Source of the DNA: Minisyncoccota bacterium | Lineage (GTDB): Bacteria > Patescibacteriota > Minisyncoccia > Phycocordibacterales > UBA9973 | Assembly: GCA_036169735.1 (NCBI GenBank) | Contig: JAVHNX010000009.1 | Span: 7,558-62,633, forward strand | Reading direction: 5' to 3' | Length of the DNA: 55,076 nt | In this document: positions 1 to 55,076 of the stretch, in pieces | Numbering within the stretch: position 1 is the first letter of the stretch | Layout: each line of letters opens with the position of its first letter | Program-made: the position numbers and the translations under genes | The notes under the pieces: generated by a model | Seen by the model: only the letters and a program-made list of their open reading frames with translations | What the model was told of the DNA's origin: nothing | Databases searched by the model: none

Positions 1-2
1 TA

Positions 3-1883
3 AAGGCATACTATACAGACAATGGTACCGAAGTATCTAGCGCACTTTCTCCTGTTTCTTCAACAGTTTCTGTGCCAGTTTTGTGTAATGTTCCTCCTCC
101 AGGAGTTATTCCATCTGCTCCAACAAAATTATTATTGAATAGTATTTCAACTCCTCATTTTGTTTCAATTTATTGGATAGATAATTCTAGTAATGAAGAT
201 AAGTTTAATATTCAAAGAAAATTTAGTAGTGCTACCCAATGGTTTACTATTGGCCAAGTAGGTACAAATATTACTAATTTTATTGATTCGTCAAGTCTTT
301 CGGGTATTAGCTATGATTATCGTATTCAATCTTGTTTGTCTGGTATAGGCTGCTCTGATTATGCATATTTAACTGAAGTGAAAATTGAACCTGTTTTTAA
401 TAACACTACAACAACCCCACCACCAACCAATCAACCAAGTCCAACAAATCAACAAAGTCCAACATCACAACCATTCCCAACGACCAATCAACAGCTTCCA
501 TTGCCGACAACACAATATACACAACCAACAACAACACAGCATGTACCAACAACACAAAATAAAAAATCAATAACACAACAAGCACCAATAACCAATCAAC
601 AAAGTCCAACATCACAACCATTCCAAAGAGCTAATCAACAGTTTCCATCACCGACAACAAATCAACCAACATTAATACCAAATACAACCCCAGCAACAGA
701 GCAAATAAATCAAACAGAATCATCTGACAACATACCTCAAGCAACACCACAAGAAATTGTTGTTTCTGAGACTGCACCACCAACTGTATTTTCTTCACAA
801 GTTCAAGATTTAGGACTTGCTGTTGAAGGGTTTAAAAATTCAGTTGATAGTTCCAAAGAACAATTAGTAAGAACAATAAATGAAAACGTTGCAAATATTG
901 TTAATAATAACGATATATCTGGACAAGAAAATGATGTAGCTAAAATTAATATTTTACGTGATCAGCTATTAGAAAAAATTGATTTGAGACTATCATCTTC
1001 GACGACCATTACTACTTCTGATATAAACAATCTAAATTCAGAAATAAATAAAGGGATTAATAATATTAAATTGGCTGCAGGTGAAAATATAGCAACAACT
1101 CAAGCGAATAATGCTTCAGTAGATATCACAAAAACATTAAGTACTCTTTCAGAAACTGTAAATAATCAATCAGAAGTGTTAAAAGCAAATGGAGGTGATC
1201 TTCTTTATAAAGATAGTAACAAAGATGGTATATCTGACTATGATTCTGTTTATGTTTATAATTTGAACCCAGTAAAACCATCTCCAGTCTCTACTTACAA
1301 TGGAAAAAATATAACTGCTTCTGAAAAGGTTTTATTGGGACTTGATCCAACTAAAACTGAAATAGTAAAAGTAGAAAAAGAACAACCAATAGAGGCCAAG
1401 GCACCTGTTGTCGCTACATATAAAGTTGAAAAAGTGTCTTTAACAGAAAAGAAAGAAATTATTTTCAAGGGTAAGGCTTTACCTAATAGTTTCATAACTG
1501 TATATATTTATAGTACCCCTGTTATGGTAACTGTTAAAACAGATAGCAATGGAGAGTGGGTATATGTATTGGATAAAGAACTTGAAAACGGTGACCATAC
1601 CGTCTATACCGCTACTGTTAATAATTCTGGAAATATTATTGCAAAGAGTACCGGGTTTTTGTTTACTAAAACAGCAGAAGCTGCAACTCTCAAGGATATT
1701 TCTGCAACAGGAGCTTCTGTTAGTGTAGAGAAGCCAGGACTTTTTGAAGGTAATAGTATTTATATTATTTTGATAATAGTTTTTGCAGCTATTTTAATAA
1801 TATTAATTCTTGTTGGTTTGACCAGTAAAAGAAATAGAGAAAAAATTGAAAGAGAAGAGTCTGAAAGACATGTTCTTCATTAA
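3..1883 (+). CDS. Cell-surface protein, probably 5'-truncated by the window edge (FN3-like module, Pro/Thr/Gln-rich linker, Ig-like module, C-terminal TM anchor)
   Basis: The reading frame is open from position 3, with no stop before the GTG at 72 used by the ORF track. The translation shows an FN3-like segment (PSAPTKLLLNSIS..YWIDNSSNEDKFNIQRK..YDYRIQSC) and a PT/Q-rich linker with repeated TNQQSPTSQPF units. It also shows a DSNKDGISDYD Ca-loop-like motif, a beta-rich Ig-like segment, and a terminal hydrophobic helix followed by KRNREK. Confidence 0.6.
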   Translation, partial: KAYYTDNGTEVSSALSPVSSTVSVPVLCNVPPPGVIPSAPTKLLLNSISTPHFVSIYWIDNSSNEDKFNIQRKFSSATQWFTIGQVGTNITNFIDSSSLSGISYDYRIQSCLSGIGCSDYAYLTEVKIEPVFNNTTTTPPPTNQPSPTNQQSPTSQPFPTTNQQLPLPTTQYTQPTTTQHVPTTQNKKSITQQAPITNQQSPTSQPFQRANQQFPSPTTNQPTLIPNTTPATEQINQTESSDNIPQATPQEIVVSETAPPTVFSSQVQDLGLAVEGFKNSVDSSKEQLVRTINENVANIVNNNDISGQENDVAKINILRDQLLEKIDLRLSSSTTITTSDINNLNSEINKGINNIKLAAGENIATTQANNASVDITKTLSTLSETVNNQSEVLKANGGDLLYKDSNKDGISDYDSVYVYNLNPVKPSPVSTYNGKNITASEKVLLGLDPTKTEIVKVEKEQPIEAKAPVVATYKVEKVSLTEKKEIIFKGKALPNSFITVYIYSTPVMVTVKTDSNGEWVYVLDKELENGDHTVYTATVNNSGNIIAKSTGFLFTKTAEAATLKDISATGASVSVEKPGLFEGNSIYIILIIVFAAILIILILVGLTSKRNREKIEREESERHVLH

Positions 1884-1891
1884 AAATAAAA

Positions 1892-1918
1892 AAATCCCCA
1901 TTTCTGATGGGGATTTTT
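1892..1918. terminator. Rho-independent terminator hairpin (bidirectional context)
   Basis: 9-bp stem aaatcccca / tggggattt with a 7-nt loop. An A-run lies upstream and a T-run downstream, directly after the stop at 1883. Confidence 0.6.
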
Positions 1919-2180
1919 AGTATTGTTTTCTTAACCTATCAATCCAATTAAACTTTTTTTGATGTTGAAATTTTTCATTCATTGAAATTACAGTAATTGG
2001 TTTAATCTCTGTAACAATAGATTCAGGTGATAAATTTTTTTCTACCGGTAAACTAGTAGAAGTGGGTAGCTTAGAATTGTTTTCTTCCATACTTTTTTAT
2101 TTTAGGGTTAGACTATTTTTCCGTTTCAAGAATATCACTAAAATATTTATAAGTCAAAAAAATTGATAGGTAAGATAGTT

Positions 2181-3098
2181 TTATCTATTCAAAGGTAGTT
2201 CAATAAAAAATACCGCGCCTTTATTTCTTCCTTTTGATTTTGCATAAATTTTACCACCATGACGATCGATAATTTGTTTTGACAGATAAAGTCTTAATCC
2301 CATACCATCTGGATAGGCGAGTATTGCTTTCTTATTACGGAAAAATCTTGAAAAGATTCTCATCTTGTCATAAAAACTTAAACCCATACCTGTATCTGAA
2401 ATATAAAAAAGTAGTTTGTTATTTGATTTCAAAATACAATCAATTAATATTTTGCCGTCCTTAGGTGTGTAAACGATAGCGTTTTCTAAAAGTGCATCAA
2501 TTGTGAAAGTTATTTTTTTTAAATCGACAGTGAGCAGGGGAATATCTTTAAAAGTAGAAACTTGAAAAGTAATATTTTTTTTATTTATTTCTTCTCTGTA
2601 TTTTATTATTGATTTTTCTACGACGTCTCGAATGGATATTGCTACAAAGACGTAACCAGAAGTATTTTTAATATCTTTGATACCTGCAATCAAGTCAACA
2701 ATTTCTAGAAGTTTTTCTGTGGCATTATTTAAATTTTGAATATATAAAAGTTTTTCATCTTGGGACATATCTCTTTCTAGTTCTTTGCTGATCCAATTTA
2801 TTCGGGTGAGGGGAGTTCGAAAAGTATGGTTCACAATTGAAGTAAATTCGTGTTCTATCTTGTCGGTTGAGAGGCTTAGTTTTATAAAATAAAAAGAAAA
2901 ATATAATATGGATATAGAAGAGATTAAAGGAATGACCCATGAAGGAATAGTATAAAGTGAATCTAAATAATTAGGTTTAAATAATAGGAGAATAATACAA
3001 AATAAGTATAAAAGGATTATTAAACTTTTCGTGAATTTCCAAGTTTGTTGCATATGAATAGTATAACTCATATCTTTTATATATTGAAAGTTATCCAC
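2181..3098 (-). CDS. Membrane-bound sensor histidine kinase (HisKA + HATPase_c), no adjacent response regulator
   Basis: N-terminal hydrophobic helices. H-box FTSIVNHTFRTPLTRINW, N-box LLENAIVYTP, G-boxes SDTGMGL and GMGLRLYLSKQIIDRHGG. Confidence 0.85.
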   Translation of the reverse strand: MDNFQYIKDMSYTIHMQQTWKFTKSLIILLYLFCIILLLFKPNYLDSLYTIPSWVIPLISSISILYFSFYFIKLSLSTDKIEHEFTSIVNHTFRTPLTRINWISKELERDMSQDEKLLYIQNLNNATEKLLEIVDLIAGIKDIKNTSGYVFVAISIRDVVEKSIIKYREEINKKNITFQVSTFKDIPLLTVDLKKITFTIDALLENAIVYTPKDGKILIDCILKSNNKLLFYISDTGMGLSFYDKMRIFSRFFRNKKAILAYPDGMGLRLYLSKQIIDRHGGKIYAKSKGRNKGAVFFIELPLNR

Positions 3099-3421
3099 AT
3101 ATTTCTTATTTTCTACTTACTCTTTGTTGCCAAATTATTTATAATTAAGATACTTCAATGTTGTTGGAGTTGTTGAAAGAAAGTTTAGGAATAGAGGTTC
3201 GTTGTTGTACTTCTTTCCTGTCGTAAGTGTGATTTTTATAAATATTTTTAAGAGTTTTTTCTCTGTGTATGAGTAAATTTTTTAAAATAAAAAAAGAGGC
3301 TCTAGAAGCCCTAAATCTTTATAAGGTTATAGGTTTTTATTAATTAGTTAATTATTAATTTTAATCAGAAGCGTCGCGTTTTAATGGACATTACGCGACA
3401 TGATTCTGCAGAATCAATTAT

Positions 3422-6400
3422 ATGAGTAAAAAAATATTTTCAGCATTAATAACTTTGGTCGCTGTTTTTTCTTTTTTTGTTATTACTCATAATGCTGAAG
3501 CGGCTACGAGCGGACCAAATAATCCAGCGACAGAAGTTGACGATAGCTCTGTCGGCACTATTACTTGGTCGAATCTTACCAGAGTTGTTTCTTCTAATAA
3601 TAGTTATGCGACTGCGAGTCTTAATGACAACATAATAAGTCATTACATAAAAGCTACTAATTTTGGATTCTCTATTCCTTCTGGTGCTACCATTAATGGT
3701 ATTACTGTTGAGGTGGAAAAAAAGGCCGCAACCGCGAGTCGAATTCAAGACTACAGAGTTAGAATTGTAAAGGGAGGAACCATTAGCACAAATGACAGAG
3801 CAAATGCTAATTTCTGGGGAAAATCTGATGCTTACACCACATATGGCAGTACTTCTGATTTGTGGGGAGAAACATGGACATACTCTGATATTAATAATGC
3901 CAATTTCGGAATAGCTTTTTCCGCATATAAAAATTCAACTGCAGGAGCAGGTGTGACTGCTTCTATTGATCACATTAGAATTACAATAACTTACACTGTT
4001 AACACCGCCCCTAATGCTCCGACGTTAGTATCACCAGCTAATGGTTCATACACTAACGACAACACTCCAACTTTATCAGCGAATTATTCAGATTCAGATA
4101 CTGGAGATACTGGAACTACAAATTATAGAATTGCAACAAGCGCGGCAAATTGTACAGCAGGTACAGTTGTGGCTAGTGGGACTTCAACTGCAACTTCAAC
4201 TAACAATGAAAATACAACTTGGACACCAATATCTTCAATAGGCGTTGATACAACTTATTATTGGTGCGCACAAAATAATGATGGTGTTCTCACTTCTTCT
4301 TGGACAAGTATGGGAAATTTTATTTTAGATACAACGAATCCAACTTCATCAATCACATCTCCAGCCAACAATTCATTTTCAACATCAACAACCATCGCCC
4401 TATCAGGTACCTCATCTGATACACATTTGTCTTCAACAACAATCTCTGTCGACAGTGGAAGTTTCGTAGCAACTAGTGGAACAGCTGCAGCTTGGACTTA
4501 CTCTGCCACTGCACTATCACAAGGCTCACATACTTTCCAAACCAAAGCGACTGACACTGCCGGTAACACAGGACTCTCATCTATCGTCACCGTGACAGTC
4601 GACTCTGTCGCCCCAACTCTTTCTCTAGTCCATATCCAATCTAACAACGCAACAACTTCAGTTGCAAAAACAGGGGACGTAGTCACATTAACTTTCACAT
4701 CATCTGAATCAACATCAACTCCAACTGTCACTATCGCTGGAGCTTCATCAACTGTAACCGGTGGCCCAACAGCATGGAGTGCAACACATACCATGCTCAT
4801 CACTGATACCGAAGGTACAGTTCCATTCACAATTAATTTTTCTGACCTAGCAGGAAATGCAGGTACACAAGTTTCAACAACAACTGATTCTTCAAGTGTT
4901 GTTTTTGATCGAACGAATCCAGATACTACTATCTTGACCCATCCTACTGATCCTACAAGTTCAACTTCCGCTTCCTTTACTTTCTCTTCCAATGAAGTTG
5001 GAGCAACCTTTGAATGTGATCTAGATGGAGCTGGTTACTCTTCATGCACTAGTCCAAAAAATTATACATCTCTATCTGATGGTTCACATACATTTTCTGT
5101 TAAGGCCACTGATACAGCAGGGAATATAGATCAAACACCGGCTACTTTTACTTGGAATATAGTTACTAATTTTACTTTCACTCGTCCAGCTTCCACTGGT
5201 ACAGGAACTGGAGTATATGGAGGGACATCTCCAGGCACAGTAAGTTCTGGAACTTCAGTATCTGTCACAGCTACACTTGATGCTAGTTCTAACTTTACAA
5301 GTTGGATAGCAACAGGAGCTGCTGCATCTTGTGATAGTACAACTTCATCTCCGTGTTCATTTACAATGACAGGCGATGCATCAGTTCAAGCAGTTTATAC
5401 TTTGAAAACTTTTACTCTTACTTATATTGCCGGAGCCAATGGTTCCATTACTGGCACAACACCTCAGACAGTTGATTACAATACTAGTGGAACAGAAGTC
5501 ATTGCAGTTGCAGATTCCGGTTATCATTTCACTTCATGGAGTGACGGAGTTTTGACTGCTGCTCGAACTGATTCAAATGTAGTTGCAAATATTTCTGTGA
5601 CTGCTACTTTTGTAGTTAATACACCTGTTCTTGATCATTTCACAATTGATACAATCAGTACTCAAACTGCTGGTACAGCTTTTGATATTGTTATTACTGC
5701 CAAAGATAACAGTGGCAGTACCGTGACTGGTTTTGTCGGTACTGTTGATTTAACCACTAATTCAGGTTCCATTAGTCCCACTACTTCTGGATCTTTTGTG
5801 GGAGGTATAAAAACAGAGAATGTTACTTTGACAGGTTATGGTGCAGGTAGAACAATCACTGCGACTCATACGGGTGGCACAGAAACTGGCACTTCTAATA
5901 CTTTCACTGTTAATTCTTCAGCAACCAAATTTGTTATTATAAATCCTACAGACAATACAGTCGGTAATAATGTTGATGTTACGATTCAAGCACAAGATGG
6001 TTCAGATACTTTAGTGAGTGACTACACAGGGGATGTTACTTTGGTATTATCTGGTGATGCAACTTTTGTGAGTGGTACTGGTTTAGTGCATTTGGTAAAT
6101 GGTACAGTTACAAAAAGTATTACTGATAATACGGCTCAGACAGTAGATTTATCTCTTCTTGATACTGCACTGACTAACTTAAATGTTAGTTCAACACAAG
6201 ATGTTATTTTTTCACCAGGCAATTTGCATCACTTTAGTTTTGACACTATTTCATCTCCCCAAATAGCCGGCTCAGATATTGGTGTAGTTATAACTGCAAA
6301 AGATATCCATAATAATACAGCAACTTCATTCACTAGTACGGTTGATTTCTCCACAACAGCTGGTAGTATCACACCAACTATTTCCAATAATTTTGTTTCT

Positions 6401-8842
6401 GGAGTATTGACTCAAAATGTAATAGTCACCCAATCTGGTGCAGGTAAGACTATTACTGCGACCAAGACAGGAGGTGCTGAAAATGGTATTAGTAATTCAT
6501 TTGTAGTTAACTCAGGAGTGACCGCGAAGTTTATTGTAAATAATCCAGGCAACATGACAGCTGGTACCAGAATAGGTTACACTGTCACACGTAAAGACCA
6601 AAACAATAATCTAGTTACTGGCGGGTCAGATGTAGTTTATCTTTATACTACATCAGGTGTTACTAGTAAATTTTACGATGAAGCGACAGACGGAACCGTA
6701 ATAACTTCTATCTCAATTCCTGACGGTCAATCATTAGTAAATTTCTGGTATTATGATGACAATGAAGGTACCTGGGTAATTACTGCTTCCAATCATACTT
6801 CTGCTACTGACGGAACTGATAGTATTATTGTAAGTATTGCTCCAGTTGCACCAACTCAATTCATCTTTGATGTAGTTTCCAGCGCTACTGTTGGAGATAC
6901 TGTCGTTGTCTCTATTAAAGCTGTAGATGGTGGTAATAATCTAGCTACTTCATACAGTCGAACAGATAGTTCTCTTGTTTTAAATTCTACTGGTAATTCT
7001 ACAGCCAATACAGGTATTAGTTTTAATATAAATAGTGGTGTGGGTACAATAAATATTTCTGATACTACAGCAGAAACTGTTACTTTGTCTTTAGCTGACA
7101 ACAATCCAGATGTTCCTCCTCTTAGTTTAAATACTCGAGATATAACTTTTAATCCGGATGTCTTTGATCACTTCAGTATGGATACTATTTCATCTCCCCA
7201 GACAGCCGGCTCAGATATTGGTGTAGTTATAACTGCAAAAGATATCCATAATAATACAGCAACTTCATTCACTAGTACGGTTGATTTCTCCACAACAGCT
7301 GGTAGTATCACACCAACTATTTCCAATAATTTTGTTTCTGGAGTATTGACTCAAAATGTAATAGTCACCCAATCTGGTGCAGGTAAAACAATTACTGCTA
7401 CAAAGACTGGTGATACTCAATTCTTTACGAGTAATACTTTTGATGTGAACCCTGGCACAGTTGCTAGTTTCATTGTTGAAGCGAGTGGTGGGGGTTCTAT
7501 TGGTACACAAACGATAGCTGTACCTTTTGATATTAAAATTACTGCAAAAGATTCTTTTGGTAATATAGCTACAGGTTTCACTGGTACGGCTGATATTTCT
7601 TCAACCGGTACACTTTCTTCTGGTAGTGGTATAACCTCTTCATTTACAGCAGGTATTTTATCTGCTCATTCTGTAACACTTTCCAATGCTGGTGCATTTA
7701 CAATAACAGCAACACATACAGGTGGATCTGAAACCGGTATTTCAAATAGCTTCACTGTTGCTTCTGCTGCGATTGTCGCGACAAAGTTTATTATAATCGA
7801 TCCATCCGATGTTCAAGTTGGAGGGTCAACAACAGTGACTGTGAAGGCTGTTGATGATCTAGGAAATGTTGATAGTACTTTCCAAGAAGATATTAATTTA
7901 GTTACTTCTGGTAGTGCCACAGGTTCAGGCCTTGTTGATATTATTAATGGTGTCGGTACTTTAAATATTTCTGATTCTATAGTTGAGACAGTCAATCTCT
8001 CCTTAAGCGATATTACACCACCAACAACTCTTATCTTCACCTCAACTCAAAATGTAATTTTCTCAGCAATTCCACCAGTAGTCTCCGGTGGTGGTGGAGG
8101 AGCGGTGAGTGTTTATGTAGCGCCCGTTATTCCAACAATATCTTTCTCTGGTCAAGCATTTCCAACCGGTAATTTAACCGCATTTGCTATTTCCAATGGG
8201 GCTATTCCTATAAAGCAAGATCTTGTGAAAACAACAGATGGTAAATTTAGTTTTAATTTTAGTTCCGCCTTATCAGACGCCAATCAATACGGTCTTCTAA
8301 TCACTGATAAGAATGGTCGTGTTTCTCAAGCTAAAATTTTTACTCTAAAAGATGGAGTTCCTAGTCTTGATGTAAAAGGTTTAGTTATGTCACCAACTGT
8401 TGATTTACTTAGAACTTATTTACCTAAAGGTGATTTCCTTTCTGTAAATGGTTTTACAACACCAAACAGTACAGTCCAGTTTGAAATAGATGGTACGGTT
8501 GTTGCTGATAAAGTAGTAGCAGCCACTGATGGCGCGTATAATCTTCTTTGGAACACAGCAGCACTTGGTTTAGGAAAACATAGTTTAAGAGTCAGACAGA
8601 CCACTTCTGAAGGATTCTTTAGTGAATTTTCTCCAACACAGGATTTTAATTTGACGAGATACTTGATAACGCCAACGGATTTTAATTCGGATGGTAAAAT
8701 AAATGTAAGTGATATGAGTATCTTTTTATCACTATGGTATAATAAAAATAATCTAGAAAGAACTAAAATAGATTTGAACCACGATGGCAAAGTGAATATT
8801 CAAGACTTAAGTATTTTCTCACGAACTATTTATAAAAAATAA
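3422..8842 (+). CDS. Giant secreted Ig-repeat adhesin-like protein (1806 aa) with C-terminal dockerin module
   Basis: Signal peptide MSKKIFSALITLVAVFSFFVITHNAEA. Many Ig-like modules (..SHTFSVKATDTAGN..), a Listeria-Bacteroides-type repeat (GYHFTSWSDG), and about 12 alternating ~95-aa modules (HFxxDTISxxxAG..ITAKD..TITATxTGG). The C-terminus carries a duplicated Ca-loop-helix, DFNSDGKINVSDMSIFLSLW / DLNHDGKVNIQDLSIFSRTI (nt ~8678-8830), matching the dockerin pattern. Confidence 0.85.
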   Translation: MSKKIFSALITLVAVFSFFVITHNAEAATSGPNNPATEVDDSSVGTITWSNLTRVVSSNNSYATASLNDNIISHYIKATNFGFSIPSGATINGITVEVEKKAATASRIQDYRVRIVKGGTISTNDRANANFWGKSDAYTTYGSTSDLWGETWTYSDINNANFGIAFSAYKNSTAGAGVTASIDHIRITITYTVNTAPNAPTLVSPANGSYTNDNTPTLSANYSDSDTGDTGTTNYRIATSAANCTAGTVVASGTSTATSTNNENTTWTPISSIGVDTTYYWCAQNNDGVLTSSWTSMGNFILDTTNPTSSITSPANNSFSTSTTIALSGTSSDTHLSSTTISVDSGSFVATSGTAAAWTYSATALSQGSHTFQTKATDTAGNTGLSSIVTVTVDSVAPTLSLVHIQSNNATTSVAKTGDVVTLTFTSSESTSTPTVTIAGASSTVTGGPTAWSATHTMLITDTEGTVPFTINFSDLAGNAGTQVSTTTDSSSVVFDRTNPDTTILTHPTDPTSSTSASFTFSSNEVGATFECDLDGAGYSSCTSPKNYTSLSDGSHTFSVKATDTAGNIDQTPATFTWNIVTNFTFTRPASTGTGTGVYGGTSPGTVSSGTSVSVTATLDASSNFTSWIATGAAASCDSTTSSPCSFTMTGDASVQAVYTLKTFTLTYIAGANGSITGTTPQTVDYNTSGTEVIAVADSGYHFTSWSDGVLTAARTDSNVVANISVTATFVVNTPVLDHFTIDTISTQTAGTAFDIVITAKDNSGSTVTGFVGTVDLTTNSGSISPTTSGSFVGGIKTENVTLTGYGAGRTITATHTGGTETGTSNTFTVNSSATKFVIINPTDNTVGNNVDVTIQAQDGSDTLVSDYTGDVTLVLSGDATFVSGTGLVHLVNGTVTKSITDNTAQTVDLSLLDTALTNLNVSSTQDVIFSPGNLHHFSFDTISSPQIAGSDIGVVITAKDIHNNTATSFTSTVDFSTTAGSITPTISNNFVSGVLTQNVIVTQSGAGKTITATKTGGAENGISNSFVVNSGVTAKFIVNNPGNMTAGTRIGYTVTRKDQNNNLVTGGSDVVYLYTTSGVTSKFYDEATDGTVITSISIPDGQSLVNFWYYDDNEGTWVITASNHTSATDGTDSIIVSIAPVAPTQFIFDVVSSATVGDTVVVSIKAVDGGNNLATSYSRTDSSLVLNSTGNSTANTGISFNINSGVGTINISDTTAETVTLSLADNNPDVPPLSLNTRDITFNPDVFDHFSMDTISSPQTAGSDIGVVITAKDIHNNTATSFTSTVDFSTTAGSITPTISNNFVSGVLTQNVIVTQSGAGKTITATKTGDTQFFTSNTFDVNPGTVASFIVEASGGGSIGTQTIAVPFDIKITAKDSFGNIATGFTGTADISSTGTLSSGSGITSSFTAGILSAHSVTLSNAGAFTITATHTGGSETGISNSFTVASAAIVATKFIIIDPSDVQVGGSTTVTVKAVDDLGNVDSTFQEDINLVTSGSATGSGLVDIINGVGTLNISDSIVETVNLSLSDITPPTTLIFTSTQNVIFSAIPPVVSGGGGGAVSVYVAPVIPTISFSGQAFPTGNLTAFAISNGAIPIKQDLVKTTDGKFSFNFSSALSDANQYGLLITDKNGRVSQAKIFTLKDGVPSLDVKGLVMSPTVDLLRTYLPKGDFLSVNGFTTPNSTVQFEIDGTVVADKVVAATDGAYNLLWNTAALGLGKHSLRVRQTTSEGFFSEFSPTQDFNLTRYLITPTDFNSDGKINVSDMSIFLSLWYNKNNLERTKIDLNHDGKVNIQDLSIFSRTIYKK
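6265..6447 (+). repeat. Intragenic direct repeat, copy 1 (183 bp, identical to 7204-7386)
   Basis: I aligned the two stretches by eye. They match base for base from agccggctcagatattgg to caatctggtgcaggtaa. The flanks diverge within a few bases. Confidence 0.85.
7204..7386 (+). repeat. Intragenic direct repeat, copy 2 (offset 939 bp = 313 codons, in frame)
   Basis: Same 183-bp block as 6265-6447. The encoded peptide SDIGVVITAKDIHNNTATSFTSTVDFSTTAGSITPTISNNFVSGVLTQNVIVTQSGAGK occurs twice in the ORF translation. Confidence 0.85.
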
Positions 8843-8844
8843 TT

Positions 8845-10581
8845 ATGAATAAAAATAAAAAAAATATTAAGAATAATAATAATAAATGGTGGGTGAGTGG
8901 TCTTGTGATTGCAGCTTTTGTTTTGTTTTTTCCTTACGGAGTAAATGCTGCGACAATAAATCTTTTTAGTAACAAAGATTCTTTGTCGATTGGTGACGAG
9001 TTTAGTATTGATTTGAAAATAGACAGTGAAAGTGTCGGTATTAATGCGGCACAAGCTACTCTGCAATATACCAAAGATTTGGTTAGTGTTGTGAATGTTG
9101 ATAAAACTGATTCAGTTTTGAATTTTTGGTTAGTTGAACCTTCTGTTGATAAGACTCTTGGTACTATCAATTTTATTGGTGGATCAACAAGTGGTTTATC
9201 TGGTAAATCCCTACAGGTTTTAAGGGTTGTGTTTAAAGTGATAGGCACAGGCACTATAAGTTTGACTCTCAATGACTCAGCGGTTACTGCGAGTGATGGT
9301 TCTGGTACAAATGTATTAACAGCGACCAAGGGGATTGAACTTAGTAGCTTAGTGAAAACAACTGTTTCTGTTATTGTTCCCACTGTAACAAATCCAACCC
9401 CGGAAATTGCCCCTAACGCTCCAGCCAAGCCAGTCATTTCTGTTTTATTGTATCCAAAACCGGACAGTTGGCATGATGTCTCACAAAATTTTGTTGTTAA
9501 CTGGAATTTACCAAAAGACGTCACGGAGGTTGCAGCGGTGTTAAATAAAATTCCAGTTTTCAATCCATCTACTGGAGAGGGTCTTTTTGATAATAAATCA
9601 TTTCCACCTCTTGGTAATGGTGTATCATATTTGCATATACGTTTCAAAAATAATATCGGTTGGGGTATTACCAATAATTATAGGATTGCCATTGATACTG
9701 TTCCTCCACTTCCTTTTAAGGTTTCATCTGTTGATGGATTTAAGACTGAGAATCCTTCACCATCATTTTCTTTCAGTACTAGTGATAGTATTTCTGGAAT
9801 TGCAAATTATATAGTACGCATAGATAATACTAATGAAATTATTTCCCAAAAAGAGACGTTAATTTTGCCTGTATTAAGTCCTGGTCAGCATCGTGTCGTT
9901 GTCCAAGCTATTGATAGTGCTGGGAATTCTGCAGAGGATAGTGTTAGTTTAGAAATCGTACCTTTGGCTACACCGACCGTTGGGTTGTTTAATAAATCTG
10001 TTTCTTTTGGGGAATTTGTTTATGTTTCTGGAAAAGTTAATGCAGGATTGGGTGTGCAAGTTAAATTGAATAGTTTGAATGGGCAAGAAGTGTTTAATGG
10101 AAAAGGAACAGTTGATTCGTCTGGAAATTGGGACATCTTAATTAAAAATCCATTACCTGTTGGTCAATATACATTGACAGTCGTAGCGATAAACGACCTA
10201 GGTGCTTCGAGTTATCCTGCAGAAACTCAATTTATAAATATACGAGCTCAGCCTATTATTTCGATTGGTTTTTTACAATTAGGCTGGTCTGAGATTGTTC
10301 TTTTGTTGATATTTATTTTTATAGCAATAGCTGGTTTTTATGGTTGGTATTATGTTTCTAGAAAAAATAAAAGTGATGCTTATAAAACAGTTATTGGAAT
10401 GGATGTAAGAAAATTAACAGCAATATTAGAAAATGATTTACACTCTTTAAAAGAGACTCACATGTCTTTAAAACCAATTGCAAGCAAAGAAGCAGAAGTC
10501 GAAACTCGTATTGATAAAATGCAAGAAAATATAAATAAAATGAAAAAATACTTACCTGCTGAGATTGAAAAGATTGGCTAA
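8845..10581 (+). CDS. Cohesin-domain surface protein with C-terminal TM anchor and cytoplasmic coiled-coil tail
   Basis: Signal peptide ..LFFPYGVNA. The mature N-terminus ATINLFSNKDSLSIGDEFSIDLKIDSESVGINAAQATLQYTKDLVSVVNV..GTINFIGG..LQVLRVVFKVIGTGTISL (nt ~8950-9340) fits the cohesin beta-sandwich pattern (GDxFxVxVxV..INAxxxxLxY..L). Ig-like modules follow, then the TM helix IVLLLIFIFIAIAGFYGWYYV and a ~75-aa charged tail. The start lies 2 nt after the stop of the dockerin protein. Confidence 0.6.
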   Translation: MNKNKKNIKNNNNKWWVSGLVIAAFVLFFPYGVNAATINLFSNKDSLSIGDEFSIDLKIDSESVGINAAQATLQYTKDLVSVVNVDKTDSVLNFWLVEPSVDKTLGTINFIGGSTSGLSGKSLQVLRVVFKVIGTGTISLTLNDSAVTASDGSGTNVLTATKGIELSSLVKTTVSVIVPTVTNPTPEIAPNAPAKPVISVLLYPKPDSWHDVSQNFVVNWNLPKDVTEVAAVLNKIPVFNPSTGEGLFDNKSFPPLGNGVSYLHIRFKNNIGWGITNNYRIAIDTVPPLPFKVSSVDGFKTENPSPSFSFSTSDSISGIANYIVRIDNTNEIISQKETLILPVLSPGQHRVVVQAIDSAGNSAEDSVSLEIVPLATPTVGLFNKSVSFGEFVYVSGKVNAGLGVQVKLNSLNGQEVFNGKGTVDSSGNWDILIKNPLPVGQYTLTVVAINDLGASSYPAETQFINIRAQPIISIGFLQLGWSEIVLLLIFIFIAIAGFYGWYYVSRKNKSDAYKTVIGMDVRKLTAILENDLHSLKETHMSLKPIASKEAEVETRIDKMQENINKMKKYLPAEIEKIG

Positions 10582-10640
10582 TATATAACATAATTTTAGA
10601 ATATTTTTATAAATAATAGTAAGGTATCAGAATAAAATAT

Positions 10641-11615
10641 ATGGAAGACAATAATAAAATAAATAGTGAATCAGATTGCGAACAATTTTTTAGTTTATCT
10701 TCTGATATTATGGTTATAGCTGACCCGAATGGTGCTTTTAAGAGGGTGAACCCAGCTTGTTTAAAAGTACTGGGATATTCTGAAGATGAAATTTTATCAA
10801 AACCTTTTATTGATTTCGTTTATCCTGACGATAAACAATCAACACTCGATGAAATGGCCCGACAAATTAAAATAGGTTACTCATCAAATTTTGAGAATCG
10901 TTATATTTGCAAAAATGGTAAAATATTGTGGTTTTCATGGCATTCAAGTTTTAATAAAGATAAAGGAGTCACATATGCTATTGCACGTGATATTACTGAG
11001 CACAAAAGATTGGAGGAAGAATTATTAAAAGCTAGTGGTCATAGATATAAAGCTCTTTTTTTATCATCTCGTGATGCTATAATGACCCTTGAACCACCGG
11101 AATGGAAATTTACTTCAGTTAATCCTGCAACAATAAAATTATTTGGAGCTAGTAGTGAAGGAGATCTTCTGTATCATGAACCTTGGGTCTTGTCTCCTTT
11201 ATTACAACCAGATGGAAGTCGTTCAGACGAAAAATCAAAAGAGATGATAGAAAAAGCAATGAAAGAGGGATCAAATTTTTTCGAGTGGACTCATAAAAGA
11301 TTAAATGGAGATGAGTTCCCAACAGAAGTACTTTTGTCAAAAGTAGAACAGAATAGTAATACCTTTCTTCATGCTGTTGTTCGGGATATTTCTGAGCGCA
11401 AAAAAATAGAAGAAAAAATTAAAGAGGTCAATAAGGAACTTGAGACTAAAATAAATGAACGAACAGAAGAACTTTCTAATAGAATAAAAGAACTCGAAAG
11501 TTTTAATAAAGTTATGATTGGTAGAGAATTAAAAATGGTAGAACTAAAAAAAGAAAATGAAGAGTTGATGGAAAAAATTAAAAAATGTAATGATAGTGAT
11601 AATAAAAATATTTAA
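10641..11615 (+). CDS. Cytoplasmic tandem-PAS protein with C-terminal coiled coil, no recognisable output domain
   Basis: Two PAS-like segments (..IMVIADPNGAFKRVNPACLKVLGYSEDEILSKPF..ARDITEHKRLEEEL and ..AIMTLEPPEWKFTSVNPATIKLFG..VVRDISERKKIEEKI). They are followed by a heptad-rich ELETKINERTEELSNRIKELESFNKVMIGRELKMVELKKENEEL. Confidence 0.75.
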   Translation: MEDNNKINSESDCEQFFSLSSDIMVIADPNGAFKRVNPACLKVLGYSEDEILSKPFIDFVYPDDKQSTLDEMARQIKIGYSSNFENRYICKNGKILWFSWHSSFNKDKGVTYAIARDITEHKRLEEELLKASGHRYKALFLSSRDAIMTLEPPEWKFTSVNPATIKLFGASSEGDLLYHEPWVLSPLLQPDGSRSDEKSKEMIEKAMKEGSNFFEWTHKRLNGDEFPTEVLLSKVEQNSNTFLHAVVRDISERKKIEEKIKEVNKELETKINERTEELSNRIKELESFNKVMIGRELKMVELKKENEELMEKIKKCNDSDNKNI

Positions 11616-11618
11616 TAT

Positions 11619-12321
11619 ATGAATTTAGCTCAAAAGGGTATAATTACTTCTGTAAAACAAATTGCTATGCGTACTACTGAAGTGGTAATCAAAGTGCCTG
11701 CGGATTTTAATTTTATTGCAGGACAATACATTTGGCTTCAGATTCCTATCTTAAAATATCCTGATGTAAAAGGTAACACCCGAATGTTTTCTATAAGTTC
11801 TTCTCCAAATAAAAAGGGCGAATTGGGTATTGTTTTTAGAAATACTGAAAGTGGATACAATAAAACTTTAACAGAAATTATACCTGAGACCGAGGTTATT
11901 TTTTCAGGACCTTTTGGACCTCTGAAGCTTCCGGAAAATAATTCATTGCCTATTGTTTTTTTGGCGGGTGGAATTGGAGTATCTCCATTTTTAAGTATGA
12001 TTCGTTTTTCAAATGAAAATCATTCGAGTCGTAAGATTATACTTATCTATGTAAATACAAATGAAAAAGAGATAGTATATCTTGATGAATTAAGGAAGAT
12101 AGAAAAAGAAAACTCAAATTTTAAACTTTATTGTACTTGTGGTCTCTTAAAAGAAAGAGTTTTGAAGGATTCACTAGGTGAGCTTATTAACCAAAAGGTT
12201 ATTTGGTCAGTTATTGGACCTAAAGGTTTTGTTGATTTCGTTAGTAAATATTTAAATGAAAAAGGCATATCCCCACAAGATATAATTTTTGAACAATTTT
12301 ATCCAGACCCATCTCTAAAAA

Positions 12322-12329
<8 letters not shown>
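11619..12329 (+). CDS. FNR-like FAD/NAD(P)H oxidoreductase (ferredoxin-NADP reductase family fold)
   Basis: FAD-binding RxFS motif (TRMFSISSSP), a GPFG segment, and the NAD(P)-binding GGIGVSPFLSM. Size 236 aa. The start is 3 nt after the PAS gene stop, and the stop overlaps the next gene's start by 8 nt. Confidence 0.7.
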
Positions 12330-14121
<1,792 letters not shown>

Positions 14122-14124
14122 GTA

Positions 14125-14151
14125 TTGCACAAATTATTATTGTGATATAAT
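14125..14151 (+). promoter_or_regulatory. Candidate promoter: TTGCAC-N15-TGaTATAAT, with the -10 ending 8 nt before the ATG at 14160
   Basis: Hexamers read directly from the sequence. The spacer is short (15 nt), but an extended -10 TG is present. Confidence 0.35.
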
Positions 14152-14159
14152 ATATCAGT

Positions 14160-14555
14160 ATGAATCAAACGAAAATTCTTTTAGTTGAAGATGATAAAAT
14201 ATTGGCCAAAGTTCTTTATGAAGAATTAAGTGAGGCTGGTTTTGATGTAAAACAAGCATTTGATGGTGGTTCTGTTTTGGGTATGGCTAAGGAAGAAAAA
14301 TCAGATTTAATTTTGCTTGATCTTATTTTGCCCAAAAAACATGGTTTTGAAGTTTTAGAAGAACTTAAGAAATCCGCCAAAACAGCAAGTATTCCTGTAG
14401 TCATCCTTACAATGTTGGGCAGTGATGAAGATTTGAAAAAAGGTCTTCAGCTTGGTGCTGATGATTATATCGTAAAATCTCAGCATGCCGTCGGAGAAAT
14501 TGTTGAGAAGGTAAAAGCTTTTATTGAAAAACAAAAAGAAAATACTTTAGTTTAA
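14160..14555 (+). CDS. Single-domain response regulator (receiver only, CheY-like)
   Basis: Receiver signature LLVEDD .. LILLDLILP .. VVILTMLG .. YIVKS. At 131 aa there is no room for an output domain. Confidence 0.9.
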   Translation: MNQTKILLVEDDKILAKVLYEELSEAGFDVKQAFDGGSVLGMAKEEKSDLILLDLILPKKHGFEVLEELKKSAKTASIPVVILTMLGSDEDLKKGLQLGADDYIVKSQHAVGEIVEKVKAFIEKQKENTLV

Positions 14556-14588
14556 AAATCTAAATTTAAAAATAATTTTTTATTAAAA

Positions 14589-14966
14589 ATGAACAATGAT
14601 AAAATAAAAGTAGTTCTTATAGTGGAAGATGATAAAGTTATTTCTGATGCATTAAATGAAGAGTTTTTAGAGGCTGGTTTTGAGGTAATACAAGCCTTTG
14701 ATGGAGTACAGGGATTAGACTTAACCAAAACTCACAAACCAAATTTAATTCTTTTGGATATTATGATGCCAAGGAAAAATGGTTTTGAAATGTTGAAGGA
14801 ACTCAAAGAATCACCAATAACAAAAAATATTCCTGTGATTGTCTTGACTGCTTTAGGTCAAAATGATGATATAAAAAAAATAATAGATCTCGGAGCAGAA
14901 GGTTATATAGTAAAATCTGGAAAATCTCTCACTCAAGTTTTGGAGGAAGTAAAGATTTTTCTTTAA
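14589..14966 (+). CDS. Single-domain response regulator (receiver only), paralog of the preceding gene
   Basis: LIVEDD .. LILLDIMMP .. VIVLTALG .. YIVKS. 125 aa. Confidence 0.9.
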   Translation: MNNDKIKVVLIVEDDKVISDALNEEFLEAGFEVIQAFDGVQGLDLTKTHKPNLILLDIMMPRKNGFEMLKELKESPITKNIPVIVLTALGQNDDIKKIIDLGAEGYIVKSGKSLTQVLEEVKIFL

Positions 14967-14974
14967 AATATCTA

Positions 14975-15829
14975 ATGAAATTAAAAATAATAATCTCTAT
15001 TCTGAAAGATTCATTTTTTCATTGGCAAAACCATCGTGCTTCACGTATGGGTGCGGCGCTTTCGTATTACACTATTTTTTCTATTGTTCCATTGTTGACA
15101 CTTTTTCTTGTCGTTATTGGTTCATTTTTGGGTCATGGTTATATCCAAACAGAAATCGTTGGGCAAGTTCGTATTTTGATAAATGAACAAAGTGCAGATT
15201 TTATTCAGTCTCTTTTGACAGGTATTGGTGAAATAAAATTAGATTTTATAACTATTCTTGCCGGTATTATTACTCTGGTTGTGGGAACATTGGGAGTTTT
15301 CTACGAACTAAAAAATTCACTAGATGACCTATGGGATACTGAACAAACAGGAAAAGAGACAAAAGGTTGGAAATACTTTTTTTCTTCTCATCTTCTTTCA
15401 CTTTCTGTAATCCCGATTCTTGGTTTTTTGTTTATTGCTTCGTTGGTGTTCAGTGCTGTTCTTAGTTTTATTTCTGGGTATTCTCCAGTTCTGGCAAATA
15501 TGACATATTTGTTTCAAGCTAGTACTTTTATATTTTCTTTTTTAATATTAAATTTTTTAGTTGTGTTTATTTATCGTTTCTTACCAAAGAGACAATTGCC
15601 CTGGAGAGAGCTTGTCCGTGGAGCATTTATTACGACTATTCTTTTTATGGTCGGTAAATTTTTTATTAATATTTATTTAGAGAAGTTGGTTGGGGCTTCA
15701 GTTTTTGGAGCTGCTGGAGCGTTCGTTGTCCTTCTTCTTTGGATTTATTACTCTGTGCAGATTTTCTTATTTGGTGCGTCATTGACCTATGTTTATTCTA
15801 AAAGGTATGGGCATTTAAAAGACAAGTAA
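14975..15829 (+). CDS. YihY/BrkB-family integral membrane protein
   Basis: The characteristic N-terminal RASRMGAALSYYTIFSIVPLL, followed by about 6 hydrophobic helices. 284 aa. Confidence 0.7.
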   Translation: MKLKIIISILKDSFFHWQNHRASRMGAALSYYTIFSIVPLLTLFLVVIGSFLGHGYIQTEIVGQVRILINEQSADFIQSLLTGIGEIKLDFITILAGIITLVVGTLGVFYELKNSLDDLWDTEQTGKETKGWKYFFSSHLLSLSVIPILGFLFIASLVFSAVLSFISGYSPVLANMTYLFQASTFIFSFLILNFLVVFIYRFLPKRQLPWRELVRGAFITTILFMVGKFFINIYLEKLVGASVFGAAGAFVVLLLWIYYSVQIFLFGASLTYVYSKRYGHLKDK

Positions 15830-15867
15830 AACTGTTTATGTTTCAAGTTTATTGCTACAATTAACCT

Positions 15868-16902
15868 ATGGAAAAAAAGAGATTAGAAATCATATCGTTT
15901 TCAGTTCTTTGTGCAGGGATATTAGTCCTGACATTTTTTGTTTTTCGACCATTTTTAAGTATTCTAGTTTTGGCTGCAGTCTTGAGTATGCTTTTTCGAC
16001 CATTGTACAAAAAAATGCTGCATTCCTACAAGGGAGGTAAAAGTTTTTTTGCTATTATAATAGTACTTCTAGGTCTTGTTTTTCTAATAATTCCAATTAT
16101 ATTTTTTGGGTTACAAATTCTAGGTCAAATACAGGTTCTTTTTTCTTCAATTCAAAATGATCCAGGTCAATCGATCCAGGTTGTGCAGTCTACTATCGAA
16201 TCTATTGCTCAGCCGTTGTTTCCAAATTTTTCTTTTCATATATCTGATTATGCTTCTACTGTGCTTTCTTTTGTTTCAAACAATTTCAGTACACTTTTAT
16301 CACAAACAGCTTATTTGTTTTTTCAAACACTCTTTCTTTTAATCACATTCTTTTTCTTCTTGCGTGATGGCGAAAAAATATTTTCTTCGTTAATTTCATT
16401 GAGTCCTTTTGGAAAAGAACAAAATAAAGAAATTCTTGGGTCTGTACATAAGGCCGTAACATCAGTAATAAGAGGTACACTTCTTGTTGGATTAATACGT
16501 TGGGTTCTTTTGACGACTGTATTTTTCTTATTTGGTATTCCTAATGCTTTAATATGGGGAAGTATTGCAGGTATTATTGGGATAATACCTGGGGTTGGTA
16601 CTCCTTTTGTTATTATACCGACCGTTGTTTATTTGATACTTACTGGTAATATTTTTTCGGCAATTGGAATAGGTTCATCGGGTATTCTAATCATCTTTTT
16701 TGTCGACAATATGCTTTCTGTTTATTTTTTTGGTAAGGGCTTAGAAGCACCGTCTATTTTTATTCTTTTTTCCATTATCGGTGGAGTAATATTTTTTGGT
16801 CCACTTGGTTTTATTTTTGGACCAATAGTTTTGTCTCTCTGTATTTCTATGATAGAGATGTATAAAATACTTCTACAAAAAACAAAAGAGCTACCAGGTT
16901 AA
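15868..16902 (+). CDS. AI-2E (PerM/UPF0118) family transporter
   Basis: 344 aa polytopic membrane protein with FFFLRDGEKI and ..VIRGTLLVGLI.. segments typical of the family. Confidence 0.7.
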   Translation: MEKKRLEIISFSVLCAGILVLTFFVFRPFLSILVLAAVLSMLFRPLYKKMLHSYKGGKSFFAIIIVLLGLVFLIIPIIFFGLQILGQIQVLFSSIQNDPGQSIQVVQSTIESIAQPLFPNFSFHISDYASTVLSFVSNNFSTLLSQTAYLFFQTLFLLITFFFFLRDGEKIFSSLISLSPFGKEQNKEILGSVHKAVTSVIRGTLLVGLIRWVLLTTVFFLFGIPNALIWGSIAGIIGIIPGVGTPFVIIPTVVYLILTGNIFSAIGIGSSGILIIFFVDNMLSVYFFGKGLEAPSIFILFSIIGGVIFFGPLGFIFGPIVLSLCISMIEMYKILLQKTKELPG

Positions 16903-16924
16903 GTTTTGGTTAATTTTATAAAAA

Positions 16925-18838
16925 TTAAAATAATGAATTTAAGAGTTTTTCAAGAGAAATTGTAGCAACTCCGACTACACTATCAGCTCCTCCATAATAC
17001 ATAAATAGTGTGCCATTTCTAACTGTCGTACCACAAGGAAAAACTACATTTGGAATCACTCCAAATTTTTCATAAGGAGTTTCTGGTTGGAATATTGGTT
17101 GACTGGCTCTAGCTATCACATTAGTTGGGTTGTGAAGGTCTAAAAGGGCCAATCCCACTCGATAAGTGTGGTGATTGGAAGAAACACCATGATACAGTAA
17201 CAACCATCCTTTTGAGGTCTTTATTGGAGGTGCAGTGATGCCAACTTTTTGACTATCCCACATGCCTTTTCTTGGAAGAAGGATTGGTGTTGCGATATGG
17301 AGTGGTCCATTTATAAAATCTAGAGAATCAACATAGTTTGCGCAGATATCAGAATACACTCTGTGTAAAATTAAATATTTTTCATATATTTTTTCTGGAA
17401 AAACACAGGCATCTTTATCGTCTATATTTGGAGGAGAAATAATAATTGGTTTTTTCCAGTCCCATTTTTTATTTAAAAAATTTTCTTTGCTAATAGAAGT
17501 TAATGCAACTCTGGGAGGATTTATGCCATTGTAAGCTGTATAGCACATATAAATTTCGTCATCGATTAGAGTTAGGCGCGGGTCTTCACATCCACTATTT
17601 CCTGGATGACTTTTATTTTCAAAAAGTTCTCTCGGGACATAAATAGGTCTATCTTCTCTATAGGAAATATTGTAGCCGTCTTCTGAAGAAGCATAACCGA
17701 CATAAGAAGTGTCATCTTCAGACATGGCACGATAAAGTATGTGAGTTGTATTTCCTATTTGAATTGAAGCAGGATTAAAAACTCCGTGCATTTCCCATGA
17801 TACACCTTCCCTTGGGGTAAGGATTGGATTTTTTTCATACCTAGTAAAATAAGTACTCATGGAATTTGGCATTAGACCACTTAAAAGATTATCTAAATTG
17901 ACCGAAGCTCTGGCACAGACAGAGTCGGCTGCTCCGTAATATATTTCTAATTTTTTTTCATTTATTAACGCACCAGAAGGAAATACAATATTTGGAATCT
18001 GACCGAATCTTTCATAAATTTCGGTGGGAGTAAACATTGGACCTTTAGTACAGCCAATTATTTTTTTAGGATTATTTAAATCTAAAAGTAATGCTTCTAT
18101 ACCAAAGACCTTTTGAAAGGGATTGTTTTCTTTGAAGTAATTTTCTATGTGACTATAAATAAATAACCAACCTTCTTTTGTTTTTATTGGGACAGCTCCG
18201 ACTTCAACATGATCATAATTTGTCCTGCGTGGATCTATGCTATGTTGGTCTAATTCTCTATACCATTTATCCCAGTATAATGGATCCCACATATCTTCTA
18301 ATTTATCGAATTCGGCAAAACATATTTTTGCTGGTGGTAGATCGGTATTTACAGATAAAACCGCGACGTATTTACCATTTATTTTTTCTGGAAATAGAGC
18401 CATCGCTTTTGCGTTAAAAGGAGTAATAAGATATTTTTCTTCTACACTTTTAAAATCTTTTGTTATTGCGACAGCAATTTTTATGCCTTCTGCGTTGAAA
18501 GGATAATTTGAAAGGGCAGTATAAAAGATGTAAAATTTGTCATCTATTTTAGTAACTCTTGGATCTTCACAACCGTATCTTTCCCAATAATGTTCTGGGG
18601 CTATTAGTTGTCTTCTTTCAGAAAAACTTGTTCCATCCTCGCTTGAGGTGTAACCAATAGAAGAGATGTTCATGCTGCCACCGAAATAAGATTCGGAAGA
18701 AGACATTGCTCTGTAAACATAATGTATTTTTTTGCCATCTCTTACTGGGCACCAATTAAAAACCGCCTCAGCTTCCCAAGGTTCACTTGCATTAGGGGAT
18801 AGTATGGGGTTACGTGGTGATTTTTTTATTGTGAACAT
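16925..18838 (-). CDS. Tandem double GH130-like (beta-mannoside phosphorylase family) protein
   Basis: Two ~310-aa halves each begin with ..NPIL(S/T)P.. and contain the GH130-type GCEDPR motif (GCEDPRVTKIDDKFYIFYTA; GCEDPRLTLIDDEIYMCYTAY). Each half ends in ..YYGGADSV / YYGAADSV. Confidence 0.7.
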   Translation of the reverse strand: MFTIKKSPRNPILSPNASEPWEAEAVFNWCPVRDGKKIHYVYRAMSSSESYFGGSMNISSIGYTSSEDGTSFSERRQLIAPEHYWERYGCEDPRVTKIDDKFYIFYTALSNYPFNAEGIKIAVAITKDFKSVEEKYLITPFNAKAMALFPEKINGKYVAVLSVNTDLPPAKICFAEFDKLEDMWDPLYWDKWYRELDQHSIDPRRTNYDHVEVGAVPIKTKEGWLFIYSHIENYFKENNPFQKVFGIEALLLDLNNPKKIIGCTKGPMFTPTEIYERFGQIPNIVFPSGALINEKKLEIYYGAADSVCARASVNLDNLLSGLMPNSMSTYFTRYEKNPILTPREGVSWEMHGVFNPASIQIGNTTHILYRAMSEDDTSYVGYASSEDGYNISYREDRPIYVPRELFENKSHPGNSGCEDPRLTLIDDEIYMCYTAYNGINPPRVALTSISKENFLNKKWDWKKPIIISPPNIDDKDACVFPEKIYEKYLILHRVYSDICANYVDSLDFINGPLHIATPILLPRKGMWDSQKVGITAPPIKTSKGWLLLYHGVSSNHHTYRVGLALLDLHNPTNVIARASQPIFQPETPYEKFGVIPNVVFPCGTTVRNGTLFMYYGGADSVVGVATISLEKLLNSLF

Positions 18839-18842
18839 AAAT

Positions 18843-20714
18843 TTAAGAAAAAGTTACTTTACTAATAAAAGGAACTAACTCTGAAATATTTTTAAAACTA
18901 TCTACAAACTTCTTAAAAGGAATGGTGGCTACACAAACAAATTTATCACCACCACCGTAATATATAAACAAAGTATCATCTTTAACAACAGCACCACACG
19001 CGTAGACTATTCCTGGCTTACCTTCATTTTCATACCACATATCTGGTGTAATTATTGGTGTCGAAAGTCTGGAAATTATTTTTGTAGGATCAGTTAAATC
19101 CAAAAGCATTGCTCCTATTTTGTATTTTGAAGGTTCTGCTCTGTCAGTCGCATGGTAAAATACCAGCCAACCCGCCTCTGTCTTTATAGGAGGAGTACCG
19201 ACACTTCTCATTCTGTTGTGCCAGACTATTTTATTATTGGGCATTTTTTGTGGGTCTGGACTGGTTAGATCTAGGCCTTCGGATCCAATAGATTCGATAT
19301 TGTCTATATAATCAACTACAACTTTATTTGGATCAGTTGAATAGAGGTTGTGTAAAATAGCAAACTTACCATTTATTTTTTCTGGAAATAATACCCAATT
19401 TTTATTTCTACCTCTTGCTGAAATAAGTTTAGGGGTACTCCATTTGTCCCAATTGTTATTTGAAAAATCCTCATCATCAATAGTGATAAGACCTACACGA
19501 ATATTATCCCAGGTATCAAAAGCATTAAAGGTAACATATATTTTTCCATCTATGTTGACCATTCTAGGATCTTCACAACCACCCCAACTTCCACCTGAAG
19601 GGTACATGACTGGATCATATCTTTTAACTAATTTTTTATCACCCATATGAGAATACTTCAATGAAAATACTGGTTCTGGGTGTAACTCATCAAAATGAAT
19701 TCCATCTTTACTACAAGAATAACCAACCCTTGATATGCCATCATTTCCAATGGCTCTAAACAATAGGTGTATCTTGTTATCAAGAAATAATGCCGCTGGA
19801 TTGAATGTTCCTTCAGTCATCCAATCCTTGTTGTTTACTATTTTTGGAGAAATTATTGGGTTGTCTTGATGTTTCTCTATTTTCTCTATTTTTTCTTTAA
19901 TTTTTCTAAATGCAAAGGGAAGATCGAGGATAGTACAAAGTGTTCCTGTTTTTTCAGAATACCAATAAATAGAAAATTTACTATCGGAAAAAATAATTCC
20001 TTTTGTTTCAAAATCTTTTTCGTAAGGAATTTCGTTTTCAAAAATTGGTTCATCGGCACGCCAGATAAGTTTATTTGGATTAGATAAAGAAAACATAGCC
20101 AACCCGATTTGGATCTTGGTATTTTCTCCTTCTTTAATTGATGCATCATAAAAAACTAAAATACCTTTGTCCATTACTTTTGAACTAATAAATTTCAAGC
20201 TGTCTTTGTCAAAAAAACCAGGCCTAGGTTTTAAAACAGGTTCTTCATTTTTTCTCCATCTTTTAAGATCTTTAGAAAAAGTGGTGTGGATAGAAGATTC
20301 ACCATAATAAACAAAATAATTCTTGTCATGAGAATAATTAGATACGAGACCACCCCTATTTTTTATTTTTGATATTGGACCCTGTACAATACATAGATTG
20401 TCTTTTCTTGAAAATGCTAGATAGAGGTGTTTTGTGTTTCCTTTTTTGTAAGTGAAGGTAAGAATGTTATTTTTGTCTTCTTTAGAAGAAACTATATTGT
20501 CAATATTTTCTGGTTTTAATTTCTTTTCTAAAAAACCTGTTTTAAAAATAACTAGTTCCTTTTTTTTAGAAAAATTACTTAAGCTCTCATCTTTGCTTGG
20601 AATAATAAAAATATTTTCAGGCTGTTCTTTTGTTCTGCAAAAAATAGAATGATTTTTGCCAGACTCATAAAAACCTATAGGAATAATAGTCTCAACTTTT
20701 ATGTTTTTAGACAT
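18843..20714 (-). CDS. GH130-like protein with a degenerate N-terminal propeller-like half and a canonical C-terminal half
   Basis: The C-terminal half has DNPIISP..EGTFNPAA..GGCEDPRMVNIDGKIYVTFNAF..YYGGGDKF. The N-terminal ~290 aa resembles the fold pattern but lacks EDPR. It lies 4 nt upstream of the preceding GH130 gene. Confidence 0.6.
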   Translation of the reverse strand: MSKNIKVETIIPIGFYESGKNHSIFCRTKEQPENIFIIPSKDESLSNFSKKKELVIFKTGFLEKKLKPENIDNIVSSKEDKNNILTFTYKKGNTKHLYLAFSRKDNLCIVQGPISKIKNRGGLVSNYSHDKNYFVYYGESSIHTTFSKDLKRWRKNEEPVLKPRPGFFDKDSLKFISSKVMDKGILVFYDASIKEGENTKIQIGLAMFSLSNPNKLIWRADEPIFENEIPYEKDFETKGIIFSDSKFSIYWYSEKTGTLCTILDLPFAFRKIKEKIEKIEKHQDNPIISPKIVNNKDWMTEGTFNPAALFLDNKIHLLFRAIGNDGISRVGYSCSKDGIHFDELHPEPVFSLKYSHMGDKKLVKRYDPVMYPSGGSWGGCEDPRMVNIDGKIYVTFNAFDTWDNIRVGLITIDDEDFSNNNWDKWSTPKLISARGRNKNWVLFPEKINGKFAILHNLYSTDPNKVVVDYIDNIESIGSEGLDLTSPDPQKMPNNKIVWHNRMRSVGTPPIKTEAGWLVFYHATDRAEPSKYKIGAMLLDLTDPTKIISRLSTPIITPDMWYENEGKPGIVYACGAVVKDDTLFIYYGGGDKFVCVATIPFKKFVDSFKNISELVPFISKVTFS

Positions 20715-20865
20715 TATATTTTTTTATTAAATACATCTGTTTGAATAGAAAAATATCGTTAATAGAGTCTCATGTATTAGTACATTACTTATTTTATTAC
20801 ATCTAAATATAAACGCAAGCAAAGTTTATTAGTATATTTTAAAAAATTCGATATAATTCAATTAT

Positions 20866-21618
20866 ATGGATTTTAGAAACAAAAAAGTTATAGTTTTTGA
20901 CCTAGATGGTACTTTAGCAGAAAGTAAGCAGGGTTTGGATCAAGAAATGGTAAGTCTTTTGAATGAACTTTTAGGTGTCAAAAAAGTGGCTATTATTACC
21001 GGGGGTGGTTTTCCTCAGTTGCAGAAGCAGGTAATTAACCATCTTGCTTCTGATATTGAGAAACTTAAAAATCTGTATATTTTCCCCACTAAAGGAGCGA
21101 TGATGTATAATTTTAATGGTAGGGACTGGAATAAAATATATGAGCATCAATTAGTAGAGCAAGATAAAAAAAAGATTCTAGATGCATTTGACCATATGTA
21201 TAAGGAAGTAGATTTTTTACCAAAAGAAACTTTTGGAGAAACACTTGAAGACAGGGGAACTCAATTTACTTTTTCAGCTTTGGGACAAGAGGCTCCTGTA
21301 GAACTAAAAAAAGTTTGGGATATAGACGTCTTAAAAAGAAAAGAAATTAAAAAGATTTTGGATAAATATTTACCTGATTTTTCTGTTGAGATTGGCGGTA
21401 TGACATCTGTTGATATTACAGAAAAAATGATTGATAAAGGTTTTACAATAGAAAAAATTTGTGAGTATTTAAATATTAAGGTAGATGAGGTATTATTTGT
21501 TGGTGACGCTATTTTTGAAGGAGGTAATGATTTTTCTGTAGTAAAAACAGGAGTATCATATATTAATGTACATAATGTCGATGAAACAAAAAATATAATT
21601 AAAGAAATAATATTATGA
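20866..21618 (+). CDS. Eukaryote-type phosphomannomutase (HAD-IIB, PMM family)
   Basis: FDLDGTLAESKQ..EM..LL, GGGF..L..Q, FSALGQEAP, IGGMTSVDIT..DKG and FVGDAIFEGGNDFSV align by eye with the human PMM2 pattern (FDVDGTLT.., VSPIGRSCS, IGGQISFDVFP..WDK, FFGDKTMPGGNDHEI). Confidence 0.7.
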   Translation: MDFRNKKVIVFDLDGTLAESKQGLDQEMVSLLNELLGVKKVAIITGGGFPQLQKQVINHLASDIEKLKNLYIFPTKGAMMYNFNGRDWNKIYEHQLVEQDKKKILDAFDHMYKEVDFLPKETFGETLEDRGTQFTFSALGQEAPVELKKVWDIDVLKRKEIKKILDKYLPDFSVEIGGMTSVDITEKMIDKGFTIEKICEYLNIKVDEVLFVGDAIFEGGNDFSVVKTGVSYINVHNVDETKNIIKEIIL

Positions 21619-21959
21619 AAATAATTTACGATAAAAGACCTTGGGGAGATGAAGAGATTTTAACTTTAAATGGATCGTCTAGTGTAAAAATATTAACTAT
21701 CAATCCAGGACAAAGATGTAGTCTTCAGTATCATAATAACCGAGAAGAATTTTGGAAATTAATCGAAGGTGAAGCAATTCTTGAAATAAATGGCCAAAAA
21801 ATTGAGGCCAAAATTGGTGATGAATTTTTTATTGAAAAGAAAATGACTCATAGACTGATAGGGAAAGATAAACCAGCCAAGATTTTAGAAATAGCTTTTG
21901 GTGAGTTTGATGAAGCTGATATTGTCCGTCAGGAAGATGATTACGGTCGCATTAAATAA
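21615..21959 (+). CDS. Mannose-6-phosphate isomerase type II-like cupin (stand-alone C-terminal cupin domain)
   Basis: KRPWG..E.L....VK.L.INPGQRCSLQYHNNREEFW..IEGEA...G..F.I....HRL......ILEIAFGEFDEADIVRQEDDYGR. The ATGA start/stop overlaps the PMM gene. Confidence 0.7.
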   Translation: MKIIYDKRPWGDEEILTLNGSSSVKILTINPGQRCSLQYHNNREEFWKLIEGEAILEINGQKIEAKIGDEFFIEKKMTHRLIGKDKPAKILEIAFGEFDEADIVRQEDDYGRIK

Positions 21960-21960
21960 C

Positions 21961-24354
21961 TTATTTTCTAAGATATTTTTTTACAATTAAATATTGAATA
22001 CTTCCAAAAATAAAAATAACTATGAAGGTTTTTGAAATATATCCTAAAGAAGGATATGGAGTAGTAATGTCAAAAAAATTAGTTAATAAAGTTGATTTTG
22101 ACATTAATATCAATAATATAATCTCAAATATACCTATTAAAAATATGTGCAATTTTTGTTTCTTAATAAGCTTGTCTGAATAAACACTAGTTGCCATTAT
22201 AAAAAATAAAAATCCAAAAACTATAAAAGAAAGTAGTACTAAAGTATTTGATGTTGAGGTCTTTAAATAATCCGGGCTTAATACCAATATAACTGCTGCA
22301 CCAATTGCTTCTATAACAGCGCATGAAATAACTAAGGGCATGACTCGAGACAAAAATGGTTTTCTATTAGAGAAAATAATTTTTTGTGTTGGTCGGAATG
22401 CCCAATAGGTAATCACAACACCGATAAACCCAACAGTAAAATAGTTTATTACTGTTATGTTAAGAGGCATAAGAGGGTAGGCGAAACCCATAAAACTTAT
22501 AATAATAAAAAAGAAAAGACCTAAAAGACTTTGGTTGATATATACTCCTGCACTGATTTCAATACTTCTAATAAAATTATCAGCGAGCTCAACTGCTTCT
22601 GGAAGATCAGAAAAACTATTGTTCATAAGTACAACTCCCGCCAGCTGGCGGGTGACTGGAACTCCGTCAAACATGGCTATACCGATGTCAGCTTTTTTCA
22701 TTGCGAGTGCATCATTTACTCCATCTCCAACCATTGCGGTGAAGCCGTCTTTTTTAAACGCTTCTACAAGTTGAACTTTCTGCTCTGGTAAAATCTGCGC
22801 GAAGATAGTATAGGAATGTGCATTCTTATTGAAATTTGTTTCATCCCATTTCTTAATCATCGCTCCAGTAGCAACGGTTTCACTATTATTTATCCCCAAA
22901 GACATGGCTACAGCTTGGACTGTATCAGGATTATCTCCTGATAGGATTCGTATTTTTACGCCTCTGTCTTGGAAGAATTTTATAGAATTTTCTATACCTT
23001 TACGTAAGGTATTACCAAATACAAATATTCCCAAAATAGAAAGTTTTGACTCAGAAAGATCTTTTTGTAAATCAGCCATCTCTCCACGAGCAACACAGAG
23101 TATTCTTTTCCCTGTATGGGAATACTTTTTCAATAAATCTTTCAACCAGTTTTGTTCTTCTTTATTTGAAAGTTGAGATAAAAAAACTTCAGGTGTGCCA
23201 ACCAAAACCACTTCTGTACCATCACCATTATTTACCTCAATCGCACCATATTGTCGCCAGGAAGAAAATGAAAGAGCATTTAATATCTTTTTTTCTTCCA
23301 CTTTGTATTTTTTTAGGTAATTTTTTACAGACAAAATTGTTTGGGATGAATCTCCTGAACCACGGATATATGACGACATAAGGCTGTCGATTCTTTCTTT
23401 GGGTACACTGTCGAAAGCGTACATATCTTCTACAACAAGAATATTGTCTGTTAGAGTTCCTGTTTTATCCATACAAAGATTTTTTATTCTTCCTAAATTT
23501 TCTGTTGCATTAATCTCTTGAAAGAGAATGCCACGACGAGAAAAGCTCGAAGCACCAATTGCAAACAATAATGTTACAAAGACCAGGAGCCCTTGTGGAA
23601 TAATCGTACTTGCTAACGAACCAATATTGTTTACGATATCTATTCTGGATTCATGAACAATTAATCCACGAATGACTACAAATATAATAATTAAAATTAA
23701 AATATAACCAGTGTACTGGATGACTTTATTTGTTGCCCGCTGAATAGAGCTAGGATTTAAAGCATATTTTTTTACATCTTCTGTTATTTTAGAAATTCTA
23801 CTTTCTCTAAAAATACCTTCAACAATCAGGATTCCTGATCCAGATGTTATTATTGCCCCCGCACTGATTTTCTCACCTTCTTTTTTAGAGAAAGAGTCAG
23901 ATTCACCAGTAATCAAAGCCTCACTTATTTCTAGATTATTTGCCTTGAATAATACACCATTGCAAGGTACCTGGTCTCCAAGTTTGAGACCTAATTTATC
24001 TCCTTTTAATATTTCTTCTGCAAGTATTATTTCTTCAGTTCCGTCTTTATTCAAACGAGCGACTCGGAGTGCAGTGAGCATTTGTAAGTTTTCCAGTATA
24101 AAACGTGCTTGGATATCTTGAACTATAGTAATTAGCATGTTTAAAATAACAACAATACCCAAGAATAAGGCAGCTTGATTATTACCAAAAATAAAAAGTA
24201 AAACAACAACTAAAGATATAATAGCGTTAGATAATAAAAAAATATTCCTAAAAATAATCGGTCCTATACTAGGAAGTACTCGTTTGTATATTTGAAATTT
24301 GTTCATAAACAAAAAAACTAAATAAAAATAAGAATTATTGTTTTTTACCAACAA
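21961..24354 (-). CDS. P-type (P2-like) cation-transporting ATPase; start may be the internal Met at 24306
   Basis: TGES actuator motif (ITGESDSF), phosphorylation site CMDKTGTLTDN, hinge MVGDGVNDALAMKKADIGIAM, and about 10 hydrophobic helices. Confidence 0.85.
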   Translation of the reverse strand: MLVKNNNSYFYLVFLFMNKFQIYKRVLPSIGPIIFRNIFLLSNAIISLVVVLLFIFGNNQAALFLGIVVILNMLITIVQDIQARFILENLQMLTALRVARLNKDGTEEIILAEEILKGDKLGLKLGDQVPCNGVLFKANNLEISEALITGESDSFSKKEGEKISAGAIITSGSGILIVEGIFRESRISKITEDVKKYALNPSSIQRATNKVIQYTGYILILIIIFVVIRGLIVHESRIDIVNNIGSLASTIIPQGLLVFVTLLFAIGASSFSRRGILFQEINATENLGRIKNLCMDKTGTLTDNILVVEDMYAFDSVPKERIDSLMSSYIRGSGDSSQTILSVKNYLKKYKVEEKKILNALSFSSWRQYGAIEVNNGDGTEVVLVGTPEVFLSQLSNKEEQNWLKDLLKKYSHTGKRILCVARGEMADLQKDLSESKLSILGIFVFGNTLRKGIENSIKFFQDRGVKIRILSGDNPDTVQAVAMSLGINNSETVATGAMIKKWDETNFNKNAHSYTIFAQILPEQKVQLVEAFKKDGFTAMVGDGVNDALAMKKADIGIAMFDGVPVTRQLAGVVLMNNSFSDLPEAVELADNFIRSIEISAGVYINQSLLGLFFFIIISFMGFAYPLMPLNITVINYFTVGFIGVVITYWAFRPTQKIIFSNRKPFLSRVMPLVISCAVIEAIGAAVILVLSPDYLKTSTSNTLVLLSFIVFGFLFFIMATSVYSDKLIKKQKLHIFLIGIFEIILLILMSKSTLLTNFFDITTPYPSLGYISKTFIVIFIFGSIQYLIVKKYLRK

Positions 24355-24925
24355 TAATAAAACATGGCATTATATTTCTAGGTTCAAAAAAATTGGATAT
24401 ATTCTTGAAATACTTTTTAACATATTTAGACATTAATAGACTATATTGGTGGAAAATAATAATACTTCCTGAGTCAGTAAGCATTTCAAAACTTTGTTTG
24501 ATGATTTGTTCTCTCTCTGTTTTTTTTACCAAGGTGAAGGGAATACTGGATACAACAAGATCTGCCTTTGGATAATTTTTGTCTATTTTTTTATAAAAAT
24601 CTTGAACGGTGCCATGAAAGATAGTGATACGTTTGTCTTTTATCTTCTTTAATTCTTGTACAAATTCTAAATTACTTTCTATTAATACCAAGGACCCATT
24701 GGGAGAAAGTTTGGAAAGGAGAGCTTTACTCATTACTCCGTCTCCTGGTCCTTGTTCAATTATTAGGTTTAGGTCTTTATCTATTTTATTTATTACTCGA
24801 TTGACTACATAAGATGAACTACTAGAAATAGCTGCGACTTTTATGTCGGAAGCTAATGTTTTAATAAAAGAAATTTTTTTGATTAATGGTGTATTGTTCA
24901 CATATATAATATATCTCATAAGCAT
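24335..24925 (-). CDS. Class I SAM-dependent methyltransferase (phospholipid N-methyltransferase / COG3963-like)
   Basis: Motif I IIEQGPGDGVMSKALL, preceded by F(I)K....(V)AAISSSSSYVV, as in that family. 196 aa. Confidence 0.6.
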   Translation of the reverse strand: MLMRYIIYVNNTPLIKKISFIKTLASDIKVAAISSSSSYVVNRVINKIDKDLNLIIEQGPGDGVMSKALLSKLSPNGSLVLIESNLEFVQELKKIKDKRITIFHGTVQDFYKKIDKNYPKADLVVSSIPFTLVKKTEREQIIKQSFEMLTDSGSIIIFHQYSLLMSKYVKKYFKNISNFFEPRNIMPCFIIVGKKQ

Positions 24926-24983
24926 TCTATTGTATAGTTATCATTTGAGTTAGATGTATTCGAGTTGTAGTTTTCAAATAAAT

Positions 24984-25011
24984 TTGATTTTTTTACCATT
25001 TTAAGTATAAT
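24984..25011 (+). promoter_or_regulatory. Candidate sigma70-type promoter TTGATT-N16-TATAAT
   Basis: Hexamers read in the sequence, about 35 nt upstream of the small ORF at 25046. Confidence 0.4.
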
Positions 25012-25045
25012 GTAGGTATTCTTATTAATAATAGATAAAATCAAC

Positions 25046-25171
25046 ATGGCAAAAAGAAGTACCACACTTAGTCCTAAAAAAAATTCAAGACGTTCTCATA
25101 AAACCAAGAAAAGACTTGAAATAAAGAAGGTAACACTTCTAAAGAAGACTATTCGAATCAAATATAAATAA
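25046..25171 (+). CDS. Small, very basic 41-aa protein (possible divergent/truncated ribosomal protein bL33-like; unverified)
   Basis: Not in the ORF track (<60 aa). My own translation: MAKRSTTLSPKKNSRRSHKTKKRLEIKKVTLLKKTIRIKYK. It is bracketed by a promoter-like site and a strong terminator. The C-terminal KRLEIKK..LLKKTIRIKYK loosely resembles the bL33 pattern ..RLELKKY.P.LKK.T.H.E.K. Confidence 0.35.
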   Translation: MAKRSTTLSPKKNSRRSHKTKKRLEIKKVTLLKKTIRIKYK

Positions 25172-25194
25172 AGTTTTATAGAAATACTAAAATA

Positions 25195-25229
25195 AAGCCC
25201 CCGACCTAGGTCGGGGGCTTTATTTATTT
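25195..25229. terminator. Rho-independent terminator (perfect 22-bp palindrome)
   Basis: gcccccgacctaggtcgggggc (25197-25218), followed by tttatttattt. Confidence 0.8.
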
Positions 25230-25256
25230 GACTTTTATTTATTTTTGTGCTATCCT
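25228..25256 (+). promoter_or_regulatory. Candidate promoter TTGACT-N17-(TGc)TATCCT
   Basis: Read in the sequence upstream of the ORF at 25316. Confidence 0.35.
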
Positions 25257-25315
25257 TTAGAAAGAGAAAAGTAAATCATTGAAAATATTAAACTCACCTA
25301 AAAACCCTTACTGTT

Positions 25316-25690
25316 ATGAAAAAAACTATTGTTATTTTCGTTTTTGGTTTTCCATCCAGACTTCCAAAAAAATGGCTTGAATCCTTTAGAGAATTAGAGG
25401 AGGAGCTAAGTAAAACAAAAACCGCATGTGACCAGAAAGTCGAATTTTGTTTTGTAAATTCATTTTTTTTAAACGACTCCATTTCTTTTTCGTCACAAGG
25501 AGATCGTAATTCTATTTCTGGTAAAGGTGTTAATCTTTTTTTGAAAAATAAATTAATTCAAAACATGATTGTCGCAAAACTGGTTGAGTTGGGTAAAAAA
25601 TCTGAAGATGTAAAATTCCGTGCAGGTTCAGGCTTCTTTGATCTTAGCTTAAATGCGAGGGAAGAATTTACAAAAACAAGTCAATCCTGA
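25316..25690 (+). CDS. Hypothetical protein (124 aa)
   Basis: An ORF lying between a promoter-like site and a terminator hairpin. I recognise no motif. Confidence 0.4.
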   Translation: MKKTIVIFVFGFPSRLPKKWLESFRELEEELSKTKTACDQKVEFCFVNSFFLNDSISFSSQGDRNSISGKGVNLFLKNKLIQNMIVAKLVELGKKSEDVKFRAGSGFFDLSLNAREEFTKTSQS

Positions 25691-25710
25691 ACATTCAGCT
25701 AATTTAGTGA

Positions 25711-25749
25711 AAACTCACTTGGTATATATAATACTAAGTGAGTTTTTTT
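25711..25749 (+). terminator. Rho-independent terminator
   Basis: 10-bp stem aaactcactt / aagtgagttt, 15-nt loop, T7 run. Confidence 0.6.
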
Positions 25750-25763
25750 GTTTTTATATAAAT

Positions 25764-25791
25764 TTGACAAAAATCCTAAATCGAGTATACT
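25764..25791 (+). promoter_or_regulatory. Near-consensus promoter TTGACA-N16-TATACT upstream of rpoB
   Basis: Hexamers at 25764-25769 and 25786-25791. This implies a ~160-nt leader before the rpoB ATG. Confidence 0.55.
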
Positions 25792-25955
25792 ACGTTGGAT
25801 TGACTGATTGAGTTTCGGATGTACTCCTCTGTGTTTATTATTATCAGCCTTATAGGCATTAATTAACTAGCGTCCGAACTAATAATAATAGGTATTTTTT
25901 ATTCCCGCTTATAGCAGGAATTTTTGCCCCGTTATTGTTTTTTGGGAAAAAACTT

Positions 25956-28900
25956 ATGCAAACAGAAGTAAAGCGTCCGAAGAAAGTTTTCTCAAGGTAC
26001 AAAAAAGCCTTGGTTCCGTTTCCTAACCTAATAGAGACACAGGTAAAGTCTTTCAAGTGGTTAGTCGAAAATGGTATTAAAGAAGTTTTTAAAGAATTTT
26101 CTCCGATTCCAGATTACTCTGGAAAAAAGTTCCAGTTGGAATTTCTTTCCTTCTCATTAGGTGAACCTAAGTGTGACGAAAATCATGCAAAAGTAAACAA
26201 GCTTTCATTCGAAGGACTTTTAAAGGCGCGAGTTAAACTAACAAATAAAGTTCTGGGTACTGTTAAAGAACAAGAAATCTTCATGTCTGAAATTCCTTTA
26301 ATGACAGCTCATGGAACTTTCATTATCAATGGAGTAGAACGCGTAATCGTGCCACAGTTGGCACGCTCTTTTGGAGTTTTCTTTACAGAATCTGAAAGTA
26401 AAGGCAAGAGATACTTTGGTGCAAAAATCATTCCTGCACGTGGAGTTTGGATTGAAATTGAATCAGAATCTGACGGAGCTATTTATGTCAGAATGGACAA
26501 GAAACGAAAGTTCCCAGCAACAGCACTTTTGCGTGCAATGGGTTACCATACTAATGAAGAAATCTTAAAAGCTTTTGATAAAAATCTTACTTGGGATGAA
26601 GCGATAAAAGCTTGTCTTGCAAAAGATCCAGCTAAAAGTTTAAATGAAGCTTATATAGATATCTATAAGCGTTTAAGAGATGGTGATATGGCTACTGCTG
26701 ATAACGCTAAAGAATTTATTAATTCTTTGTTTACACCAGAAAGATATGATCTTTCTCCTGTTGGACGTTTCCGATTCAATAGTCGTTTTGAAAAGACTAT
26801 GGAAGATATTGAGCTTGCTCGCCGAACTATTTCTAAGGAAGATTTAGTTACTGTTATCACAAATATTATTGATCTAAACAATACTCCTGGTGCGAAAGCA
26901 GATGATATCGACCACCTAGGTCAGAGACGTGTACGTTTCGTTGGTGAAATGCTACAACAGAAATTCCGTACCGGTATGATGCAAATCAAGAGAAATATTC
27001 AAGACAGAATGTCTACTATTGATGTTGATACTGCATTGCCAGTTCATATTATAAACCAACGTCCTCTTCAGGCTCGTATTAAAGAATTCTTTACTACAAA
27101 TCAGCTTTCACAATTCATGGCACAAGAAAATGTTCTTTACGAGATTGAGCATTTACGTACGCTTTCTGCGCTTGGGCCCGGAGGTCTTACTCGAGAACGA
27201 GCAGGTCTTGAAGTTCGTGACGTGCACCCATCTCACTACGGAAGAGTTTGTCCTATTCATACTCCTGAAGGTCCAAACATTGGACTTATCTTGCACTTAG
27301 CTACTTACGCGAAGATCAATGACTTCGGTATTATTGAAACTCCATATATCAAAGTAGTAAAAGGAAAAATTACTGGAGAAGTTGTTTACCTAAATGCACT
27401 TGAAGAAGAAAAATACAACATTGCTCATGCCGGTATTCCTTATGATGAAAGTGGAAAAATAACTGAAGAAAAAGTTGAAGCTAGATTGAAAACTCAACCT
27501 GGTCTTGTTAATCGTGATGAAGTTGATTTTATTGATGTCGCCACAAACCAGGCTTTCTCAATCGCAACATCTCTTATTCCTTTCCTAGAACATAACGATG
27601 CGAACCGTGCACTCATGGGATCAAACATGCAGAAGCAAGCTGTTCCTTGTGTCTTACCCGAAGCTCCTTTAGTCGCTACCGGTGTTGAAGAATTAGCATC
27701 ACGTGATTCAGGTAGACTTGTTCTTTCAGAAGAAGAAGGCGTTGTTTCTTATGTTGATGCTAGAAAAGTAACCGTCAAAGGAAAAACTGAAAAAACTTAT
27801 TCTCTTGTAAACTTTTTGAGAAATAATAACTTCTCTGCTTTTCATCAGCGACCAGCAGTCAATGTTGGAGATAAAGTAGTAAAAGGAGCTGTCTTGGCTG
27901 ATACTTCCAGTACAGTTGGTGGACAGATTTCCATTGGACAAAATATTTTCGTTGCTTTCTTATCATGGTCTGGAGCAAACTACGAAGACGCGATAATCGT
28001 TTCTGAAAGACTTGTAAAGAAAAGTAAATTTACTTCTGTCTATGTTGAGGAATTCGTTTGTATTGTTCGCGATACTAAACTTGGGCCCGAAATCACTACT
28101 CGTGATATTCCGAACGTTGGAGAACTAAAACTAAAAGATTTGGATGAAGACGGTATTGTCCGTGTTGGAGCTGAAGTTCGTGAAAATGATATTCTTGTTG
28201 GTAAAATTACTCCAAAAGGCGAGACAGAATTAACTCCAGAAGAAAGATTGCTTCGTTCAATCTTTGCTGAAAAAGCTCGTGATGTGAAAGATGCATCTCT
28301 TCGAATGGAACACGGAAAGCGTGGACGTATTATTGGTGTGAAAATATTCTCACGTGATATGGGTCATTCTCTTGAAGCTGGAATCATAAAGAAAATAATT
28401 ATTGAAGTTGCTCAGATTAGAAATATCTCAGTTGGAGATAAACTTTCAGGACGTCACGGAAACAAAGGTGTTATCTCAACAATTCTTCCTGAAGAAGATA
28501 TGCCTTACATGGCAGATGGTACACCTGTAGATATTATTCTTTCTCCTCTTGGTGTCCCTTCTCGTATGAACTTGGGACAGATCTTGGAAATACACTTAGG
28601 TATGGCCGCAAACACTCTTGGTTACCAAGCTATCGTTCCACCATTCTTAGGCGCAAAACATGAAGAAATAAAAGAAGAGTTGGTAAAAGCTGGTCTTCCA
28701 GAAAATGGAAAAGTAAAACTTTTTGACGGACGTACTGGGGAATCTTTTGAACAAGATATTGCAGTGGGGTATATGTACATGTTGAAACTTCACCACATGG
28801 TAGAAGACAAGATACATATGCGTTCTATAGGGCCGTACTCATTGATAACTCAACAGCCATTGGGCGGAAAGGCTCAAGGTGGAGGACAGAGATTCGGAGA

Positions 28901-29141
28901 AATGGAGGTCTGGGCGTTGGAAGGATACGGTGCTGCTTATGCACTTCGAGAAATGCTTACTATAAAGTCTGATGATATTCTTGGCCGATCTTCGACTTTC
29001 GATTCTATTATTAAGAACGAGACTATCAAGCAGCCTAATTCTCCTGCATCCTTTAATGTGATGCTTAGCTACCTGAGAGGACTTGCGTTGGATGTGGATC
29101 TGAAAAAATATTCAGATAAAGATTCAGAAGGAAAGAATTAA
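25956..29141 (+). CDS. rpoB: DNA-directed RNA polymerase subunit beta
   Basis: Conserved segments are unmistakable: MTAHGTFIINGVERVIVPQLARS, GRVCPIHTPEGPNIGL, NMQKQAVP, GDKLSGRHGNKGVIS, GGQRFGEMEVWALE. I prefer the ATG at 25956 (MQTEVKRPKK..) over the track's TTG at 25935. Confidence 0.97.
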   Translation: MQTEVKRPKKVFSRYKKALVPFPNLIETQVKSFKWLVENGIKEVFKEFSPIPDYSGKKFQLEFLSFSLGEPKCDENHAKVNKLSFEGLLKARVKLTNKVLGTVKEQEIFMSEIPLMTAHGTFIINGVERVIVPQLARSFGVFFTESESKGKRYFGAKIIPARGVWIEIESESDGAIYVRMDKKRKFPATALLRAMGYHTNEEILKAFDKNLTWDEAIKACLAKDPAKSLNEAYIDIYKRLRDGDMATADNAKEFINSLFTPERYDLSPVGRFRFNSRFEKTMEDIELARRTISKEDLVTVITNIIDLNNTPGAKADDIDHLGQRRVRFVGEMLQQKFRTGMMQIKRNIQDRMSTIDVDTALPVHIINQRPLQARIKEFFTTNQLSQFMAQENVLYEIEHLRTLSALGPGGLTRERAGLEVRDVHPSHYGRVCPIHTPEGPNIGLILHLATYAKINDFGIIETPYIKVVKGKITGEVVYLNALEEEKYNIAHAGIPYDESGKITEEKVEARLKTQPGLVNRDEVDFIDVATNQAFSIATSLIPFLEHNDANRALMGSNMQKQAVPCVLPEAPLVATGVEELASRDSGRLVLSEEEGVVSYVDARKVTVKGKTEKTYSLVNFLRNNNFSAFHQRPAVNVGDKVVKGAVLADTSSTVGGQISIGQNIFVAFLSWSGANYEDAIIVSERLVKKSKFTSVYVEEFVCIVRDTKLGPEITTRDIPNVGELKLKDLDEDGIVRVGAEVRENDILVGKITPKGETELTPEERLLRSIFAEKARDVKDASLRMEHGKRGRIIGVKIFSRDMGHSLEAGIIKKIIIEVAQIRNISVGDKLSGRHGNKGVISTILPEEDMPYMADGTPVDIILSPLGVPSRMNLGQILEIHLGMAANTLGYQAIVPPFLGAKHEEIKEELVKAGLPENGKVKLFDGRTGESFEQDIAVGYMYMLKLHHMVEDKIHMRSIGPYSLITQQPLGGKAQGGGQRFGEMEVWALEGYGAAYALREMLTIKSDDILGRSSTFDSIIKNETIKQPNSPASFNVMLSYLRGLALDVDLKKYSDKDSEGKN

Positions 29142-29159
29142 TATTTTAAAATAATAATT

Positions 29160-32100
29160 ATGAAAACTTTAAACACAACTGAATTTGATTACATTACACT
29201 CAAGCTCGCATCCCCAGATCAGATTAAAGAATGGTCATACGGAGAAGTCACCAAGCCTGAAACTATAAACTACCGCACAGGCAGATCTGAGCGTGGAGGT
29301 CTTTTCGACGAGAAAATATTTGGTCCTGAAAAAGATTACGAATGTTACTGTGGAAAATATCGCCGAATTCGTTATAAAGATATTATCTGTGAAAAATGTG
29401 GAGTTGAAGTTACACGTTCTATCGTACGCCGTGAAAGAATGGGCCATATCGAGCTTTCAACACCTGTTTCTCATATCTGGTTCTTGCGTGGAGTACCATC
29501 TCGTATGAGTATTCTTCTAAATATTTCTGTTTCTGATATCGAGAAAGTTATTTACTTTGCAGGATATATTGTTACCAAGGTTCATGAAGCTGAGAAAGAA
29601 GACGTACTTCAAAACTTGGACAAAGAATATAAAGCTAAATTAAAAAATTCAGCTGATGATGAAACTCGTGAGAAATTGAAGTCATTACTTTCTACTACTA
29701 AAAAAGAAATTGGAGAAATTTACGAAGGTAAAGTTTTGAATGAAATTTCTTTCCATCATTATTCTTTGAAATATGGTACTTGTTTCGAAGCCAATATCGG
29801 TGCCGAAGCTATCTACTCTATTTTCAAAAATTTGGACTTGGCTAAATTAAAAGCTCATACCGAAGCGATGATTGAAAAGGCGAGTGCTGCTGAAAAAGAA
29901 AAATTACAAAAAAGAGTTTCTCTTATTCGTGCGATGATCTTTTCCAAGACACGTCCAGAATGGATGTTCTTGACTGTTATTCCTATTATTCCTCCAGTCC
30001 TTCGTCCTATGGTTGCTCTTGATGGTGGAAGACACGCGACTTCTGACTTGAACGATTTATATCGCCGAGTTATCAACAGAAATAATCGTTTGAAGAAATT
30101 AAAAGAGATTAATGCTCCAGATGTTATTCTTCGAAACGAAAAAAGAATCATTCAGGAATCAGTTGATGCGCTTATCGATAACTCTATCGCAAAGCAAAAT
30201 GACAGTGTCGCTATGAGTCAATCTCAGAAGCGTGCATTAAAATCATTGTCTGACAACTTAAAATCAAAACAAGGTCTTTTCCGTCAGAACTTACTTGGAA
30301 AGCGTGTTGACTACTCTGGACGTTCTGTCATCGTTGTCGGTCCTCAACTTAAACTAAATCAGTGTGGATTGCCAAAACATATGGCATTGGAACTTTTCCG
30401 TCCCTTCGTAATTTCCAAAATTTTGCAAGCTGAATTAGCTTTCAATATTCGTGGAGCAAACAAGCTTATTGAAGAGCGTACACCAGAAGTCTGGGCGATG
30501 CTTGAAGAAGTTATTCAAGGAAAATATGTTCTCCTAAACCGTGCTCCTACTTTGCACCGTCTAGGTATACAGGCTTTTAATCCTATCCTTATCGAAGGAA
30601 ATGCTATTCAAGTGCACCCTCTAGTTTGTCAGGCTTTCAATGCTGACTTCGACGGTGACCAGATGGCTGTTTACGTTCCTCTTTCCGAAGAAGCACAATG
30701 GGAAGCAAAAGAATTGATGGCTGCAAACAAAAACTTGTTGAAGCCACAAAATGGTGACCCTATCGTGCACCCAAGTAAGGACATGGTTTTAGGTTCTTAC
30801 TGGATGACTAAAAATGTAGACGATGAACCTGGTGAAGGTAAATACTTCTCAAGTCCAAATGCTGCCGTGACTGCTTACGAATACGGAGTTGTTTCTTTAC
30901 GTGCCAAGATAAAAGTTTTGGCTACAGACACACCTAAATACAAGAAATATGGTGAAGCTCTTTTTGATACTACTGTTGGTAAAATTCTTTTCAATAGTAT
31001 TTTACCAAACGACTTCTCTTATGTAAGTGAAGAAATGACTCAAAAGAGATTATCCTCTCTTGTTGATGAACTTATTATGCACTACGGAGTAGATGAGACA
31101 CCTCCAATCTTGGATAAAATTAAAGCCTTTGGTTTTAAATACTCAACTATTTCTGGTATTACTTGGGGATTAGACAACATCAGAGTTCCTGTTGAGAAAC
31201 CAGCTATCATTGCTAGTGGTAAAAAATTAGAAGAAGAAGTTGTTTCTCAATGGAGTGAAGGTCTTCTTTCTGAAGAAGAAAAATATCAAAAGATTATTGA
31301 AATCTGGACTCATACAAAAAAAGAACTAGAAAAAGTTCTACCTAAAACTCTTGATAAAAATGGTTCTGCTTTTGACTTGTTTACATCAGGTGCCAGAGGA
31401 TCCATCGGACAGCTTATACAGATGAGTGGTATGAAAGGACTTATTCAGAACAACCAAGGAAAGACATTGGAATTCCCAATTATTCCTTCATACTTCGAAG
31501 GACTTTCTCCTATTGAATATTTCGTTATTACCCACGGTGCTCGTAAGGGTGCCTCCGATACTGCTTTGAACACTGCTAAGGCCGGATACTTAACTCGTAG
31601 ATTGGTGGACGTTGCTCAAGATGTCGTAATCACTGAAGATGATTGTGGAACTAAAGAAGGAAAGACAGTTACTCATGAAAATATTTCCGGAATTGAAATC
31701 CCATTGTCAAAAAATATTCGTGGACGTGTCTTGGCTGCAGATTTGAAAGATGCAGATGGAAAAGTTGCATACAAGAGAGGATTCTTGGTTACTAAAGAAG
31801 AGGCTCACCATATTGAAGGTGATGGTTTTACTGAAGTTTACGTTCGTTCTCCTCTTACATGTAAAACAGTTCACGGTCTTTGTCAGATGTGTTACGGTCT
31901 AGACCTAGGAAGAAATCATTTAGTTGATCTAGGAGAAGCTGTCGGTATTATCGCGGCTCAGGCTATCGGTGAACCAGGAACTCAGCTTACACTTCGTACT
32001 TTCCACGCCGGAGGTGTTGCGGGAACAGATATCACGACTGGTCTTCCTCGTATTGAAGAAATTTTTGAAAGAAGAATTCCAAAGAACCCAGCTATCGTTT

Positions 32101-32771
32101 CTGAAACTGATGGTGAAGTTATAGAGGTTAGAAGTAAAAATGATAAAGAAAAAATAATTAAAATTCTTTCTGAATCAAAAGCTGATGGTAAACCAAATGA
32201 AATAGAATATACTGTTGCATATCGTAGAATGCCATTAGTTAAAGCAGGTGACCAGGTTAAAAAAGGTGAACTCTTAACAGATGGATCCGCTGATATTGCT
32301 GAAATATATAAATTTGGTAATAAGGAAATGGTTGAAGAGTACATCATCCGAGAAATCAACAAAGTTTACGAACTTCAGAGTGCCTCAATTTCAAGAAAAC
32401 ATACCGAAATAATTATTCGTCAAATGTTCTCACGCCGAAAAATTAAAGATGCAGGTGAGACCAATTTCTCTGCTGGTGATATCGTAGAAAGTAGTGCTCT
32501 TCATGAAGAAAACAGTAGAGTTAGTAAAATAGAAGGAAAAGAAGCAAAAGCAGAAATAGTAGCACTTGGTATTACTGAAGTATCTCTACGTACCAAGAGT
32601 TGGTTATCCGCAGCTTCCTTCCAGAATACAAACCGTGTTCTTATTGAAAATGCTATTAAAGGTGGAGTTGATTCTCTAAGAGGACTAAAAGAAAATGTTA
32701 TTATTGGCCGATTAATTCCAGCTGGAACTGGCTTTAAGAAGCATGCCGTTCTTCCTGTAAAAGAAGAATAA
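29160..32771 (+). CDS. rpoC: DNA-directed RNA polymerase subunit beta'
   Basis: Zn-finger CYCGKYRRIRYKDIICEKCGVEV, catalytic NADFDGDQMAV, trigger-loop/bridge segments GLKENVIIGRLIPAGTG. Confidence 0.97.
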   Translation: MKTLNTTEFDYITLKLASPDQIKEWSYGEVTKPETINYRTGRSERGGLFDEKIFGPEKDYECYCGKYRRIRYKDIICEKCGVEVTRSIVRRERMGHIELSTPVSHIWFLRGVPSRMSILLNISVSDIEKVIYFAGYIVTKVHEAEKEDVLQNLDKEYKAKLKNSADDETREKLKSLLSTTKKEIGEIYEGKVLNEISFHHYSLKYGTCFEANIGAEAIYSIFKNLDLAKLKAHTEAMIEKASAAEKEKLQKRVSLIRAMIFSKTRPEWMFLTVIPIIPPVLRPMVALDGGRHATSDLNDLYRRVINRNNRLKKLKEINAPDVILRNEKRIIQESVDALIDNSIAKQNDSVAMSQSQKRALKSLSDNLKSKQGLFRQNLLGKRVDYSGRSVIVVGPQLKLNQCGLPKHMALELFRPFVISKILQAELAFNIRGANKLIEERTPEVWAMLEEVIQGKYVLLNRAPTLHRLGIQAFNPILIEGNAIQVHPLVCQAFNADFDGDQMAVYVPLSEEAQWEAKELMAANKNLLKPQNGDPIVHPSKDMVLGSYWMTKNVDDEPGEGKYFSSPNAAVTAYEYGVVSLRAKIKVLATDTPKYKKYGEALFDTTVGKILFNSILPNDFSYVSEEMTQKRLSSLVDELIMHYGVDETPPILDKIKAFGFKYSTISGITWGLDNIRVPVEKPAIIASGKKLEEEVVSQWSEGLLSEEEKYQKIIEIWTHTKKELEKVLPKTLDKNGSAFDLFTSGARGSIGQLIQMSGMKGLIQNNQGKTLEFPIIPSYFEGLSPIEYFVITHGARKGASDTALNTAKAGYLTRRLVDVAQDVVITEDDCGTKEGKTVTHENISGIEIPLSKNIRGRVLAADLKDADGKVAYKRGFLVTKEEAHHIEGDGFTEVYVRSPLTCKTVHGLCQMCYGLDLGRNHLVDLGEAVGIIAAQAIGEPGTQLTLRTFHAGGVAGTDITTGLPRIEEIFERRIPKNPAIVSETDGEVIEVRSKNDKEKIIKILSESKADGKPNEIEYTVAYRRMPLVKAGDQVKKGELLTDGSADIAEIYKFGNKEMVEEYIIREINKVYELQSASISRKHTEIIIRQMFSRRKIKDAGETNFSAGDIVESSALHEENSRVSKIEGKEAKAEIVALGITEVSLRTKSWLSAASFQNTNRVLIENAIKGGVDSLRGLKENVIIGRLIPAGTGFKKHAVLPVKEE

Positions 32772-32783
32772 TCTAAAAAAACA

Positions 32784-34532
32784 ATGAACTCTCCCGTTCA
32801 AAAAATTAAGGAGAGGCTTTCAATCGAAGATGTAGTCTCTTCTTACATGACCCTGACTAGGGTAGGCTCAAACTTAAAAGGTAGGTGTCCTTTTCATAAC
32901 GAAAAGACACCGTCCTTTTTCGTGTCGACAGACCGTGGAAATTATTACTGTTTTGGTTGCGCTGCCAAAGGTGATATTTTTACTTTTATTGAAGAGTTTG
33001 AGGGTCTTGATTTCAAGGGCGCTCTTAAACTTCTGGCTGACCGAGCAGGAGTTCCACTTGAGAACTACAACCCAAAAGAGGAAAGCGAAAAAGAAAAAAT
33101 CTACAGAGCAATGGAAGAAGCTACTAAATATTTTGAAAATAATTTAGCAGTGAACAAAGAAGCGTTGGAATATTTGAAAGCTCGAGGATTGAAAGATGAA
33201 ACGATAAAAGATTTCAGAATTGGCTTTGCCAAGAATGATTGGCGTGAACTTTATTTTCATTTACAGAAAAAAGGTTTTACTGATATTGAAATAGAGAAAG
33301 CTGGCCTAGCCAAAAAATCTGAGAAAGGTTTTTATGATAGATTCCGGGGACGTATTATGTTTCCTATTTCGGATTCGAGTGGACGCGTGATAGCCTTTTC
33401 CGGAAGAATCTTTATTGACGATGGTAAATCCGCTAAATATCTAAATAGTCCTGATACTCCAGTTTTTAGTAAGTCCGCTGTTCTTTATGGTTTGGATAAA
33501 GCCAAAGAATCAATCCGTAAAAACAATTTCTCTATTTTAGTGGAAGGTCAGATGGATCTAGTATTGTCGCATCAAGCAGGATTTAAAAATACTGTGGCTG
33601 CTTCCGGTACTGCTTTTTCTGATACTACAGTTTCAAAAGAAAATGTCGTATCAAATCTAGGATTAGTTCGTCGTCTTTCAGAAAATATTGTATTGGCTTT
33701 TGATGCTGATAAAGCAGGACTCAGTGCTTGTGATCGTGCTGGTAAGATAGCTTTATCTTTAGGAATGGATGTGAAAGTCGCTTCAATGCCAGATGGCGTA
33801 GATCCAGCAGATTTGATATCAAAGGAAGGTCCCGACGCGTGGCGTAGTTCTGTTAGGAATTCTAAACATATAGTAGAATTTTTATTAGATAAGGTTATAA
33901 AAGATTCTGGAGGTGATACACATAAGGCAGGAAGAGGAATCAAGGAAAAGATCTTGCCTTATTTGTATGCACTTTCGAGTGCGATTGAAAAATCTTTCTT
34001 TATTAAAAAAATAAGTGATGCCTCTGGTATTCCTGAAAGTGCATTGAAAGATGACTTAAAGAAAATTGAACAAGATGCAAAATTTGAAAAAAAAGAAACA
34101 GTAGAAATAAAAAAGATAGAAGATAAAGTATTTAGAAAAGATTATATTGAGCGTAAGTTGTTAGGAGTTGTCCTCTGGCAGAGAACCCTCCCAAAACAAT
34201 CTATAGATATTGAAAAAATATTAAAAGCACTCGAAGAAACTTTAAATAAAAAACAGGATGAGATAATGGAGAAAACAAAAGATGATACTGAAGATTTAAT
34301 TTTTGAAGCAGAAGTTTTTTATGGAGAAGATATAAATTTAGAAAAAGATGTGAAGGAATTGATTAGTAATTTAAAAGAAGTATATTTAGAAGAAGAGTTG
34401 TTTCGTAAAAGACGTGAATTGCATGTATCTGAAGAGAAAAAAGATTTAGATATATCAAGTAAAATCTTTAAAGAAATTAATGAAATAGTAAATAAGATTC
34501 AAGAGATTAAAAGTGGTCGTCTAACAAAATAA
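32784..34532 (+). CDS. dnaG: DNA primase
   Basis: Zn-ribbon [25 protein letters not shown]-polymerase core [19 protein letters not shown], and Toprim VEGQMD..FDAD.AG. Confidence 0.93.
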
Positions 34533-34536
34533 AATT

Positions 34537-35790
34537 ATGAAGAAAATAATAAAAAAAATAATAAAGAAACCAGAAAATAAAAAGAAAATTTTAGTAAAAA
34601 AGGTAGTAAAAAAAGTTGAAAAGAAGATCGTAAAAAAAATAGTAAAAAAAGTGGTTAAAAAAGTAATAGCAAAAAAAGTTGTAGTTAAAAAAGTAGCACC
34701 AGTTAAACAATCTGCATCAGAAAAGAAAATAGATGGGTTAACTCGTCTTTCCAACGAACTTATAGAAAAAGGACGCAAAAGAGGTTTTATAACATATGAT
34801 GAGATTTTGAAAACTTTTCCTGATATTGAAAATAATATTTTATTTTTAGATGACCTTTATGAAAAATTGGGTGTTGCTGGAATCGATGTTTTGGAAGGTG
34901 GAAACTTACTGAATCTTGATCTTGATGTAAATGATAAAGATTTAAACAAGTCTACTCTTCATGATTCAATCCAGATGTATTTGAAAGAGATTGGTCAGTA
35001 TCCTTTGATTCATGCGAGTGATGAAAAAGACCTTGCGAAACGTATTGAAAAAGGGGACTTGGAAGCGAAGAACTTACTGGCTCGTGCAAACCTCCGTTTG
35101 GTTGTTTCTATTGCCAAGAAGTATGTTGGACGAAGTGCTGATTTAACACTCTTAGATCTCATTCAGGAAGGCAACCTGGGCCTTTTTAAGGCTGTTGAGA
35201 AGTTCGATTGGACCAAAGGCTATAAATTCTCTACATACGCCACCTGGTGGATTAGACAGTCAATTACACGTGCTCTAGCCGATCAATCCAGAACTATTCG
35301 TATCCCAGTACACATGGTTGAGACTATTTCCAAGTATAAACAGATTCATCGCCGATTGAGCCAGGATTTAGGCCGTGAACCTCTTGCCGAAGAAATTGCG
35401 ACAGAAATGGGAATCAGTATCGATAAAATTCACGTTATTGAAAATATCAGTCAGGAAACGATTTCTCTTGAACAACCAGTCGGAGATGATGATGATAAAT
35501 CAACTTTAGAAAACTTTATTCCAGATGACAAGATTCTACGCCCTGACCAAGAATCTTCCAGAAGAATTTTGTCTGATCAGATTCGTGAAGTACTCGATGA
35601 GTTGAATCCAAAAGAACGTAAGATTCTAGAAATGCGTTATGGATTACTTGATGGTATACAGCACACATTGGAGAGAGTAGGTGAGGAGTTTAATGTCACT
35701 CGTGAGCGTATTCGTCAGATTGAAGCGAAAGTCCACGAAAAACTTCGCCAGAATGAAAAGATTTCTCGACTTAGAGGATACTTTGATTAA
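34537..35790 (+). CDS. rpoD: Primary (group 1) sigma-70 factor with an unusual Lys-rich N-terminal extension
   Basis: Region 2 [18 protein letters not shown], region 3 [10 protein letters not shown], region 4 [17 protein letters not shown]. The first ~55 aa are KK(I/V)(I/V)KK repeats. Confidence 0.93.
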
Positions 35791-35800
35791 ATAAAAATAG

Positions 35801-35839
35801 CCACAAAAAAATCACCCATATGGGTGATTTTTTTTGTGG
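35801..35839 (+). terminator. Rho-independent terminator after rpoD
   Basis: Long hairpin ccacaaaaaaatcaccca / tgggtgattttttttgtgg, with one extra T in the 3' arm. Confidence 0.7.
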
Positions 35840-35851
35840 TGTTTGAATTAA

Positions 35852-35957
35852 AGACCCCCTCCCAGCCTCCCCCTTAGTAAGGGGGAGGAGTAAAATACGG
35901 TGAATTCTGATTTAATTTCTTCCTCCCCTTACTAAGGGGAGGATTGAGGTGGGGTCT
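35852..35957. repeat. GC-rich nested palindromic element: two 23-nt palindromes enclosed by an outer inverted repeat
   Basis: Palindrome A is cctccccctta-g-taagggggagg (35866-35888). Palindrome B is tcctcccctta-c-taaggggagga (35921-35943). The outer arms are agacccc (35852-) and ggggtct (-35957). Confidence 0.7.
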
Positions 35958-35988
35958 AATTACCCTTATTTTCCAAGCCCAAAAAAGC

Positions 35989-36016
35989 TTGACTTTTTGA
36001 CTGTATATGCTATACT
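35989..36016 (+). promoter_or_regulatory. Near-consensus promoter TTGACT-N16-(TGc)TATACT with no annotated gene immediately downstream
   Basis: -35 at 35989-35994; extended -10 tgctatact at 36008-36016. Confidence 0.5.
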
Positions 36017-36153
36017 TTGTGTAGTTTTTCGTACTTTGAAATAAGGTTTTTGAAGGTTTTTGAGGATATATTTGTTTGGTGTATTAAGTTTCTCTTTTGG
36101 GAATTTTAATAAACCAAATAAATAAATAAATAATACTTAAAACCCTAAATAAA

Positions 36154-36288
36154 ATGAAAGACCTTCTGATTTTTGTACTGGGAATATTAATGATAATTTA
36201 CGGTGAACCTGATATAAAATTTGCCGCTATTCTCCTTATGTCCGCCAGAGGGTGCCGTCATGCACCTAAAAAACATTTTCCTGTATAA
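36154..36288 (+). CDS. Putative 44-aa small membrane peptide (speculative)
   Basis: My own translation: MKDLLIFVLGILMIIYGEPDIKFAAILLMSARGCRHAPKKHFPV. It has one hydrophobic helix and a basic tail, and lies between the promoter at 35989 and the hairpin at 36309. No homology evidence. Confidence 0.25.
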   Translation: MKDLLIFVLGILMIIYGEPDIKFAAILLMSARGCRHAPKKHFPV

Positions 36289-36308
36289 AATATTTTGGAA
36301 ATATCTAA

Positions 36309-36337
36309 TGCAATACTTCACTGTATTGCATTTTTTT
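36309..36337 (+). terminator. Terminator hairpin
   Basis: tgcaatac / gtattgca stem, 6-nt loop, T7 run. Confidence 0.5.
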
Positions 36338-36354
36338 ATTTCAAATTTTAATAA

Positions 36355-37158
36355 TTATTTCAATAAACTCTCAACTTTAGCCGTAACTGATTCAACTGGT
36401 TCAGCACCAGGGATAGTATCAACAATTTTCCCATTTACTAGGATGAAGCCTGAAGGTGTACCATTGACTCCTGCTTGAGCACCGTCAGCCATATCAGCTT
36501 TGACTTTGTCAGAATATTTTCCAGAATCAAGACAGGTGTTGAAGGTATTTAAATTAAGACCGATGTCAGATGCGATTTTTGGAAGTTCTGCGACATCAAG
36601 TCTGTTATTGGATGGTGTTCTTGCAAAGATTTGATCAGCATATTTCCAGAAAGTATCATTGCCTCCTTGTTCCCAGGCACATTCCATTGCTTCAGATTCG
36701 TGAAATGCTTTCGGATGAAGCTCAGCAATAGGGAAGTGTCGGTAAACCCAAGCCACTTTTCCATTTTCTTTGGCCATTACTTGGTGCATTGTCGTATCGA
36801 AAACTTTACAGAAAGGACACTCAGAATCAGAATATTCTACGATTACAACTTTTGCATTTGGATTACCGAGGATATGATCATCTACTGAAACTGGTTTAAT
36901 TTTTAAATCTGCTATATTTTTTACTGCACCATTATTAGGTACAAGTGCCGCTACTGGTGCATTACCTTTAAGTAATATAGCTCCAGCTATTATTATTCCA
37001 GCTACAATTATAGCCCAAGGTATAGTTAGTTGGCTTTTATTGTTATTTTCAATCAGAATTTTATTATTATTACTATTTTCTATTTTAATTTCTTCTTTAT
37101 TTTCTTCCATATTATTCAGACCCCATGTCAGACATATGGATTTCCTTATGTTTGACAT
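36355..37158 (-). CDS. DsbA-family thiol:disulfide oxidoreductase, membrane-anchored (start may be the internal Met at 37110)
   Basis: An N-terminal TM helix (WAIIVAGIIIAGAILL), then a thioredoxin fold with the active site SECPFCKVF and a C-terminal ..GVNGTPSGFILVNG.. cis-Pro region. Confidence 0.8.
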   Translation of the reverse strand: MSNIRKSICLTWGLNNMEENKEEIKIENSNNNKILIENNNKSQLTIPWAIIVAGIIIAGAILLKGNAPVAALVPNNGAVKNIADLKIKPVSVDDHILGNPNAKVVIVEYSDSECPFCKVFDTTMHQVMAKENGKVAWVYRHFPIAELHPKAFHESEAMECAWEQGGNDTFWKYADQIFARTPSNNRLDVAELPKIASDIGLNLNTFNTCLDSGKYSDKVKADMADGAQAGVNGTPSGFILVNGKIVDTIPGAEPVESVTAKVESLLK

Positions 37159-37258
37159 GGGGAACGTTATTATTAATAACAGTTATTGTAGCATTTTTTT
37201 TATGCATGGTATAATTAAAAGTATTATAAGGTTTTTATTAATTAATTTTTAGAAATAT

Positions 37259-37585
37259 ATGATGCACGAAAATTGTAAAGGTAATTGTGGAAAAGAGGGC
37301 TGTGTGAAAGGTTGTGCTATGAAAATGGTCGCTAAAGTTTTAGTGATTATTGGAGGGCTAAACTGGGGTTTAGTTGGTCTAGGTATGCTTTTAGGTAAAA
37401 CAGCAGAAGCTTGGAATCTTGTTCATGCTATTTTTAGATCCATGCCTTCTATCGAAGCCATTATTTATGTACTTGTTGGTGTTGCAGCAGTAATGAAAAT
37501 TTTTGGCTGTAAATGTCCAAAGTGTATGGGTGGTAGTTGTTCAGTAGAAAGTAAAATGGGAGAAAAGGAAGAAAAAATAATGTAA
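37259..37585 (+). CDS. DUF378-family small membrane protein with Cys-rich N- and C-terminal extensions
   Basis: The core VLVIIGGLNWGLVG ... IIYVLVGVAAV matches the DUF378 (YuzA-like) pattern. Its flanks are MMHENCKGNCGKEGCVKGC and GCKCPKCMGGSCS. Confidence 0.65.
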   Translation: MMHENCKGNCGKEGCVKGCAMKMVAKVLVIIGGLNWGLVGLGMLLGKTAEAWNLVHAIFRSMPSIEAIIYVLVGVAAVMKIFGCKCPKCMGGSCSVESKMGEKEEKIM

Positions 37586-37608
37586 TTTATTTAGATATTA
37601 TATAAAAA

Positions 37609-37636
37609 ATGCTCTGATTTATTTCAGAGCATTTTT
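37609..37636 (+). terminator. Rho-independent terminator
   Basis: atgctctga / tcagagcat stem, 7-nt loop, T-run. Confidence 0.65.
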
Positions 37637-37662
37637 GTATTTTAGCCTTATTATGCTATAAT
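37635..37662 (+). promoter_or_regulatory. Candidate promoter TTGTAT-N16-(TGc)TATAAT, with the -10 ending 14 nt before the ATG
   Basis: Hexamers read in the sequence. It overlaps the T-run of the preceding terminator. Confidence 0.45.
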
Positions 37663-37676
37663 AAACCCAATAAATT

Positions 37677-38948
37677 ATGAGTATTTTCTCAGGTATAATC
37701 TATATTTTTACCTTTTTATCTTTGTATGTACAGGTATTTTTTTTGGTTACTTTTTTAGAAAAAAGAAAAAATATTCTAGTTAGAACTGATCCAATTGAAT
37801 TGGATGAATATCCTGGAGTTACAATAATTGTGCCTTGTTATAATGAATCAAAAACAATTACCGCTACAATTGATTCACTTTTAAATTTAGATTATCCCAA
37901 AGACAAACTTCAGTTATTTATTATTGACGATGGAAGTAAAGATAATACTTGGCAACTTATTCAAGAATTTACAAATTACGAAAATATAAAAGTTTTTCAT
38001 AAAGAAAATGGAGGTAAGTATACCGCTCTTAATTTTGGACTTACAAAAGTAGAAACTCCATTTATTGGTTGTTTAGATGCAGACTCTTTTGTTGATTCTG
38101 AAGCCTTGAAAAGAATTATGACTTATTTTGGTGATAAAAATACAATGGCTGTAGCACCATCTATTATTGTAGACAACCCAAAAAATATTTTACAGGGAGC
38201 ACAAAAAGCAGAATATGATATGGGTGTCTATAATAAAAAAATGCTTGCTTTTCTTGGTGGAATTCATGTTACCCCTGGTCCTTTTTCAATATTTAGAAAA
38301 AAAGTTTTTGATGATTTAGGTCCATATAGGCATGCTCACAATACTGAAGACCAAGAAATAGCACTTCGTATGCAAGAACATCACTACAAGATTGAGCATT
38401 GCCCGGATGCTTATGTTTATACAGTTGCTCCTAATACTGTCAAAAAATTATATCGCCAAAGATTAAGATGGATCTATGGTTTTATTAGAAATGCGATAGA
38501 TTACAGAAGACTTATTTTTAAAAAGGAATTCGGAACACTCGCTTTCTTTACTTTACCATCTGGATTGATATCAGTTTTTTCAGCTGTTTTTTTGTTTATG
38601 ATGATATCTTACAATTTAATTAATTTTATTCTACATAAAATAATACAAATTAGCGCAGTTGGTTTTAGTAATACTTTTTCCAGTTCTGGTTTCAGTTTTG
38701 ATTTCTTTTTCTTTGATACCAAAACGATAGTTTTTATTTCAATTATTCTGTATACTTCAATCATAATATCCCTCCTGATAGGCAGGACGATGTTGGAAGG
38801 TAAACCAAGAATTTCCTTTGATCTGTTTTATTTTATAATTATATACAGTGTAATTGCTCCATTTTGGATTATAAAGGCGCTTATAAACGCTATTAGGTCC
38901 AAAGAAACGAGCTGGACACTAGAAAGGGAAGCTAAAGTAGCTAAATAA
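37677..38948 (+). CDS. Processive family-2 glycosyltransferase (PgaC/IcaA/cellulose-synthase-like)
   Basis: VTIIVPCYNE, IIDDGSKDNT, LDADS, TEDQE and the processivity motif QRLRW. One N-terminal and several C-terminal TM helices. Confidence 0.8.
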   Translation: MSIFSGIIYIFTFLSLYVQVFFLVTFLEKRKNILVRTDPIELDEYPGVTIIVPCYNESKTITATIDSLLNLDYPKDKLQLFIIDDGSKDNTWQLIQEFTNYENIKVFHKENGGKYTALNFGLTKVETPFIGCLDADSFVDSEALKRIMTYFGDKNTMAVAPSIIVDNPKNILQGAQKAEYDMGVYNKKMLAFLGGIHVTPGPFSIFRKKVFDDLGPYRHAHNTEDQEIALRMQEHHYKIEHCPDAYVYTVAPNTVKKLYRQRLRWIYGFIRNAIDYRRLIFKKEFGTLAFFTLPSGLISVFSAVFLFMMISYNLINFILHKIIQISAVGFSNTFSSSGFSFDFFFFDTKTIVFISIILYTSIIISLLIGRTMLEGKPRISFDLFYFIIIYSVIAPFWIIKALINAIRSKETSWTLEREAKVAK

Positions 38949-38954
38949 AAATAT

Positions 38955-39650
38955 ATGCAACAACAACCACAACTTGATTGGAAAAGATACTTAATAGTGT
39001 TTTTTATAACACTCGGTTTATTTTTAACCGCAGTGTATGTCAGTAACTATTTTAGTGATAAAAAATTGAGTCAGCTTAAAAATATTCAAGATACGATATC
39101 TATCGATGTCCTTTCTTCAGAAACTCAATACGCACTACTTTCAGAACTTTCCTGTAAAAACGTTTCCGATTCAGTACTTTCAAGTGAATTAAATGACCTT
39201 GGAAACAAACTTGAATGGAGTTTGCAAAATCTTGGAGCGACGGATGAAGTAAATTATCTAAAGAAATATTATTCTTTACTTGAAATAAAAGATTACCTAT
39301 TAGCAAAGAAAATTTCTTCTACTTGTGGAGTTAAATCAGCCTTTATTCTTTATTTTTATACCACTGCTCAAAACTGTAGTGAGTGTGAGAAGCAAGGATT
39401 AGTCCTTTCTTCTTTACGTGAAAAGTATCCAGAATTAAAAGTTTATTCTTTCGATTTTTCTACTGATCTTTCTGCAGTCAAAGCTATGCTTGATATATAC
39501 AAAATTCAAGATACAAAACTCCCAGCTGTGGTGATTAATGACGAGCTACTAACTAGTTTCCAGAGCGTAGATGCACTAGAATTACGTATCAAAGACTCTT
39601 TTAAACTTCAAGAACCAAAGACAATAAAAAACACAAAGGCTTCAAAGTAA
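38955..39650 (+). CDS. Membrane-anchored thioredoxin-like protein with CxxC (CSEC) motif
   Basis: N-terminal TM helix (YLIVFFITLGLFLTAVYV). The C-terminal AFILYFYTTAQNCSECEKQG ... TKLPAVVIND fits a beta1-CxxC-alpha1 ... cis-Pro layout. Confidence 0.5.
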   Translation: MQQQPQLDWKRYLIVFFITLGLFLTAVYVSNYFSDKKLSQLKNIQDTISIDVLSSETQYALLSELSCKNVSDSVLSSELNDLGNKLEWSLQNLGATDEVNYLKKYYSLLEIKDYLLAKKISSTCGVKSAFILYFYTTAQNCSECEKQGLVLSSLREKYPELKVYSFDFSTDLSAVKAMLDIYKIQDTKLPAVVINDELLTSFQSVDALELRIKDSFKLQEPKTIKNTKASK

Positions 39651-39725
39651 GGTTGCTATTTTTAGAGTGTGTGCTATAGTTTATTTAAATTTCTTTAAAT
39701 AATTAAACTTAAAAATTTCTAACTT

Positions 39726-40088
39726 ATGAACAAAGGAACTGTTTTTTCCGATACAACTATCGGAATATTTTTCGAATTGGCTAACCAAAAAGAAGCCTTA
39801 TTAATTTCATCTGCTCTAGTAAAAAAAGGAGCAAAAGTTCATTTAACTTCTAGTAAAAAGGAATTAGAAAAATTTCTTTGGGAGGTTACTTCAGAAACAA
39901 ACCTTTATGGAGTTATCTTTGACGAAGATATTACCAATTCAGAGTTAATCAAAAAAAAGTTTGGGGGTGAAATTTTAACGTCAGCAATGTCGTTTCCTGT
40001 AGATCATCCACCTGTAGTTGTTTCGGACAAAAATCCGTTAGATCTTTTTTTACGTGAATTGTTTTGTAAGCAAGAAGTAAAAGTTTAA
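39726..40088 (+). CDS. Hypothetical protein (120 aa), possibly a degenerate receiver-like fold
   Basis: ORF with a downstream terminator. The alternating beta/alpha pattern IGIFFE..KVHLTSS..YGVIFDEDI is suggestive only. Confidence 0.4.
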   Translation: MNKGTVFSDTTIGIFFELANQKEALLISSALVKKGAKVHLTSSKKELEKFLWEVTSETNLYGVIFDEDITNSELIKKKFGGEILTSAMSFPVDHPPVVVSDKNPLDLFLRELFCKQEVKV

Positions 40089-40103
40089 AAAATCAACAAA
40101 AAA

Positions 40104-40128
40104 CCTCCCAAGATTTGGGAGGTTTTTT
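40104..40128. terminator. Bidirectional terminator hairpin
   Basis: cctcccaa / ttgggagg stem, with an A-run before and a T6 run after. It sits between a + strand CDS and the 3' end of the - strand tRNA. Confidence 0.7.
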
Positions 40129-40132
40129 CTTT

Positions 40133-40208
40133 TGGAGCCGGCACGAGGATTCGGACCCCGGACATCCACTTTACAAAAGTGGCGCTCTACCAACTGAGCT
40201 ATGCCGGC
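40133..40208 (-). tRNA. tRNA-Thr (anticodon UGU), CCA encoded
   Basis: The reverse complement folds by hand as GCCGGCA-TA-GCTC-AGTTGGTA-GAGC-G-CCACT-TTTGTAA-AGTGG-ATGTC-CGGGG-TCCGAAT-CCTCG-TGCCGGC-T-CCA (76 nt). The T-loop reads TCCGAAT rather than the usual TTCGAAT. Confidence 0.85.
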
Positions 40209-40352
40209 AATATATTACATTAAACTTACTAAAACATTGTACTGTTATTATTTAGCGTATATCTACCAAAACAGCTATGCCGATAAATATCTATAAACTA
40301 CTTAACAACTCAACCATTCTATCAGATTTGTTTTATTCTATCAAGCTTTTTC

Positions 40353-40760
40353 TTAAGATTGATTTCTTTCTTCTTCTACGATTTGGTGTTTGATTTTACT
40401 GATTTTTTGTTTGTATTCAGACACCTTTTTTAAAAACTTTGAAACTTCTTTATGACCACTACTTTTTTCAAACTTATTTCGGGTTATTATTTTATATGTT
40501 TTATTGTAAAGCTTATTACTTTTATCTTTTATTAAATTTAAAGTACGTACATAGAGTCTGATTGTTATGACTAGCGCAATAAATCCATATCTTTTAAGAT
40601 TTTTAACAGCAATAATCCTTACATCTTTTGAGTCAGGAATTTCAAAGAAAAAATCGTTTAAAGGTTCTACTAGTTCGTCTTTAGGTATAATTAATTTTCG
40701 TCCGATCATTAGGGCGATACCCGCGAGTGATACGAAGAATAAAATTAATACAATTTGCAT
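40353..40760 (-). CDS. Hypothetical small membrane protein, last gene of the rpsB-tsf string
   Basis: N-terminal TM helix IVLILFFVSLAGIALMI and a Lys-rich C-terminus. The start is 4 nt after the tsf stop. Confidence 0.5.
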   Translation of the reverse strand: MQIVLILFFVSLAGIALMIGRKLIIPKDELVEPLNDFFFEIPDSKDVRIIAVKNLKRYGFIALVITIRLYVRTLNLIKDKSNKLYNKTYKIITRNKFEKSSGHKEVSKFLKKVSEYKQKISKIKHQIVEEERNQS

Positions 40761-40764
40761 TTTT

Positions 40765-41544
40765 TTAAATAGAGTAACGCTTTACTTCTTTGATTTTTGC
40801 TTTAGCAGCTTCTAGTAGTTTGCCGATAGTTAGATCTTGGTTTTTTATGAAAGGTTGTTCAAGAAGTGTTTTTTCTTTGAAGTATGTGTTTATTTTACCT
40901 TCCAACATTTTCTTTTTTATTTCTTCTGGTTTGTCGATACTAGCAACTTCCTTTTCGAAGATTTCAACCATTGTTTTCTTTGTGTCCTCACTGATCTCGT
41001 CCGCTGAAATGTATTCTGGTTTCATTGCAGCAGTATGCATTGCTACATCCTTTGCAAGTTCTGAAGTACCTCCTTCTAGGCTTACAACAATAGCTGCTTT
41101 GCTGTTGTGTACATAATAACCAATAACGTCTCCTTCTACTAGGTATACGTCACCAAGCTGAATATTTTCTCCAGTTTTCTGGATGATTGGATCAATTAAA
41201 TCTTTAGCACCTTCTTTCATTTTATCAATACCTTCTTTTATTGCTTTGTCAGCTAGAGTAGATAAAAGGGAAGTAAAGTCTTCGTTTCTAGATACGAAAT
41301 CAGTCTCACAGTGAAGGGCGACTAATACAGCTTTGTTTGTACCTGTTTTTACAGTGACTGCACCATCTGCCGCTGTTCTGTCTGCTTTTTTCATTGCGAT
41401 ATCAGAACTAGTCTTTTTTAAAATAGCTAAGGCTTTTTTCATATCTCCCTCAGCTTCTTCGAGGGCACGTTTACATTGCATAACAGAGATACCAGTCGCG
41501 TCTCTAAGCTCCTTTATTAACTCGGTTGTTATTATTGATGACAT
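40765..41544 (-). CDS. tsf: Translation elongation factor Ts
   Basis: The N-terminal UBA-like ELIKELRDATGISVMQCKRALEEAEGDMKKALAILK and the core CETDFVSRNEDF. Confidence 0.93.
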   Translation of the reverse strand: MSSIITTELIKELRDATGISVMQCKRALEEAEGDMKKALAILKKTSSDIAMKKADRTAADGAVTVKTGTNKAVLVALHCETDFVSRNEDFTSLLSTLADKAIKEGIDKMKEGAKDLIDPIIQKTGENIQLGDVYLVEGDVIGYYVHNSKAAIVVSLEGGTSELAKDVAMHTAAMKPEYISADEISEDTKKTMVEIFEKEVASIDKPEEIKKKMLEGKINTYFKEKTLLEQPFIKNQDLTIGKLLEAAKAKIKEVKRYSI

Positions 41545-41555
41545 ATTTTTTTAAA

Positions 41556-42290
41556 TTAAGCTTTTTTAATAGGTGAAGTTTCTTCTTCAGGAGTGGACAT
41601 TTGGCCATCTTTGTAAGCACCAACAATAGATGTAGTGAATAGCTTGATAGATGGTATTGATGCATCATTTCCAACAATAGGATAGTCTAAATCTTTTAGA
41701 TTTGTATCAGAATTTACAAGAGTAATAACTGGTATATTTGCTTTTCTAGCTTCAGTAGCAGCAATATGTTCTGCTTTAGCGTCAATGATAAACATTGCAT
41801 CAGGGGCCTTTTTAAGACCAATAAGACCTGAATAGTATTTGGAAAGTCTTTCCATTTTCTTAGCCATAACAACCCTTTCTTTCTTTGTATACTTTTCAAG
41901 ATTTCCTTCGGAACTATCTTTTCTGTAGTTTTCAAGTTCGTTGATTCTCTTTTTGATTTCTACGAAGTTACTTAATGTACCTCCGATCCATCGTTCGATA
42001 ACATATGGCATATTTAGAGACTCAGCTGCAGTTCTGATAGCTTCACGAGCTTCAGGCTTCGTTCCGACAAAAAGAACAACCTTATTGCGGGCGCCCAGAC
42101 TTTTTATGAATTCAGTAGCCTCAGCAAGCATGATATTTGTTTTTTCGAGATCAATGATATCTGTCTTATTTTTGGTAGCGAATATATATGAAGCAACAGA
42201 AGGATGTCTTCTGGTTTTTGAATAGCCGTAGTGTGCTCCGGCCTGAAACATTTGCTCTATTATCGCCTCATTGTTTTCTATTTTTTGCAT
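41556..42290 (-). CDS. rpsB: 30S ribosomal protein S2
   Basis: MFQAGAHYGY..R.HP......F......IIDLEKT, ILFVGTK, WIGGTLSN. I prefer the ATG at 42290 because the upstream ATG at 42326 lies inside the predicted -35 box. Confidence 0.9.
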   Translation of the reverse strand: MQKIENNEAIIEQMFQAGAHYGYSKTRRHPSVASYIFATKNKTDIIDLEKTNIMLAEATEFIKSLGARNKVVLFVGTKPEAREAIRTAAESLNMPYVIERWIGGTLSNFVEIKKRINELENYRKDSSEGNLEKYTKKERVVMAKKMERLSKYYSGLIGLKKAPDAMFIIDAKAEHIAATEARKANIPVITLVNSDTNLKDLDYPIVGNDASIPSIKLFTTSIVGAYKDGQMSTPEEETSPIKKA

Positions 42291-42297
42291 GTCAGAT

Positions 42298-42326
42298 ATT
42301 CTATCAGAATGTCCCAATATTTGCAA
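42298..42326 (-). promoter_or_regulatory. Promoter TTGCAA-N17-TAGAAT, with the -10 ending 7 nt before the rpsB ATG (leaderless geometry)
   Basis: The minus strand reads ttgcaa atattgggacattctga tagaat atctgac ATG. Confidence 0.55.
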
Positions 42327-42337
42327 ATTTATTAACT

Positions 42338-42366
42338 TTGACTAAAAGGTCATTTTCGAGTAGGAT
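42338..42366 (+). promoter_or_regulatory. Promoter TTGACT-N17-TAGGAT, with the -10 ending 8 nt before the proS ATG (leaderless geometry)
   Basis: The plus strand reads ttgact aaaaggtcattttcgag taggat gacactat ATG. Confidence 0.5.
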
Positions 42367-42374
42367 GACACTAT

Positions 42375-43664
42375 ATGACTAACGGAATGAGACAATCTAA
42401 ACTTTTTACAAAAACAAGGAGGGAAGCACCTGCAGATGAGACCTCAAAGAACGCTGAACTTCTAATCCGTGCTGGATTTATTCACAAAGAAATGGCTGGT
42501 GTTTATTCTTTTCTACCTCTAGGTTTGCGTGTTATCAATAAGATTGAAAATATAATTAGAGAAGAAATGGACGAAGTGGGTGGAACTGAAATGAGAACCT
42601 CTATTCTTCAAAGTAAGGAAGTTTGGGAAAAAACAAAAAGATGGGATGATGAAGTTGTAGATAATTGGTTTAAAACAAAATTAAAAAATGACACAGAGAT
42701 TGGTTTGTCATTTACCAATGAAGAAGCTTATTCAAATATTTTGAAACAGTATGTAAGCTCTTATAAGGATTTGCCACTATACCCGTATGATTTTAAAAAT
42801 ATTTTTAGAAATGAAACAAGAAGTAAATCTGGAATCATGAGAGGTAGAGAATTTTTCTGGAAAGCACTTTATTCTTTTTCAAAAGATACAGCAGAACACG
42901 AAGCTTTTTATGAAAAGATGAAAATTGCTTATAAAAATGTTTATAAAAGAGCAGGGCTTGGACATATTACTTATATGACTTTTGCTTCTGGTGGAACTTT
43001 TTCCAAGTTCTCTCATGAGTTCCAGACCATTACTTCTGTTGGTGAAGATACTATTTACTTAGATGAAAATTCAGGAATTGCTATAAATAAAGAAGTTTAC
43101 AATGACGAGGTTATTACAGAACTTAATCTAGTTAAAGAGAATTTAGTTGAAAAAAGAGCTGTAGAAGTGGGAAATATTTTCTCTCTCGGAACAAAGTTTT
43201 CTGAGCCTTTTGATTTGAAATACAAAGATGAAAAAGGTGAAGACAAATTTGTTGTAATGGGTAGTTATGGTATTGGCCTAAGTCGTTTGATGGGTACTGT
43301 TGTGGAATCCTTGGCTGACGACAAAGGTATTATCTGGCCTGAATCCATTGCTCCTTTCAAAATACATTTACTTGCTTTGGGAGATAAAGAAAATGTTTTA
43401 TCTGAAGCAAATAGGATTTTTGAGAAACTTTCCAAAGCTGGTGTGGAGGTCCTTTTTGATGACCGTTTAGAATTATCTGCTGGAGAAAAATTTGCTGATG
43501 CTGATTTACTTGGTATACCTTACCGTGCCGTGGTCTCAGAAAGAAGTATGAAGAATTTACCTGAAGGTGTGACCGAAGGAATCGAACTTAAAAAGCGTAC
43601 AGAAGAAAAAGGCCAGATTGTTTCTTTGGAAGAATTGTTAGAGATAATATCTAAAGAAAATTAA
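42375..43664 (+). CDS. proS: Prolyl-tRNA synthetase, bacterial-type N-terminus but lacking the INS editing domain
   Basis: MRQSKLFTKTRREAPADETSKNAELLIRAGFI..GVYSFLPLGLRV matches the bacterial ProRS N-terminus. Motif 2 is FRNETRSKSGIMRGREF and motif 3 is GSYGIGLSRL. At only 429 aa, about 25 residues stand where the ~180-aa INS domain normally sits. Confidence 0.85.
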   Translation: MTNGMRQSKLFTKTRREAPADETSKNAELLIRAGFIHKEMAGVYSFLPLGLRVINKIENIIREEMDEVGGTEMRTSILQSKEVWEKTKRWDDEVVDNWFKTKLKNDTEIGLSFTNEEAYSNILKQYVSSYKDLPLYPYDFKNIFRNETRSKSGIMRGREFFWKALYSFSKDTAEHEAFYEKMKIAYKNVYKRAGLGHITYMTFASGGTFSKFSHEFQTITSVGEDTIYLDENSGIAINKEVYNDEVITELNLVKENLVEKRAVEVGNIFSLGTKFSEPFDLKYKDEKGEDKFVVMGSYGIGLSRLMGTVVESLADDKGIIWPESIAPFKIHLLALGDKENVLSEANRIFEKLSKAGVEVLFDDRLELSAGEKFADADLLGIPYRAVVSERSMKNLPEGVTEGIELKKRTEEKGQIVSLEELLEIISKEN

Positions 43665-43671
43665 TTTAAAA

Positions 43672-44718
43672 ATGATTAAAAAATTTTACAAATTAATTTC
43701 CAATGACATTGGCATAGACCTAGGTACTGCTAATACTTTAGTGTACCTAAAAGGTCATGGTATCGTGATAAACGAGCCTTCTGTTGTCGCAGTGAACCAA
43801 AAGACAAATCAAATCCTTGCAGTCGGAATACGAGCAAAAGAAATGCTCGGCCGTACCCCAGGACATATTAAAGCTATCCGTCCACTTGTCGATGGTGTTA
43901 TTTCTGATTTCGAAGTAACCGAAGAAATGCTTTCTTATTTTATTAACAAAGCAGATAAAATATCTAAAAAAATGGCGAGACCAAGAGTTGTAATAGGTGT
44001 GCCTTCAGGTACGACCAATGTCGAGACACGTGCTGTTTATGATGCGGCTCGTAGTGCAGGTGCTCGAGAAGTCTTCTTGGTGGAAGAACCTATGGCCGCA
44101 GCTATTGGTATTAGACTTCCTACAAAAGATCCTGTCGGTTCGATGATTATTGATATCGGTGGAGGTACTACAGACGTCGCAGTTATTTCTCTCGGAGGTA
44201 TTGTAAAATCAAAAAATTTAAAAATAGCGGGAGACAGATTGAACAATGACATCATCACTTATATGCGTGATGAGTTCAAGATTTTAATTGGAGAGAAAAC
44301 CGCTGAAGCTGTGAAGATAGCTATCGGTTCTGTTATTCCAGTTGAATACATGGAGACTGCTGTACGTGGACGAGATTTACTGACCGGACTTCCTCGTGAA
44401 GTGGTTGTGACAGATTCTGATGTGCGTGAAGCTATTTCACTATCTATAAAGGAACTTGTTGAAGGAGTAAAAGATGTTCTTGAGACAACACCACCCGAAA
44501 TTCTTTCCGACATTATGCATAAAGGTATCACTCTTTCTGGAGGTGGAGCATTGTTGACTGGTCTCGACCAACTTCTTCAGGATGTTTTAAAAATTCCTGT
44601 TTACGTTATTGATGACCCTCTTTCCGCTGTGGCCCGTGGTACAGGAGTTATTTTAGATGATTTAGAATCATATCGTGAAGCTCTAATTGGAAATCAAGAT
44701 GAGTTACCTCCTAGATAG
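43672..44718 (+). CDS. mreB: Rod-shape determining actin homolog MreB
   Basis: IGIDLGTANTLVY, EPMAAAIG, IDIGGGTTDVAV, LSGGGALL. Confidence 0.95.
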   Translation: MIKKFYKLISNDIGIDLGTANTLVYLKGHGIVINEPSVVAVNQKTNQILAVGIRAKEMLGRTPGHIKAIRPLVDGVISDFEVTEEMLSYFINKADKISKKMARPRVVIGVPSGTTNVETRAVYDAARSAGAREVFLVEEPMAAAIGIRLPTKDPVGSMIIDIGGGTTDVAVISLGGIVKSKNLKIAGDRLNNDIITYMRDEFKILIGEKTAEAVKIAIGSVIPVEYMETAVRGRDLLTGLPREVVVTDSDVREAISLSIKELVEGVKDVLETTPPEILSDIMHKGITLSGGGALLTGLDQLLQDVLKIPVYVIDDPLSAVARGTGVILDDLESYREALIGNQDELPPR

Positions 44719-45562
44719 AAAAATAAAAAGAAGAAAGTTTTCAACTATTGCGGTTATTGTCGTATTTTTATTTATTTCTATTTATTTTAGATCCGCTCTC
44801 TTTAGTAAACTTTCATACGCAGCCCATTTTGTTTTTAAGCCAGTTGTTGTTTTAGGAAATAATATAGGTTATAAATTTTCTAGTACAGGGGACTATTTTA
44901 AAAATAAAAAATTAATTGTTTTGAAAAATGAAGAGTTGCAGGCGCAATTAAATGAGATGTCTGCTCGAGTTTCAAACTACAGTATTGTTTTAGATGAGAA
45001 TAATAATCTTAAAGAAATTCTCGGCCGTAAAACAGAAAAAGTTAATATGATTCTTTCTGCTATTTTGTCTAAACCCAATCAATCAATGTATGACACTTTG
45101 ATTATTGATGCTGGAGCAAATCAAGGAATAAAAATAGGGGAGGTTGTGTTTGCTTTAGGTAATGTTCCTATCGGACGTATTGCTGAAGTTGACGCTAGTT
45201 CTTCAAAGGTTGTTTTATTTTCAAATCCCAAAGAAAAAACAGAAGTGGTTATCACTCCAGATCATAATATTATAAAGGAGGCTGTTGTCTCAGCATCTGG
45301 TGAAGTATTACCTCCAATTGTTCACACTGGTGGAAATATTTTTATGCAAGTTGTTGGGCGTGGAGGAGGAAATTTTGAAATGATTTTGCCTCGAGATTTA
45401 ATTTTGGAAAAAGGAACAGAGGTTCATTTACCTGGTATTACACCGTATATACTTGGTGTCGTGCAAACAATAATCTCTGACCCTCGTGATGCTTTCCAAA
45501 AAGCTTTATTGACAAGTCCGGTAAATATTCAGGAGCTTAAGTTTGTAGAGGTTCAAATATAA
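44699..45562 (+). CDS. mreC: Rod-shape determining protein MreC (start at 44699 or 44687; overlaps the mreB end)
   Basis: N-terminal TM helix, coiled coil LKNEELQAQLNEM, then the beta-domain pattern GIKIGEVVFALGNVPIGRIAEVDASSSKVVLFSNP. It sits directly after mreB. Confidence 0.75.
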   Translation: MSYLLDRKIKRRKFSTIAVIVVFLFISIYFRSALFSKLSYAAHFVFKPVVVLGNNIGYKFSSTGDYFKNKKLIVLKNEELQAQLNEMSARVSNYSIVLDENNNLKEILGRKTEKVNMILSAILSKPNQSMYDTLIIDAGANQGIKIGEVVFALGNVPIGRIAEVDASSSKVVLFSNPKEKTEVVITPDHNIIKEAVVSASGEVLPPIVHTGGNIFMQVVGRGGGNFEMILPRDLILEKGTEVHLPGITPYILGVVQTIISDPRDAFQKALLTSPVNIQELKFVEVQI

Positions 45563-45718
45563 AAGTTGTTTTAAAGCTTTAGGAAATAAAAATATAGAAT
45601 TTGTTTTTAAAATACATTGCGCAGGCCGACGGGCCGAGCATAGCAAATTTTCAGCAGAAAATTATGTCGCGTATTTTAAAAATTAATTCTTTATTTTTAT
45701 TTAAATTATATAAAAATT

Positions 45719-47137
45719 ATGGAATTTAAAATAGAAAAAAAAATGAAAGGGTGTCTTGGAAGAATAGGGGTTTTGACAACCCCACACGGAGTTATTTTAA
45801 CTCCTTCTTTTGTGGCGGTTGGAACTAAGGCTACAATAAAATCTCTCAATCCAGATCAGGTGAAAGAAGAGGGAACTCAAGTTGTACTGGGAAATACTTA
45901 CCACTTATTTTTACAGCCTGGTGATGAGATAGTTGCCAAGGCCGGAGGTATCGGAAAGTTTATGAATTGGTCCGGTCCGACAATGACAGACTCAGGTGGT
46001 TTTCAAGTTTTTTCTTTGGGTGCTGCTTATGGAAAAAATATTTCGAAAGTTATTCAAATCACCGATCCATCACTGATGATTCCCGAACGTTTTGATGATA
46101 GTGATGCGCCACGTCTCGCAAAGATTGGACAAGATGGGGTGTCTTTCAAGTCTCATTTAGATGGATCTATTCATTACATTACGCCTGAGAAATCAATTCA
46201 GATTCAACACAATCTCGGTGCTGATATAATTTTTGCTTTTGATGAATGTACTAGTCCTGCGGAAGATTTTAAATACCAAGAAGAAGCTTTGAATCGTACT
46301 CATGCTTGGGCTAAGAGGTGTTTGGAAGAACATAAAAAATTAGAAGAGTTAAAGGAAAATTCAAAGAAGATATTTTCTCGCGACTCGCACTCTGACCTGG
46401 GTGTGGTTAATGATCTGGACGTAGCGTATGTCGCAGAAAACACTTCTTTAAATTTTCCTGACATTACAGAAAGCTCGACCTTGAATTTTCTCCAAAGTTC
46501 TCAGGCTTTATTTGGTATTGTGCAGGGTGGCAGAGAAGAAGACCTTCGCAAAAGATCTGCTCAGGTTATTTCAGAAATGCAGGTTGATGGAAAAAGTTTT
46601 GATGGTTTTGGTATTGGTGGAAGTTTTGCCAAAGAAGATATGAGTACAGCTGTGAAGTGGGTGAATGAAATTTTGCCGGAAGAAAAACCTCGACATTTGC
46701 TCGGTATCGGTGAACCGGAAGATTTATTTATGGGTATAGAAAATGGCGTGGATCTTTTTGATTGTGTCTTGCCGACACGTCTCGGACGCAATGGTACTAT
46801 CTATACAAAAAAAGGAAAGATAAGTATTACGAATGCAAAATATCGTGATGATTTTTCTCCAATTGAAGATGACTGTGAATGTTACACTTGTGGGCAAAGT
46901 AGCAGAGGACAAGGTGACTCCTTACCCAGAGGGGAAGGTGTTTCCTTGTCTTCCGTAAAATACAGCAAAGCCTACATAGCCCACCTATTCCACGGCAAAG
47001 AAATGCTAGCAGGAACCTTGGCTTCAATTCACAATTTACATTTTATTGTTTCTCTTGTTGCCAAAATCCGTCAGAGTATTATTGATGATAATTTCTATGA
47101 GTTTAGGGATGAGTTTTTGAAAAATTACGAAAAATAA
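45719..47137 (+). CDS. tgt: Queuine tRNA-ribosyltransferase with two lineage-specific insertions (472 aa)
   Basis: TPHG...TP.F..VGT, MTDSGGFQV, FAFDEC, LFGIVQGG, GFGIGGS, LLGIGEPEDL, Zn motif CECYTC ... SIHNL. Confidence 0.9.
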   Translation: MEFKIEKKMKGCLGRIGVLTTPHGVILTPSFVAVGTKATIKSLNPDQVKEEGTQVVLGNTYHLFLQPGDEIVAKAGGIGKFMNWSGPTMTDSGGFQVFSLGAAYGKNISKVIQITDPSLMIPERFDDSDAPRLAKIGQDGVSFKSHLDGSIHYITPEKSIQIQHNLGADIIFAFDECTSPAEDFKYQEEALNRTHAWAKRCLEEHKKLEELKENSKKIFSRDSHSDLGVVNDLDVAYVAENTSLNFPDITESSTLNFLQSSQALFGIVQGGREEDLRKRSAQVISEMQVDGKSFDGFGIGGSFAKEDMSTAVKWVNEILPEEKPRHLLGIGEPEDLFMGIENGVDLFDCVLPTRLGRNGTIYTKKGKISITNAKYRDDFSPIEDDCECYTCGQSSRGQGDSLPRGEGVSLSSVKYSKAYIAHLFHGKEMLAGTLASIHNLHFIVSLVAKIRQSIIDDNFYEFRDEFLKNYEK

Positions 47138-47161
47138 AAAGCTTCATTTATGAAGCTTTTC
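47137..47161. terminator. Bidirectional terminator between tgt and the convergent small gene
   Basis: aaaagcttca / tgaagctttt stem with a ttta loop. Confidence 0.6.
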
Positions 47162-47177
47162 GTGTTTTTAAGAATTT

Positions 47178-47459
47178 TTATTCTTCCGCTTTTTCTTCTG
47201 TTGATTTTCTTAATTGATTTATTTCTTTTTGTTTTTTTGATATAAAACAAATTAAATATAAAATAAACAAAAGATCATTAATTGGATGAATTATCGGTTC
47301 AATTTCAAGTGAAATAAAACTCATAATAATTAGTGTTAACCCAATTACTGCAATAATCATCATTATTGAATTAAGAGTTTTATCACCTATATTTTTAGCA
47401 ATAAACTCGTGTGGGTACTCTAGCTTTGTAAATTTCATATCTTTAAGTTTTAAGAACAA
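47178..47459 (-). CDS. Hypothetical small two-TM membrane protein (start uncertain: TTG at 47459 or ATG at 47438)
   Basis: Hydrophobic segments SIMMIIAVIGLTLIIMSFI and LLFILYLICFI. No recognisable motif. Confidence 0.4.
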   Translation of the reverse strand: MFLKLKDMKFTKLEYPHEFIAKNIGDKTLNSIMMIIAVIGLTLIIMSFISLEIEPIIHPINDLLFILYLICFISKKQKEINQLRKSTEEKAEE

Positions 47460-47548
47460 ACTGTTTTAGGTCAGTTAAAGCACCTTTTTATCTTTTAATA
47501 TTATATACCTTTTAATCTAAAATGTCAAGAGGTAAATAAGCCTTGTTT

Positions 47549-47557
47549 TGCTATACT
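47549..47557 (+). promoter_or_regulatory. Extended -10 element TGcTATACT, ending 11 nt before the uvrB ATG
   Basis: Read in the sequence. There is no good -35, which is typical for extended -10 promoters. Confidence 0.4.
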
Positions 47558-47568
47558 TTTACCTGTAA

Positions 47569-49677
47569 ATGCCAAACAACAAATTCAAACTCCATACCGA
47601 ATACCAGCCCGCAGGGGACCAGCCAAAGGCTATAAAGGGGCTTTTGGAAGGTCTAAAAAAAGGTATGCACAAGCAGACCCTTTTGGGTGTGACAGGTTCC
47701 GGTAAGACTTTTACTGTGGCGAATGTTATTGCTGAAATGAATAAACCGACTTTGGTTATTGCTCACAACAAAACTCTCGCAGCACAGCTTGCTCAAGAGT
47801 ACAAAACTTTTTTTCCGGAAAACGCGGTGCATTATTTCGTTTCTTATTACGACTATTATCAACCCGAAGCATACATGCCGACTACAGATACTTTTATTGA
47901 AAAAGATGCGCAGATCAATAAAGAAATAGACCGATTGAGACATGCTTCGACACAAGCACTTTTGACTCGCAAAGATGTAATCATTGTCGCTTCAGTTTCT
48001 TGTATTTATGGTTTGGGAAGTCCAGAAGAATACAAGGAAGAAAATTTAGAAATAACTATTGGAGATAAAATAACTCGTACGAGCATGATGTCTCGATTGA
48101 TAGAAATACATTTTGAGAGAACGAATGCAGACCTGACTCCAGGTACTTTCCGTGCATTGGCAAATAAAATAGAAATTATGCCGGTGTCGGAAAATTTTTT
48201 ATATTCTATCGAGCTTGCTGAACCTGATGCAACAAGGTCGGACCTTAAATCCCCAAAAAGGTCCGACCTTAAGGAGCCAGTTGCATCAGGTTCAGCTGTT
48301 AAGAGTATTCTTCGCATTGACCCAGTTTCTTCTAAAATCCTCTCTGAGGAAAAAAGTATTTTTATTTTCCCGGCAAAACATTTCATAACTAATAAAACAA
48401 AATTAGCGAAAGCCATAAAAGATATTCAAGCGGAGTTAAAATTACAATTAAAAAAGTTTAATAAAGAAGGAAAGCTTCTAGAAGCGGAGAGAATTAAACG
48501 TCGTACAAATTATGATATAGCAATGCTCCGCGAGGTTGGGTATTGTTCCGGAATAGAAAACTATTCTCGTCTTTTGTCCGGTAAGAAAGCAGGTGAAGCA
48601 CCCGAGACTTTGTTGTCTTATTTTGGAAAAGATTTCCTGACAGTTATCGATGAATCGCATGTCACACTGCCACAGATTGGTGGTATGTATGCAGGTGATG
48701 CTTCTCGTAAAACTACTTTGATTGAACACGGTTTTAGATTGCCAAGTGCCAAGGATAACAGACCTCTTAAATATGATGAGTTTGAAAAGCGTGTTGGCCA
48801 GGTGATTTATACGACAGCGACTCCTTCTGAAGTTGAAAGAAAAGAAAGTGATCAGATAGTGGAGCAGATTATCCGTCCTACAGGCCTTGTAGACCCTGAA
48901 ATTGAGGTGAGACCGATTGCGGCTGTACTTGGTAGTCCTGCTACCAAGTTAGTAGCAGGACTACCAAGTTACCCAGGCCAAGTGCAAGATTTCATCGCAG
49001 AAGCAGGAAAAGAAATTAAAAAAGGTGGCCGAGTGATAGCTACCACTTTGACCAAAAAAATGGCGGAAGATTTGTCTGCATATTTGAAAGACAAAAAAAT
49101 AAAATCAGAGTATGTGCATAGTGACATAAAGACGATTGAACGTATAAAAATCTTAACAGAATTCCGTCGAGGAACTTTTGATATTTTAGTCGGAGTGAAT
49201 CTTCTCCGCGAAGGTTTGGATTTACCGGAGGTGACACTCATTGGTATTTTAGATGCGGACAAAGAGGGGTTTTTGCGTAGTGAAGTTTCTTTGATACAGA
49301 CGATAGGTCGTGCTGCTCGAAACGTTGCAGGACGTGTGATTCTTTATGCTGACAGGATTACTGGCTCGATGGAGCGTGCGATGGCAGAGACAAATCGCCG
49401 ACGAGTTATCCAAGTCGCTTATAATAAAAAACATAATATAACTCCGAAAACAATTATTAAAAAGATAAATGATATTACTGAAGCATTGGATAGTCTGCAT
49501 GATAAAGCAGTAGCTTCTGAGCTCGATCTGGATACGAAACTTTTTGCAAAAAATCCCTCTAAGCTTGTGAAGCTAAAAGAGCGACAAATGTCCGAGGCAG
49601 TAAAAGCTTTAGATTTCGAAACCGCGGCTATTCTCCGTGATGAACTTAAAGTCTTAAAAGAAAGATTGGTGAAGTAA
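47569..49677 (+). CDS. uvrB: Excinuclease ABC subunit B with two in-frame palindromic insertions
   Basis: Walker A GVTGSGKT, YVSYYDYYQPEAY, DESHVT, helicase motifs LTKKMAEDL / VGVNLLREGLDLPEV / QTIGRAARN, and the C-terminal UVR motif ..FETAAILRDEL. Confidence 0.95.
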   Translation: MPNNKFKLHTEYQPAGDQPKAIKGLLEGLKKGMHKQTLLGVTGSGKTFTVANVIAEMNKPTLVIAHNKTLAAQLAQEYKTFFPENAVHYFVSYYDYYQPEAYMPTTDTFIEKDAQINKEIDRLRHASTQALLTRKDVIIVASVSCIYGLGSPEEYKEENLEITIGDKITRTSMMSRLIEIHFERTNADLTPGTFRALANKIEIMPVSENFLYSIELAEPDATRSDLKSPKRSDLKEPVASGSAVKSILRIDPVSSKILSEEKSIFIFPAKHFITNKTKLAKAIKDIQAELKLQLKKFNKEGKLLEAERIKRRTNYDIAMLREVGYCSGIENYSRLLSGKKAGEAPETLLSYFGKDFLTVIDESHVTLPQIGGMYAGDASRKTTLIEHGFRLPSAKDNRPLKYDEFEKRVGQVIYTTATPSEVERKESDQIVEQIIRPTGLVDPEIEVRPIAAVLGSPATKLVAGLPSYPGQVQDFIAEAGKEIKKGGRVIATTLTKKMAEDLSAYLKDKKIKSEYVHSDIKTIERIKILTEFRRGTFDILVGVNLLREGLDLPEVTLIGILDADKEGFLRSEVSLIQTIGRAARNVAGRVILYADRITGSMERAMAETNRRRVIQVAYNKKHNITPKTIIKKINDITEALDSLHDKAVASELDLDTKLFAKNPSKLVKLKERQMSEAVKALDFETAAILRDELKVLKERLVK
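48217..48296. repeat. 80-bp compound palindrome inside uvrB (17-bp perfect outer arms, 13-bp perfect inner arms)
   Basis: gctgaacctgatgcaac (48217-48233) is the exact reverse complement of gttgcatcaggttcagc (48280-48296). Inner aaggtcggacctt (48234-48246) is the exact reverse complement of aaggtccgacctt (48258-48270). Confidence 0.9.
48927..48969. repeat. 43-bp palindrome inside uvrB (18-bp perfect arms, 7-nt loop)
   Basis: acttggtagtcctgctac (48927-48944) is the exact reverse complement of gtagcaggactaccaagt (48952-48969). ctaccaagtta also occurs twice as a direct repeat (48941 and 48961). Confidence 0.9.
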
Positions 49678-49690
49678 TTTTTTAAATTCT

Positions 49691-49718
49691 TTGCATTTTA
49701 ATTTCAGCTTGCTATACT
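49691..49718 (+). promoter_or_regulatory. Promoter TTGCAT-N16-(TGc)TATACT, with the -10 ending 12 nt before the ATG
   Basis: Hexamers read in the sequence upstream of 49731. Confidence 0.5.
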
Positions 49719-49730
49719 TTTCGCAATAAA

Positions 49731-51128
49731 ATGGCAAAGAAAAAAATAAAGAAAAACGGTAAGAATTGGAAGAAATTTTGGAAGCTCGGTGTGGAGGAAT
49801 TCAACACTCAGTTTTTTGGAGTTTCAAAAGACGGGGATATGACTGTCTCTGAAGGTCACAACTTATATAATCTTTCTGACTTAGCAGAAAAGTATGGAAC
49901 TCCTCTGCAAGTAGTTTTACCTTTTGTTATTGAGGACCGTTTAAAAGACTTGATTGGGTATTTCCAGGCTTATATGAAAATATATGGCTATAAGGGTAAA
50001 TTCTTTTATCACTATCCAATGAAGGTAAACCAGAATAAAGAATTTATTTTACCTCTTGTTTCTGAAGGAGCAAATTTGGAAGTTACTTCAGCAAATGAAC
50101 TTTGGCTTGTAAAAAAACTTTGGGAAAGAGAAAAATTTGATAGTAAAATCCGAGTACTTTGCAACGGACCAAAGACCGACGTTTATTTAGATTTGATTGA
50201 AGAATTACGTACCAAGGGGATGAGTATTATTCCTATTATTGAAGGTCCTGAAGAGATTGAAAGACTTGCAAAATACAAGGGTGATATCGGGGTACGCGTA
50301 GACCTCTCCATAAAAGCAGATACCCATTGGGATAAAAAATTTGATCGTTTTGGATTGTCAGAACGTGATGTTCTTGATTTGAATAAAATGAAAAATCTAA
50401 AGATAATGCACTATCATTTGGGTTCTCAAATAAAGACACAGAAAAGTATTTTAGATGGAGTGAAACATGCTTTTAGTATTTATGTTGAACTACAAAAAAC
50501 ACATCAAAATTTAGACACTTTAGATATTGGTGGAGGCTTCGGTATTCCTTATGAAAAGAAAAAGTTTTATACCGCGAAAGGTGTCTCAAGTAAGATGATA
50601 AGAATGCTGAAAAACTTGTCAGATAAAGCAGGTATCAAGCATCCAAACCTGGCTGTCGAATGGGGACAATATATTGTAGCTCCATCACAAGTTACGATTT
50701 ATAAAATTATTTCCGAGAAATCCATTCCGAAAGCCAATGCTAAAGCTTGGTATATTATTGATGGAAGTTTTATGAATGATTTAAAGGATACATGGGCAAT
50801 TCATCAGAAATGGCATACGATACCTGTGAATCATATGAATGGTAGTTTAAAAAGAGTTTGGCTAGCTGGTAGTAGTTGTGATTCAGATGATAAATATACT
50901 GCTGGTGGTAATTATATTCTCTTACCAAAGCTTCATGAAAACAAAGATCAGTATGTGGCTATTTTAGATACGGGTGCTTATCAAGATAGTCTTGCCTCAC
51001 ACCATTGTCTCCTGTCTGCTCCAATGAAAATAGTAGCTCAGGATGGCATGATAAAAATTGCTCGTAAGCGTGAAACAGCAGAATCAATCGGTAAGCTTTT
51101 TGGTTGGAACACTGGAGATCATAAATAA
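49731..51128 (+). CDS. speA: Compact biosynthetic arginine decarboxylase-like PLP enzyme (alanine racemase-fold decarboxylase)
   Basis: PLP-lysine context YHYPMKVNQNKEF (SpeA-type YP.KVNQ), HYHLGSQI, LDIGGGFGIPYE, GSSCDSDD, DTGAYQDSL. At 465 aa it is shorter than the ~630-aa classical SpeA. Confidence 0.65.
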   Translation: MAKKKIKKNGKNWKKFWKLGVEEFNTQFFGVSKDGDMTVSEGHNLYNLSDLAEKYGTPLQVVLPFVIEDRLKDLIGYFQAYMKIYGYKGKFFYHYPMKVNQNKEFILPLVSEGANLEVTSANELWLVKKLWEREKFDSKIRVLCNGPKTDVYLDLIEELRTKGMSIIPIIEGPEEIERLAKYKGDIGVRVDLSIKADTHWDKKFDRFGLSERDVLDLNKMKNLKIMHYHLGSQIKTQKSILDGVKHAFSIYVELQKTHQNLDTLDIGGGFGIPYEKKKFYTAKGVSSKMIRMLKNLSDKAGIKHPNLAVEWGQYIVAPSQVTIYKIISEKSIPKANAKAWYIIDGSFMNDLKDTWAIHQKWHTIPVNHMNGSLKRVWLAGSSCDSDDKYTAGGNYILLPKLHENKDQYVAILDTGAYQDSLASHHCLLSAPMKIVAQDGMIKIARKRETAESIGKLFGWNTGDHK

Positions 51129-51129
51129 T

Positions 51130-51600
51130 ATGAACAAAAAAAATTCTAAACCTTTAATTAAAAATATTATATTTTCTATTTTAATTGTTGTTGGATTTTT
51201 TTTAATTCAAAATTATATTCCTAAAAAAGAAATAAAAGAAACCAACGCTCAGTATGTAAAAATAGCGGGGCAAAAAATAAAAGTTGATTTGGCTTTAAAT
51301 AAACAAACTCAGGAACAAGGGCTTTCAGGTAGAAACAGTTTAAAGGAAAATGAAGGAATGCTTTTTGTTTTTGAAAAACCTTCTCATAATCTTTTTTGGA
51401 TGAAAGACATGAATTTTCCTATAGATATGATATGGATTAGTGAAGATCTCCATGTTGTTTATATTAAAAAAGATGCCAAGCCTGAATCTTTTCCTGAATC
51501 TTTTGGTCCAGACGAAAATACAAAATATGTTTTAGAAGTGATCTCTGGGTTTGGAGATAAAAATAATTTAAAAGAAGGGGATGGTATTGAACTACTGTAG
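51130..51600 (+). CDS. DUF192-domain protein (COG1430), secreted or anchored
   Basis: N-terminal TM/signal IIFSILIVVGFFLI. GLSGR..L....GMLFVF......FWMKDMNFPIDMIWI matches the DUF192 pattern. I prefer the ATG at 51130 over the track's 51058, which overlaps the upstream gene. Confidence 0.65.
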   Translation: MNKKNSKPLIKNIIFSILIVVGFFLIQNYIPKKEIKETNAQYVKIAGQKIKVDLALNKQTQEQGLSGRNSLKENEGMLFVFEKPSHNLFWMKDMNFPIDMIWISEDLHVVYIKKDAKPESFPESFGPDENTKYVLEVISGFGDKNNLKEGDGIELL

Positions 51601-51610
51601 TAGTAGAAAC

Positions 51611-51651
51611 AAAAACAGCCCCGTCGCTTTAGAGCGACGGGGCTGTTTTTT
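51611..51651. terminator. Bidirectional rho-independent terminator between convergent genes
   Basis: Perfect 18-bp arms aaaaacagccccgtcgct / agcgacggggctgttttt with a 4-nt loop. Confidence 0.85.
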
Positions 51652-51660
51652 AATTAATTA

Positions 51661-54195
51661 TTATAAAGGCAAGTGTTCTACATGGTCAGCAGTTTCTTTC
51701 TTGTTAGTTTTAGTTGTACCAAAACTTGAGTAAAGTTTTCTTCCAACTATAGTTAGTCCTAATATTGCAAGAACTAAGGCAAGCCATCCTAGAAGGGTAG
51801 AAGGAAGAAAGTTTGCACCAAATAAAGAGTTTGCTTCAAGTCCAGTACCTGAGACAACATGGTTTGTAACATAAGCGATTTCATCGTGCTCACTTGTTGA
51901 ACCTGTTATGTTATAGGTCATGACGGCTGTAGTTACAAGGACACTTTTGTCTGGAGTTCTTGAACTAACTTTACCTTTTATTGTCATTGAACCCAATTGA
52001 TTTGGTACTAATACTCCGGCGTTTAATTCTACGATATTATCGGAGTTTACTTTTCCAAAGTTTGATTCTGTGAAGTCAATTTCTTTTGGAAGCTGAATTG
52101 AAATTTTTGCATTTTCAAAGTTTTTTGAATTTTTATTATTGAAAACAACTAAGTATTCAATTTCATTTCCTGCGGTAATATTGTCTGTGGTTGTTGTAAT
52201 TTTAAGAATAGAACTTTGGGCTGTTGTTACACTTGGACCTGTATTGTTGTCTGTGTTTATTGTTGTATCACCAGCACCTTTTGTTTGGAATACTAGAATT
52301 TTTCCTTTGTAAACAGAGTTGTTATTTAACACTACTGCTCGGAAATAATAGATAGTTCCTGAAGTAAAATTATTAACAGTGTTTGAAAAATTTACTGAAG
52401 GAGATGTTCCTAAATCTTGGGTTGTTGTTGTGGATCCCAAAGAACTAGTTGTACCGTATTCGAAATATCCTTGAGCAGAATAGTTACTTTGATTAACAAA
52501 GATTCCGTTTAGTCTTGCTGAAGTACTTGTCTGGCTAGTTGCCTGAACAGTAGTTACAACTCCATTTAAAGCTCCAGTAGTGAAACTAAATATATTACCT
52601 TGTCTTGTTCCATAAGAATTATTTGCAGCAGCACGGAAGTAGTAGGTTGTGTTTGGGGTAAGGTTAGTAATGCTTTGAGCTAAAGCTGAATATGAGTTTG
52701 CACTACCTTGAGAGATGTGAGATGTCTCACTAAAATTTGCTAATGTATTTGAAGTTCCATATTCAAACCAAGATGTTGCAGTGTATCCATTGGGATTGAT
52801 TGAACCATTTAAAACAACAGAATTACTTGAAACATTTCCGGCATTCTGAGTTGTAACTGATACATAAGAATAATAATATCCTCCACCACCTCCGCCTCCA
52901 CCACCGTTATTGTTGGCAGTTATTGTAAAAGTAACTCCGTTTGAAGCACAATTATTATTGGCAACAGAAATACTTCCACTTCCGACACTTGATAAGTCGG
53001 TTGCTTGTAAAGTCATTGTGATTTGGTTTGCTGAAATTGTTCCTACGATTGCTCTGTTTGCACCATTAAAACGAGGCAAAGAAGAGTTATCAAAATTACT
53101 TCCAGATACAACAACATTAGTTGCTCCTGATCCTACAGTAATTGAGGAAGGAGAAATAGAAGAGATTGATGGATATGTTCCACAAGAATTATTGGGTGAG
53201 TTAACGGTAAAAGTTTGAACTCCTGTAGTTTGACTACCACTTGTTGCTGTTACGTTATATGCACCTAAGGCAGCTCCTACAGGTATAGTTATGTTTGCAG
53301 TAAGTTGAGTTGGACTTACAAAAATTGTGAAATTAACAGAGATGTTTGATCCAAAATTTGTTGATGCTCCACTTGTAAAATTAGTTCCGTTCAAAGTTAC
53401 ATTCAATGTTTGTCCTTGAATTCCATTATTTGGAGAAAGAGAAACTAATGTTGGTGTGGTTGAAGGGGGAGGTGTGATTGTTGTTTGGATAGAAGTTGTA
53501 CTACCATATACTGTTCCATTTATATTTGATGCAATAGCACGGAAATAATAAGTGGTACCAGCTGTGATAGTTGGTGTATTTAAAGTACAAGTAAAAGGTG
53601 CTACAGATGCTCCTACTGATTGAGTAAGTTGGCATGCAGTCAATCCATTACCAGATTGTACATCACTTTGATTTGTTGAATATTCAAATCTAGTAGTTGT
53701 TTGTGCTCCGTTATCTGAAAAGATTCCATTCAATGTGATAGAAGATGAAGTTGCAGTTGGAACTGTTGTTAACACTGTCGGTGCAGAAGATGGAGCAGAA
53801 ATAATTGTCTGTATAGAAGCTATGTTTGTAGCATAAGTTGTACCGTCAGTATTTGAAGCAACGGCTCGGAAATAATAAATTACTCCAGTCGTAATAGTAG
53901 GTGTATTTAAAGTACAATGAAAAGTTCCTGTATTTGTACTTGTAGATTGTATAACCTGACAAACAGTTGTTCCGTTACCAGATTGTACATCACTTTGATT
54001 TGTTGAATATTCAAATCTAGTAGTTGTCTGACTTCCATTCGCCATAAAGATTCCATTAAAAGTAATGGATGAAGAAGTCGCACTTGGTGGAGTTGTTAAT
54101 ACAGAAGGACTTGCCGCTGATGCAAAATCAGCCCCAACGCCAAAAAGTCCCGCTAAAACAAAAACGAATATTAATTTTTTCATAATTTTTTTCAT
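51661..54195 (-). CDS. Repeat-rich cell-surface protein (FN3-like modules, IPT/TIG-like modules, poly-Gly, DUF11-like module, C-terminal TM anchor)
   Basis: Signal peptide MKKIMKKLIFVFVLAGLFGVGADFASA. There are 4-5 modules of the type ..S(S/A)T(F/L)NG....G..T...FEY(S/G)T......G.......YYFRA.A.N. It also has IPT-like PTLVSLSPNNGIQGQTLNVTLNGTNF and the terminal helix LLGWLALVLAILGLTIVG followed by RK. Confidence 0.8.
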   Translation of the reverse strand: MKKIMKKLIFVFVLAGLFGVGADFASAASPSVLTTPPSATSSSITFNGIFMANGSQTTTRFEYSTNQSDVQSGNGTTVCQVIQSTSTNTGTFHCTLNTPTITTGVIYYFRAVASNTDGTTYATNIASIQTIISAPSSAPTVLTTVPTATSSSITLNGIFSDNGAQTTTRFEYSTNQSDVQSGNGLTACQLTQSVGASVAPFTCTLNTPTITAGTTYYFRAIASNINGTVYGSTTSIQTTITPPPSTTPTLVSLSPNNGIQGQTLNVTLNGTNFTSGASTNFGSNISVNFTIFVSPTQLTANITIPVGAALGAYNVTATSGSQTTGVQTFTVNSPNNSCGTYPSISSISPSSITVGSGATNVVVSGSNFDNSSLPRFNGANRAIVGTISANQITMTLQATDLSSVGSGSISVANNNCASNGVTFTITANNNGGGGGGGGGYYYSYVSVTTQNAGNVSSNSVVLNGSINPNGYTATSWFEYGTSNTLANFSETSHISQGSANSYSALAQSITNLTPNTTYYFRAAANNSYGTRQGNIFSFTTGALNGVVTTVQATSQTSTSARLNGIFVNQSNYSAQGYFEYGTTSSLGSTTTTQDLGTSPSVNFSNTVNNFTSGTIYYFRAVVLNNNSVYKGKILVFQTKGAGDTTINTDNNTGPSVTTAQSSILKITTTTDNITAGNEIEYLVVFNNKNSKNFENAKISIQLPKEIDFTESNFGKVNSDNIVELNAGVLVPNQLGSMTIKGKVSSRTPDKSVLVTTAVMTYNITGSTSEHDEIAYVTNHVVSGTGLEANSLFGANFLPSTLLGWLALVLAILGLTIVGRKLYSSFGTTKTNKKETADHVEHLPL

Positions 54196-54363
54196 ATATT
54201 TTATAATTTTTTATCTTTTAATCTTTCTTGACCAACTGTTATTATGTATGTATTGTATCATATAGTGATTTAAAAGTCAAGCCCTATGATAACTTTTGGG
54301 GTGGTAAAAACAGTCTCTTTTTAATGCCAAAATATAGGGCTTTTAAGGGGATTAGGGTATTGC

Positions 54364-54392
54364 TTGACATAGAGATATGTTTAGTATAAACT
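54364..54392 (+). promoter_or_regulatory. Candidate rRNA promoter TTGACA-N17-TAAACT
   Basis: A consensus -35 at 54364-54369, about 320 nt upstream of the 16S 5' end. A boxA-like tctttgacaact follows at ~54444-54455, and a 10-bp leader hairpin lies at 54554-54579. Confidence 0.4.
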
Positions 54393-54710
54393 CCTCTATA
54401 CGTCTAGTCCTTTTTGGATAAGGCGTTTTAGTTTAAAGAGAATCTTTGACAACTGAATAACTTGAGAACCCCGGCTAGGAGCCGGGAGCAAGTCTCAAAA
54501 GTTTATTTTGACCAGTATGAATATTTTCATAAAAGAGTATTCAACTGAGTCACATGTAGGAGAAAACGTTCTCCTACATTCAAGAGCAAATAATTTCAAG
54601 AGCTAGGAATCTAGTGTGAGTTAGAAAAATAATTTTGAAGAACAATTTTTTATAGATACTGCAAAGTGTTTAAAATGAAATGCCGTTTTTTGTTTTGTTT
54701 CGTTCCTAAC

Positions 54711-55076
54711 TTTTATTTAGAGTTTGATCCTAGCTCAGGATGAACGCTGGCGGCGTGGATAAGGCATGCAAGTCGAACGGACCTCATTTTTCCCTAGATG
54801 CGATTACATCAAGTCAAAGGTCGTTTGAGGTTAGTGGCGAACGAGGTAGTAATACACAGGAACTTCCCCCGAAGTCGCGAATAATTCACCGAAAGGTGGA
54901 CTAATACGCGATAGTCTCGCAAGAGTAAAGATTTATCGCTTTGGGAAAGGCCTGTGCAATATCAGCTAGTTGGTGAGGTAATGGCTCACCAAGGCTATGA
55001 CGTTTAGGGGGAGTGAGAGCTTGGCCCCCACCGATGGTACTGAGACACGGACCATACACCTACGGGTGGCTGCAGT
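54711..55076 (+). rRNA. 16S ribosomal RNA, 5' portion (truncated by the window end)
   Basis: Contains agagtttgatcctagctcaggatgaacgctggcggcg (the 27F region with one mismatch), ..gcatgcaagtcgaacgg.., and ends in cctacgggtggctgcagt (the 341F region). The exact 5' end is approximate. Confidence 0.93.

Follow-up and report, generated by a model that had tools for sequence, protein, structure and literature searches.

The question raised by this locus is whether a giant secreted protein and the membrane protein encoded immediately behind it form the two halves of a surface tether. In the window (the whole 55,076-nucleotide stretch of DNA analysed, from an ultra-small CPR/Patescibacteria bacterium), the sequence-only reading had described two open reading frames (ORFs) with a 2-nt spacing, one of 1806 aa at 3422-8842 and one of 578 aa at 8845-10581, and both are present as described, the second (gene C) starting 2 nt past the stop of the first (gene D) at a TAA-TT-ATG junction. 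That reading had interpreted them as a cognate pair in which the membrane protein docks the large protein onto the cell surface, and the interpretation is supported by the analysis presented here, in which none of the computable checks suggested with it refuted it: we consider it likely (probability roughly 0.75) that D and C are a cognate Ca2+-dependent cohesin-dockerin pair holding a large surface protein non-covalently. The features of the two genes are as follows.

3422-8842, + strand: gene D, giant secreted protein, 1806 aa (ORF call, signal peptide, Pfam domains)
3503-8038, + strand: variable head and stalk of D, aa 28-1539 (coverage by relatives)
8039-8674, + strand: conserved pre-dockerin module of D, aa ~1540-1751, two Ig-like domains
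8675-8830, + strand: dockerin of D, aa 1752-1803, two Ca-loop/helix repeats
8845-10581, + strand: gene C, type-I membrane anchor carrying a cohesin, 578 aa
8845-8949, + strand: signal peptide of C, aa 1-35, likely cleaved between VNA and AT
8950-9351, + strand: cohesin module of C, aa 36-169, nine-strand β-sandwich
9412-9744, + strand: strongly conserved β-domain beside the cohesin of C, aa ~190-300
9745-10284, + strand: two Ig-like stalk domains of C, aa ~301-480, Big_13/Y_Y_Y-like
10285-10356, + strand: single transmembrane (TM) helix of C, aa ~481-504 (hydropathy window; model helix from 481)
10357-10578, + strand: predicted cytoplasmic helical tail of C, 74 aa, charged

The translation of D carries a signal peptide (...HNAEA, then AT), and Pfam identifies Flg_new_2, Big_13, Big_7, and Dockerin_1 domains. 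By profile and alignment, its C-terminal domain is a true dockerin: the two segments previously read as a duplicated dockerin pattern, DFNSDGKINVSDMSIFLSLW and DLNHDGKVNIQDLSIFSRTI, are found at the end of the protein, Pfam Dockerin_1 (PF00404) matches aa 1752-1802 at 28.7 bits against a cutoff of 22.9, phmmer matches D to the solved C. thermocellum dockerins 4fl4, 2mte, and 1daq (E 8e-5 to 1e-4), and both Ca loops are intact. The pre-dockerin module, for which 64-74 of the 74 related dockerin proteins give a match, contains a Big_6 domain (28.6 bits, above its cutoff) and weak Big_7 and Big_13 matches, and has no PDB sequence match, including to any solved X-module. The head and stalk begin with an N-terminal domain, followed by InlB-B-type and Ig-like repeats; aa 28-210 have no family match in Pfam or NCBIfam, any given part of aa 28-1539 is matched in just 1-30 of the 74 relatives, and a 300-nt direct repeat (6194-6493 and 7133-7432) lies inside the gene. 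We regard this Ig-repeat-rich surface protein as the cargo, a putative adhesin or fibre.

Full-length homologues of C, labelled 'cohesin domain-containing protein' by the NCBI pipeline, are 37-53% identical over 94-100% of its length, and the AlphaFold2 (AF2) model of the full chain has a pLDDT of 85.7. The signal peptide is modelled with a hydrophobic helix at aa 13-28, and its A-x-A motif, followed by A-T, is kept across the family, with A35 and A36 nearly invariant or invariant. Judged from sequence profiles and predicted fold, the module at the mature N-terminus is a genuine cohesin, as had been proposed from the strings SIGDEFSIDLKIDSESVGINAAQATLQYTKDLVSVVNV ... LQVLRVVFKV, which are present in the translation. 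Pfam Cohesin (PF00963) scores whole C at 21.2 bits, marginally below the cutoff of 24.1, and the isolated module at 25.9 bits, and it matches five of six family members (best E 2.5e-9). The model of aa 34-180 has a pLDDT of 93.8, and the best 50 Foldseek matches in the PDB are all cohesin modules (TM-score up to 0.77). The adjacent β-domain contains many invariant aromatic and Gly/Asp positions and has no Pfam, NCBIfam, or PDB profile match; the stalk matches Big_13 (38.7 bits) and Y_Y_Y (28.9 bits) and is modelled as β-domains. The single TM helix and tail of about 75 aa that had been predicted are recovered, the tail being modelled as helices at 481-540 (continuing from the TM segment) and 545-577, and positive residues immediately after the TM helix indicate a positive-inside tail. 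A TM segment lies within the last 140 aa in 67 of 75 complete homologues. The presence and length of the tail are kept among homologues (median 83 aa); in sequence, no part of the anchor is less conserved (mean distance 0.74). As had been reported, neither D nor C has an LPXTG-like motif.

With the cohesin alone as query, loci were found in 74 species-level CPR genomes, and these contained 77 dockerin-ending ORFs. A dockerin ORF lies directly upstream, on the same strand, of at least 72 of the 79 cohesin ORFs, counts that, coming from related genomes, are not fully independent events. The gap ranges from -44 to +239 nt (median ~8), three more pairs have small start-call overlaps, and the same pairing occurs on two of three independently reached contigs. 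Because it recurs in more than 70 other genomes, the D-C arrangement is far beyond chance, and the pair is a fixed two-gene unit in Paceibacteria/Minisyncoccia-type CPR bacteria. Anchor length is near-constant (median 575 aa), cargo length ranges from 407 to 2737 aa in complete proteins (up to 3288 aa in partial ones), and the only part of the cargo common to relatives is the last ~260 aa, comprising the Ig-Ig-dockerin C-terminus. Constant anchor and variable cargo show that the pair is of modular design.

A possible link between attachment and signalling had also been raised from the neighbouring genes, all of which are confirmed by Pfam, and at the level of synteny that link is supported.

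2181-3098, - strand: divergent membrane histidine kinase, 305 aa (HATPase_c 53 bits, HisKA 22.8 bits)
10641-11615, + strand: PAS-domain protein, first gene 3' of the anchor, 324 aa (PAS_9 87.8 bits)
12322-14121, + strand: PAS-PAS-HisKA-HATPase histidine kinase, 599 aa (Pfam)
14160-14966, + strand: two stand-alone CheY-like receiver genes, 14160-14555 and 14589-14966 (Response_reg 82.6 and 90 bits)
16925-20714: two GH130 genes, 6 kb downstream (Pfam)

Both kinases have two N-terminal TM-like segments, separated by a short loop in the kinase at 2181-3098, and Pfam finds no output domain in either receiver. In 64 of 73 loci, the pair has a stand-alone receiver or PAS-histidine-kinase gene no more than two genes away. 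Receivers, of which 105 of 113 are 160 aa or shorter, are the gene class most tightly linked to the pair in other genomes, their frequency being 60% at position +1, 41% at -1, and 1.6% at a distance of at least five genes (Fisher p 3e-29); the order PAS histidine kinase, receiver, dockerin gene occurs at 21 loci. Gene order thus shows the pair to be linked to two-component genes. The anchor tail may communicate with their products; however, its poor conservation and the heterogeneous kinase architectures near the pair weaken the case for direct coupling of the tail to a kinase or receiver.

Known cohesin-dockerin systems offer partial parallels. In R. flavefaciens, ScaE, an anchor on the cell wall, binds the X-dockerin of CttA/ScaB (type III, sca cluster). 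The D/C pair resembles this system in that the C-terminal (X-)dockerin of a surface adhesin or large protein sits, or in D/C would sit, in a single anchor cohesin, cargo and anchor genes are neighbours, and an Ig-like module immediately precedes the dockerin; R. flavefaciens cohesins 5lxv, 5n5p, and 5aoz are also among the top fold matches of the C cohesin. Unlike ScaE, which is joined covalently to peptidoglycan through sortase and LPXTG, C is an LPXTG-free TM protein with a cytoplasmic tail, and unlike the R. flavefaciens system, which is part of a cellulosome, the D/C pair has no enzymes, is linked to two-component genes, and has a pre-dockerin region that does not match solved X-modules in sequence. 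The C. thermocellum type II X-dockerin of CipA and its partners SdbA/OlpB/Orf2p likewise place the dockerin on a secreted protein and the cohesin on a cell-bound anchor, and 5k39_A, a type II cohesin, is one of the best structural matches of the C cohesin (TM-score 0.73). Those anchors, however, use SLH domains on the wall where C uses a TM helix, the CipA cargo is an enzyme-loading scaffoldin, and the system lacks a constant-anchor/variable-cargo gene pair accompanied by receivers. Cohesin and dockerin also occur outside plant cell-wall degradation (surveyed by Peer et al. 2009), and the fold matches of the C cohesin include 2xdh (TM-score 0.77), from Archaeoglobus fulgidus, and 2jh2 (rank 1) and 2vo8 (TM-score 0.75), which, like 2w1n, come from Clostridium perfringens GH84/GH33 toxin complexes. 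Unlike D/C, such cases are scattered and mostly lack a defined partner or conserved operon, and none of those listed combines a TM-anchored socket, a hypervariable fibre, and a two-component cassette throughout an entire radiation.

Whether the two modules bind each other, and bind principally each other, can be weighed from their conservation. The dockerin and cohesin are the slowest-evolving parts of D and C (mean distances 0.48 and 0.51; other parts, 0.57-0.74), and between the window and a strain-level relative the dockerin does not differ at all and the cohesin keeps 99.3% identity, against 65-96% for the rest. Cohesin residues conserved at 90% or more fall on strands 3, 5, 6, and 8 and adjoining loops (22 of 31 vs 6; p 6e-4), the canonical dockerin-binding sheet, and the Ca-liganding dockerin positions are 79-100% conserved among 73 homologues, with intact Ca loops in all the dockerins. 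Together with an adjacency kept across lineages just ~40-50% identical, these observations make it very improbable that the modules do not interact, the cohesin fold being a β-sandwich or glycan binder, the dockerin a Ca-stabilised cap, and their adjacency otherwise caused. Such a reading would fit the distance matrices, which give no co-evolution signal beyond shared ancestry (dockerin with cohesin given the mid part, 0.28; dockerin with mid part given cohesin, 0.31), and the many non-cellulosomal cohesin-like and dockerin-like modules that lack a demonstrated partner (Peer et al. 2009, cited in PMC10066038). We infer that the modules bind and that their binding depends on Ca. It is unlikely that C is instead a general socket for dockerins encoded elsewhere, or mainly for another one, with adjacency reflecting co-expression only. 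A single type of cohesin often takes many dockerins in cellulosomal systems, and some relatives have two cohesins (one locus, L062, has one dockerin gene followed by two cohesin genes) or, in one case, nine cohesins and a dockerin. Against this, the 55-kb window holds only one dockerin and one cohesin, a second dockerin gene lies within 10 kb in only 1 of 77 loci, and the near-universal one-to-one adjacency and conserved Ig-Ig-dockerin module argue for the neighbour as the principal partner, if not the only one.

The nature of the cargo is a separate matter. A minimal cellulosome-like system arranging polysaccharide-degrading enzymes on the cell surface might be suspected, cohesin-dockerin pairs being a cellulosome hallmark and two GH130 genes lying downstream, but is scarcely credible: no catalytic or CBM domain in D exceeds the Pfam threshold, the anchor carries just one cohesin, the GH130 proteins contain a GH130 domain only (Pfam) and no dockerin by the dockerin model, and in the gene orders of the loci compared GH130 genes are not kept beside the pair. 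More weight attaches to the proposal, which we nevertheless find somewhat unlikely, that the tether is real and the cargo a structural envelope part, namely an S-layer-like coat, spacer fibre, or wall-spanning strut for envelope integrity. The pair occurs widely and seems to be a core trait of these lineages, Pfam finds no recognisable ligand-binding domain in D, and the best whole-chain Foldseek match is an S-layer protein, in a search dominated by generic Ig arrays. Furthermore, SEML1_0315 of the cultivated Saccharibacterium Southlakia epibionticum is a dockerin-domain envelope protein essential for growth, whose dockerin was read as glycan-related and whose cohesin partner was not named (Wang et al. 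2023, PMC10633639). Similar to D by description and gene order, it is an Ig-rich secreted dockerin protein of a CPR bacterium, its gene following immediately on those for a PAS histidine kinase and a 130-aa receiver, as at the 21 loci above; unlike D, it is adjoined by no cohesin gene, the next gene encoding an α/β hydrolase on the other strand. For the cognate-pair reading, the shared gene order counts in favour and the missing cohesin neighbour against. Southlakia was, however, grown on its host, so that essentiality there does not separate the two roles. Between species, the distal region of D varies extremely in length and content, and it carries recent internal duplications, a pattern that suits interaction or recognition proteins better than coat proteins forming a lattice.

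In the cognate-pair reading, D and C would both be exported via Sec signal peptides, C being kept in the membrane by its one C-terminal TM helix and its three β-domains forming a stalk that raises the N-terminal cohesin off the membrane. Secreted D would insert its C-terminal Ig-Ig-dockerin module into this cohesin, leaving the rest, a novel N-terminal tip on a long, very variable array of Ig-like and InlB-B-type repeats, as an outward fibre. This fibre would most probably be an adhesin for a host cell or surface, and we infer a role in host attachment rather than that of another surface fibre; the PAS histidine kinase and CheY-like receivers would probably control or report the state of the surface complex. 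We found no published description of a cohesin-dockerin-two-component cassette in CPR bacteria in the literature, and the D/C pair looks like a conserved, so far undescribed way of fixing a surface fibre to the cell.

The two adjacent genes that form the subject of this analysis, referred to as D (the cargo) and C (the anchor), are listed below with the individual features that could be delimited in or beside them.

3422-8842, forward strand: D, a 1806-aa secreted Ig-repeat protein with a C-terminal dockerin
6194-6493 and 7133-7432, inside the D gene: 300-nt direct repeat, 87% identical overall
8845-10581, forward strand: C, a 578-aa transmembrane (TM) protein with an N-terminal cohesin and a cytoplasmic tail
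9412-9744, inside the C gene (anchor aa ~190-300): unclassified β-domain after the cohesin, conserved as strongly as the cohesin itself
11619-12329: FNR-like oxidoreductase of 236 aa (FAD_binding_6 and NAD_binding_1), between a PAS protein and a PAS kinase

Judged from its sequence, the C-terminus of D, which reads DFNSDGKINVSDMSIFLSLW…DLNHDGKVNIQDLSIFSRTI, is a genuine dockerin of the type I-like PF00404 family; its Ca2+-dependent folding and cohesin binding are putative. It scores 28.7 bits against Pfam PF00404 (Dockerin_1; cutoff 22.9) over aa 1752-1802, three of three close D homologues carry the same precomputed call, and the solved Clostridium thermocellum dockerins 4fl4, 2mte, and 1daq are matched by phmmer at E ~1e-4 with both repeats aligned. 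These are two tandem Ca-binding loop-helix (F-hand) repeats of ~22 residues, DFNSDGKINVSD and DLNHDGKVNIQD, with D or N at loop positions 1, 3, 5, 9, and 12, and among 73 homologous tails the positions that ligand Ca in the two loops show 79-100% conservation. Only 3 proteins came from a word-indexed search for homologues of the last 284 aa of D, and locus-based analysis was far more informative.

The identity of the N-terminal module of C was settled by fold comparison, since sequence searches against the PDB gave nothing above threshold: the single module sequence found no match by phmmer, and a 6-sequence cohesin profile found only sub-threshold matches, the top four of which were cohesins. 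Pfam PF00963 (cutoff 24.1 bits) scores 21.2 bits on whole C and 25.9 bits on the module scanned alone; it matches 5 of the 6 family members tested (best E 2.5e-9) and is a precomputed call on many full-length C homologues, several homologues being named 'cohesin domain-containing protein' by the NCBI pipeline. An AF2 model of C aa 34-180 (69-sequence alignment; pLDDT 93.8, pTM 0.85) has nine main strands and, by AF2 and Foldseek, the nine-stranded jelly-roll β-sandwich fold. The best 50 Foldseek matches of this model in the PDB are all cohesins (E 5e-8 to 6e-6, TM 0.6-0.77). Among them are representatives of types I, II, and III, those of C. perfringens, and the A. fulgidus cohesin, which is non-cellulosomal. 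Foldseek with the whole anchor model was uninformative on the cohesin, generic multi-Ig chains dominating and 2w1n appearing only at rank 30. On the modelled fold, then, the module is a cohesin, and the sequence-only reading, which had placed a dockerin on D and a cohesin on C, is confirmed by Pfam, phmmer, AF2 modelling, and Foldseek.

C begins two nt past the TAA stop of D and comprises a signal peptide, the β-sandwich, more β-domains, a TM helix at ~aa 481-504, and a tail of 74 aa that is helical and charged. Its family has a median length of 575 aa, with homology over 94-100% of the length, and in 67 of the 75 complete copies a TM helix lies within the last 140 aa (median tail 83 aa). The C-terminus of the anchor is a TM helix with a cytoplasmic tail, not a sortase (LPXTG) or SLH anchor; neither D nor C contains an LPXTG-like motif ([LIV]PX[TSA]G), and no SLH domain was matched by Pfam. 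The unclassified β-domain is marked by the motifs LYPDP..WYN, SEGLFDNK, WYLHVRFKNNIGWG, and HYRIAIDT.PP, with 11 invariant positions in 21 sequences; profile searches of Pfam, NCBIfam, and the PDB matched nothing. In the window, two more large surface proteins likewise end in a single TM helix and a short charged tail, namely 72-1883 (+), with a P/T/Q-rich linker and Big_13, an ORF that probably extends past the window start, and 51661-54195 (-), with TIG and repeated β-domains. Retaining surface proteins by a C-terminal TM helix seems to be the general rule in this organism.

D starts with a Sec-type signal peptide (…HNAEA, followed by AT) and continues with InlB-B-type (Flg_new_2) and Ig-like (Big_13, Big_7, Big_6) repeats; no family match was found for its N-terminal tip, and no catalytic or carbohydrate-binding (CBM) domain reached threshold in Pfam. 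Complete cargo proteins range from 407 to 2,737 aa, with one partial sequence reaching 3,288 aa, and the part common to all relatives is only the last ~260 residues, consisting of two Ig-like domains and the dockerin. The ~210-aa Ig-Ig region directly before the dockerin is present in all 74 relatives, with Big_6 over its cutoff. With a constant anchor and a cargo that varies except at its C-terminus, the design is one of a socket and a plug that are both conserved, while the part facing outward can be exchanged. Within D, the direct repeat, whose copies are 100% identical over a 68-nt core (6290-6357 = 7229-7296), stems from a recent duplication of an Ig-like repeat block. It encodes protein segments of ~100 aa that hardly differ, and recombination at this repeat may be a route to length variation. 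The GC content of window positions 4001-8000, in the D gene, is 0.37-0.41, clearly above that of the flanks (0.30-0.32), a difference that probably comes from repeats rich in Thr, Ser, Gly, and Ala and not from a foreign origin.

Relatives were sought with the cohesin module alone as query. At E <= 1e-3 an exhaustive profile search returned 9,876 cluster representatives, and at E <= 1e-30 it returned 649; most of the best 150 are 560-600 aa long and carry the module N-terminally. A motif-seeded strict scan, restricted to one genome per species, yielded 74 loci, whose ORFs were called and searched with custom HMMs. Nearly all are titled Patescibacteria/CPR, and they include Wolfe-, Nomura-, Staskawicz-, Yonath-, Colwell-, Jorgensen-, Magasanik-, Falkow-, Uhr-, Buchanan-, Azam-, Lloyd-, Harrison-, and Adlerbacteria as well as Paceibacterota. 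These loci contain 77 dockerin-ending ORFs, and a dockerin ORF lies directly upstream on the same strand in 72 of 79 cohesin ORFs, with a gap of -44 to +239 nt (median ~8 nt), so that the expectation from the window that the two genes would be conserved as neighbours in relatives holds. Three further cohesin ORFs show a small overlap with the dockerin ORF, an artefact of the longest-ORF start rule; the exceptions comprise a contig edge, a second cohesin located behind a first, a locus in which a receiver gene separates the two, and a short contig whose cohesin has no dockerin neighbour. The same pair was reached independently on two contigs by exact protein look-up.

Several departures from the simple pair were also observed. 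Some relatives (700-900 aa) carry two cohesin modules, and P0011, a 2276-aa protein from the deep search and outside the window, is scaffoldin-like: Pfam finds 9 cohesin domains in it (E 1.4e-82) besides Big_7 and fn3, it ends in a dockerin, and the CPR-type cohesin profile gives 219 bits for its best module. One locus (L062) has, at 15883-19807, ~6 kb downstream of its canonical pair and on the same contig, a second divergent cassette, made up of a 546-aa dockerin protein and, after it, two shorter proteins with a cohesin, of 336 and 404 aa. In another (L074) a stand-alone receiver of 134 aa lies between the dockerin (430 aa) and cohesin (583 aa) genes, an insertion that underlines the tight tie of the receiver to the pair.

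The dockerin and the cohesin are the slowest-evolving parts of D and C, with mean pairwise distances of 0.48 (dockerin), 0.51 (cohesin), 0.57 (anchor middle), 0.67 (pre-dockerin region), and 0.74 (tail). Cohesin residues conserved at >=90% include NAAQ, FNFWL, FIGG, and A-V/I-TASDGSGTN, and 22 of the 31 such residues fall on strands 3, 5, 6, and 8 with their loops (p 6e-4), the sheet membership of the C strands being assigned from topology alone, by analogy to known cohesins. In solved cohesins, strands 8-3-6-5 constitute the dockerin-binding sheet.

The window itself, a chromosomal piece of a low-GC (~31-38%) CPR bacterium, carries rpoB/rpoC, dnaG, rpoD, and uvrB, together with one tRNA and the beginning of a gene for 16S rRNA. 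Among public genomes, a 'Minisyncoccia bacterium' MAG is the closest to it (locus L004; overall nucleotide identity ~93%, cohesin module 99% identical). Between the two strains the dockerin is identical and the cohesin 99.3% identical, compared to 87% for TM helix and tail and 65-89% for nearby sensors. Matches to promoter and terminator consensus sequences near the operon were at or below the number expected from shuffling and are uninformative. Elsewhere in the window, 16925-20714 (-) encodes two tandem ~630-aa proteins, each with a C-terminal GH130 (β-1,4-mannooligosaccharide phosphorylase) domain and an N-terminal half without family assignment, and a PMM/HAD-type phosphatase gene (20866-21618) comes after them.

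A two-component link to the pair had been suggested from the sequence of the window, and it is borne out as gene linkage, a receiver or kinase gene lying <=2 genes from the pair in 64 of 73 loci. Pfam two-component matches (HisKA and HATPase_c, receiver) in the window are at 2181-3098, 12322-14121, 14160-14555, and 14589-14966, and the gene order (divergent kinase, D, C, PAS protein, FNR-like, PAS histidine kinase, receiver, receiver) follows the family pattern, in which two layouts recur: D, C, and a receiver, optionally followed by a PAS histidine kinase and a receiver; or a PAS histidine kinase and a receiver followed by D and C. Some loci have both. Receivers occur at +1 in 60% and at -1 in 41% of loci, versus 1.6% at >=5 genes away; the Fisher p of ~3e-29 overstates independence because the loci come from related genomes. 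With a length of <=160 aa in 105 of 113 cases, the receivers are CheY-like proteins that stand alone and lack a DNA-binding output; those of the window have no output domain, and the linked receivers must act by protein-protein contact. A simple universal contact with the anchor tail is argued against by the poor conservation of the tail and the heterogeneous kinase architectures. A role of the kinases as intramembrane sensors reading the anchor TM helix fits the two kinases of the window and was rejected for the family, in which TM number and loop length vary widely.

The sensor genes beside the anchor (window 10641-12329, L004 3396-4685) diverge strongly between the two strains, the FNR-like protein being 65% and the PAS kinase 82% identical; for the receivers, BrkB, and AI-2E genes the identity is 98-99%. 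The PAS protein of the window aligns to L004 only from residue 126 (89%), leaving its first ~125 residues, with the N-terminal PAS domain, without an L004 match. The FNR-like gene overlaps the start of the PAS kinase gene by 8 nt. As its position beside the pair is conserved in no more than 2 of 76 loci, it may encode a lineage-specific redox input to the kinase.

A comparable gene context exists in a cultivated Saccharibacterium, Southlakia epibionticum, in which Wang et al. 2023 (PMC10633639) found SEML1_0315, an envelope protein with a dockerin domain, to be essential. Its gene lies directly downstream of a PAS kinase (0318), a 393-nt gene (0317) for a 130-aa receiver, and a tRNA-Glu, and no cohesin gene is annotated next to it (PMC10633639). 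Kinase 0318 is non-essential in all three calls, and receiver 0317 is non-essential in two and growth-defective in one (PMC10633639, supplementary tables). The kinase-receiver-dockerin context is as in the loci studied here, and orthology of SEML1_0315 to D is putative.

Taken together, we consider it probable (roughly 0.75) that D is tethered on C by a cohesin-dockerin joint. Both proteins would be exported; C would stay in the membrane with its tail inside, a topology that fits the basic residues directly after the TM helix, and its β-domain stalk would present the cohesin outward. D would dock through its Ca-dependent dockerin, possibly aided by the conserved Ig-Ig module and the unclassified domain at anchor aa 190-300, leaving the variable rest of D as the working end. 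We infer that D is an adhesin, which fits its Ig/InlB-repeat content, its hypervariability, and the lifestyle of these cells; the same tether carrying a structural coat or strut instead appears rather unlikely. A general socket role, in which the cohesin would receive other dockerin proteins, is improbable: over its 55 kb the window contains a single dockerin and a single cohesin, and a second dockerin gene within 10 kb was found in one locus only.

Absence of any interaction between cohesin and dockerin would be quite surprising beside the conservation of both modules; mirror-tree and partial Mantel analyses did not discriminate, dockerin distances correlating equally with the cohesin and with the non-cohesin part of the anchor. 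A mini-cellulosome, which the module types might bring to mind, is highly improbable, as there are no enzymes, no CBMs, and a single cohesin in the anchor, and the nearby GH130 proteins have no dockerin. Both modules pass their family tests, and the whole system is not a cellulosome; a cellulosome or amylosome proper would call for a scaffoldin with several cohesins and for carbohydrate-active enzymes that bear dockerins.

The tether of D on C would instead work like the cell-anchoring branch of cellulosome systems, in which the X-dockerin of CttA/ScaB plugs into ScaE in Ruminococcus flavefaciens and that of CipA into SdbA/OlpB in C. thermocellum. The Ig-Ig region before the dockerin of D is a possible counterpart of the Ig-like X-module of the type II/III X-dockerin dyad; it shows no sequence similarity to solved X-modules, and searches of it gave generic Ig matches only. 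As far as is known, the pair differs from every described anchoring pair in its TM anchor with a cytoplasmic tail, in carrying no enzymes, in being a fixed two-gene unit with hypervariable cargo, and in its phosphorelay linkage across a large part of the CPR. No description of the cassette in CPR was found in open-access papers and preprints.

More speculatively, and we regard this as doubtful, load on or occupancy of the joint might be relayed via the TM helix and tail or a membrane kinase to the PAS histidine kinase and CheY-like receivers, or a reverse relay might control adhesin presentation, making the system an attachment-sensing device of CPR cells. If true, the cell would 'know' when it is on its host, and cohesin-dockerin would serve as a mechanical coupling in signal transduction, not as glue alone.

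To our knowledge, host attachment in CPR/Patescibacteria is largely unknown, and most members are uncultivated. The cassette offers a testable module (a constant membrane socket, a fast-evolving exchangeable fibre with a constant Ig-Ig-dockerin plug, and a linked phosphorelay) that is spread over many Paceibacteria-type lineages and is a concrete candidate for a CPR attachment apparatus. It provides a possible explanation of the essential dockerin protein in the cultivated Saccharibacterium and would extend the cohesin-dockerin principle to TM-anchored, enzyme-free surface display, and its variable cargo may mark host range in metagenomes.

Follow-up and report, generated by a model that had tools for sequence, protein, structure and literature searches.

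The uvrB open reading frame occupies positions 47569 to 49677 on the plus strand of the window, the 55,076-nt stretch of DNA analysed here, and encodes a protein of 702 aa that matches solved UvrB structures with an E-value of about 1e-226. Pfam UvrB domains were found on P0001, a protein identical to the UvrB of the window. This host gene contains a compound palindrome at 48217-48296. Its outer left arm, GCTGAACCTGATGCAAC (48217-48233), is complementary at 17 of 17 positions to the outer right arm, GTTGCATCAGGTTCAGC (48280-48296), and 46 nt lie between the two. The interior begins with a REP-like unit, AAGGTCGGACCTT (48234-48246), which is self-palindromic about a central G, and continues with an 11-nt loop, AAATCCCCAAA (48247-48257), a second REP-like unit, AAGGTCCGACCTT (48258-48270), which is the exact reverse complement of the first (13/13), and an unpaired 9-nt tail, AAGGAGCCA (48271-48279), 3' of the second unit. 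Each inner arm is thus a palindrome of its own around a central base. This is the layout of arms, loop and unpaired bases that the original prediction had described. In the frame of the uvrB ORF the element translates as AEPDATRSDLKSPKRSDLKEPVASGSA, and the peptide stretch of the window UvrB at the insert reads RSDLKSPKRSDLK.

The window contains four inverted repeats whose arms, 17 nt or longer, pair perfectly around a loop of no more than 60 nt; 100 dinucleotide-preserving shuffles of it gave none, which bears out the claim that the palindrome exceeds chance. With arms of at least 13 nt, nine such repeats were found against a shuffle mean of 0.13. When the whole window was folded as DNA in sliding 60-nt segments, -13 kcal/mol was reached in only 10 regions; only four of these fall in coding sequence, and both palindromes of uvrB are among the four. 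The GC content of the insert is 0.50, compared with 0.40 for the uvrB gene and 0.34 for the window, and the 702-aa ORF is intact, in keeping with the prediction of a GC-rich segment carried in frame.

In order to place the insert on the protein, UvrB homologues and structures were compared. At the beta-hairpin turn of UvrB domain 2 (site 1), the window protein has 27 residues in place of the turn of four found in P0002, in P0003 and in solved structures of Bacillus UvrB, a net gain of 23 residues. P0002 and P0003 are the closest UvrB relatives, and the window protein is sister to these two empty proteins in the UvrB tree. In a model of the window UvrB, the pLDDT of residues 221-240 is under 50 and these residues form no secondary structure; the modelled loop sits between strands 211-216 and 243-250. 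The element is therefore an insertion relative to orthologues, it occupies a low-confidence loop between two strands on the predicted structure, and its presence varies between close relatives, as had been proposed. Since the two closest relatives lack it, the insert is recent, and the perfect pairing of both stem layers also favours recency. The copy in the window uvrB arrived after the split from its nearest relatives. An in-frame insert, an intact ORF, a predicted turn position and empty relatives are traits expected of an element like the Rickettsia palindromic elements (RPEs), and the insert is probably neutral for UvrB function.

Many UvrB proteins of Patescibacteria have extra residues at the site-1 turn (18 of 120 homologues). 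This distribution could be read as that of an old, vertically inherited, lineage-specific UvrB loop whose palindromy is incidental, and a palindrome of this kind could also be an assembly artefact. However, the site-1 inserts differ in sequence from one lineage to another and occur dispersed over the tree, next to sister taxa without an insert, and the perfect pairing noted above argues for recency. Window positions 46820-50348, palindrome included, are identical to a Logan assembly contig from run SRR25490526, a second assembly record, and the repeat family described below was recovered from assemblies of many projects and assemblers. We regard an old loop or an artefact as extremely improbable.

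A second in-frame palindrome, with 18-nt arms and a 7-nt loop, lies in the same gene after the residues VRPI (48927-48969), at a second hot spot of insertion (site 2). Its sequence is unrelated to that of the first, and it corresponds exactly to an 18-aa gap against Bacillus UvrB. An insert at this site was observed in 39 of the 120 homologues. The palindrome at 48927-48969 represents the same phenomenon as that at 48217-48296, in a different sequence.

To find related copies we used the exact pattern AGGTCGGACCT-N5-30-AGGTCCGACCT, in which AGGTCGGACCT is the core of unit 1. This paired core was found at 118 or more loci, almost throughout from Patescibacteria, where by our own arithmetic about one match would be expected by chance in 596 Gb. 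The family unit consists of two inverted copies of the 13-nt sequence AAGGTCSGACCTT around a short spacer, and a typical copy has a stem of 12-13 bp. The family is spread over several sites of single genomes. The uvrB gene of locus L003 carries one 44-nt copy twice, at two sites; a compensated variant of the L003 repeat lies in uvrC, and three copies occur within 22 kb of L003. In one Lloydbacteria MAG, 10 or more contigs carry the repeat, and JBAQFC01, the genome of the closest relative, is empty at the uvrB site and has copies in three other genes. Seventy further variant copies were identified in 0.98 Mb of family loci, 26 of them with perfectly compensated arms, giving 200 exact and variant copies against none in a shuffled control. 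The claim that related palindromes would form a repeat family at other loci, in other genes as well as in uvrB, is thus supported. The window itself holds a single copy in its 55 kb: both of its core matches fall within 48217-48296, and it has no singleton core.

The loop and tail of the window copy also agree with one subfamily. Together with the flanking T and A, AAATCCCCAAA makes up the 13-nt spacer of the T..ATTCAAAA subfamily (compared with L069, L033, L007, L099, L019 and L040). The tail AAGGAGCCA matches TGAGGAG(CC), a strand of the internal loop that one subfamily conserves (compared with L007, L053, L069, L099 and L036), and the opposite strand, GGGAAA, is absent from the window copy. 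The nine bases that the original prediction had called an asymmetric bulge are unpaired as stated, but they are a conserved part of one subfamily and not a defect. A target-site duplication, which had also been raised, was not seen at the family copies, a test that is weak since their boundaries are uncertain; direct repeats abutting the contiguous palindrome measure 2 nt in 15% of copies and 3 nt in 2%, and none reaches 4 nt. The viral collection gave no match to the paired core, and there is therefore no sign of a phage vector.

The outer arms stand apart from the family. The 17-nt second stem of the window copy is the longest among 130 family copies; the outer arms are exceptional and only the inner 37-46 nt are typical. 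At the same uvrB site, locus L001 has related outer arms around an unrelated interior, and alignments of the two interiors score no better than shuffles in either orientation. Treating the inserts of the window and L001 as one element was accordingly rejected, and because a different interior lies between like arms in L001, a single element does not account for the whole 80 nt. Elsewhere in the window the outer arms do not recur. About 0.9 Mb of related loci, chosen for another motif and hence uninformative on this point, held no copy of the outer arm, uvrB site-2 or tgt palindromes. In the same loci the core at 35866 had three near matches, two in L020 and one in L039. A metagenome scan with the outer arms returned 42 matches, most of which belong to another repeat family and come from one metagenome (Ga0126336); related in-frame or extended palindromes appear to be present only in L137, L153, L165 and L144.

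These features bear on the alternative that the palindrome arose de novo by hairpin-templated copying of a folded DNA end (snap-back or template switching), with no mobile element involved. The lack of further copies of the outer arms in the window and in those 0.9 Mb, and the unique length of the second stem, are in its favour. GCN GAR CCT opens the site-1 palindrome in the window, in L001 and in L004, and third-codon-position differences in these left arms are mirrored in the right arms. At site 2, the left end of the insert in L124 and L126, GGCTGA, is native sequence that is also present in the empty allele L125, and the inverted copy TCAGCC is restricted to the two filled alleles. However, the uvrB sequence adjoining the site, in the window as in its empty relative L002, is similar to neither outer arm, and unrelated genes carry in-frame motifs like those of the arms (L137 and L153, L165). 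Snap-back copying is ruled out for the inner part, because the family to which the inner arms, the loop and the tail belong has hundreds of copies at unrelated loci, which a local fold-back cannot bring about. As an explanation of the whole element it is unlikely. Of this part of the original prediction, only a role in forming the outer arms is left: these could be a second palindromic element with the repeat inserted in its centre, or a local inverted duplication.

What sets the inner repeat in a known context is its association with a gene. In four loci the repeats flank a gene for a Y1/HUH transposase. In L092 the gene (2514-3248) lies between repeat cores at 2448-2484 and 3261-3297, and in L044 (1377-2090) between cores at 1253/1270 and an array at 2129-2241. 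The flanked ORFs of these two loci score 27.9 and 28.7 bits with Pfam Y1_Tnp against a cut-off of 23. Two further genes were found by tblastn: a related ORF in L054 (3279-3827), with cores at 3125-3252 and 4026/4090, and one in L023 (3564-4109), with a doublet at each end that differs by one base. HUH and Tyr motifs are visible in both. The sole NCBIfam match of the transposase is REP_Tyr_transpos, the REP-associated tyrosine transposase, at 28-36 bits against a cut-off of 80. A single-sequence search of solved structures gave nothing relevant, and a profile search gave only ISDra2 TnpA and 4ER8, at E-values of about 0.07-0.1. For the fold search we used a model of P0121, a protein 89% identical to that of L092; its best match was 4ER8, E. 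coli TnpAREP bound to a REP hairpin (E = 3e-4), with moderate TM-scores of 0.41 and 0.57. All these matches to known transposases are distant ones. Homologues in other Patescibacteria are flanked by palindromes of different sequence. No RAYT-like gene was found within the 55-kb window, and no DDE-type element among the families listed for 130 neighbour ORFs. Taken from this association, the candidate Y1 transposase probably moves the repeats.

We also considered whether the GGTCSGACC pairs could be a selected cis-acting signal, in the form of binding sites or of RNA or DNA structures that serve the host, for example in DNA uptake, termination, mRNA processing or the regulation of repair genes. 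The composition of the host genes invites this reading. Stop-free frames of at least 150 aa hold 84 of the 130 family copies (about 65%), and the recognisable conserved host proteins are LigA, UvrB, TopA, RecJ, RecG, UvrA, UvrD and tRNA synthetases, among which replication and repair functions are abundant; LigA, UvrB and TopA were not among the 25 families listed for control neighbour ORFs. Intergenic copies often run on into A-run/T-run stems that resemble bidirectional terminators, variants in the arms are often compensated, and functional effects of intragenic REPs have been speculated upon (PMC3733652). Against a selected signal, the site is empty in the closest relatives and copies decay, with one arm mismatched in L005 and degenerate site-1 peptides in P0075, P0113 and P0116. 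A DNA-uptake signal, which the bias towards repair genes had prompted us to consider, was rejected since the density of copies is far below that of uptake sequences and the core is never a singleton in the window. Rfam gave no family match, its hits being generic hairpins of miRNA precursors that score far under their thresholds, and the link to a transposase gene accounts for the spread of the repeats without any function. A selected signal therefore appears very unlikely.

We consider it likely that the inner 37-46 nt (48234-48279) are a non-autonomous REP/REPIN-type repeat, moved in trans by a RAYT-like transposase and tolerated as an in-frame loop. The enzyme would be a RAYT-like HUH/Y1 single-strand DNA transposase that mobilises the family in trans, its gene being flanked by the same repeats in genomes other than that of the window, and its target may be the hairpin into which the repeat folds when single-stranded. 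Copies that enter tolerant surface loops in frame would persist as extra peptide. All six reading frames of the family core are free of stop codons, and in-frame copies can therefore survive as peptide. The idea of a selfish, RPE-like element that entered the gene in frame and persists as a tolerated loop is upheld by the multi-locus family, the empty relatives and the placement of the loop. The original prediction had held that this was not described for CPR-type genomes; our literature searches agree within their coverage, and no description of such elements in Patescibacteria was found in the literature searched.

Patescibacteria have very small genomes, which are usually called streamlined. 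Here the most conserved genes of the phylum prove to have been colonised, within their coding sequence, by a family of hairpin repeats for which there is a candidate transposase. Such inserts can cause length variation and GC-rich segments in UvrB, LigA, TopA and tRNA synthetases, and where they lie in marker proteins they affect alignments, phylogenies and structure predictions. Copies that are present in some genomes and absent from others offer fine-scale strain markers. Beside Rickettsia, this would be a second independent case of proteins absorbing palindrome-encoded loops, and one with an identifiable candidate enzyme. More tentatively, and in our opinion rather improbably, the independent insertion of several unrelated palindrome families of Patescibacteria at the same two UvrB turns, and at recurrent positions in LigA, TopA and RecJ, may mean that transposition machinery or hairpin-prone single-stranded DNA targets these places, that the loops alter repair, and that nesting explains compound palindromes. 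If so, there would be site-specific targeting of replication and repair genes beyond mere tolerance, loops beside the UvrA-binding face of UvrB domain 2 might lead, for example, to mutator-like states, and nested insertion into existing palindromes would account for structures like that at 48217-48296.

Several known systems resemble the element in part. GC-rich palindromic clusters and double-hairpin elements occur in AT-rich organelle genomes, sometimes inside protein genes, and hairpin elements are reportedly found in placozoan mitochondria. They share the AT-rich setting, and each arm of our element can fold alone, which gives it a double-hairpin option; they differ, as far as is generally known, in being organellar and unrelated in sequence, and we know of no associated transposase for them. 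MITEs are likewise small, non-coding and multi-copy, with inverted termini, variable presence and possible in-frame fusions. Unlike in MITEs, no target-site duplication was found (the boundaries being uncertain), the whole element is a hairpin in place of terminal repeats around a unique core, and no DDE-type parent insertion sequence with shared termini was seen among the families listed for the 130 neighbour ORFs, the flanked Y1 gene being the nearest equivalent.

The Rickettsia palindromic elements (RPE-1 to RPE-10) are multi-copy palindromes found in frame in housekeeping genes of small AT-rich genomes, tolerated as extra peptide and present in intergenic copies too, all of which our family shares. 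R. conorii uvrB itself has two RPE inserts (PMC10969869, PMC3733652). However, the first-reported RPEs measure about 150 bp (PMC10969869), whereas the Patescibacteria unit has 37-46 nt, or 80 nt with the outer arms, and the organisms are unrelated. A sequence motif common to both is not apparent, and RPE-4 and RPE-6 carry a CGTC tag that the window element lacks, a distinction drawn from their description. These two belong to the CGTC-tagged REPs, for which no dedicated transposase is known (PMC3733652), whereas the Patescibacteria family has a candidate.

The closest resemblance is to REP/REPIN-RAYT systems. A short palindromic unit, paired as two inverted units into a hairpin doublet, occurs in multiple copies per genome and differs in sequence between lineages. 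As in a REPtron, a Y1/HUH gene is flanked on both sides (L092, L044, L054, L023), with none in the window; the P0121 model finds its best fold match in TnpAREP (4ER8); and different transposase lineages have different flanking palindromes. There are also differences. The Patescibacteria protein has about 240 aa, compared with the 165-residue chain of 4ER8 and the 146 positions of the NCBIfam model for these members of the IS200/IS605 superfamily. The described REP superfamilies are marked by a GTAG or CGTC tag, which our family does not have: both are absent from the window 80-mer, and within 10 nt of the copies GTAG occurs in 4 of 127 and CGTC in 3 of 127, which is rarer than in random segments of equal length. 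REPs are by name extragenic, whereas some 65% of our copies are intragenic and lie in frame. The host phylum, Patescibacteria, is also unlike that of REP/REPIN systems, and the window copy lies within an extra 17-nt perfect stem. In other phyla, intragenic REPs are known in uvrB, uvrA, ligase and tRNA synthetase genes (PMC3733652), and our family resembles these in its concentration in replication and repair genes and in hitting uvrB twice. The comparison with RPEs made by the original prediction is sound as regards an in-frame selfish palindrome, but because the repeats flank Y1 transposase genes in four loci, REP/REPIN-RAYT is a closer known kind than the Rickettsia RPE families as such.

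The original prediction described an 80-bp compound palindrome (48217-48296) in uvrB, and its coordinates, both perfect stems, loop and reading frame were all confirmed. The outer arms (48217-48233 and 48280-48296) are complementary at 17 of 17 positions and the inner arms (48234-48246, AAGGTCGGACCTT; 48258-48270, AAGGTCCGACCTT) at 13 of 13, with an 11-nt loop between the latter and an unpaired tail, AAGGAGCCA, at 48271-48279. Each inner arm is a palindrome by itself, its central base being the symmetry point. The palindrome lies in frame within the uvrB ORF (47569..49677, 702 aa) and is indeed GC-rich (0.50 versus 0.40 for the gene). The claim that such a repeat exceeds chance was also borne out: the window holds four perfect inverted repeats with arms of 17 nt or more and loops no longer than 60 nt, compared with zero in 100 dinucleotide shuffles. 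A sliding fold of the window yielded only ten 60-nt regions at or below -13 kcal/mol (DNA); four of these are coding, two of them in uvrB.

Alignment of the window protein to solved Bacillus UvrB structures shows additional sequence at two places: between residues 208 and 241 (site 1), and after VRPI (site 2), where the gap is exactly 18 residues long. The best 120 UvrB homologues all belong to Patescibacteria (under names such as Paceibacteria and Nomurabacteria); at site 1, 102 of them have only a short turn. In the two nearest homologues, P0002 and P0003, the sequence there is SIDLEK-EKVERI; in a UvrB distance tree these two proteins, empty at site 1, are sister to the window. At the DNA level, the 27 codons of the window compare with four in the L002 locus (GAA AAA GAA AAA). 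Judged by these sequence comparisons, the palindromic segment was inserted recently. The empty site 1 of the closest relatives, the UvrB tree and a second assembly record contradict vertical inheritance or an artefact. The AlphaFold model shows no secondary structure and a pLDDT below 50 for residues 221-240, which lie between strands 211-216 and 243-250; the insert thus extends a beta-hairpin turn of UvrB domain 2.

Extra residues were present at site 1 in 18 of the 120 homologues and at site 2 in 39, scattered over the tree and found even inside a clade of nearly identical proteins. Insert sequences at both sites vary from lineage to lineage. In six uvrB genes examined as DNA, the inserts have a GC content of 0.46-0.64, and 8 of 11 form strong DNA hairpins (z -4 to -8 against shuffles). 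The site 2 insert of the window is a second perfect palindrome (48927-48969), with 18-nt arms ACTTGGTAGTCCTGCTAC, a 7-nt loop and a small GGTAG...CTACC palindrome inside each arm. At this site P0002 and P0003 carry inserts longer than and different from that of the window. The uvrB of L005 has a third site, after a TLLSYFPK motif, where a triple-nested palindrome (DNA fold -38.5 kcal/mol, z -8.4) adds 43 aa in frame; as a compound palindrome it is more extreme than that of the window.

Copies related to the inner part of the palindrome (48234-48279) occur in other genes and genomes. In L003, one 44-nt sequence, TTTGAGGTCGGACCTCAAGGGGTCCCGAGGTCCGACCTCTGGAA, occurs twice in uvrB, at site 1 and again at site 2, with arms identical to the inner arms in the window, and uvrC carries a compensated variant of it (AGGTCGAACCT / AGGTTCGACCT). 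L005 has the same inner arms at site 1 with a different loop. The paired core, two inverted copies of the short palindromic unit (AGGTCGGACCT-N5-30-AGGTCCGACCT), was sought by exact matching in 185,579 species genomes and gave at least 118 loci, nearly all in Patescibacteria and in many named groups, some record names ('Saccharibacteria', 'Gammaproteobacteria') being depositor labels. By our own calculation, chance alone would give about one match (596e9 x 26 / 4^22). The paired core was absent from 2.9 million viral contigs. A few exact matches labelled Bacteroides, Streptantibioticus, Dehalococcoidia and Flavobacteriaceae (L028, L037, L067, L082) could reflect chance, contamination or transfer. 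The repeat occurs on at least ten contigs of one Lloydbacteria MAG, and the closest relative's genome (JBAQFC01), with uvrB site 1 empty, has copies in ComEC-like, cysteine desulfurase-like and class I tRNA synthetase genes. The same loci held 70 further variant copies, 26 with perfectly compensated arms (0 in shuffled sequence); copy counts are drawn from loci selected for containing the motif, with 55 kb of the window genome covered. Taken at the level of sequence, the inner part is a member of a mobile family, and pure snap-back, an alternative raised originally, is excluded for it. One subfamily has the form outer stem / GGGAAA / core / T..ATTCAAAA / core / TGAGGAG(CC) / outer stem, and the window spacer and 'bulge' match its T..ATTCAAAA and TGAGGAG(CC) elements. 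The predicted 9-nt asymmetric bulge is present and unpaired. It is thus characteristic of the family, and the window copy lacks the strand opposite it.

For the outer arms a snap-back origin is possible, at a low probability. Their 17-nt stem is the longest second stem among 130 copies, only 10% of which have one of at least 6 nt. At site 1 of L001, from a non-sister lineage, related arms (GCAGAACCTAATGC / GCATCAGGTTCAGTA) enclose an interior without detectable similarity to that of the window, and L004 has a 21-nt perfect palindrome opening with the same GCN GAR CCT codons. At site 2 of L124 and L126, one palindrome end is native and the inverted copy new. Most matches to the arm motif in metagenomes came from one sample and an unrelated repeat family; others were in-frame palindromes bearing this motif in a 1700-aa Laminin_G_3 protein (L137, L153) and in L165. 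In metagenome Ga0126336 (L127-L168), a palindromic repeat, aactttacatgtgccGAACCTAATGCAAAT...ATTTGCATTAGGTTCggcacatgtaaagtt, is present on about 33 contigs; its arm is similar to the outer arm, perhaps by chance. The outer arms may be either a second palindromic element entered by the repeat or a local inverted duplication.

The core is stop-free in every frame, as is directly evident from its sequence, and 84 of 130 exact copies lie inside stop-free frames of at least 150 aa. The copy-bearing genes encode conserved proteins: LigA (4), UvrB (3, in an unbiased scan), class I tRNA synthetases (3), cysteine desulfurase-like proteins (3), TopA, RecJ, GatB, ComEC and glycosyltransferases (2 each), and further RecG, FtsK, UvrA, UvrD/PcrA, an SMC/RecN-type protein, SecA, LepA and ArgRS; one PheT gene has two copies. 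LigA, UvrB and TopA were missing from the 25 families listed for a control of 130 neighbouring ORFs, and this host-gene bias may partly reflect size, since host ORFs are longer (median 413 aa versus 293 aa). Intergenic copies frequently extend into A-run and T-run stems. That the repeat is a selected cis-signal is unlikely, as its presence differs between close relatives, copies decay, singleton cores are absent from the window and there is no Rfam match.

A Pfam scan of ten ORFs from repeat-rich intervals placed two above the Y1_Tnp cut-off (L092 2514-3248, L044 1377-2090), each with cores on both sides. In L092 the gene is bracketed by a triple-core structure immediately before the start codon and the inverted counterpart of this structure directly behind the stop codon; one core (3026-3036) is in frame within the gene itself, in a SQGRTYE segment. 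Adjoining the L044 gene (2129-2251), the core forms a tandem array, AGGTCCGACCTCCAAA x8 with a 16-nt period, and not an inverted doublet. Two more repeat-flanked genes were found by tblastn (L054 3279-3827, L023 3564-4109), the latter with a near-identical doublet at each end, the two differing by one base. The Y1 proteins contain the motifs LMPNH(Y/F)H and YIH(F/L)NP, and their sole NCBIfam match is the REP-associated tyrosine transposase (RAYT) model, far under its cut-off. A profile search of solved structures gave weak matches to ISDra2 TnpA and E. coli TnpAREP alone, and the AlphaFold model of the 89%-identical P0121 (pLDDT 77) best matched 4ER8, the complex of TnpAREP with a REP hairpin, with the IS608 and ISDra2 transposases next. 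Among 762 homologues at E <=1e-10, the few with source names are mostly labelled Patescibacteria. Three homologous genes from other Patescibacteria, examined as DNA, have different palindromes on their flanks (L170 ATACAGGGG..CCCCTGTAT; L173 ATGTCAAAGGTGWCACCTTTGACAT; L175/L176 ATGTCATAGGTGACACCTATGACAT), which suggests several repeat-transposase pairs in this group. The 55-kb window has no RAYT-like gene. We consider it quite probable that the inner part is a non-autonomous, REPIN-like element, which the candidate RAYT-like Y1 transposase would move as a single-strand hairpin and whose copies would be retained where in frame and harmless.

Further hairpins were observed in the window. An intergenic doublet (35866-35943), in which about 32 nt separate the inverted units CCTCCCCCTTAGTAAGGGGGAGG and CCTCCCCTTACTAAGGGGAGG, has the architecture of the uvrB inner part with a different sequence; similar in-frame hairpins, CCCCTCCTT..AAGGAGGGG, occupy uvrB site 2 in L002 and L004. 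The tgt ORF (45719-47137) contains imperfect in-frame palindromes at 46905-46953 and 46353-46459, the first with 23-nt arms (78% complementary, encoding SSRGQGDSLPRGEGVSLSSV) and the second with 17-nt arms (94%, 73 nt apart); both probably represent insertions of a similar type that are older and have decayed. A coding segment at 32876-32935 (ORF 32784-34532) has an unusually stable DNA fold (-14.4 kcal/mol, GC 0.45). A minus-strand tRNA gene (40136-40208) adjoins a terminator-like hairpin, and the window ends inside the 5' part of a 16S rRNA gene (54712-55076).

In-frame palindromic insertion as such is a known phenomenon, described for the Rickettsia palindromic elements (RPEs; PMC10969869). 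The proposed likeness to these holds in that the inner part belongs to a multi-copy family, the uvrB frame is intact and the insert falls in a modelled loop. In the literature covered, mostly outside subscription journals, no paper linked RPE or RAYT with Patescibacteria, and none had the core in a relevant context, in line with the suggestion that this was undescribed in CPR-type genomes. Di Nocera et al. found that REPs lying within genes are concentrated in those for replication and repair; R. conorii uvrB has two inserts, and uvrA, ligase and tRNA synthetase genes also carry them (PMC3733652). The Patescibacteria family is not Rickettsial, and lies outside both the GTAG and CGTC REP groups of these authors (PMC3733652). 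In known REP-RAYT systems each lineage has its own repeat, and here too the palindromes differ from one transposase gene to another.

Follow-up and report, generated by a model that had tools for sequence, protein, structure and literature searches.

MITEs derived from IS200/IS605, also called palindrome-associated transposable elements, are non-autonomous, hairpin-ended DNA elements that are presumably moved in single-stranded form by a Y1 transposase. Rickettsia palindromic elements (RPE), which Ogata et al. are said to have described in 2000, are palindromic repeats lying in frame within protein genes. The REPtron concept joins REP and REPIN sequences with RAYT (Nunvar 2010; Bertels & Rainey 2011). 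Di Nocera et al. (2013, PMC3733652) described GTAG/CGTC REPs that lie inside known protein genes, in frame, either as single units or as dimers. More than half of them are dimers; they encode about 20-30 residues, thought to lie in loops or linkers, and are enriched in uvrA, uvrB and uvrD (PMC3733652). In-frame palindromic repeats are strikingly frequent in excinuclease genes: the uvrB gene of R. conorii has two, and the uvrA genes of Thioalkalivibrio and O. terrae also contain them (PMC3733652). Perfect inverted repeats of up to 284 bp have also been reported from the coding sequence of mitochondrial genes in Nematomorpha (Mikhailov et al. 2019, PMC6649704). Our literature searches combining RAYT or REPIN with Patescibacteria or CPR found no report.

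Here we analyse a perfect palindrome in the uvrB gene of a Patescibacterium, within a 55,076-nt stretch of DNA that was examined as a whole (the window). We consider it likely that this palindrome is an intragenic element of the REP/REPIN type, made of two inverted 23-nt GTAG hairpins from a family associated with a RAYT-like gene. The features discussed are listed in Table 1.

Table 1. Positions of the uvrB palindromes and neighbouring hairpin inserts in the window.
Feature	Position	Strand	Description and basis
Unit 1	48927..48949	+	Complete 23-nt REP-like hairpin ACTTGGTAG-TCCTG-CTACCAAGT
TA junction between units	48950..48951	+	Sequence
Unit 2	48952..48969	+	Inverted unit, loop CAGGA, first 5 nt missing; translated (L)VAGLPS
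uvrB ORF	47569..49677	+	Host gene, 702 aa; ORF list, Pfam, solved UvrB structures
Inserted block	48925..48969	+	15 codons, V453-S467, VLGSPATKLVAGLPS; codon comparison with L003, L006, L007
First uvrB palindrome (site 1)	48217..48296	+	Unrelated hairpin family, nested structure, UvrB domain 2
tgt hairpin insert A	46353..46459	+	In frame; 17-bp outer stem, family-A-like core
tgt hairpin insert B	46899..46955	+	In frame; peptide SSRGQGDSLPRGEGVSLSS; fold and translation

An earlier note on this DNA had pointed out perfect 18-bp arms around a 7-nt loop, an 11-mer present twice and an alternative hairpin pairing, and each of these observations stands. Direct reading and a script check agree that ACTTGGTAGTCCTGCTAC (48927-48944) and GTAGCAGGACTACCAAGT (48952-48969) are exact reverse complements, the spacer being CAAGTTA and the total length 43 bp; the segment is in frame and encodes ..RPIAAVLGSPATKLVAGLPSYPGQVQDF.. 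in the UvrB product. The 11-mer CTACCAAGTTA occurs at 48941 and 48961 only. As single-stranded DNA the doublet folds at -20 kcal/mol (z = -8.5; 0/200 shuffles as good), and the alternative small hairpin, 48927-48949 alone, folds more weakly (-7.7 kcal/mol, z = -6.2). The palindrome is far beyond chance: the analytic expectation for perfect arms of at least 18 bp with a spacer of 0-60 nt is 2.6e-4 in the window, and none of 200 dinucleotide shuffles of the window reached an 18-bp arm (mean longest 11.6, largest 17). No other copy of the 18-mer was present within the window at up to three mismatches (expected 0.01). The sequence 3' of the hairpin has no T-run or other regulatory signal, and reading the palindrome as an intrinsic terminator was rejected because the T-run is missing. 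When the window was scanned in full against Rfam at gathering thresholds, only the start of a 16S rRNA and one tRNA came up, and nothing at the hairpins.

The 43-bp palindrome consists of one unit, TA, and the same unit inverted and shortened by 5 nt. Unit 1 has a 9-bp perfect stem and a 5-nt loop, contains GTAG and is translated LGSPATK. Folding of unit 2 alone is not significant; the 18-bp perfect palindrome arises from its pairing with unit 1. Loci L101 and L098 have the inverted form in full, ACTTGGTAGCAGGACTACCAAGT, and unit 1 is identical at 21-23 of 23 positions to hairpins flanking or inside the RAYT-like genes of L113/L114, L121, L122 and L123. Read from the sequence, the element has a single stop-free frame, the other two running into TAG, and the uvrB copy uses this sole open frame. 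Most copies of the 23-nt unit at other loci are followed by TT[AG] or T[AG]. The repeated 11-mer, which had been suggested to be a target-site duplication, comprises the 3' stem half CTACCAAGT and the usual T[TA] tail, once per unit copy. The same tail follows unit copies at other loci, and the target-site duplication reading is not supported.

The host gene is identified by its Pfam domains (ResIII, UvrB_inter, Helicase_C, UvrB and UVR) and by the match of its product to solved UvrB structures (E = 5e-226). The palindrome had been proposed to mark a lineage-specific in-frame insertion absent from typical UvrB, and comparison with orthologues supports this. Aligned B. subtilis UvrB (3v4r) reads VRPI, an 18-residue gap and EGQIDDL, and the site is empty in the close relatives L003, L006 and L007 (..GCT TCT AAG AAA TAT CCC..). 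The 23-nt unit has no similarity to this empty-site sequence. Deletion of 48945-48964 (20 nt), put forward earlier as a means of recovering an ortholog-like sequence, breaks the frame and restores none; removal of the full 45-nt block 48925-48969 gives RPIAA|YPGQ, which is ortholog-like and two residues below the seven-residue baseline. Although the insert measures 45 nt, the net gain is only 12 codons, and the insertion event was therefore not clean. In the AF2 model the insert region is coil with pLDDT <50 at 456-460, flanked by a strand (444-448) and a helix (471-484) that are predicted with confidence. Both UvrB inserts, at site 1 (pLDDT <50 at residues 222-239) and at the doublet position (site 2), are predicted as low-confidence loops, the one at site 2 as disordered or floppy.

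The uvrB doublet was inserted into an interdomain linker where inserts of many kinds are tolerated. Unrelated hairpin families occupy site 2 in 40 of 120 relatives, the remaining 80 (about two thirds) having no insert of at least 8 aa, and the occupant is not the same among the three closest genomes. Strong DNA hairpins account for 20 of 25 relatives' inserts at this site (z <= -2.5, down to -7.4), and several of the relatives' inserts are dispersed repeats. The outer stems of the other insert families are taxon-specific yet complementary, and that of the L004 insert seemingly reaches into the native flanking codons. Site 1 is likewise an insertion hotspot (18/120 relatives). In the neighbouring tgt gene, insert A shares 99% identity over 107 nt with L001 at the orthologous position, and insert B has a 39-nt match in L009 at 90% identity. 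With several families in uvrB and tgt, and a site 1 hairpin unrelated to the doublet, the earlier suggestion of more than one mobile-type family is upheld. The further suggestion of a repeated, mobile-type element agrees with the presence of the unit at L101 and at RAYT-like loci of relatives.

A metagenome scan with one arm (17-mer) returned 32 loci, of which only L098 and L101 were informative; about 30 were matches to a single arm in genes unrelated to one another and were put down to chance. Two matches lie in GC-rich contigs, a 22-nt exact match without a hairpin (L103) and a stem with one mismatch (L091). L101 carries a doublet, ACTTGGTAGCAGGACTAC-CACTTG-GTAGTCCTGCTACCAAGT, translated in frame as LVAGLP-LGSPATK, on another low-GC contig within a PaaX_M-domain (PaaX-like) gene that is unrelated to uvrB, at a position corresponding to about residues 59-71 of a full-length homolog. 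It has 18-bp arms and a 6-nt spacer, and both its unit order, opposite to that in uvrB, and its truncation differ. L098, which is the same as L113 and L114, has three unit copies around and inside gene P0121, one of the copies at this locus with a compensated stem change from G:C to A:T. Outside RAYT loci the unit was seen in uvrB and L101 only. Flanks of about 10 kb around five RAYT loci had none beyond those at the RAYT gene, the window had no second copy, and the doublet translation had no match at E <= 10 in a database of 5.8 billion proteins. Scans of viral contigs for the unit and its sister variant gave no match, so there is no sign of phage origin. The copy number of the family looks low and sparse. 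All unit variants have GTAG on one or both strands, and A-CT-T opens each unit. In characterised REPs, GTAG is located 5' of the hairpin foot (PMC8266576), whereas these units have it within the stem.

The product of P0121 matches Pfam Y1_Tnp (PF01797) with 32 bits against a gathering cutoff of 23. For all 34 aligned homologs the sole family match was NCBIfam REP_Tyr_transpos (NF047646), at 28 bits or less and hence below the equivalog cutoff of 80. NPNHFH and GGYTRYFN are invariant in the 34 homologs, placing an HUH motif and a catalytic tyrosine on the Y1_Tnp fold. The AF2 model (pLDDT 83.7) finds its best PDB fold match in 4ER8, the E. coli RAYT with its REP hairpin (E = 9.6e-5), with IS608/ISDra2 TnpA structures ranking behind; sequence searches of PDB chains with P0121 and with the 34-sequence profile gave no match. 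Judged by sequence, P0121-type proteins are RAYT-like and divergent, not equivalogs.

Cognate hairpins lie 15-19 nt upstream of the start codon and 2-10 nt after the stop codon of this gene (L113/L114, L115-L119, L121-L123), and the unit or a co-varying sister variant also occurs twice in frame inside the Y1-transposase gene of related genomes. This four-hairpin layout is kept in six RAYT loci, where the hairpin sequence co-varies with the locus, and the in-ORF hairpins sit at conserved codons across RAYT-like homologs that are 56-76% identical. A more distant homolog in L060 is flanked by a different hairpin. The gene is single copy per contig, and its neighbourhood (transketolase/RpiB/GAPDH/PfkB) is shared by L115, L118, L119, L123 and L124; unlike IS200, it is a single-copy, vertically inherited gene in a conserved housekeeping neighbourhood. 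At L124 and L125, RAYT loci on long contigs, the cognate hairpins are decayed or different, and the neighbouring genes have no clear unit copies. The window itself has no RAYT gene; a tblastn search with the RAYT-like protein gave only a match inside mreC at E = 0.17, which was rejected.

As in REP/REPIN and RAYT systems, the unit here is a short palindrome. It contains GTAG, though within the stem, and has a CT next to it as a candidate cleavage dinucleotide. In size and in its perfect stem it is similar to group 3 REPs, such as those of S. maltophilia with 23 nt and an 8-bp stem. REPINs are inverted doublets that form one long hairpin, as in uvrB and L101. In REPtrons, a single-copy HUH/Y1 gene in a conserved neighbourhood has copies of the repeat on both sides, as does the RAYT-like gene in the related genomes here; its hairpins co-vary with it, and in fold its product is closest to the E. 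coli RAYT-REP complex. The uvrB copy differs in being intragenic and translated, whereas classical REPs are extragenic, and copy number is apparently very low, against hundreds per genome for classical REPs. Moreover, the RAYT-like ORF itself carries two in-frame cognate hairpins, its product is too divergent for the NCBIfam RAYT cutoff, and the host is a Patescibacterium. The intragenic position does not exclude REP membership, since the literature accepts intragenic REPs (PMC3733652). Compared with the intragenic REPs and RPE already described, the element belongs to another phylum and has an unrelated repeat sequence. Its likeness to RPE is one of behaviour only, the unit length being different, and no transposase is known for RPE, while the uvrB unit is carried by a RAYT-like gene in related genomes. 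IS200/IS605-derived MITEs, like the uvrB element, have no classical terminal inverted repeats and no target duplication, but they keep both IS ends and are longer; IS200/IS605 TnpA genes are multi-copy and mobile, in contrast to the single-copy RAYT-like gene in its conserved neighbourhood. Nematomorpha mitochondrial genes, as here, demonstrate that a translated gene and a strong hairpin can coexist (PMC6649704), but both arms there encode conserved parts of the protein, whereas the uvrB palindrome is an extra, non-conserved loop from a dispersed repeat.

As a REP/REPIN-type element, the uvrB doublet was probably mobilised in trans by a RAYT, given the association of unit and RAYT in related genomes. 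The proposed steps draw on the biochemistry of TnpA_REP from E. coli, Stenotrophomonas and Marinomonas (Ton-Hoang 2012, PMC3333891; Messing 2012, PMC3479197; Corneloup 2021, PMC8266576). Acting in trans, the RAYT would bind the folded single-stranded hairpin, cut at the CT beside it, in keeping with the A-CT-T start of the units, and insert the cut hairpin into other single-stranded DNA. Landing in a gene would mostly be lethal; the insertion in uvrB would persist because it is in frame, stop-free and placed in a surface linker between the two UvrB helicase domains. In a tiny, gene-dense genome, such repeats may find few places to survive, permissive loops of this sort being one of them. Several observations count against this reading: the window has neither a RAYT gene nor a second unit copy, the family looks sparse, the RAYT-like protein scores below the equivalog cutoff and has no PDB match at sequence level, GTAG lies in the stem, and the insertion was not a clean one. 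We also know of no direct demonstration of in vivo transposition for any REP.

A different origin would be de novo template switching by fold-back: during replication or repair, the nascent strand would have copied its own complement and produced the inverted duplication on the spot, without a mobile element. Perfect hairpins are known products of template switching (bioRxiv 10.1101/2023.04.19.537475). In uvrB, 2 nt join the truncated second copy to the first, and the L101 doublet has the opposite order and a different truncation, so that the arrangement looks like local rearrangement and not the transfer of one fixed dimer. The taxon-specific yet complementary outer stems of other families point the same way, and the L004 stem extending into native codons is as expected from arm-to-arm copying. 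The strong version nevertheless fails to explain the presence of this very unit in another gene, on a different contig, and its three to five copies at a Y1-transposase gene in several genomes; nor does the unit bear any resemblance to the empty site. A purely mutational origin is no longer needed, because the unit exists elsewhere beside a dedicated transposase-like gene. In a weaker version, one unit would have been inserted first, and template switching might then have produced the truncated second copy at the site. On the whole we regard template switching as rather unlikely.

The hairpin might instead have been exapted, being useful in the uvrB mRNA (stability, pausing, or binding of RAYT or another protein), or the 15-residue loop might be of use. 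Pairing is perfect at 18 of 18 positions, without decay, the in-ORF hairpins at conserved codons of the RAYT homologs look maintained, and REPs have been reported to affect mRNA stability and translation (PMC3733652). Perfect pairing may, however, merely reflect a young insertion; the occupant changes among the three closest genomes, two thirds of the relatives do without a sizeable insert, the loop is predicted to be disordered and no T-run or other regulatory signal follows the hairpin, all of which makes a selected function quite improbable. Short perfect palindromes can also come from fold-back chimeras during sequencing or assembly, and the exact gene is known from one sample only. Against such an artefact, contig L120 of an independent Logan assembly (run SRR25490526, 3,529 bp) is 100% identical to positions 46820-50348 of the window, both uvrB palindromes included, so that it and the 62.6-kb contig agree base for base over 3.5 kb. 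The palindrome is also shorter than the read size, keeps the frame and avoids stops, the same site bears hairpin inserts in dozens of independently assembled relatives, and the unit is present in unrelated assemblies; we regard an artefact as exceedingly unlikely.

Intragenic REP dimers, including those in uvrB, were published in 2013, and the uvrB doublet is a further case and no new kind of system. Read as a REP/REPIN-type element, an odd perfect palindrome in an essential repair gene becomes an identifiable REP-type repeat with a candidate mobilising enzyme, and an independent case of the puzzling association of REPs with uvrA, uvrB and uvrD. If insertion is targeted and not just filtered by selection, this would bear on the unexplained excess of REPs in excision-repair genes that was noted in 2013. 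The two in-frame cognate hairpins at fixed RAYT codons could be an autoregulatory or self-targeting feature, undescribed for known REPtrons. Only tentatively, and with more doubt than confidence, do we suggest that RAYT/REP-type systems may have become largely intragenic in the ultra-small genomes of Patescibacteria, several families persisting mainly as in-frame loops in essential genes, with the UvrB linker serving repeatedly as a landing site and changing occupants faster than proteins diverge by about 10%. For annotation, the extra loops that are often noted in CPR/Patescibacteria proteins can partly be selfish hairpin DNA and not adaptive, and four UvrB loops are marked as tolerating 10-50 extra residues, which is of relevance to protein engineering. 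For RAYT/REP biology, these observations add a phylum with tiny, gene-dense genomes, sparse and partly intragenic repeats, and hairpins inside the transposase gene.

The 702-aa uvrB open reading frame of the window carries a perfect palindrome in frame. As the earlier note stated, its arms ACTTGGTAGTCCTGCTAC and GTAGCAGGACTACCAAGT are exact reverse complements around a 7-nt spacer (CAAGTTA), and the 11-mer CTACCAAGTTA is duplicated, with no third copy. The gene encodes an ordinary UvrB, with the full set of UvrB Pfam domains and E = 5e-226 against solved UvrB structures. It lies in a Patescibacteria housekeeping stretch (class II aaRS, mreB, mreC, tgt, uvrB, PLP decarboxylase, rpoB/rpoC and the start of a 16S rRNA), and the names on the closest UvrBs indicate a Minisyncoccia/Nomurabacteria-like host genome. 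At the window's GC content of 34%, perfect 18-bp arms separated by a short spacer should number 2.6e-4 by chance, and 200 dinucleotide shuffles produced no such arm. TAG stops, as a direct reading of the sequence reveals, close two of the element's three frames and leave one open. A second assembly of the gene, from Logan (run SRR25490526), shows no difference across 3,529 bp that take in the two uvrB palindromes; this makes an artefact of one assembler unlikely, and the palindrome is a real feature.

The encoded loop is absent from ordinary UvrB, as had been supposed. In the alignment with B. subtilis UvrB (3v4r), VRPI is followed by an 18-residue gap and then EGQIDDL, and the position (site 2) is empty in three relatives (L003, L006 and L007). 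Among 120 close UvrB relatives, a baseline of seven residues (e.g. IASKKYP) separates RP[VI] from GQ[VI]QDF, and 40 carry 8-45 extra residues at exactly this point. Site 2 is the busiest of four internal insertion hotspots in this Patescibacteria alignment, in which the C-terminus is variable too. Its occupant differs in each of the three closest genomes: in the window it is the palindrome; in L001 and L002, with UvrBs 89% and 88% identical to that of the window, the site spans 38 and 36 residues and carries GC-rich multi-hairpin inserts. AlphaFold predicts both inserts of the window's UvrB as low-confidence coil between confident flanks, at residues 222-239 (site 1) and around 456-460 (site 2). 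The latter stretch falls between strand 444-448 and helix 471-484; in published UvrB structures this is the junction ahead of the second RecA-like helicase domain.

The site-2 palindrome is a doublet, consisting of a 23-nt unit, ACTTGGTAG-TCCTG-CTACCAAGT (9-bp stem, 5-nt loop), then TA, then an inverted unit that lacks its first five bases and has the loop CAGGA. The earlier note had proposed that the 11-mer could be a target-site duplication. This is ruled out by the anatomy of the unit, since in each unit the 11-mer combines the 3′ half of the stem with the usual T[TA] tail, which also follows copies elsewhere. The two mutually exclusive hairpins do exist as alternative folds, but they are simply unit 1 alone (-7.7 kcal/mol) versus the full doublet as single-stranded DNA (-20 kcal/mol, z = -8.5). 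Deleting 48945-48964, suggested as a means of revealing a duplication, does not restore an ortholog-like sequence. In-silico removal of 48925-48969 (45 nt) joins RPIAA to YPGQ, two residues under baseline, and the event must therefore also have lost two or three native codons.

A metagenome scan with one arm returned 32 loci, about 30 of them single-arm matches in unrelated genes and two informative. In contig L101 (GC 0.33), ACTTGGTAGCAGGACTAC-CACTTG-GTAGTCCTGCTACCAAGT contains both units in reversed order with a different truncation, in frame (LVAGLP-LGSPATK) in a gene for a PaaX_M-domain regulator and internal to the extent of full-length homologues. Three units, each single, lie in a 750-bp stretch of contig L098 (L113 and L114 are identical to it), around and inside a 210-aa gene. 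Long matches to one arm, exact or nearly so, in two GC-rich metagenome contigs, L103 and L091, are taken, short of proof, as chance.

The protein of the L098 locus, P0121, is RAYT-like, a divergent relative of the REP-associated tyrosine (HUH/Y1) transposases (RAYTs, also TnpA_REP) that lies outside the curated family. Its Pfam Y1_Tnp domain scores above gathering. The NPNHFH (HUH) and GGYTRYFN (tyrosine) motifs are invariant among 34 homologues, and the sole NCBIfam match of all 34 is the REP-associated tyrosine transposase model, well under the equivalog cutoff. Sequence searches with P0121 against PDB chains gave no match; by fold, its AlphaFold model (pLDDT 83.7) best matches 4ER8, a complex of the E. 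coli RAYT with a REP hairpin (E = 9.6e-5), with the TnpA structures of IS608 and ISDra2 coming next. There are more than 1,100 homologues, several with the JGI label RayT. The gene occurs as a single copy among conserved transketolase/RpiB/GAPDH/PfkB neighbours, in keeping with RAYTs having been described as domesticated genes that are inherited vertically (PMC5581495).

Six RAYT loci have a common layout of four cognate hairpins each. The hairpin varies by genome (GTAGTCCTGCTAC, GTACTCCGACTAC, GTAGTTCGACTAC; L121 has GTAGCAAGACCAC with GTAGCCTTGCCAC) and is partly homogenised within a given locus; at codon 150 in L121, L122 and L123 it is the window-type unit (LGSPATK). About 40% of 120 homologues have the heptapeptide L[GS][ST]x[AT]TK at each in-frame site (codons ~60 and ~150), and the former site is the sole low-confidence internal segment of the AF2 model. 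To our knowledge, REP copies within the ORF of a RAYT have not been described before. A more distant RAYT homologue in L060 lies 2.3 kb upstream of a uvrB with an empty site 2, and its own hairpin, TAGCAAGGAC(C/G)GTCCTTGCTA, is unrelated to the unit. This is present upstream as a full copy, ahead of which its left half is partly repeated in tandem, and downstream as a single copy. An intergenic hairpin of the window, CACTTGGTAT-ATATA-ATACTAAGTG, has the same outer stem as the unit upstream of the L113 RAYT gene. A T-run comes after this hairpin, which may thus act as a terminator, represent a diverged unit copy, or both.

Other hairpin families occupy the same hotspots. Scored against same-length segments of the same gene, site-2 inserts reached z <= -2.5 in 20 of 25 relatives' loci (strongest -7.4), the exceptions to strong folding being one low-complexity insert and two weak ones; the inserts are GC-enriched (0.50-0.62 versus 0.33-0.48 for the gene). 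Several are dispersed repeats, found elsewhere in uvrB and in further genes. Copies of the family A core (CGTCGTTCGCACTCTGTCTTGGAAGGGCAAGA..CGCAGCGAAGAC) and of the family B element share 84-96% nucleotide identity between species with UvrB proteins only ~65% identical, a sequence comparison that suggests horizontal spread or strong constraint. The core of family A is conserved; its outer stems are taxon-specific yet still complementary. The site-1 palindrome is unrelated to the doublet, being nested, with 17-bp outer arms enclosing two AAGGTC[GC]GACCTT hairpins (peptide RSDLK). RSDLK-type peptides occur at both uvrB hotspots of the relative P0081, and in L012 (site 1) and L055 (site 2). Since other families recur at other sites and in other genes, and tgt has hairpin inserts, the earlier suspicion of more than one family was right. 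Overall the earlier interpretation is partly right: in-frame insertion also holds, and the target-site duplication does not. The intergenic mreC-tgt hairpin has a 19-nt core, AAATTTTCAGCAGAAAATT, common to the L025 uvrB site-2 insert and to L014 and L002 sequences, and may represent a further family with extragenic and intragenic copies. An intergenic cluster of GC-rich inverted repeats (CTCCCCCTTAGTAAGGGGGAG and others) in an AT-rich region recalls family B hairpins in style.

Coordinates of the uvrB palindrome, related hairpins and RAYT-like genes
Feature	Location	Detail
uvrB ORF	window 47569-49677	
Palindrome arms	window 48927-48944; 48952-48969	
11-mer copies	window 48941; 48961	
Site-1 palindrome	window 48217-48296	
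UvrB hotspot	after residue 218	inserts >=8 aa in 18/120 relatives
UvrB hotspot	after residue 354	inserts >=8 aa in 3/120 relatives
UvrB hotspot (site 2)	after residue 453	inserts >=8 aa in 40/120 relatives
UvrB hotspot	after residue 664	inserts >=8 aa in 19/120 relatives
tgt in-frame hairpin insert	window 46353-46459	99% identity over 107 nt to orthologous position in L001 (closest relative); core family-A-like
tgt second in-frame hairpin insert	window about 46899-46955	
mreC-tgt intergenic hairpin	window 45604-45682	
Intergenic inverted-repeat cluster	window 35787-35957	
Intergenic hairpin	window 25710-25746	
Family A/B inserts	uvrB site 2 of L005, L014, L015, L019, L027, L037, L056, L062	
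Families A/B at other sites	e.g. L037 4043-4114; L023 58-137	
L098 unit	ends 15 nt upstream of start codon of 210-aa gene	
L098 unit	codon 62 of 210-aa gene	in frame, K-LSSPATK-S; compensated G:C to A:T stem change
L098 unit	4 nt past stop of 210-aa gene	opposite orientation
Hairpins of six RAYT loci	15-19 nt upstream; codon 60-62; codon 150-152; 2-10 nt past stop	both codon sites in frame
RAYT-like genes with four-hairpin layout	L113 58-751; L115 9965-10650; L118 4788-5474; L121 123-819; L122 477-1167; L123 1422-2115	
Distant RAYT homologue	L060 160-950	
Second gene, faint Y1_Tnp match	L124 19720-20418	Nomurabacteria genome; 9 kb from RAYT-like gene
Single-arm match	L103 838-859	22 nt, exact
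Single-arm match	L091 86-106	one-mismatch hairpin, read as LGSPATK

The best explanation, and in our judgement a probable one, is that the uvrB palindrome is an intragenic REP/REPIN-type doublet. For characterised TnpA_REP enzymes the substrate is the single-stranded REP hairpin, to which they bind; GTAG is required, and cleavage falls at a CT nearby (PMC3333891, PMC3479197, PMC8266576). The unit has GTAG, located inside the stem, and always begins A-CT-T. By analogy with these enzymes, a RAYT acting in trans would excise and reinsert the folded single strand, and selection would then retain only those insertions that fall in frame, free of stops, in a loop that tolerates them. As for the truncated second unit, it may have arrived within a dimer, or template switching may have generated it on the spot; given that the window and L101 arrangements differ, either is possible. 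A search of the 55-kb window found no RAYT and no further copy of the unit. A peptide search with the translated doublet against 5.8 billion proteins gave no match at E <= 10. Outside RAYT loci the unit family was seen only twice (uvrB and L101), and the flanks of five RAYT loci lack it, making it far sparser than classical REPs.

The classic example of palindromic repeats within genes has, since 2000, been the RPEs of Rickettsia. REPs lying entirely within ORFs are likewise on record (Di Nocera et al., 2013; PMC3733652). Dimers that encode 20-30 residues make up more than half of them, and their positions have been argued to be linkers or loops. Excinuclease ABC genes carry notably many, with two in R. 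conorii uvrB (RPE-4/6) and others in uvrA and uvrD (PMC3733652). The uvrB doublet behaves like these repeats and the RPEs, and is best classed with such already known intragenic palindromic repeats. The coding palindromes of Nematomorpha differ, because both arms there encode conserved protein (PMC6649704). Our literature search found nothing linking RAYTs or REPINs to Patescibacteria. What is new is this host phylum, together with an intragenic copy tied directly to a RAYT-flanking repeat, the low copy number of the unit, and the presence of cognate hairpins in frame inside the RAYT gene itself.
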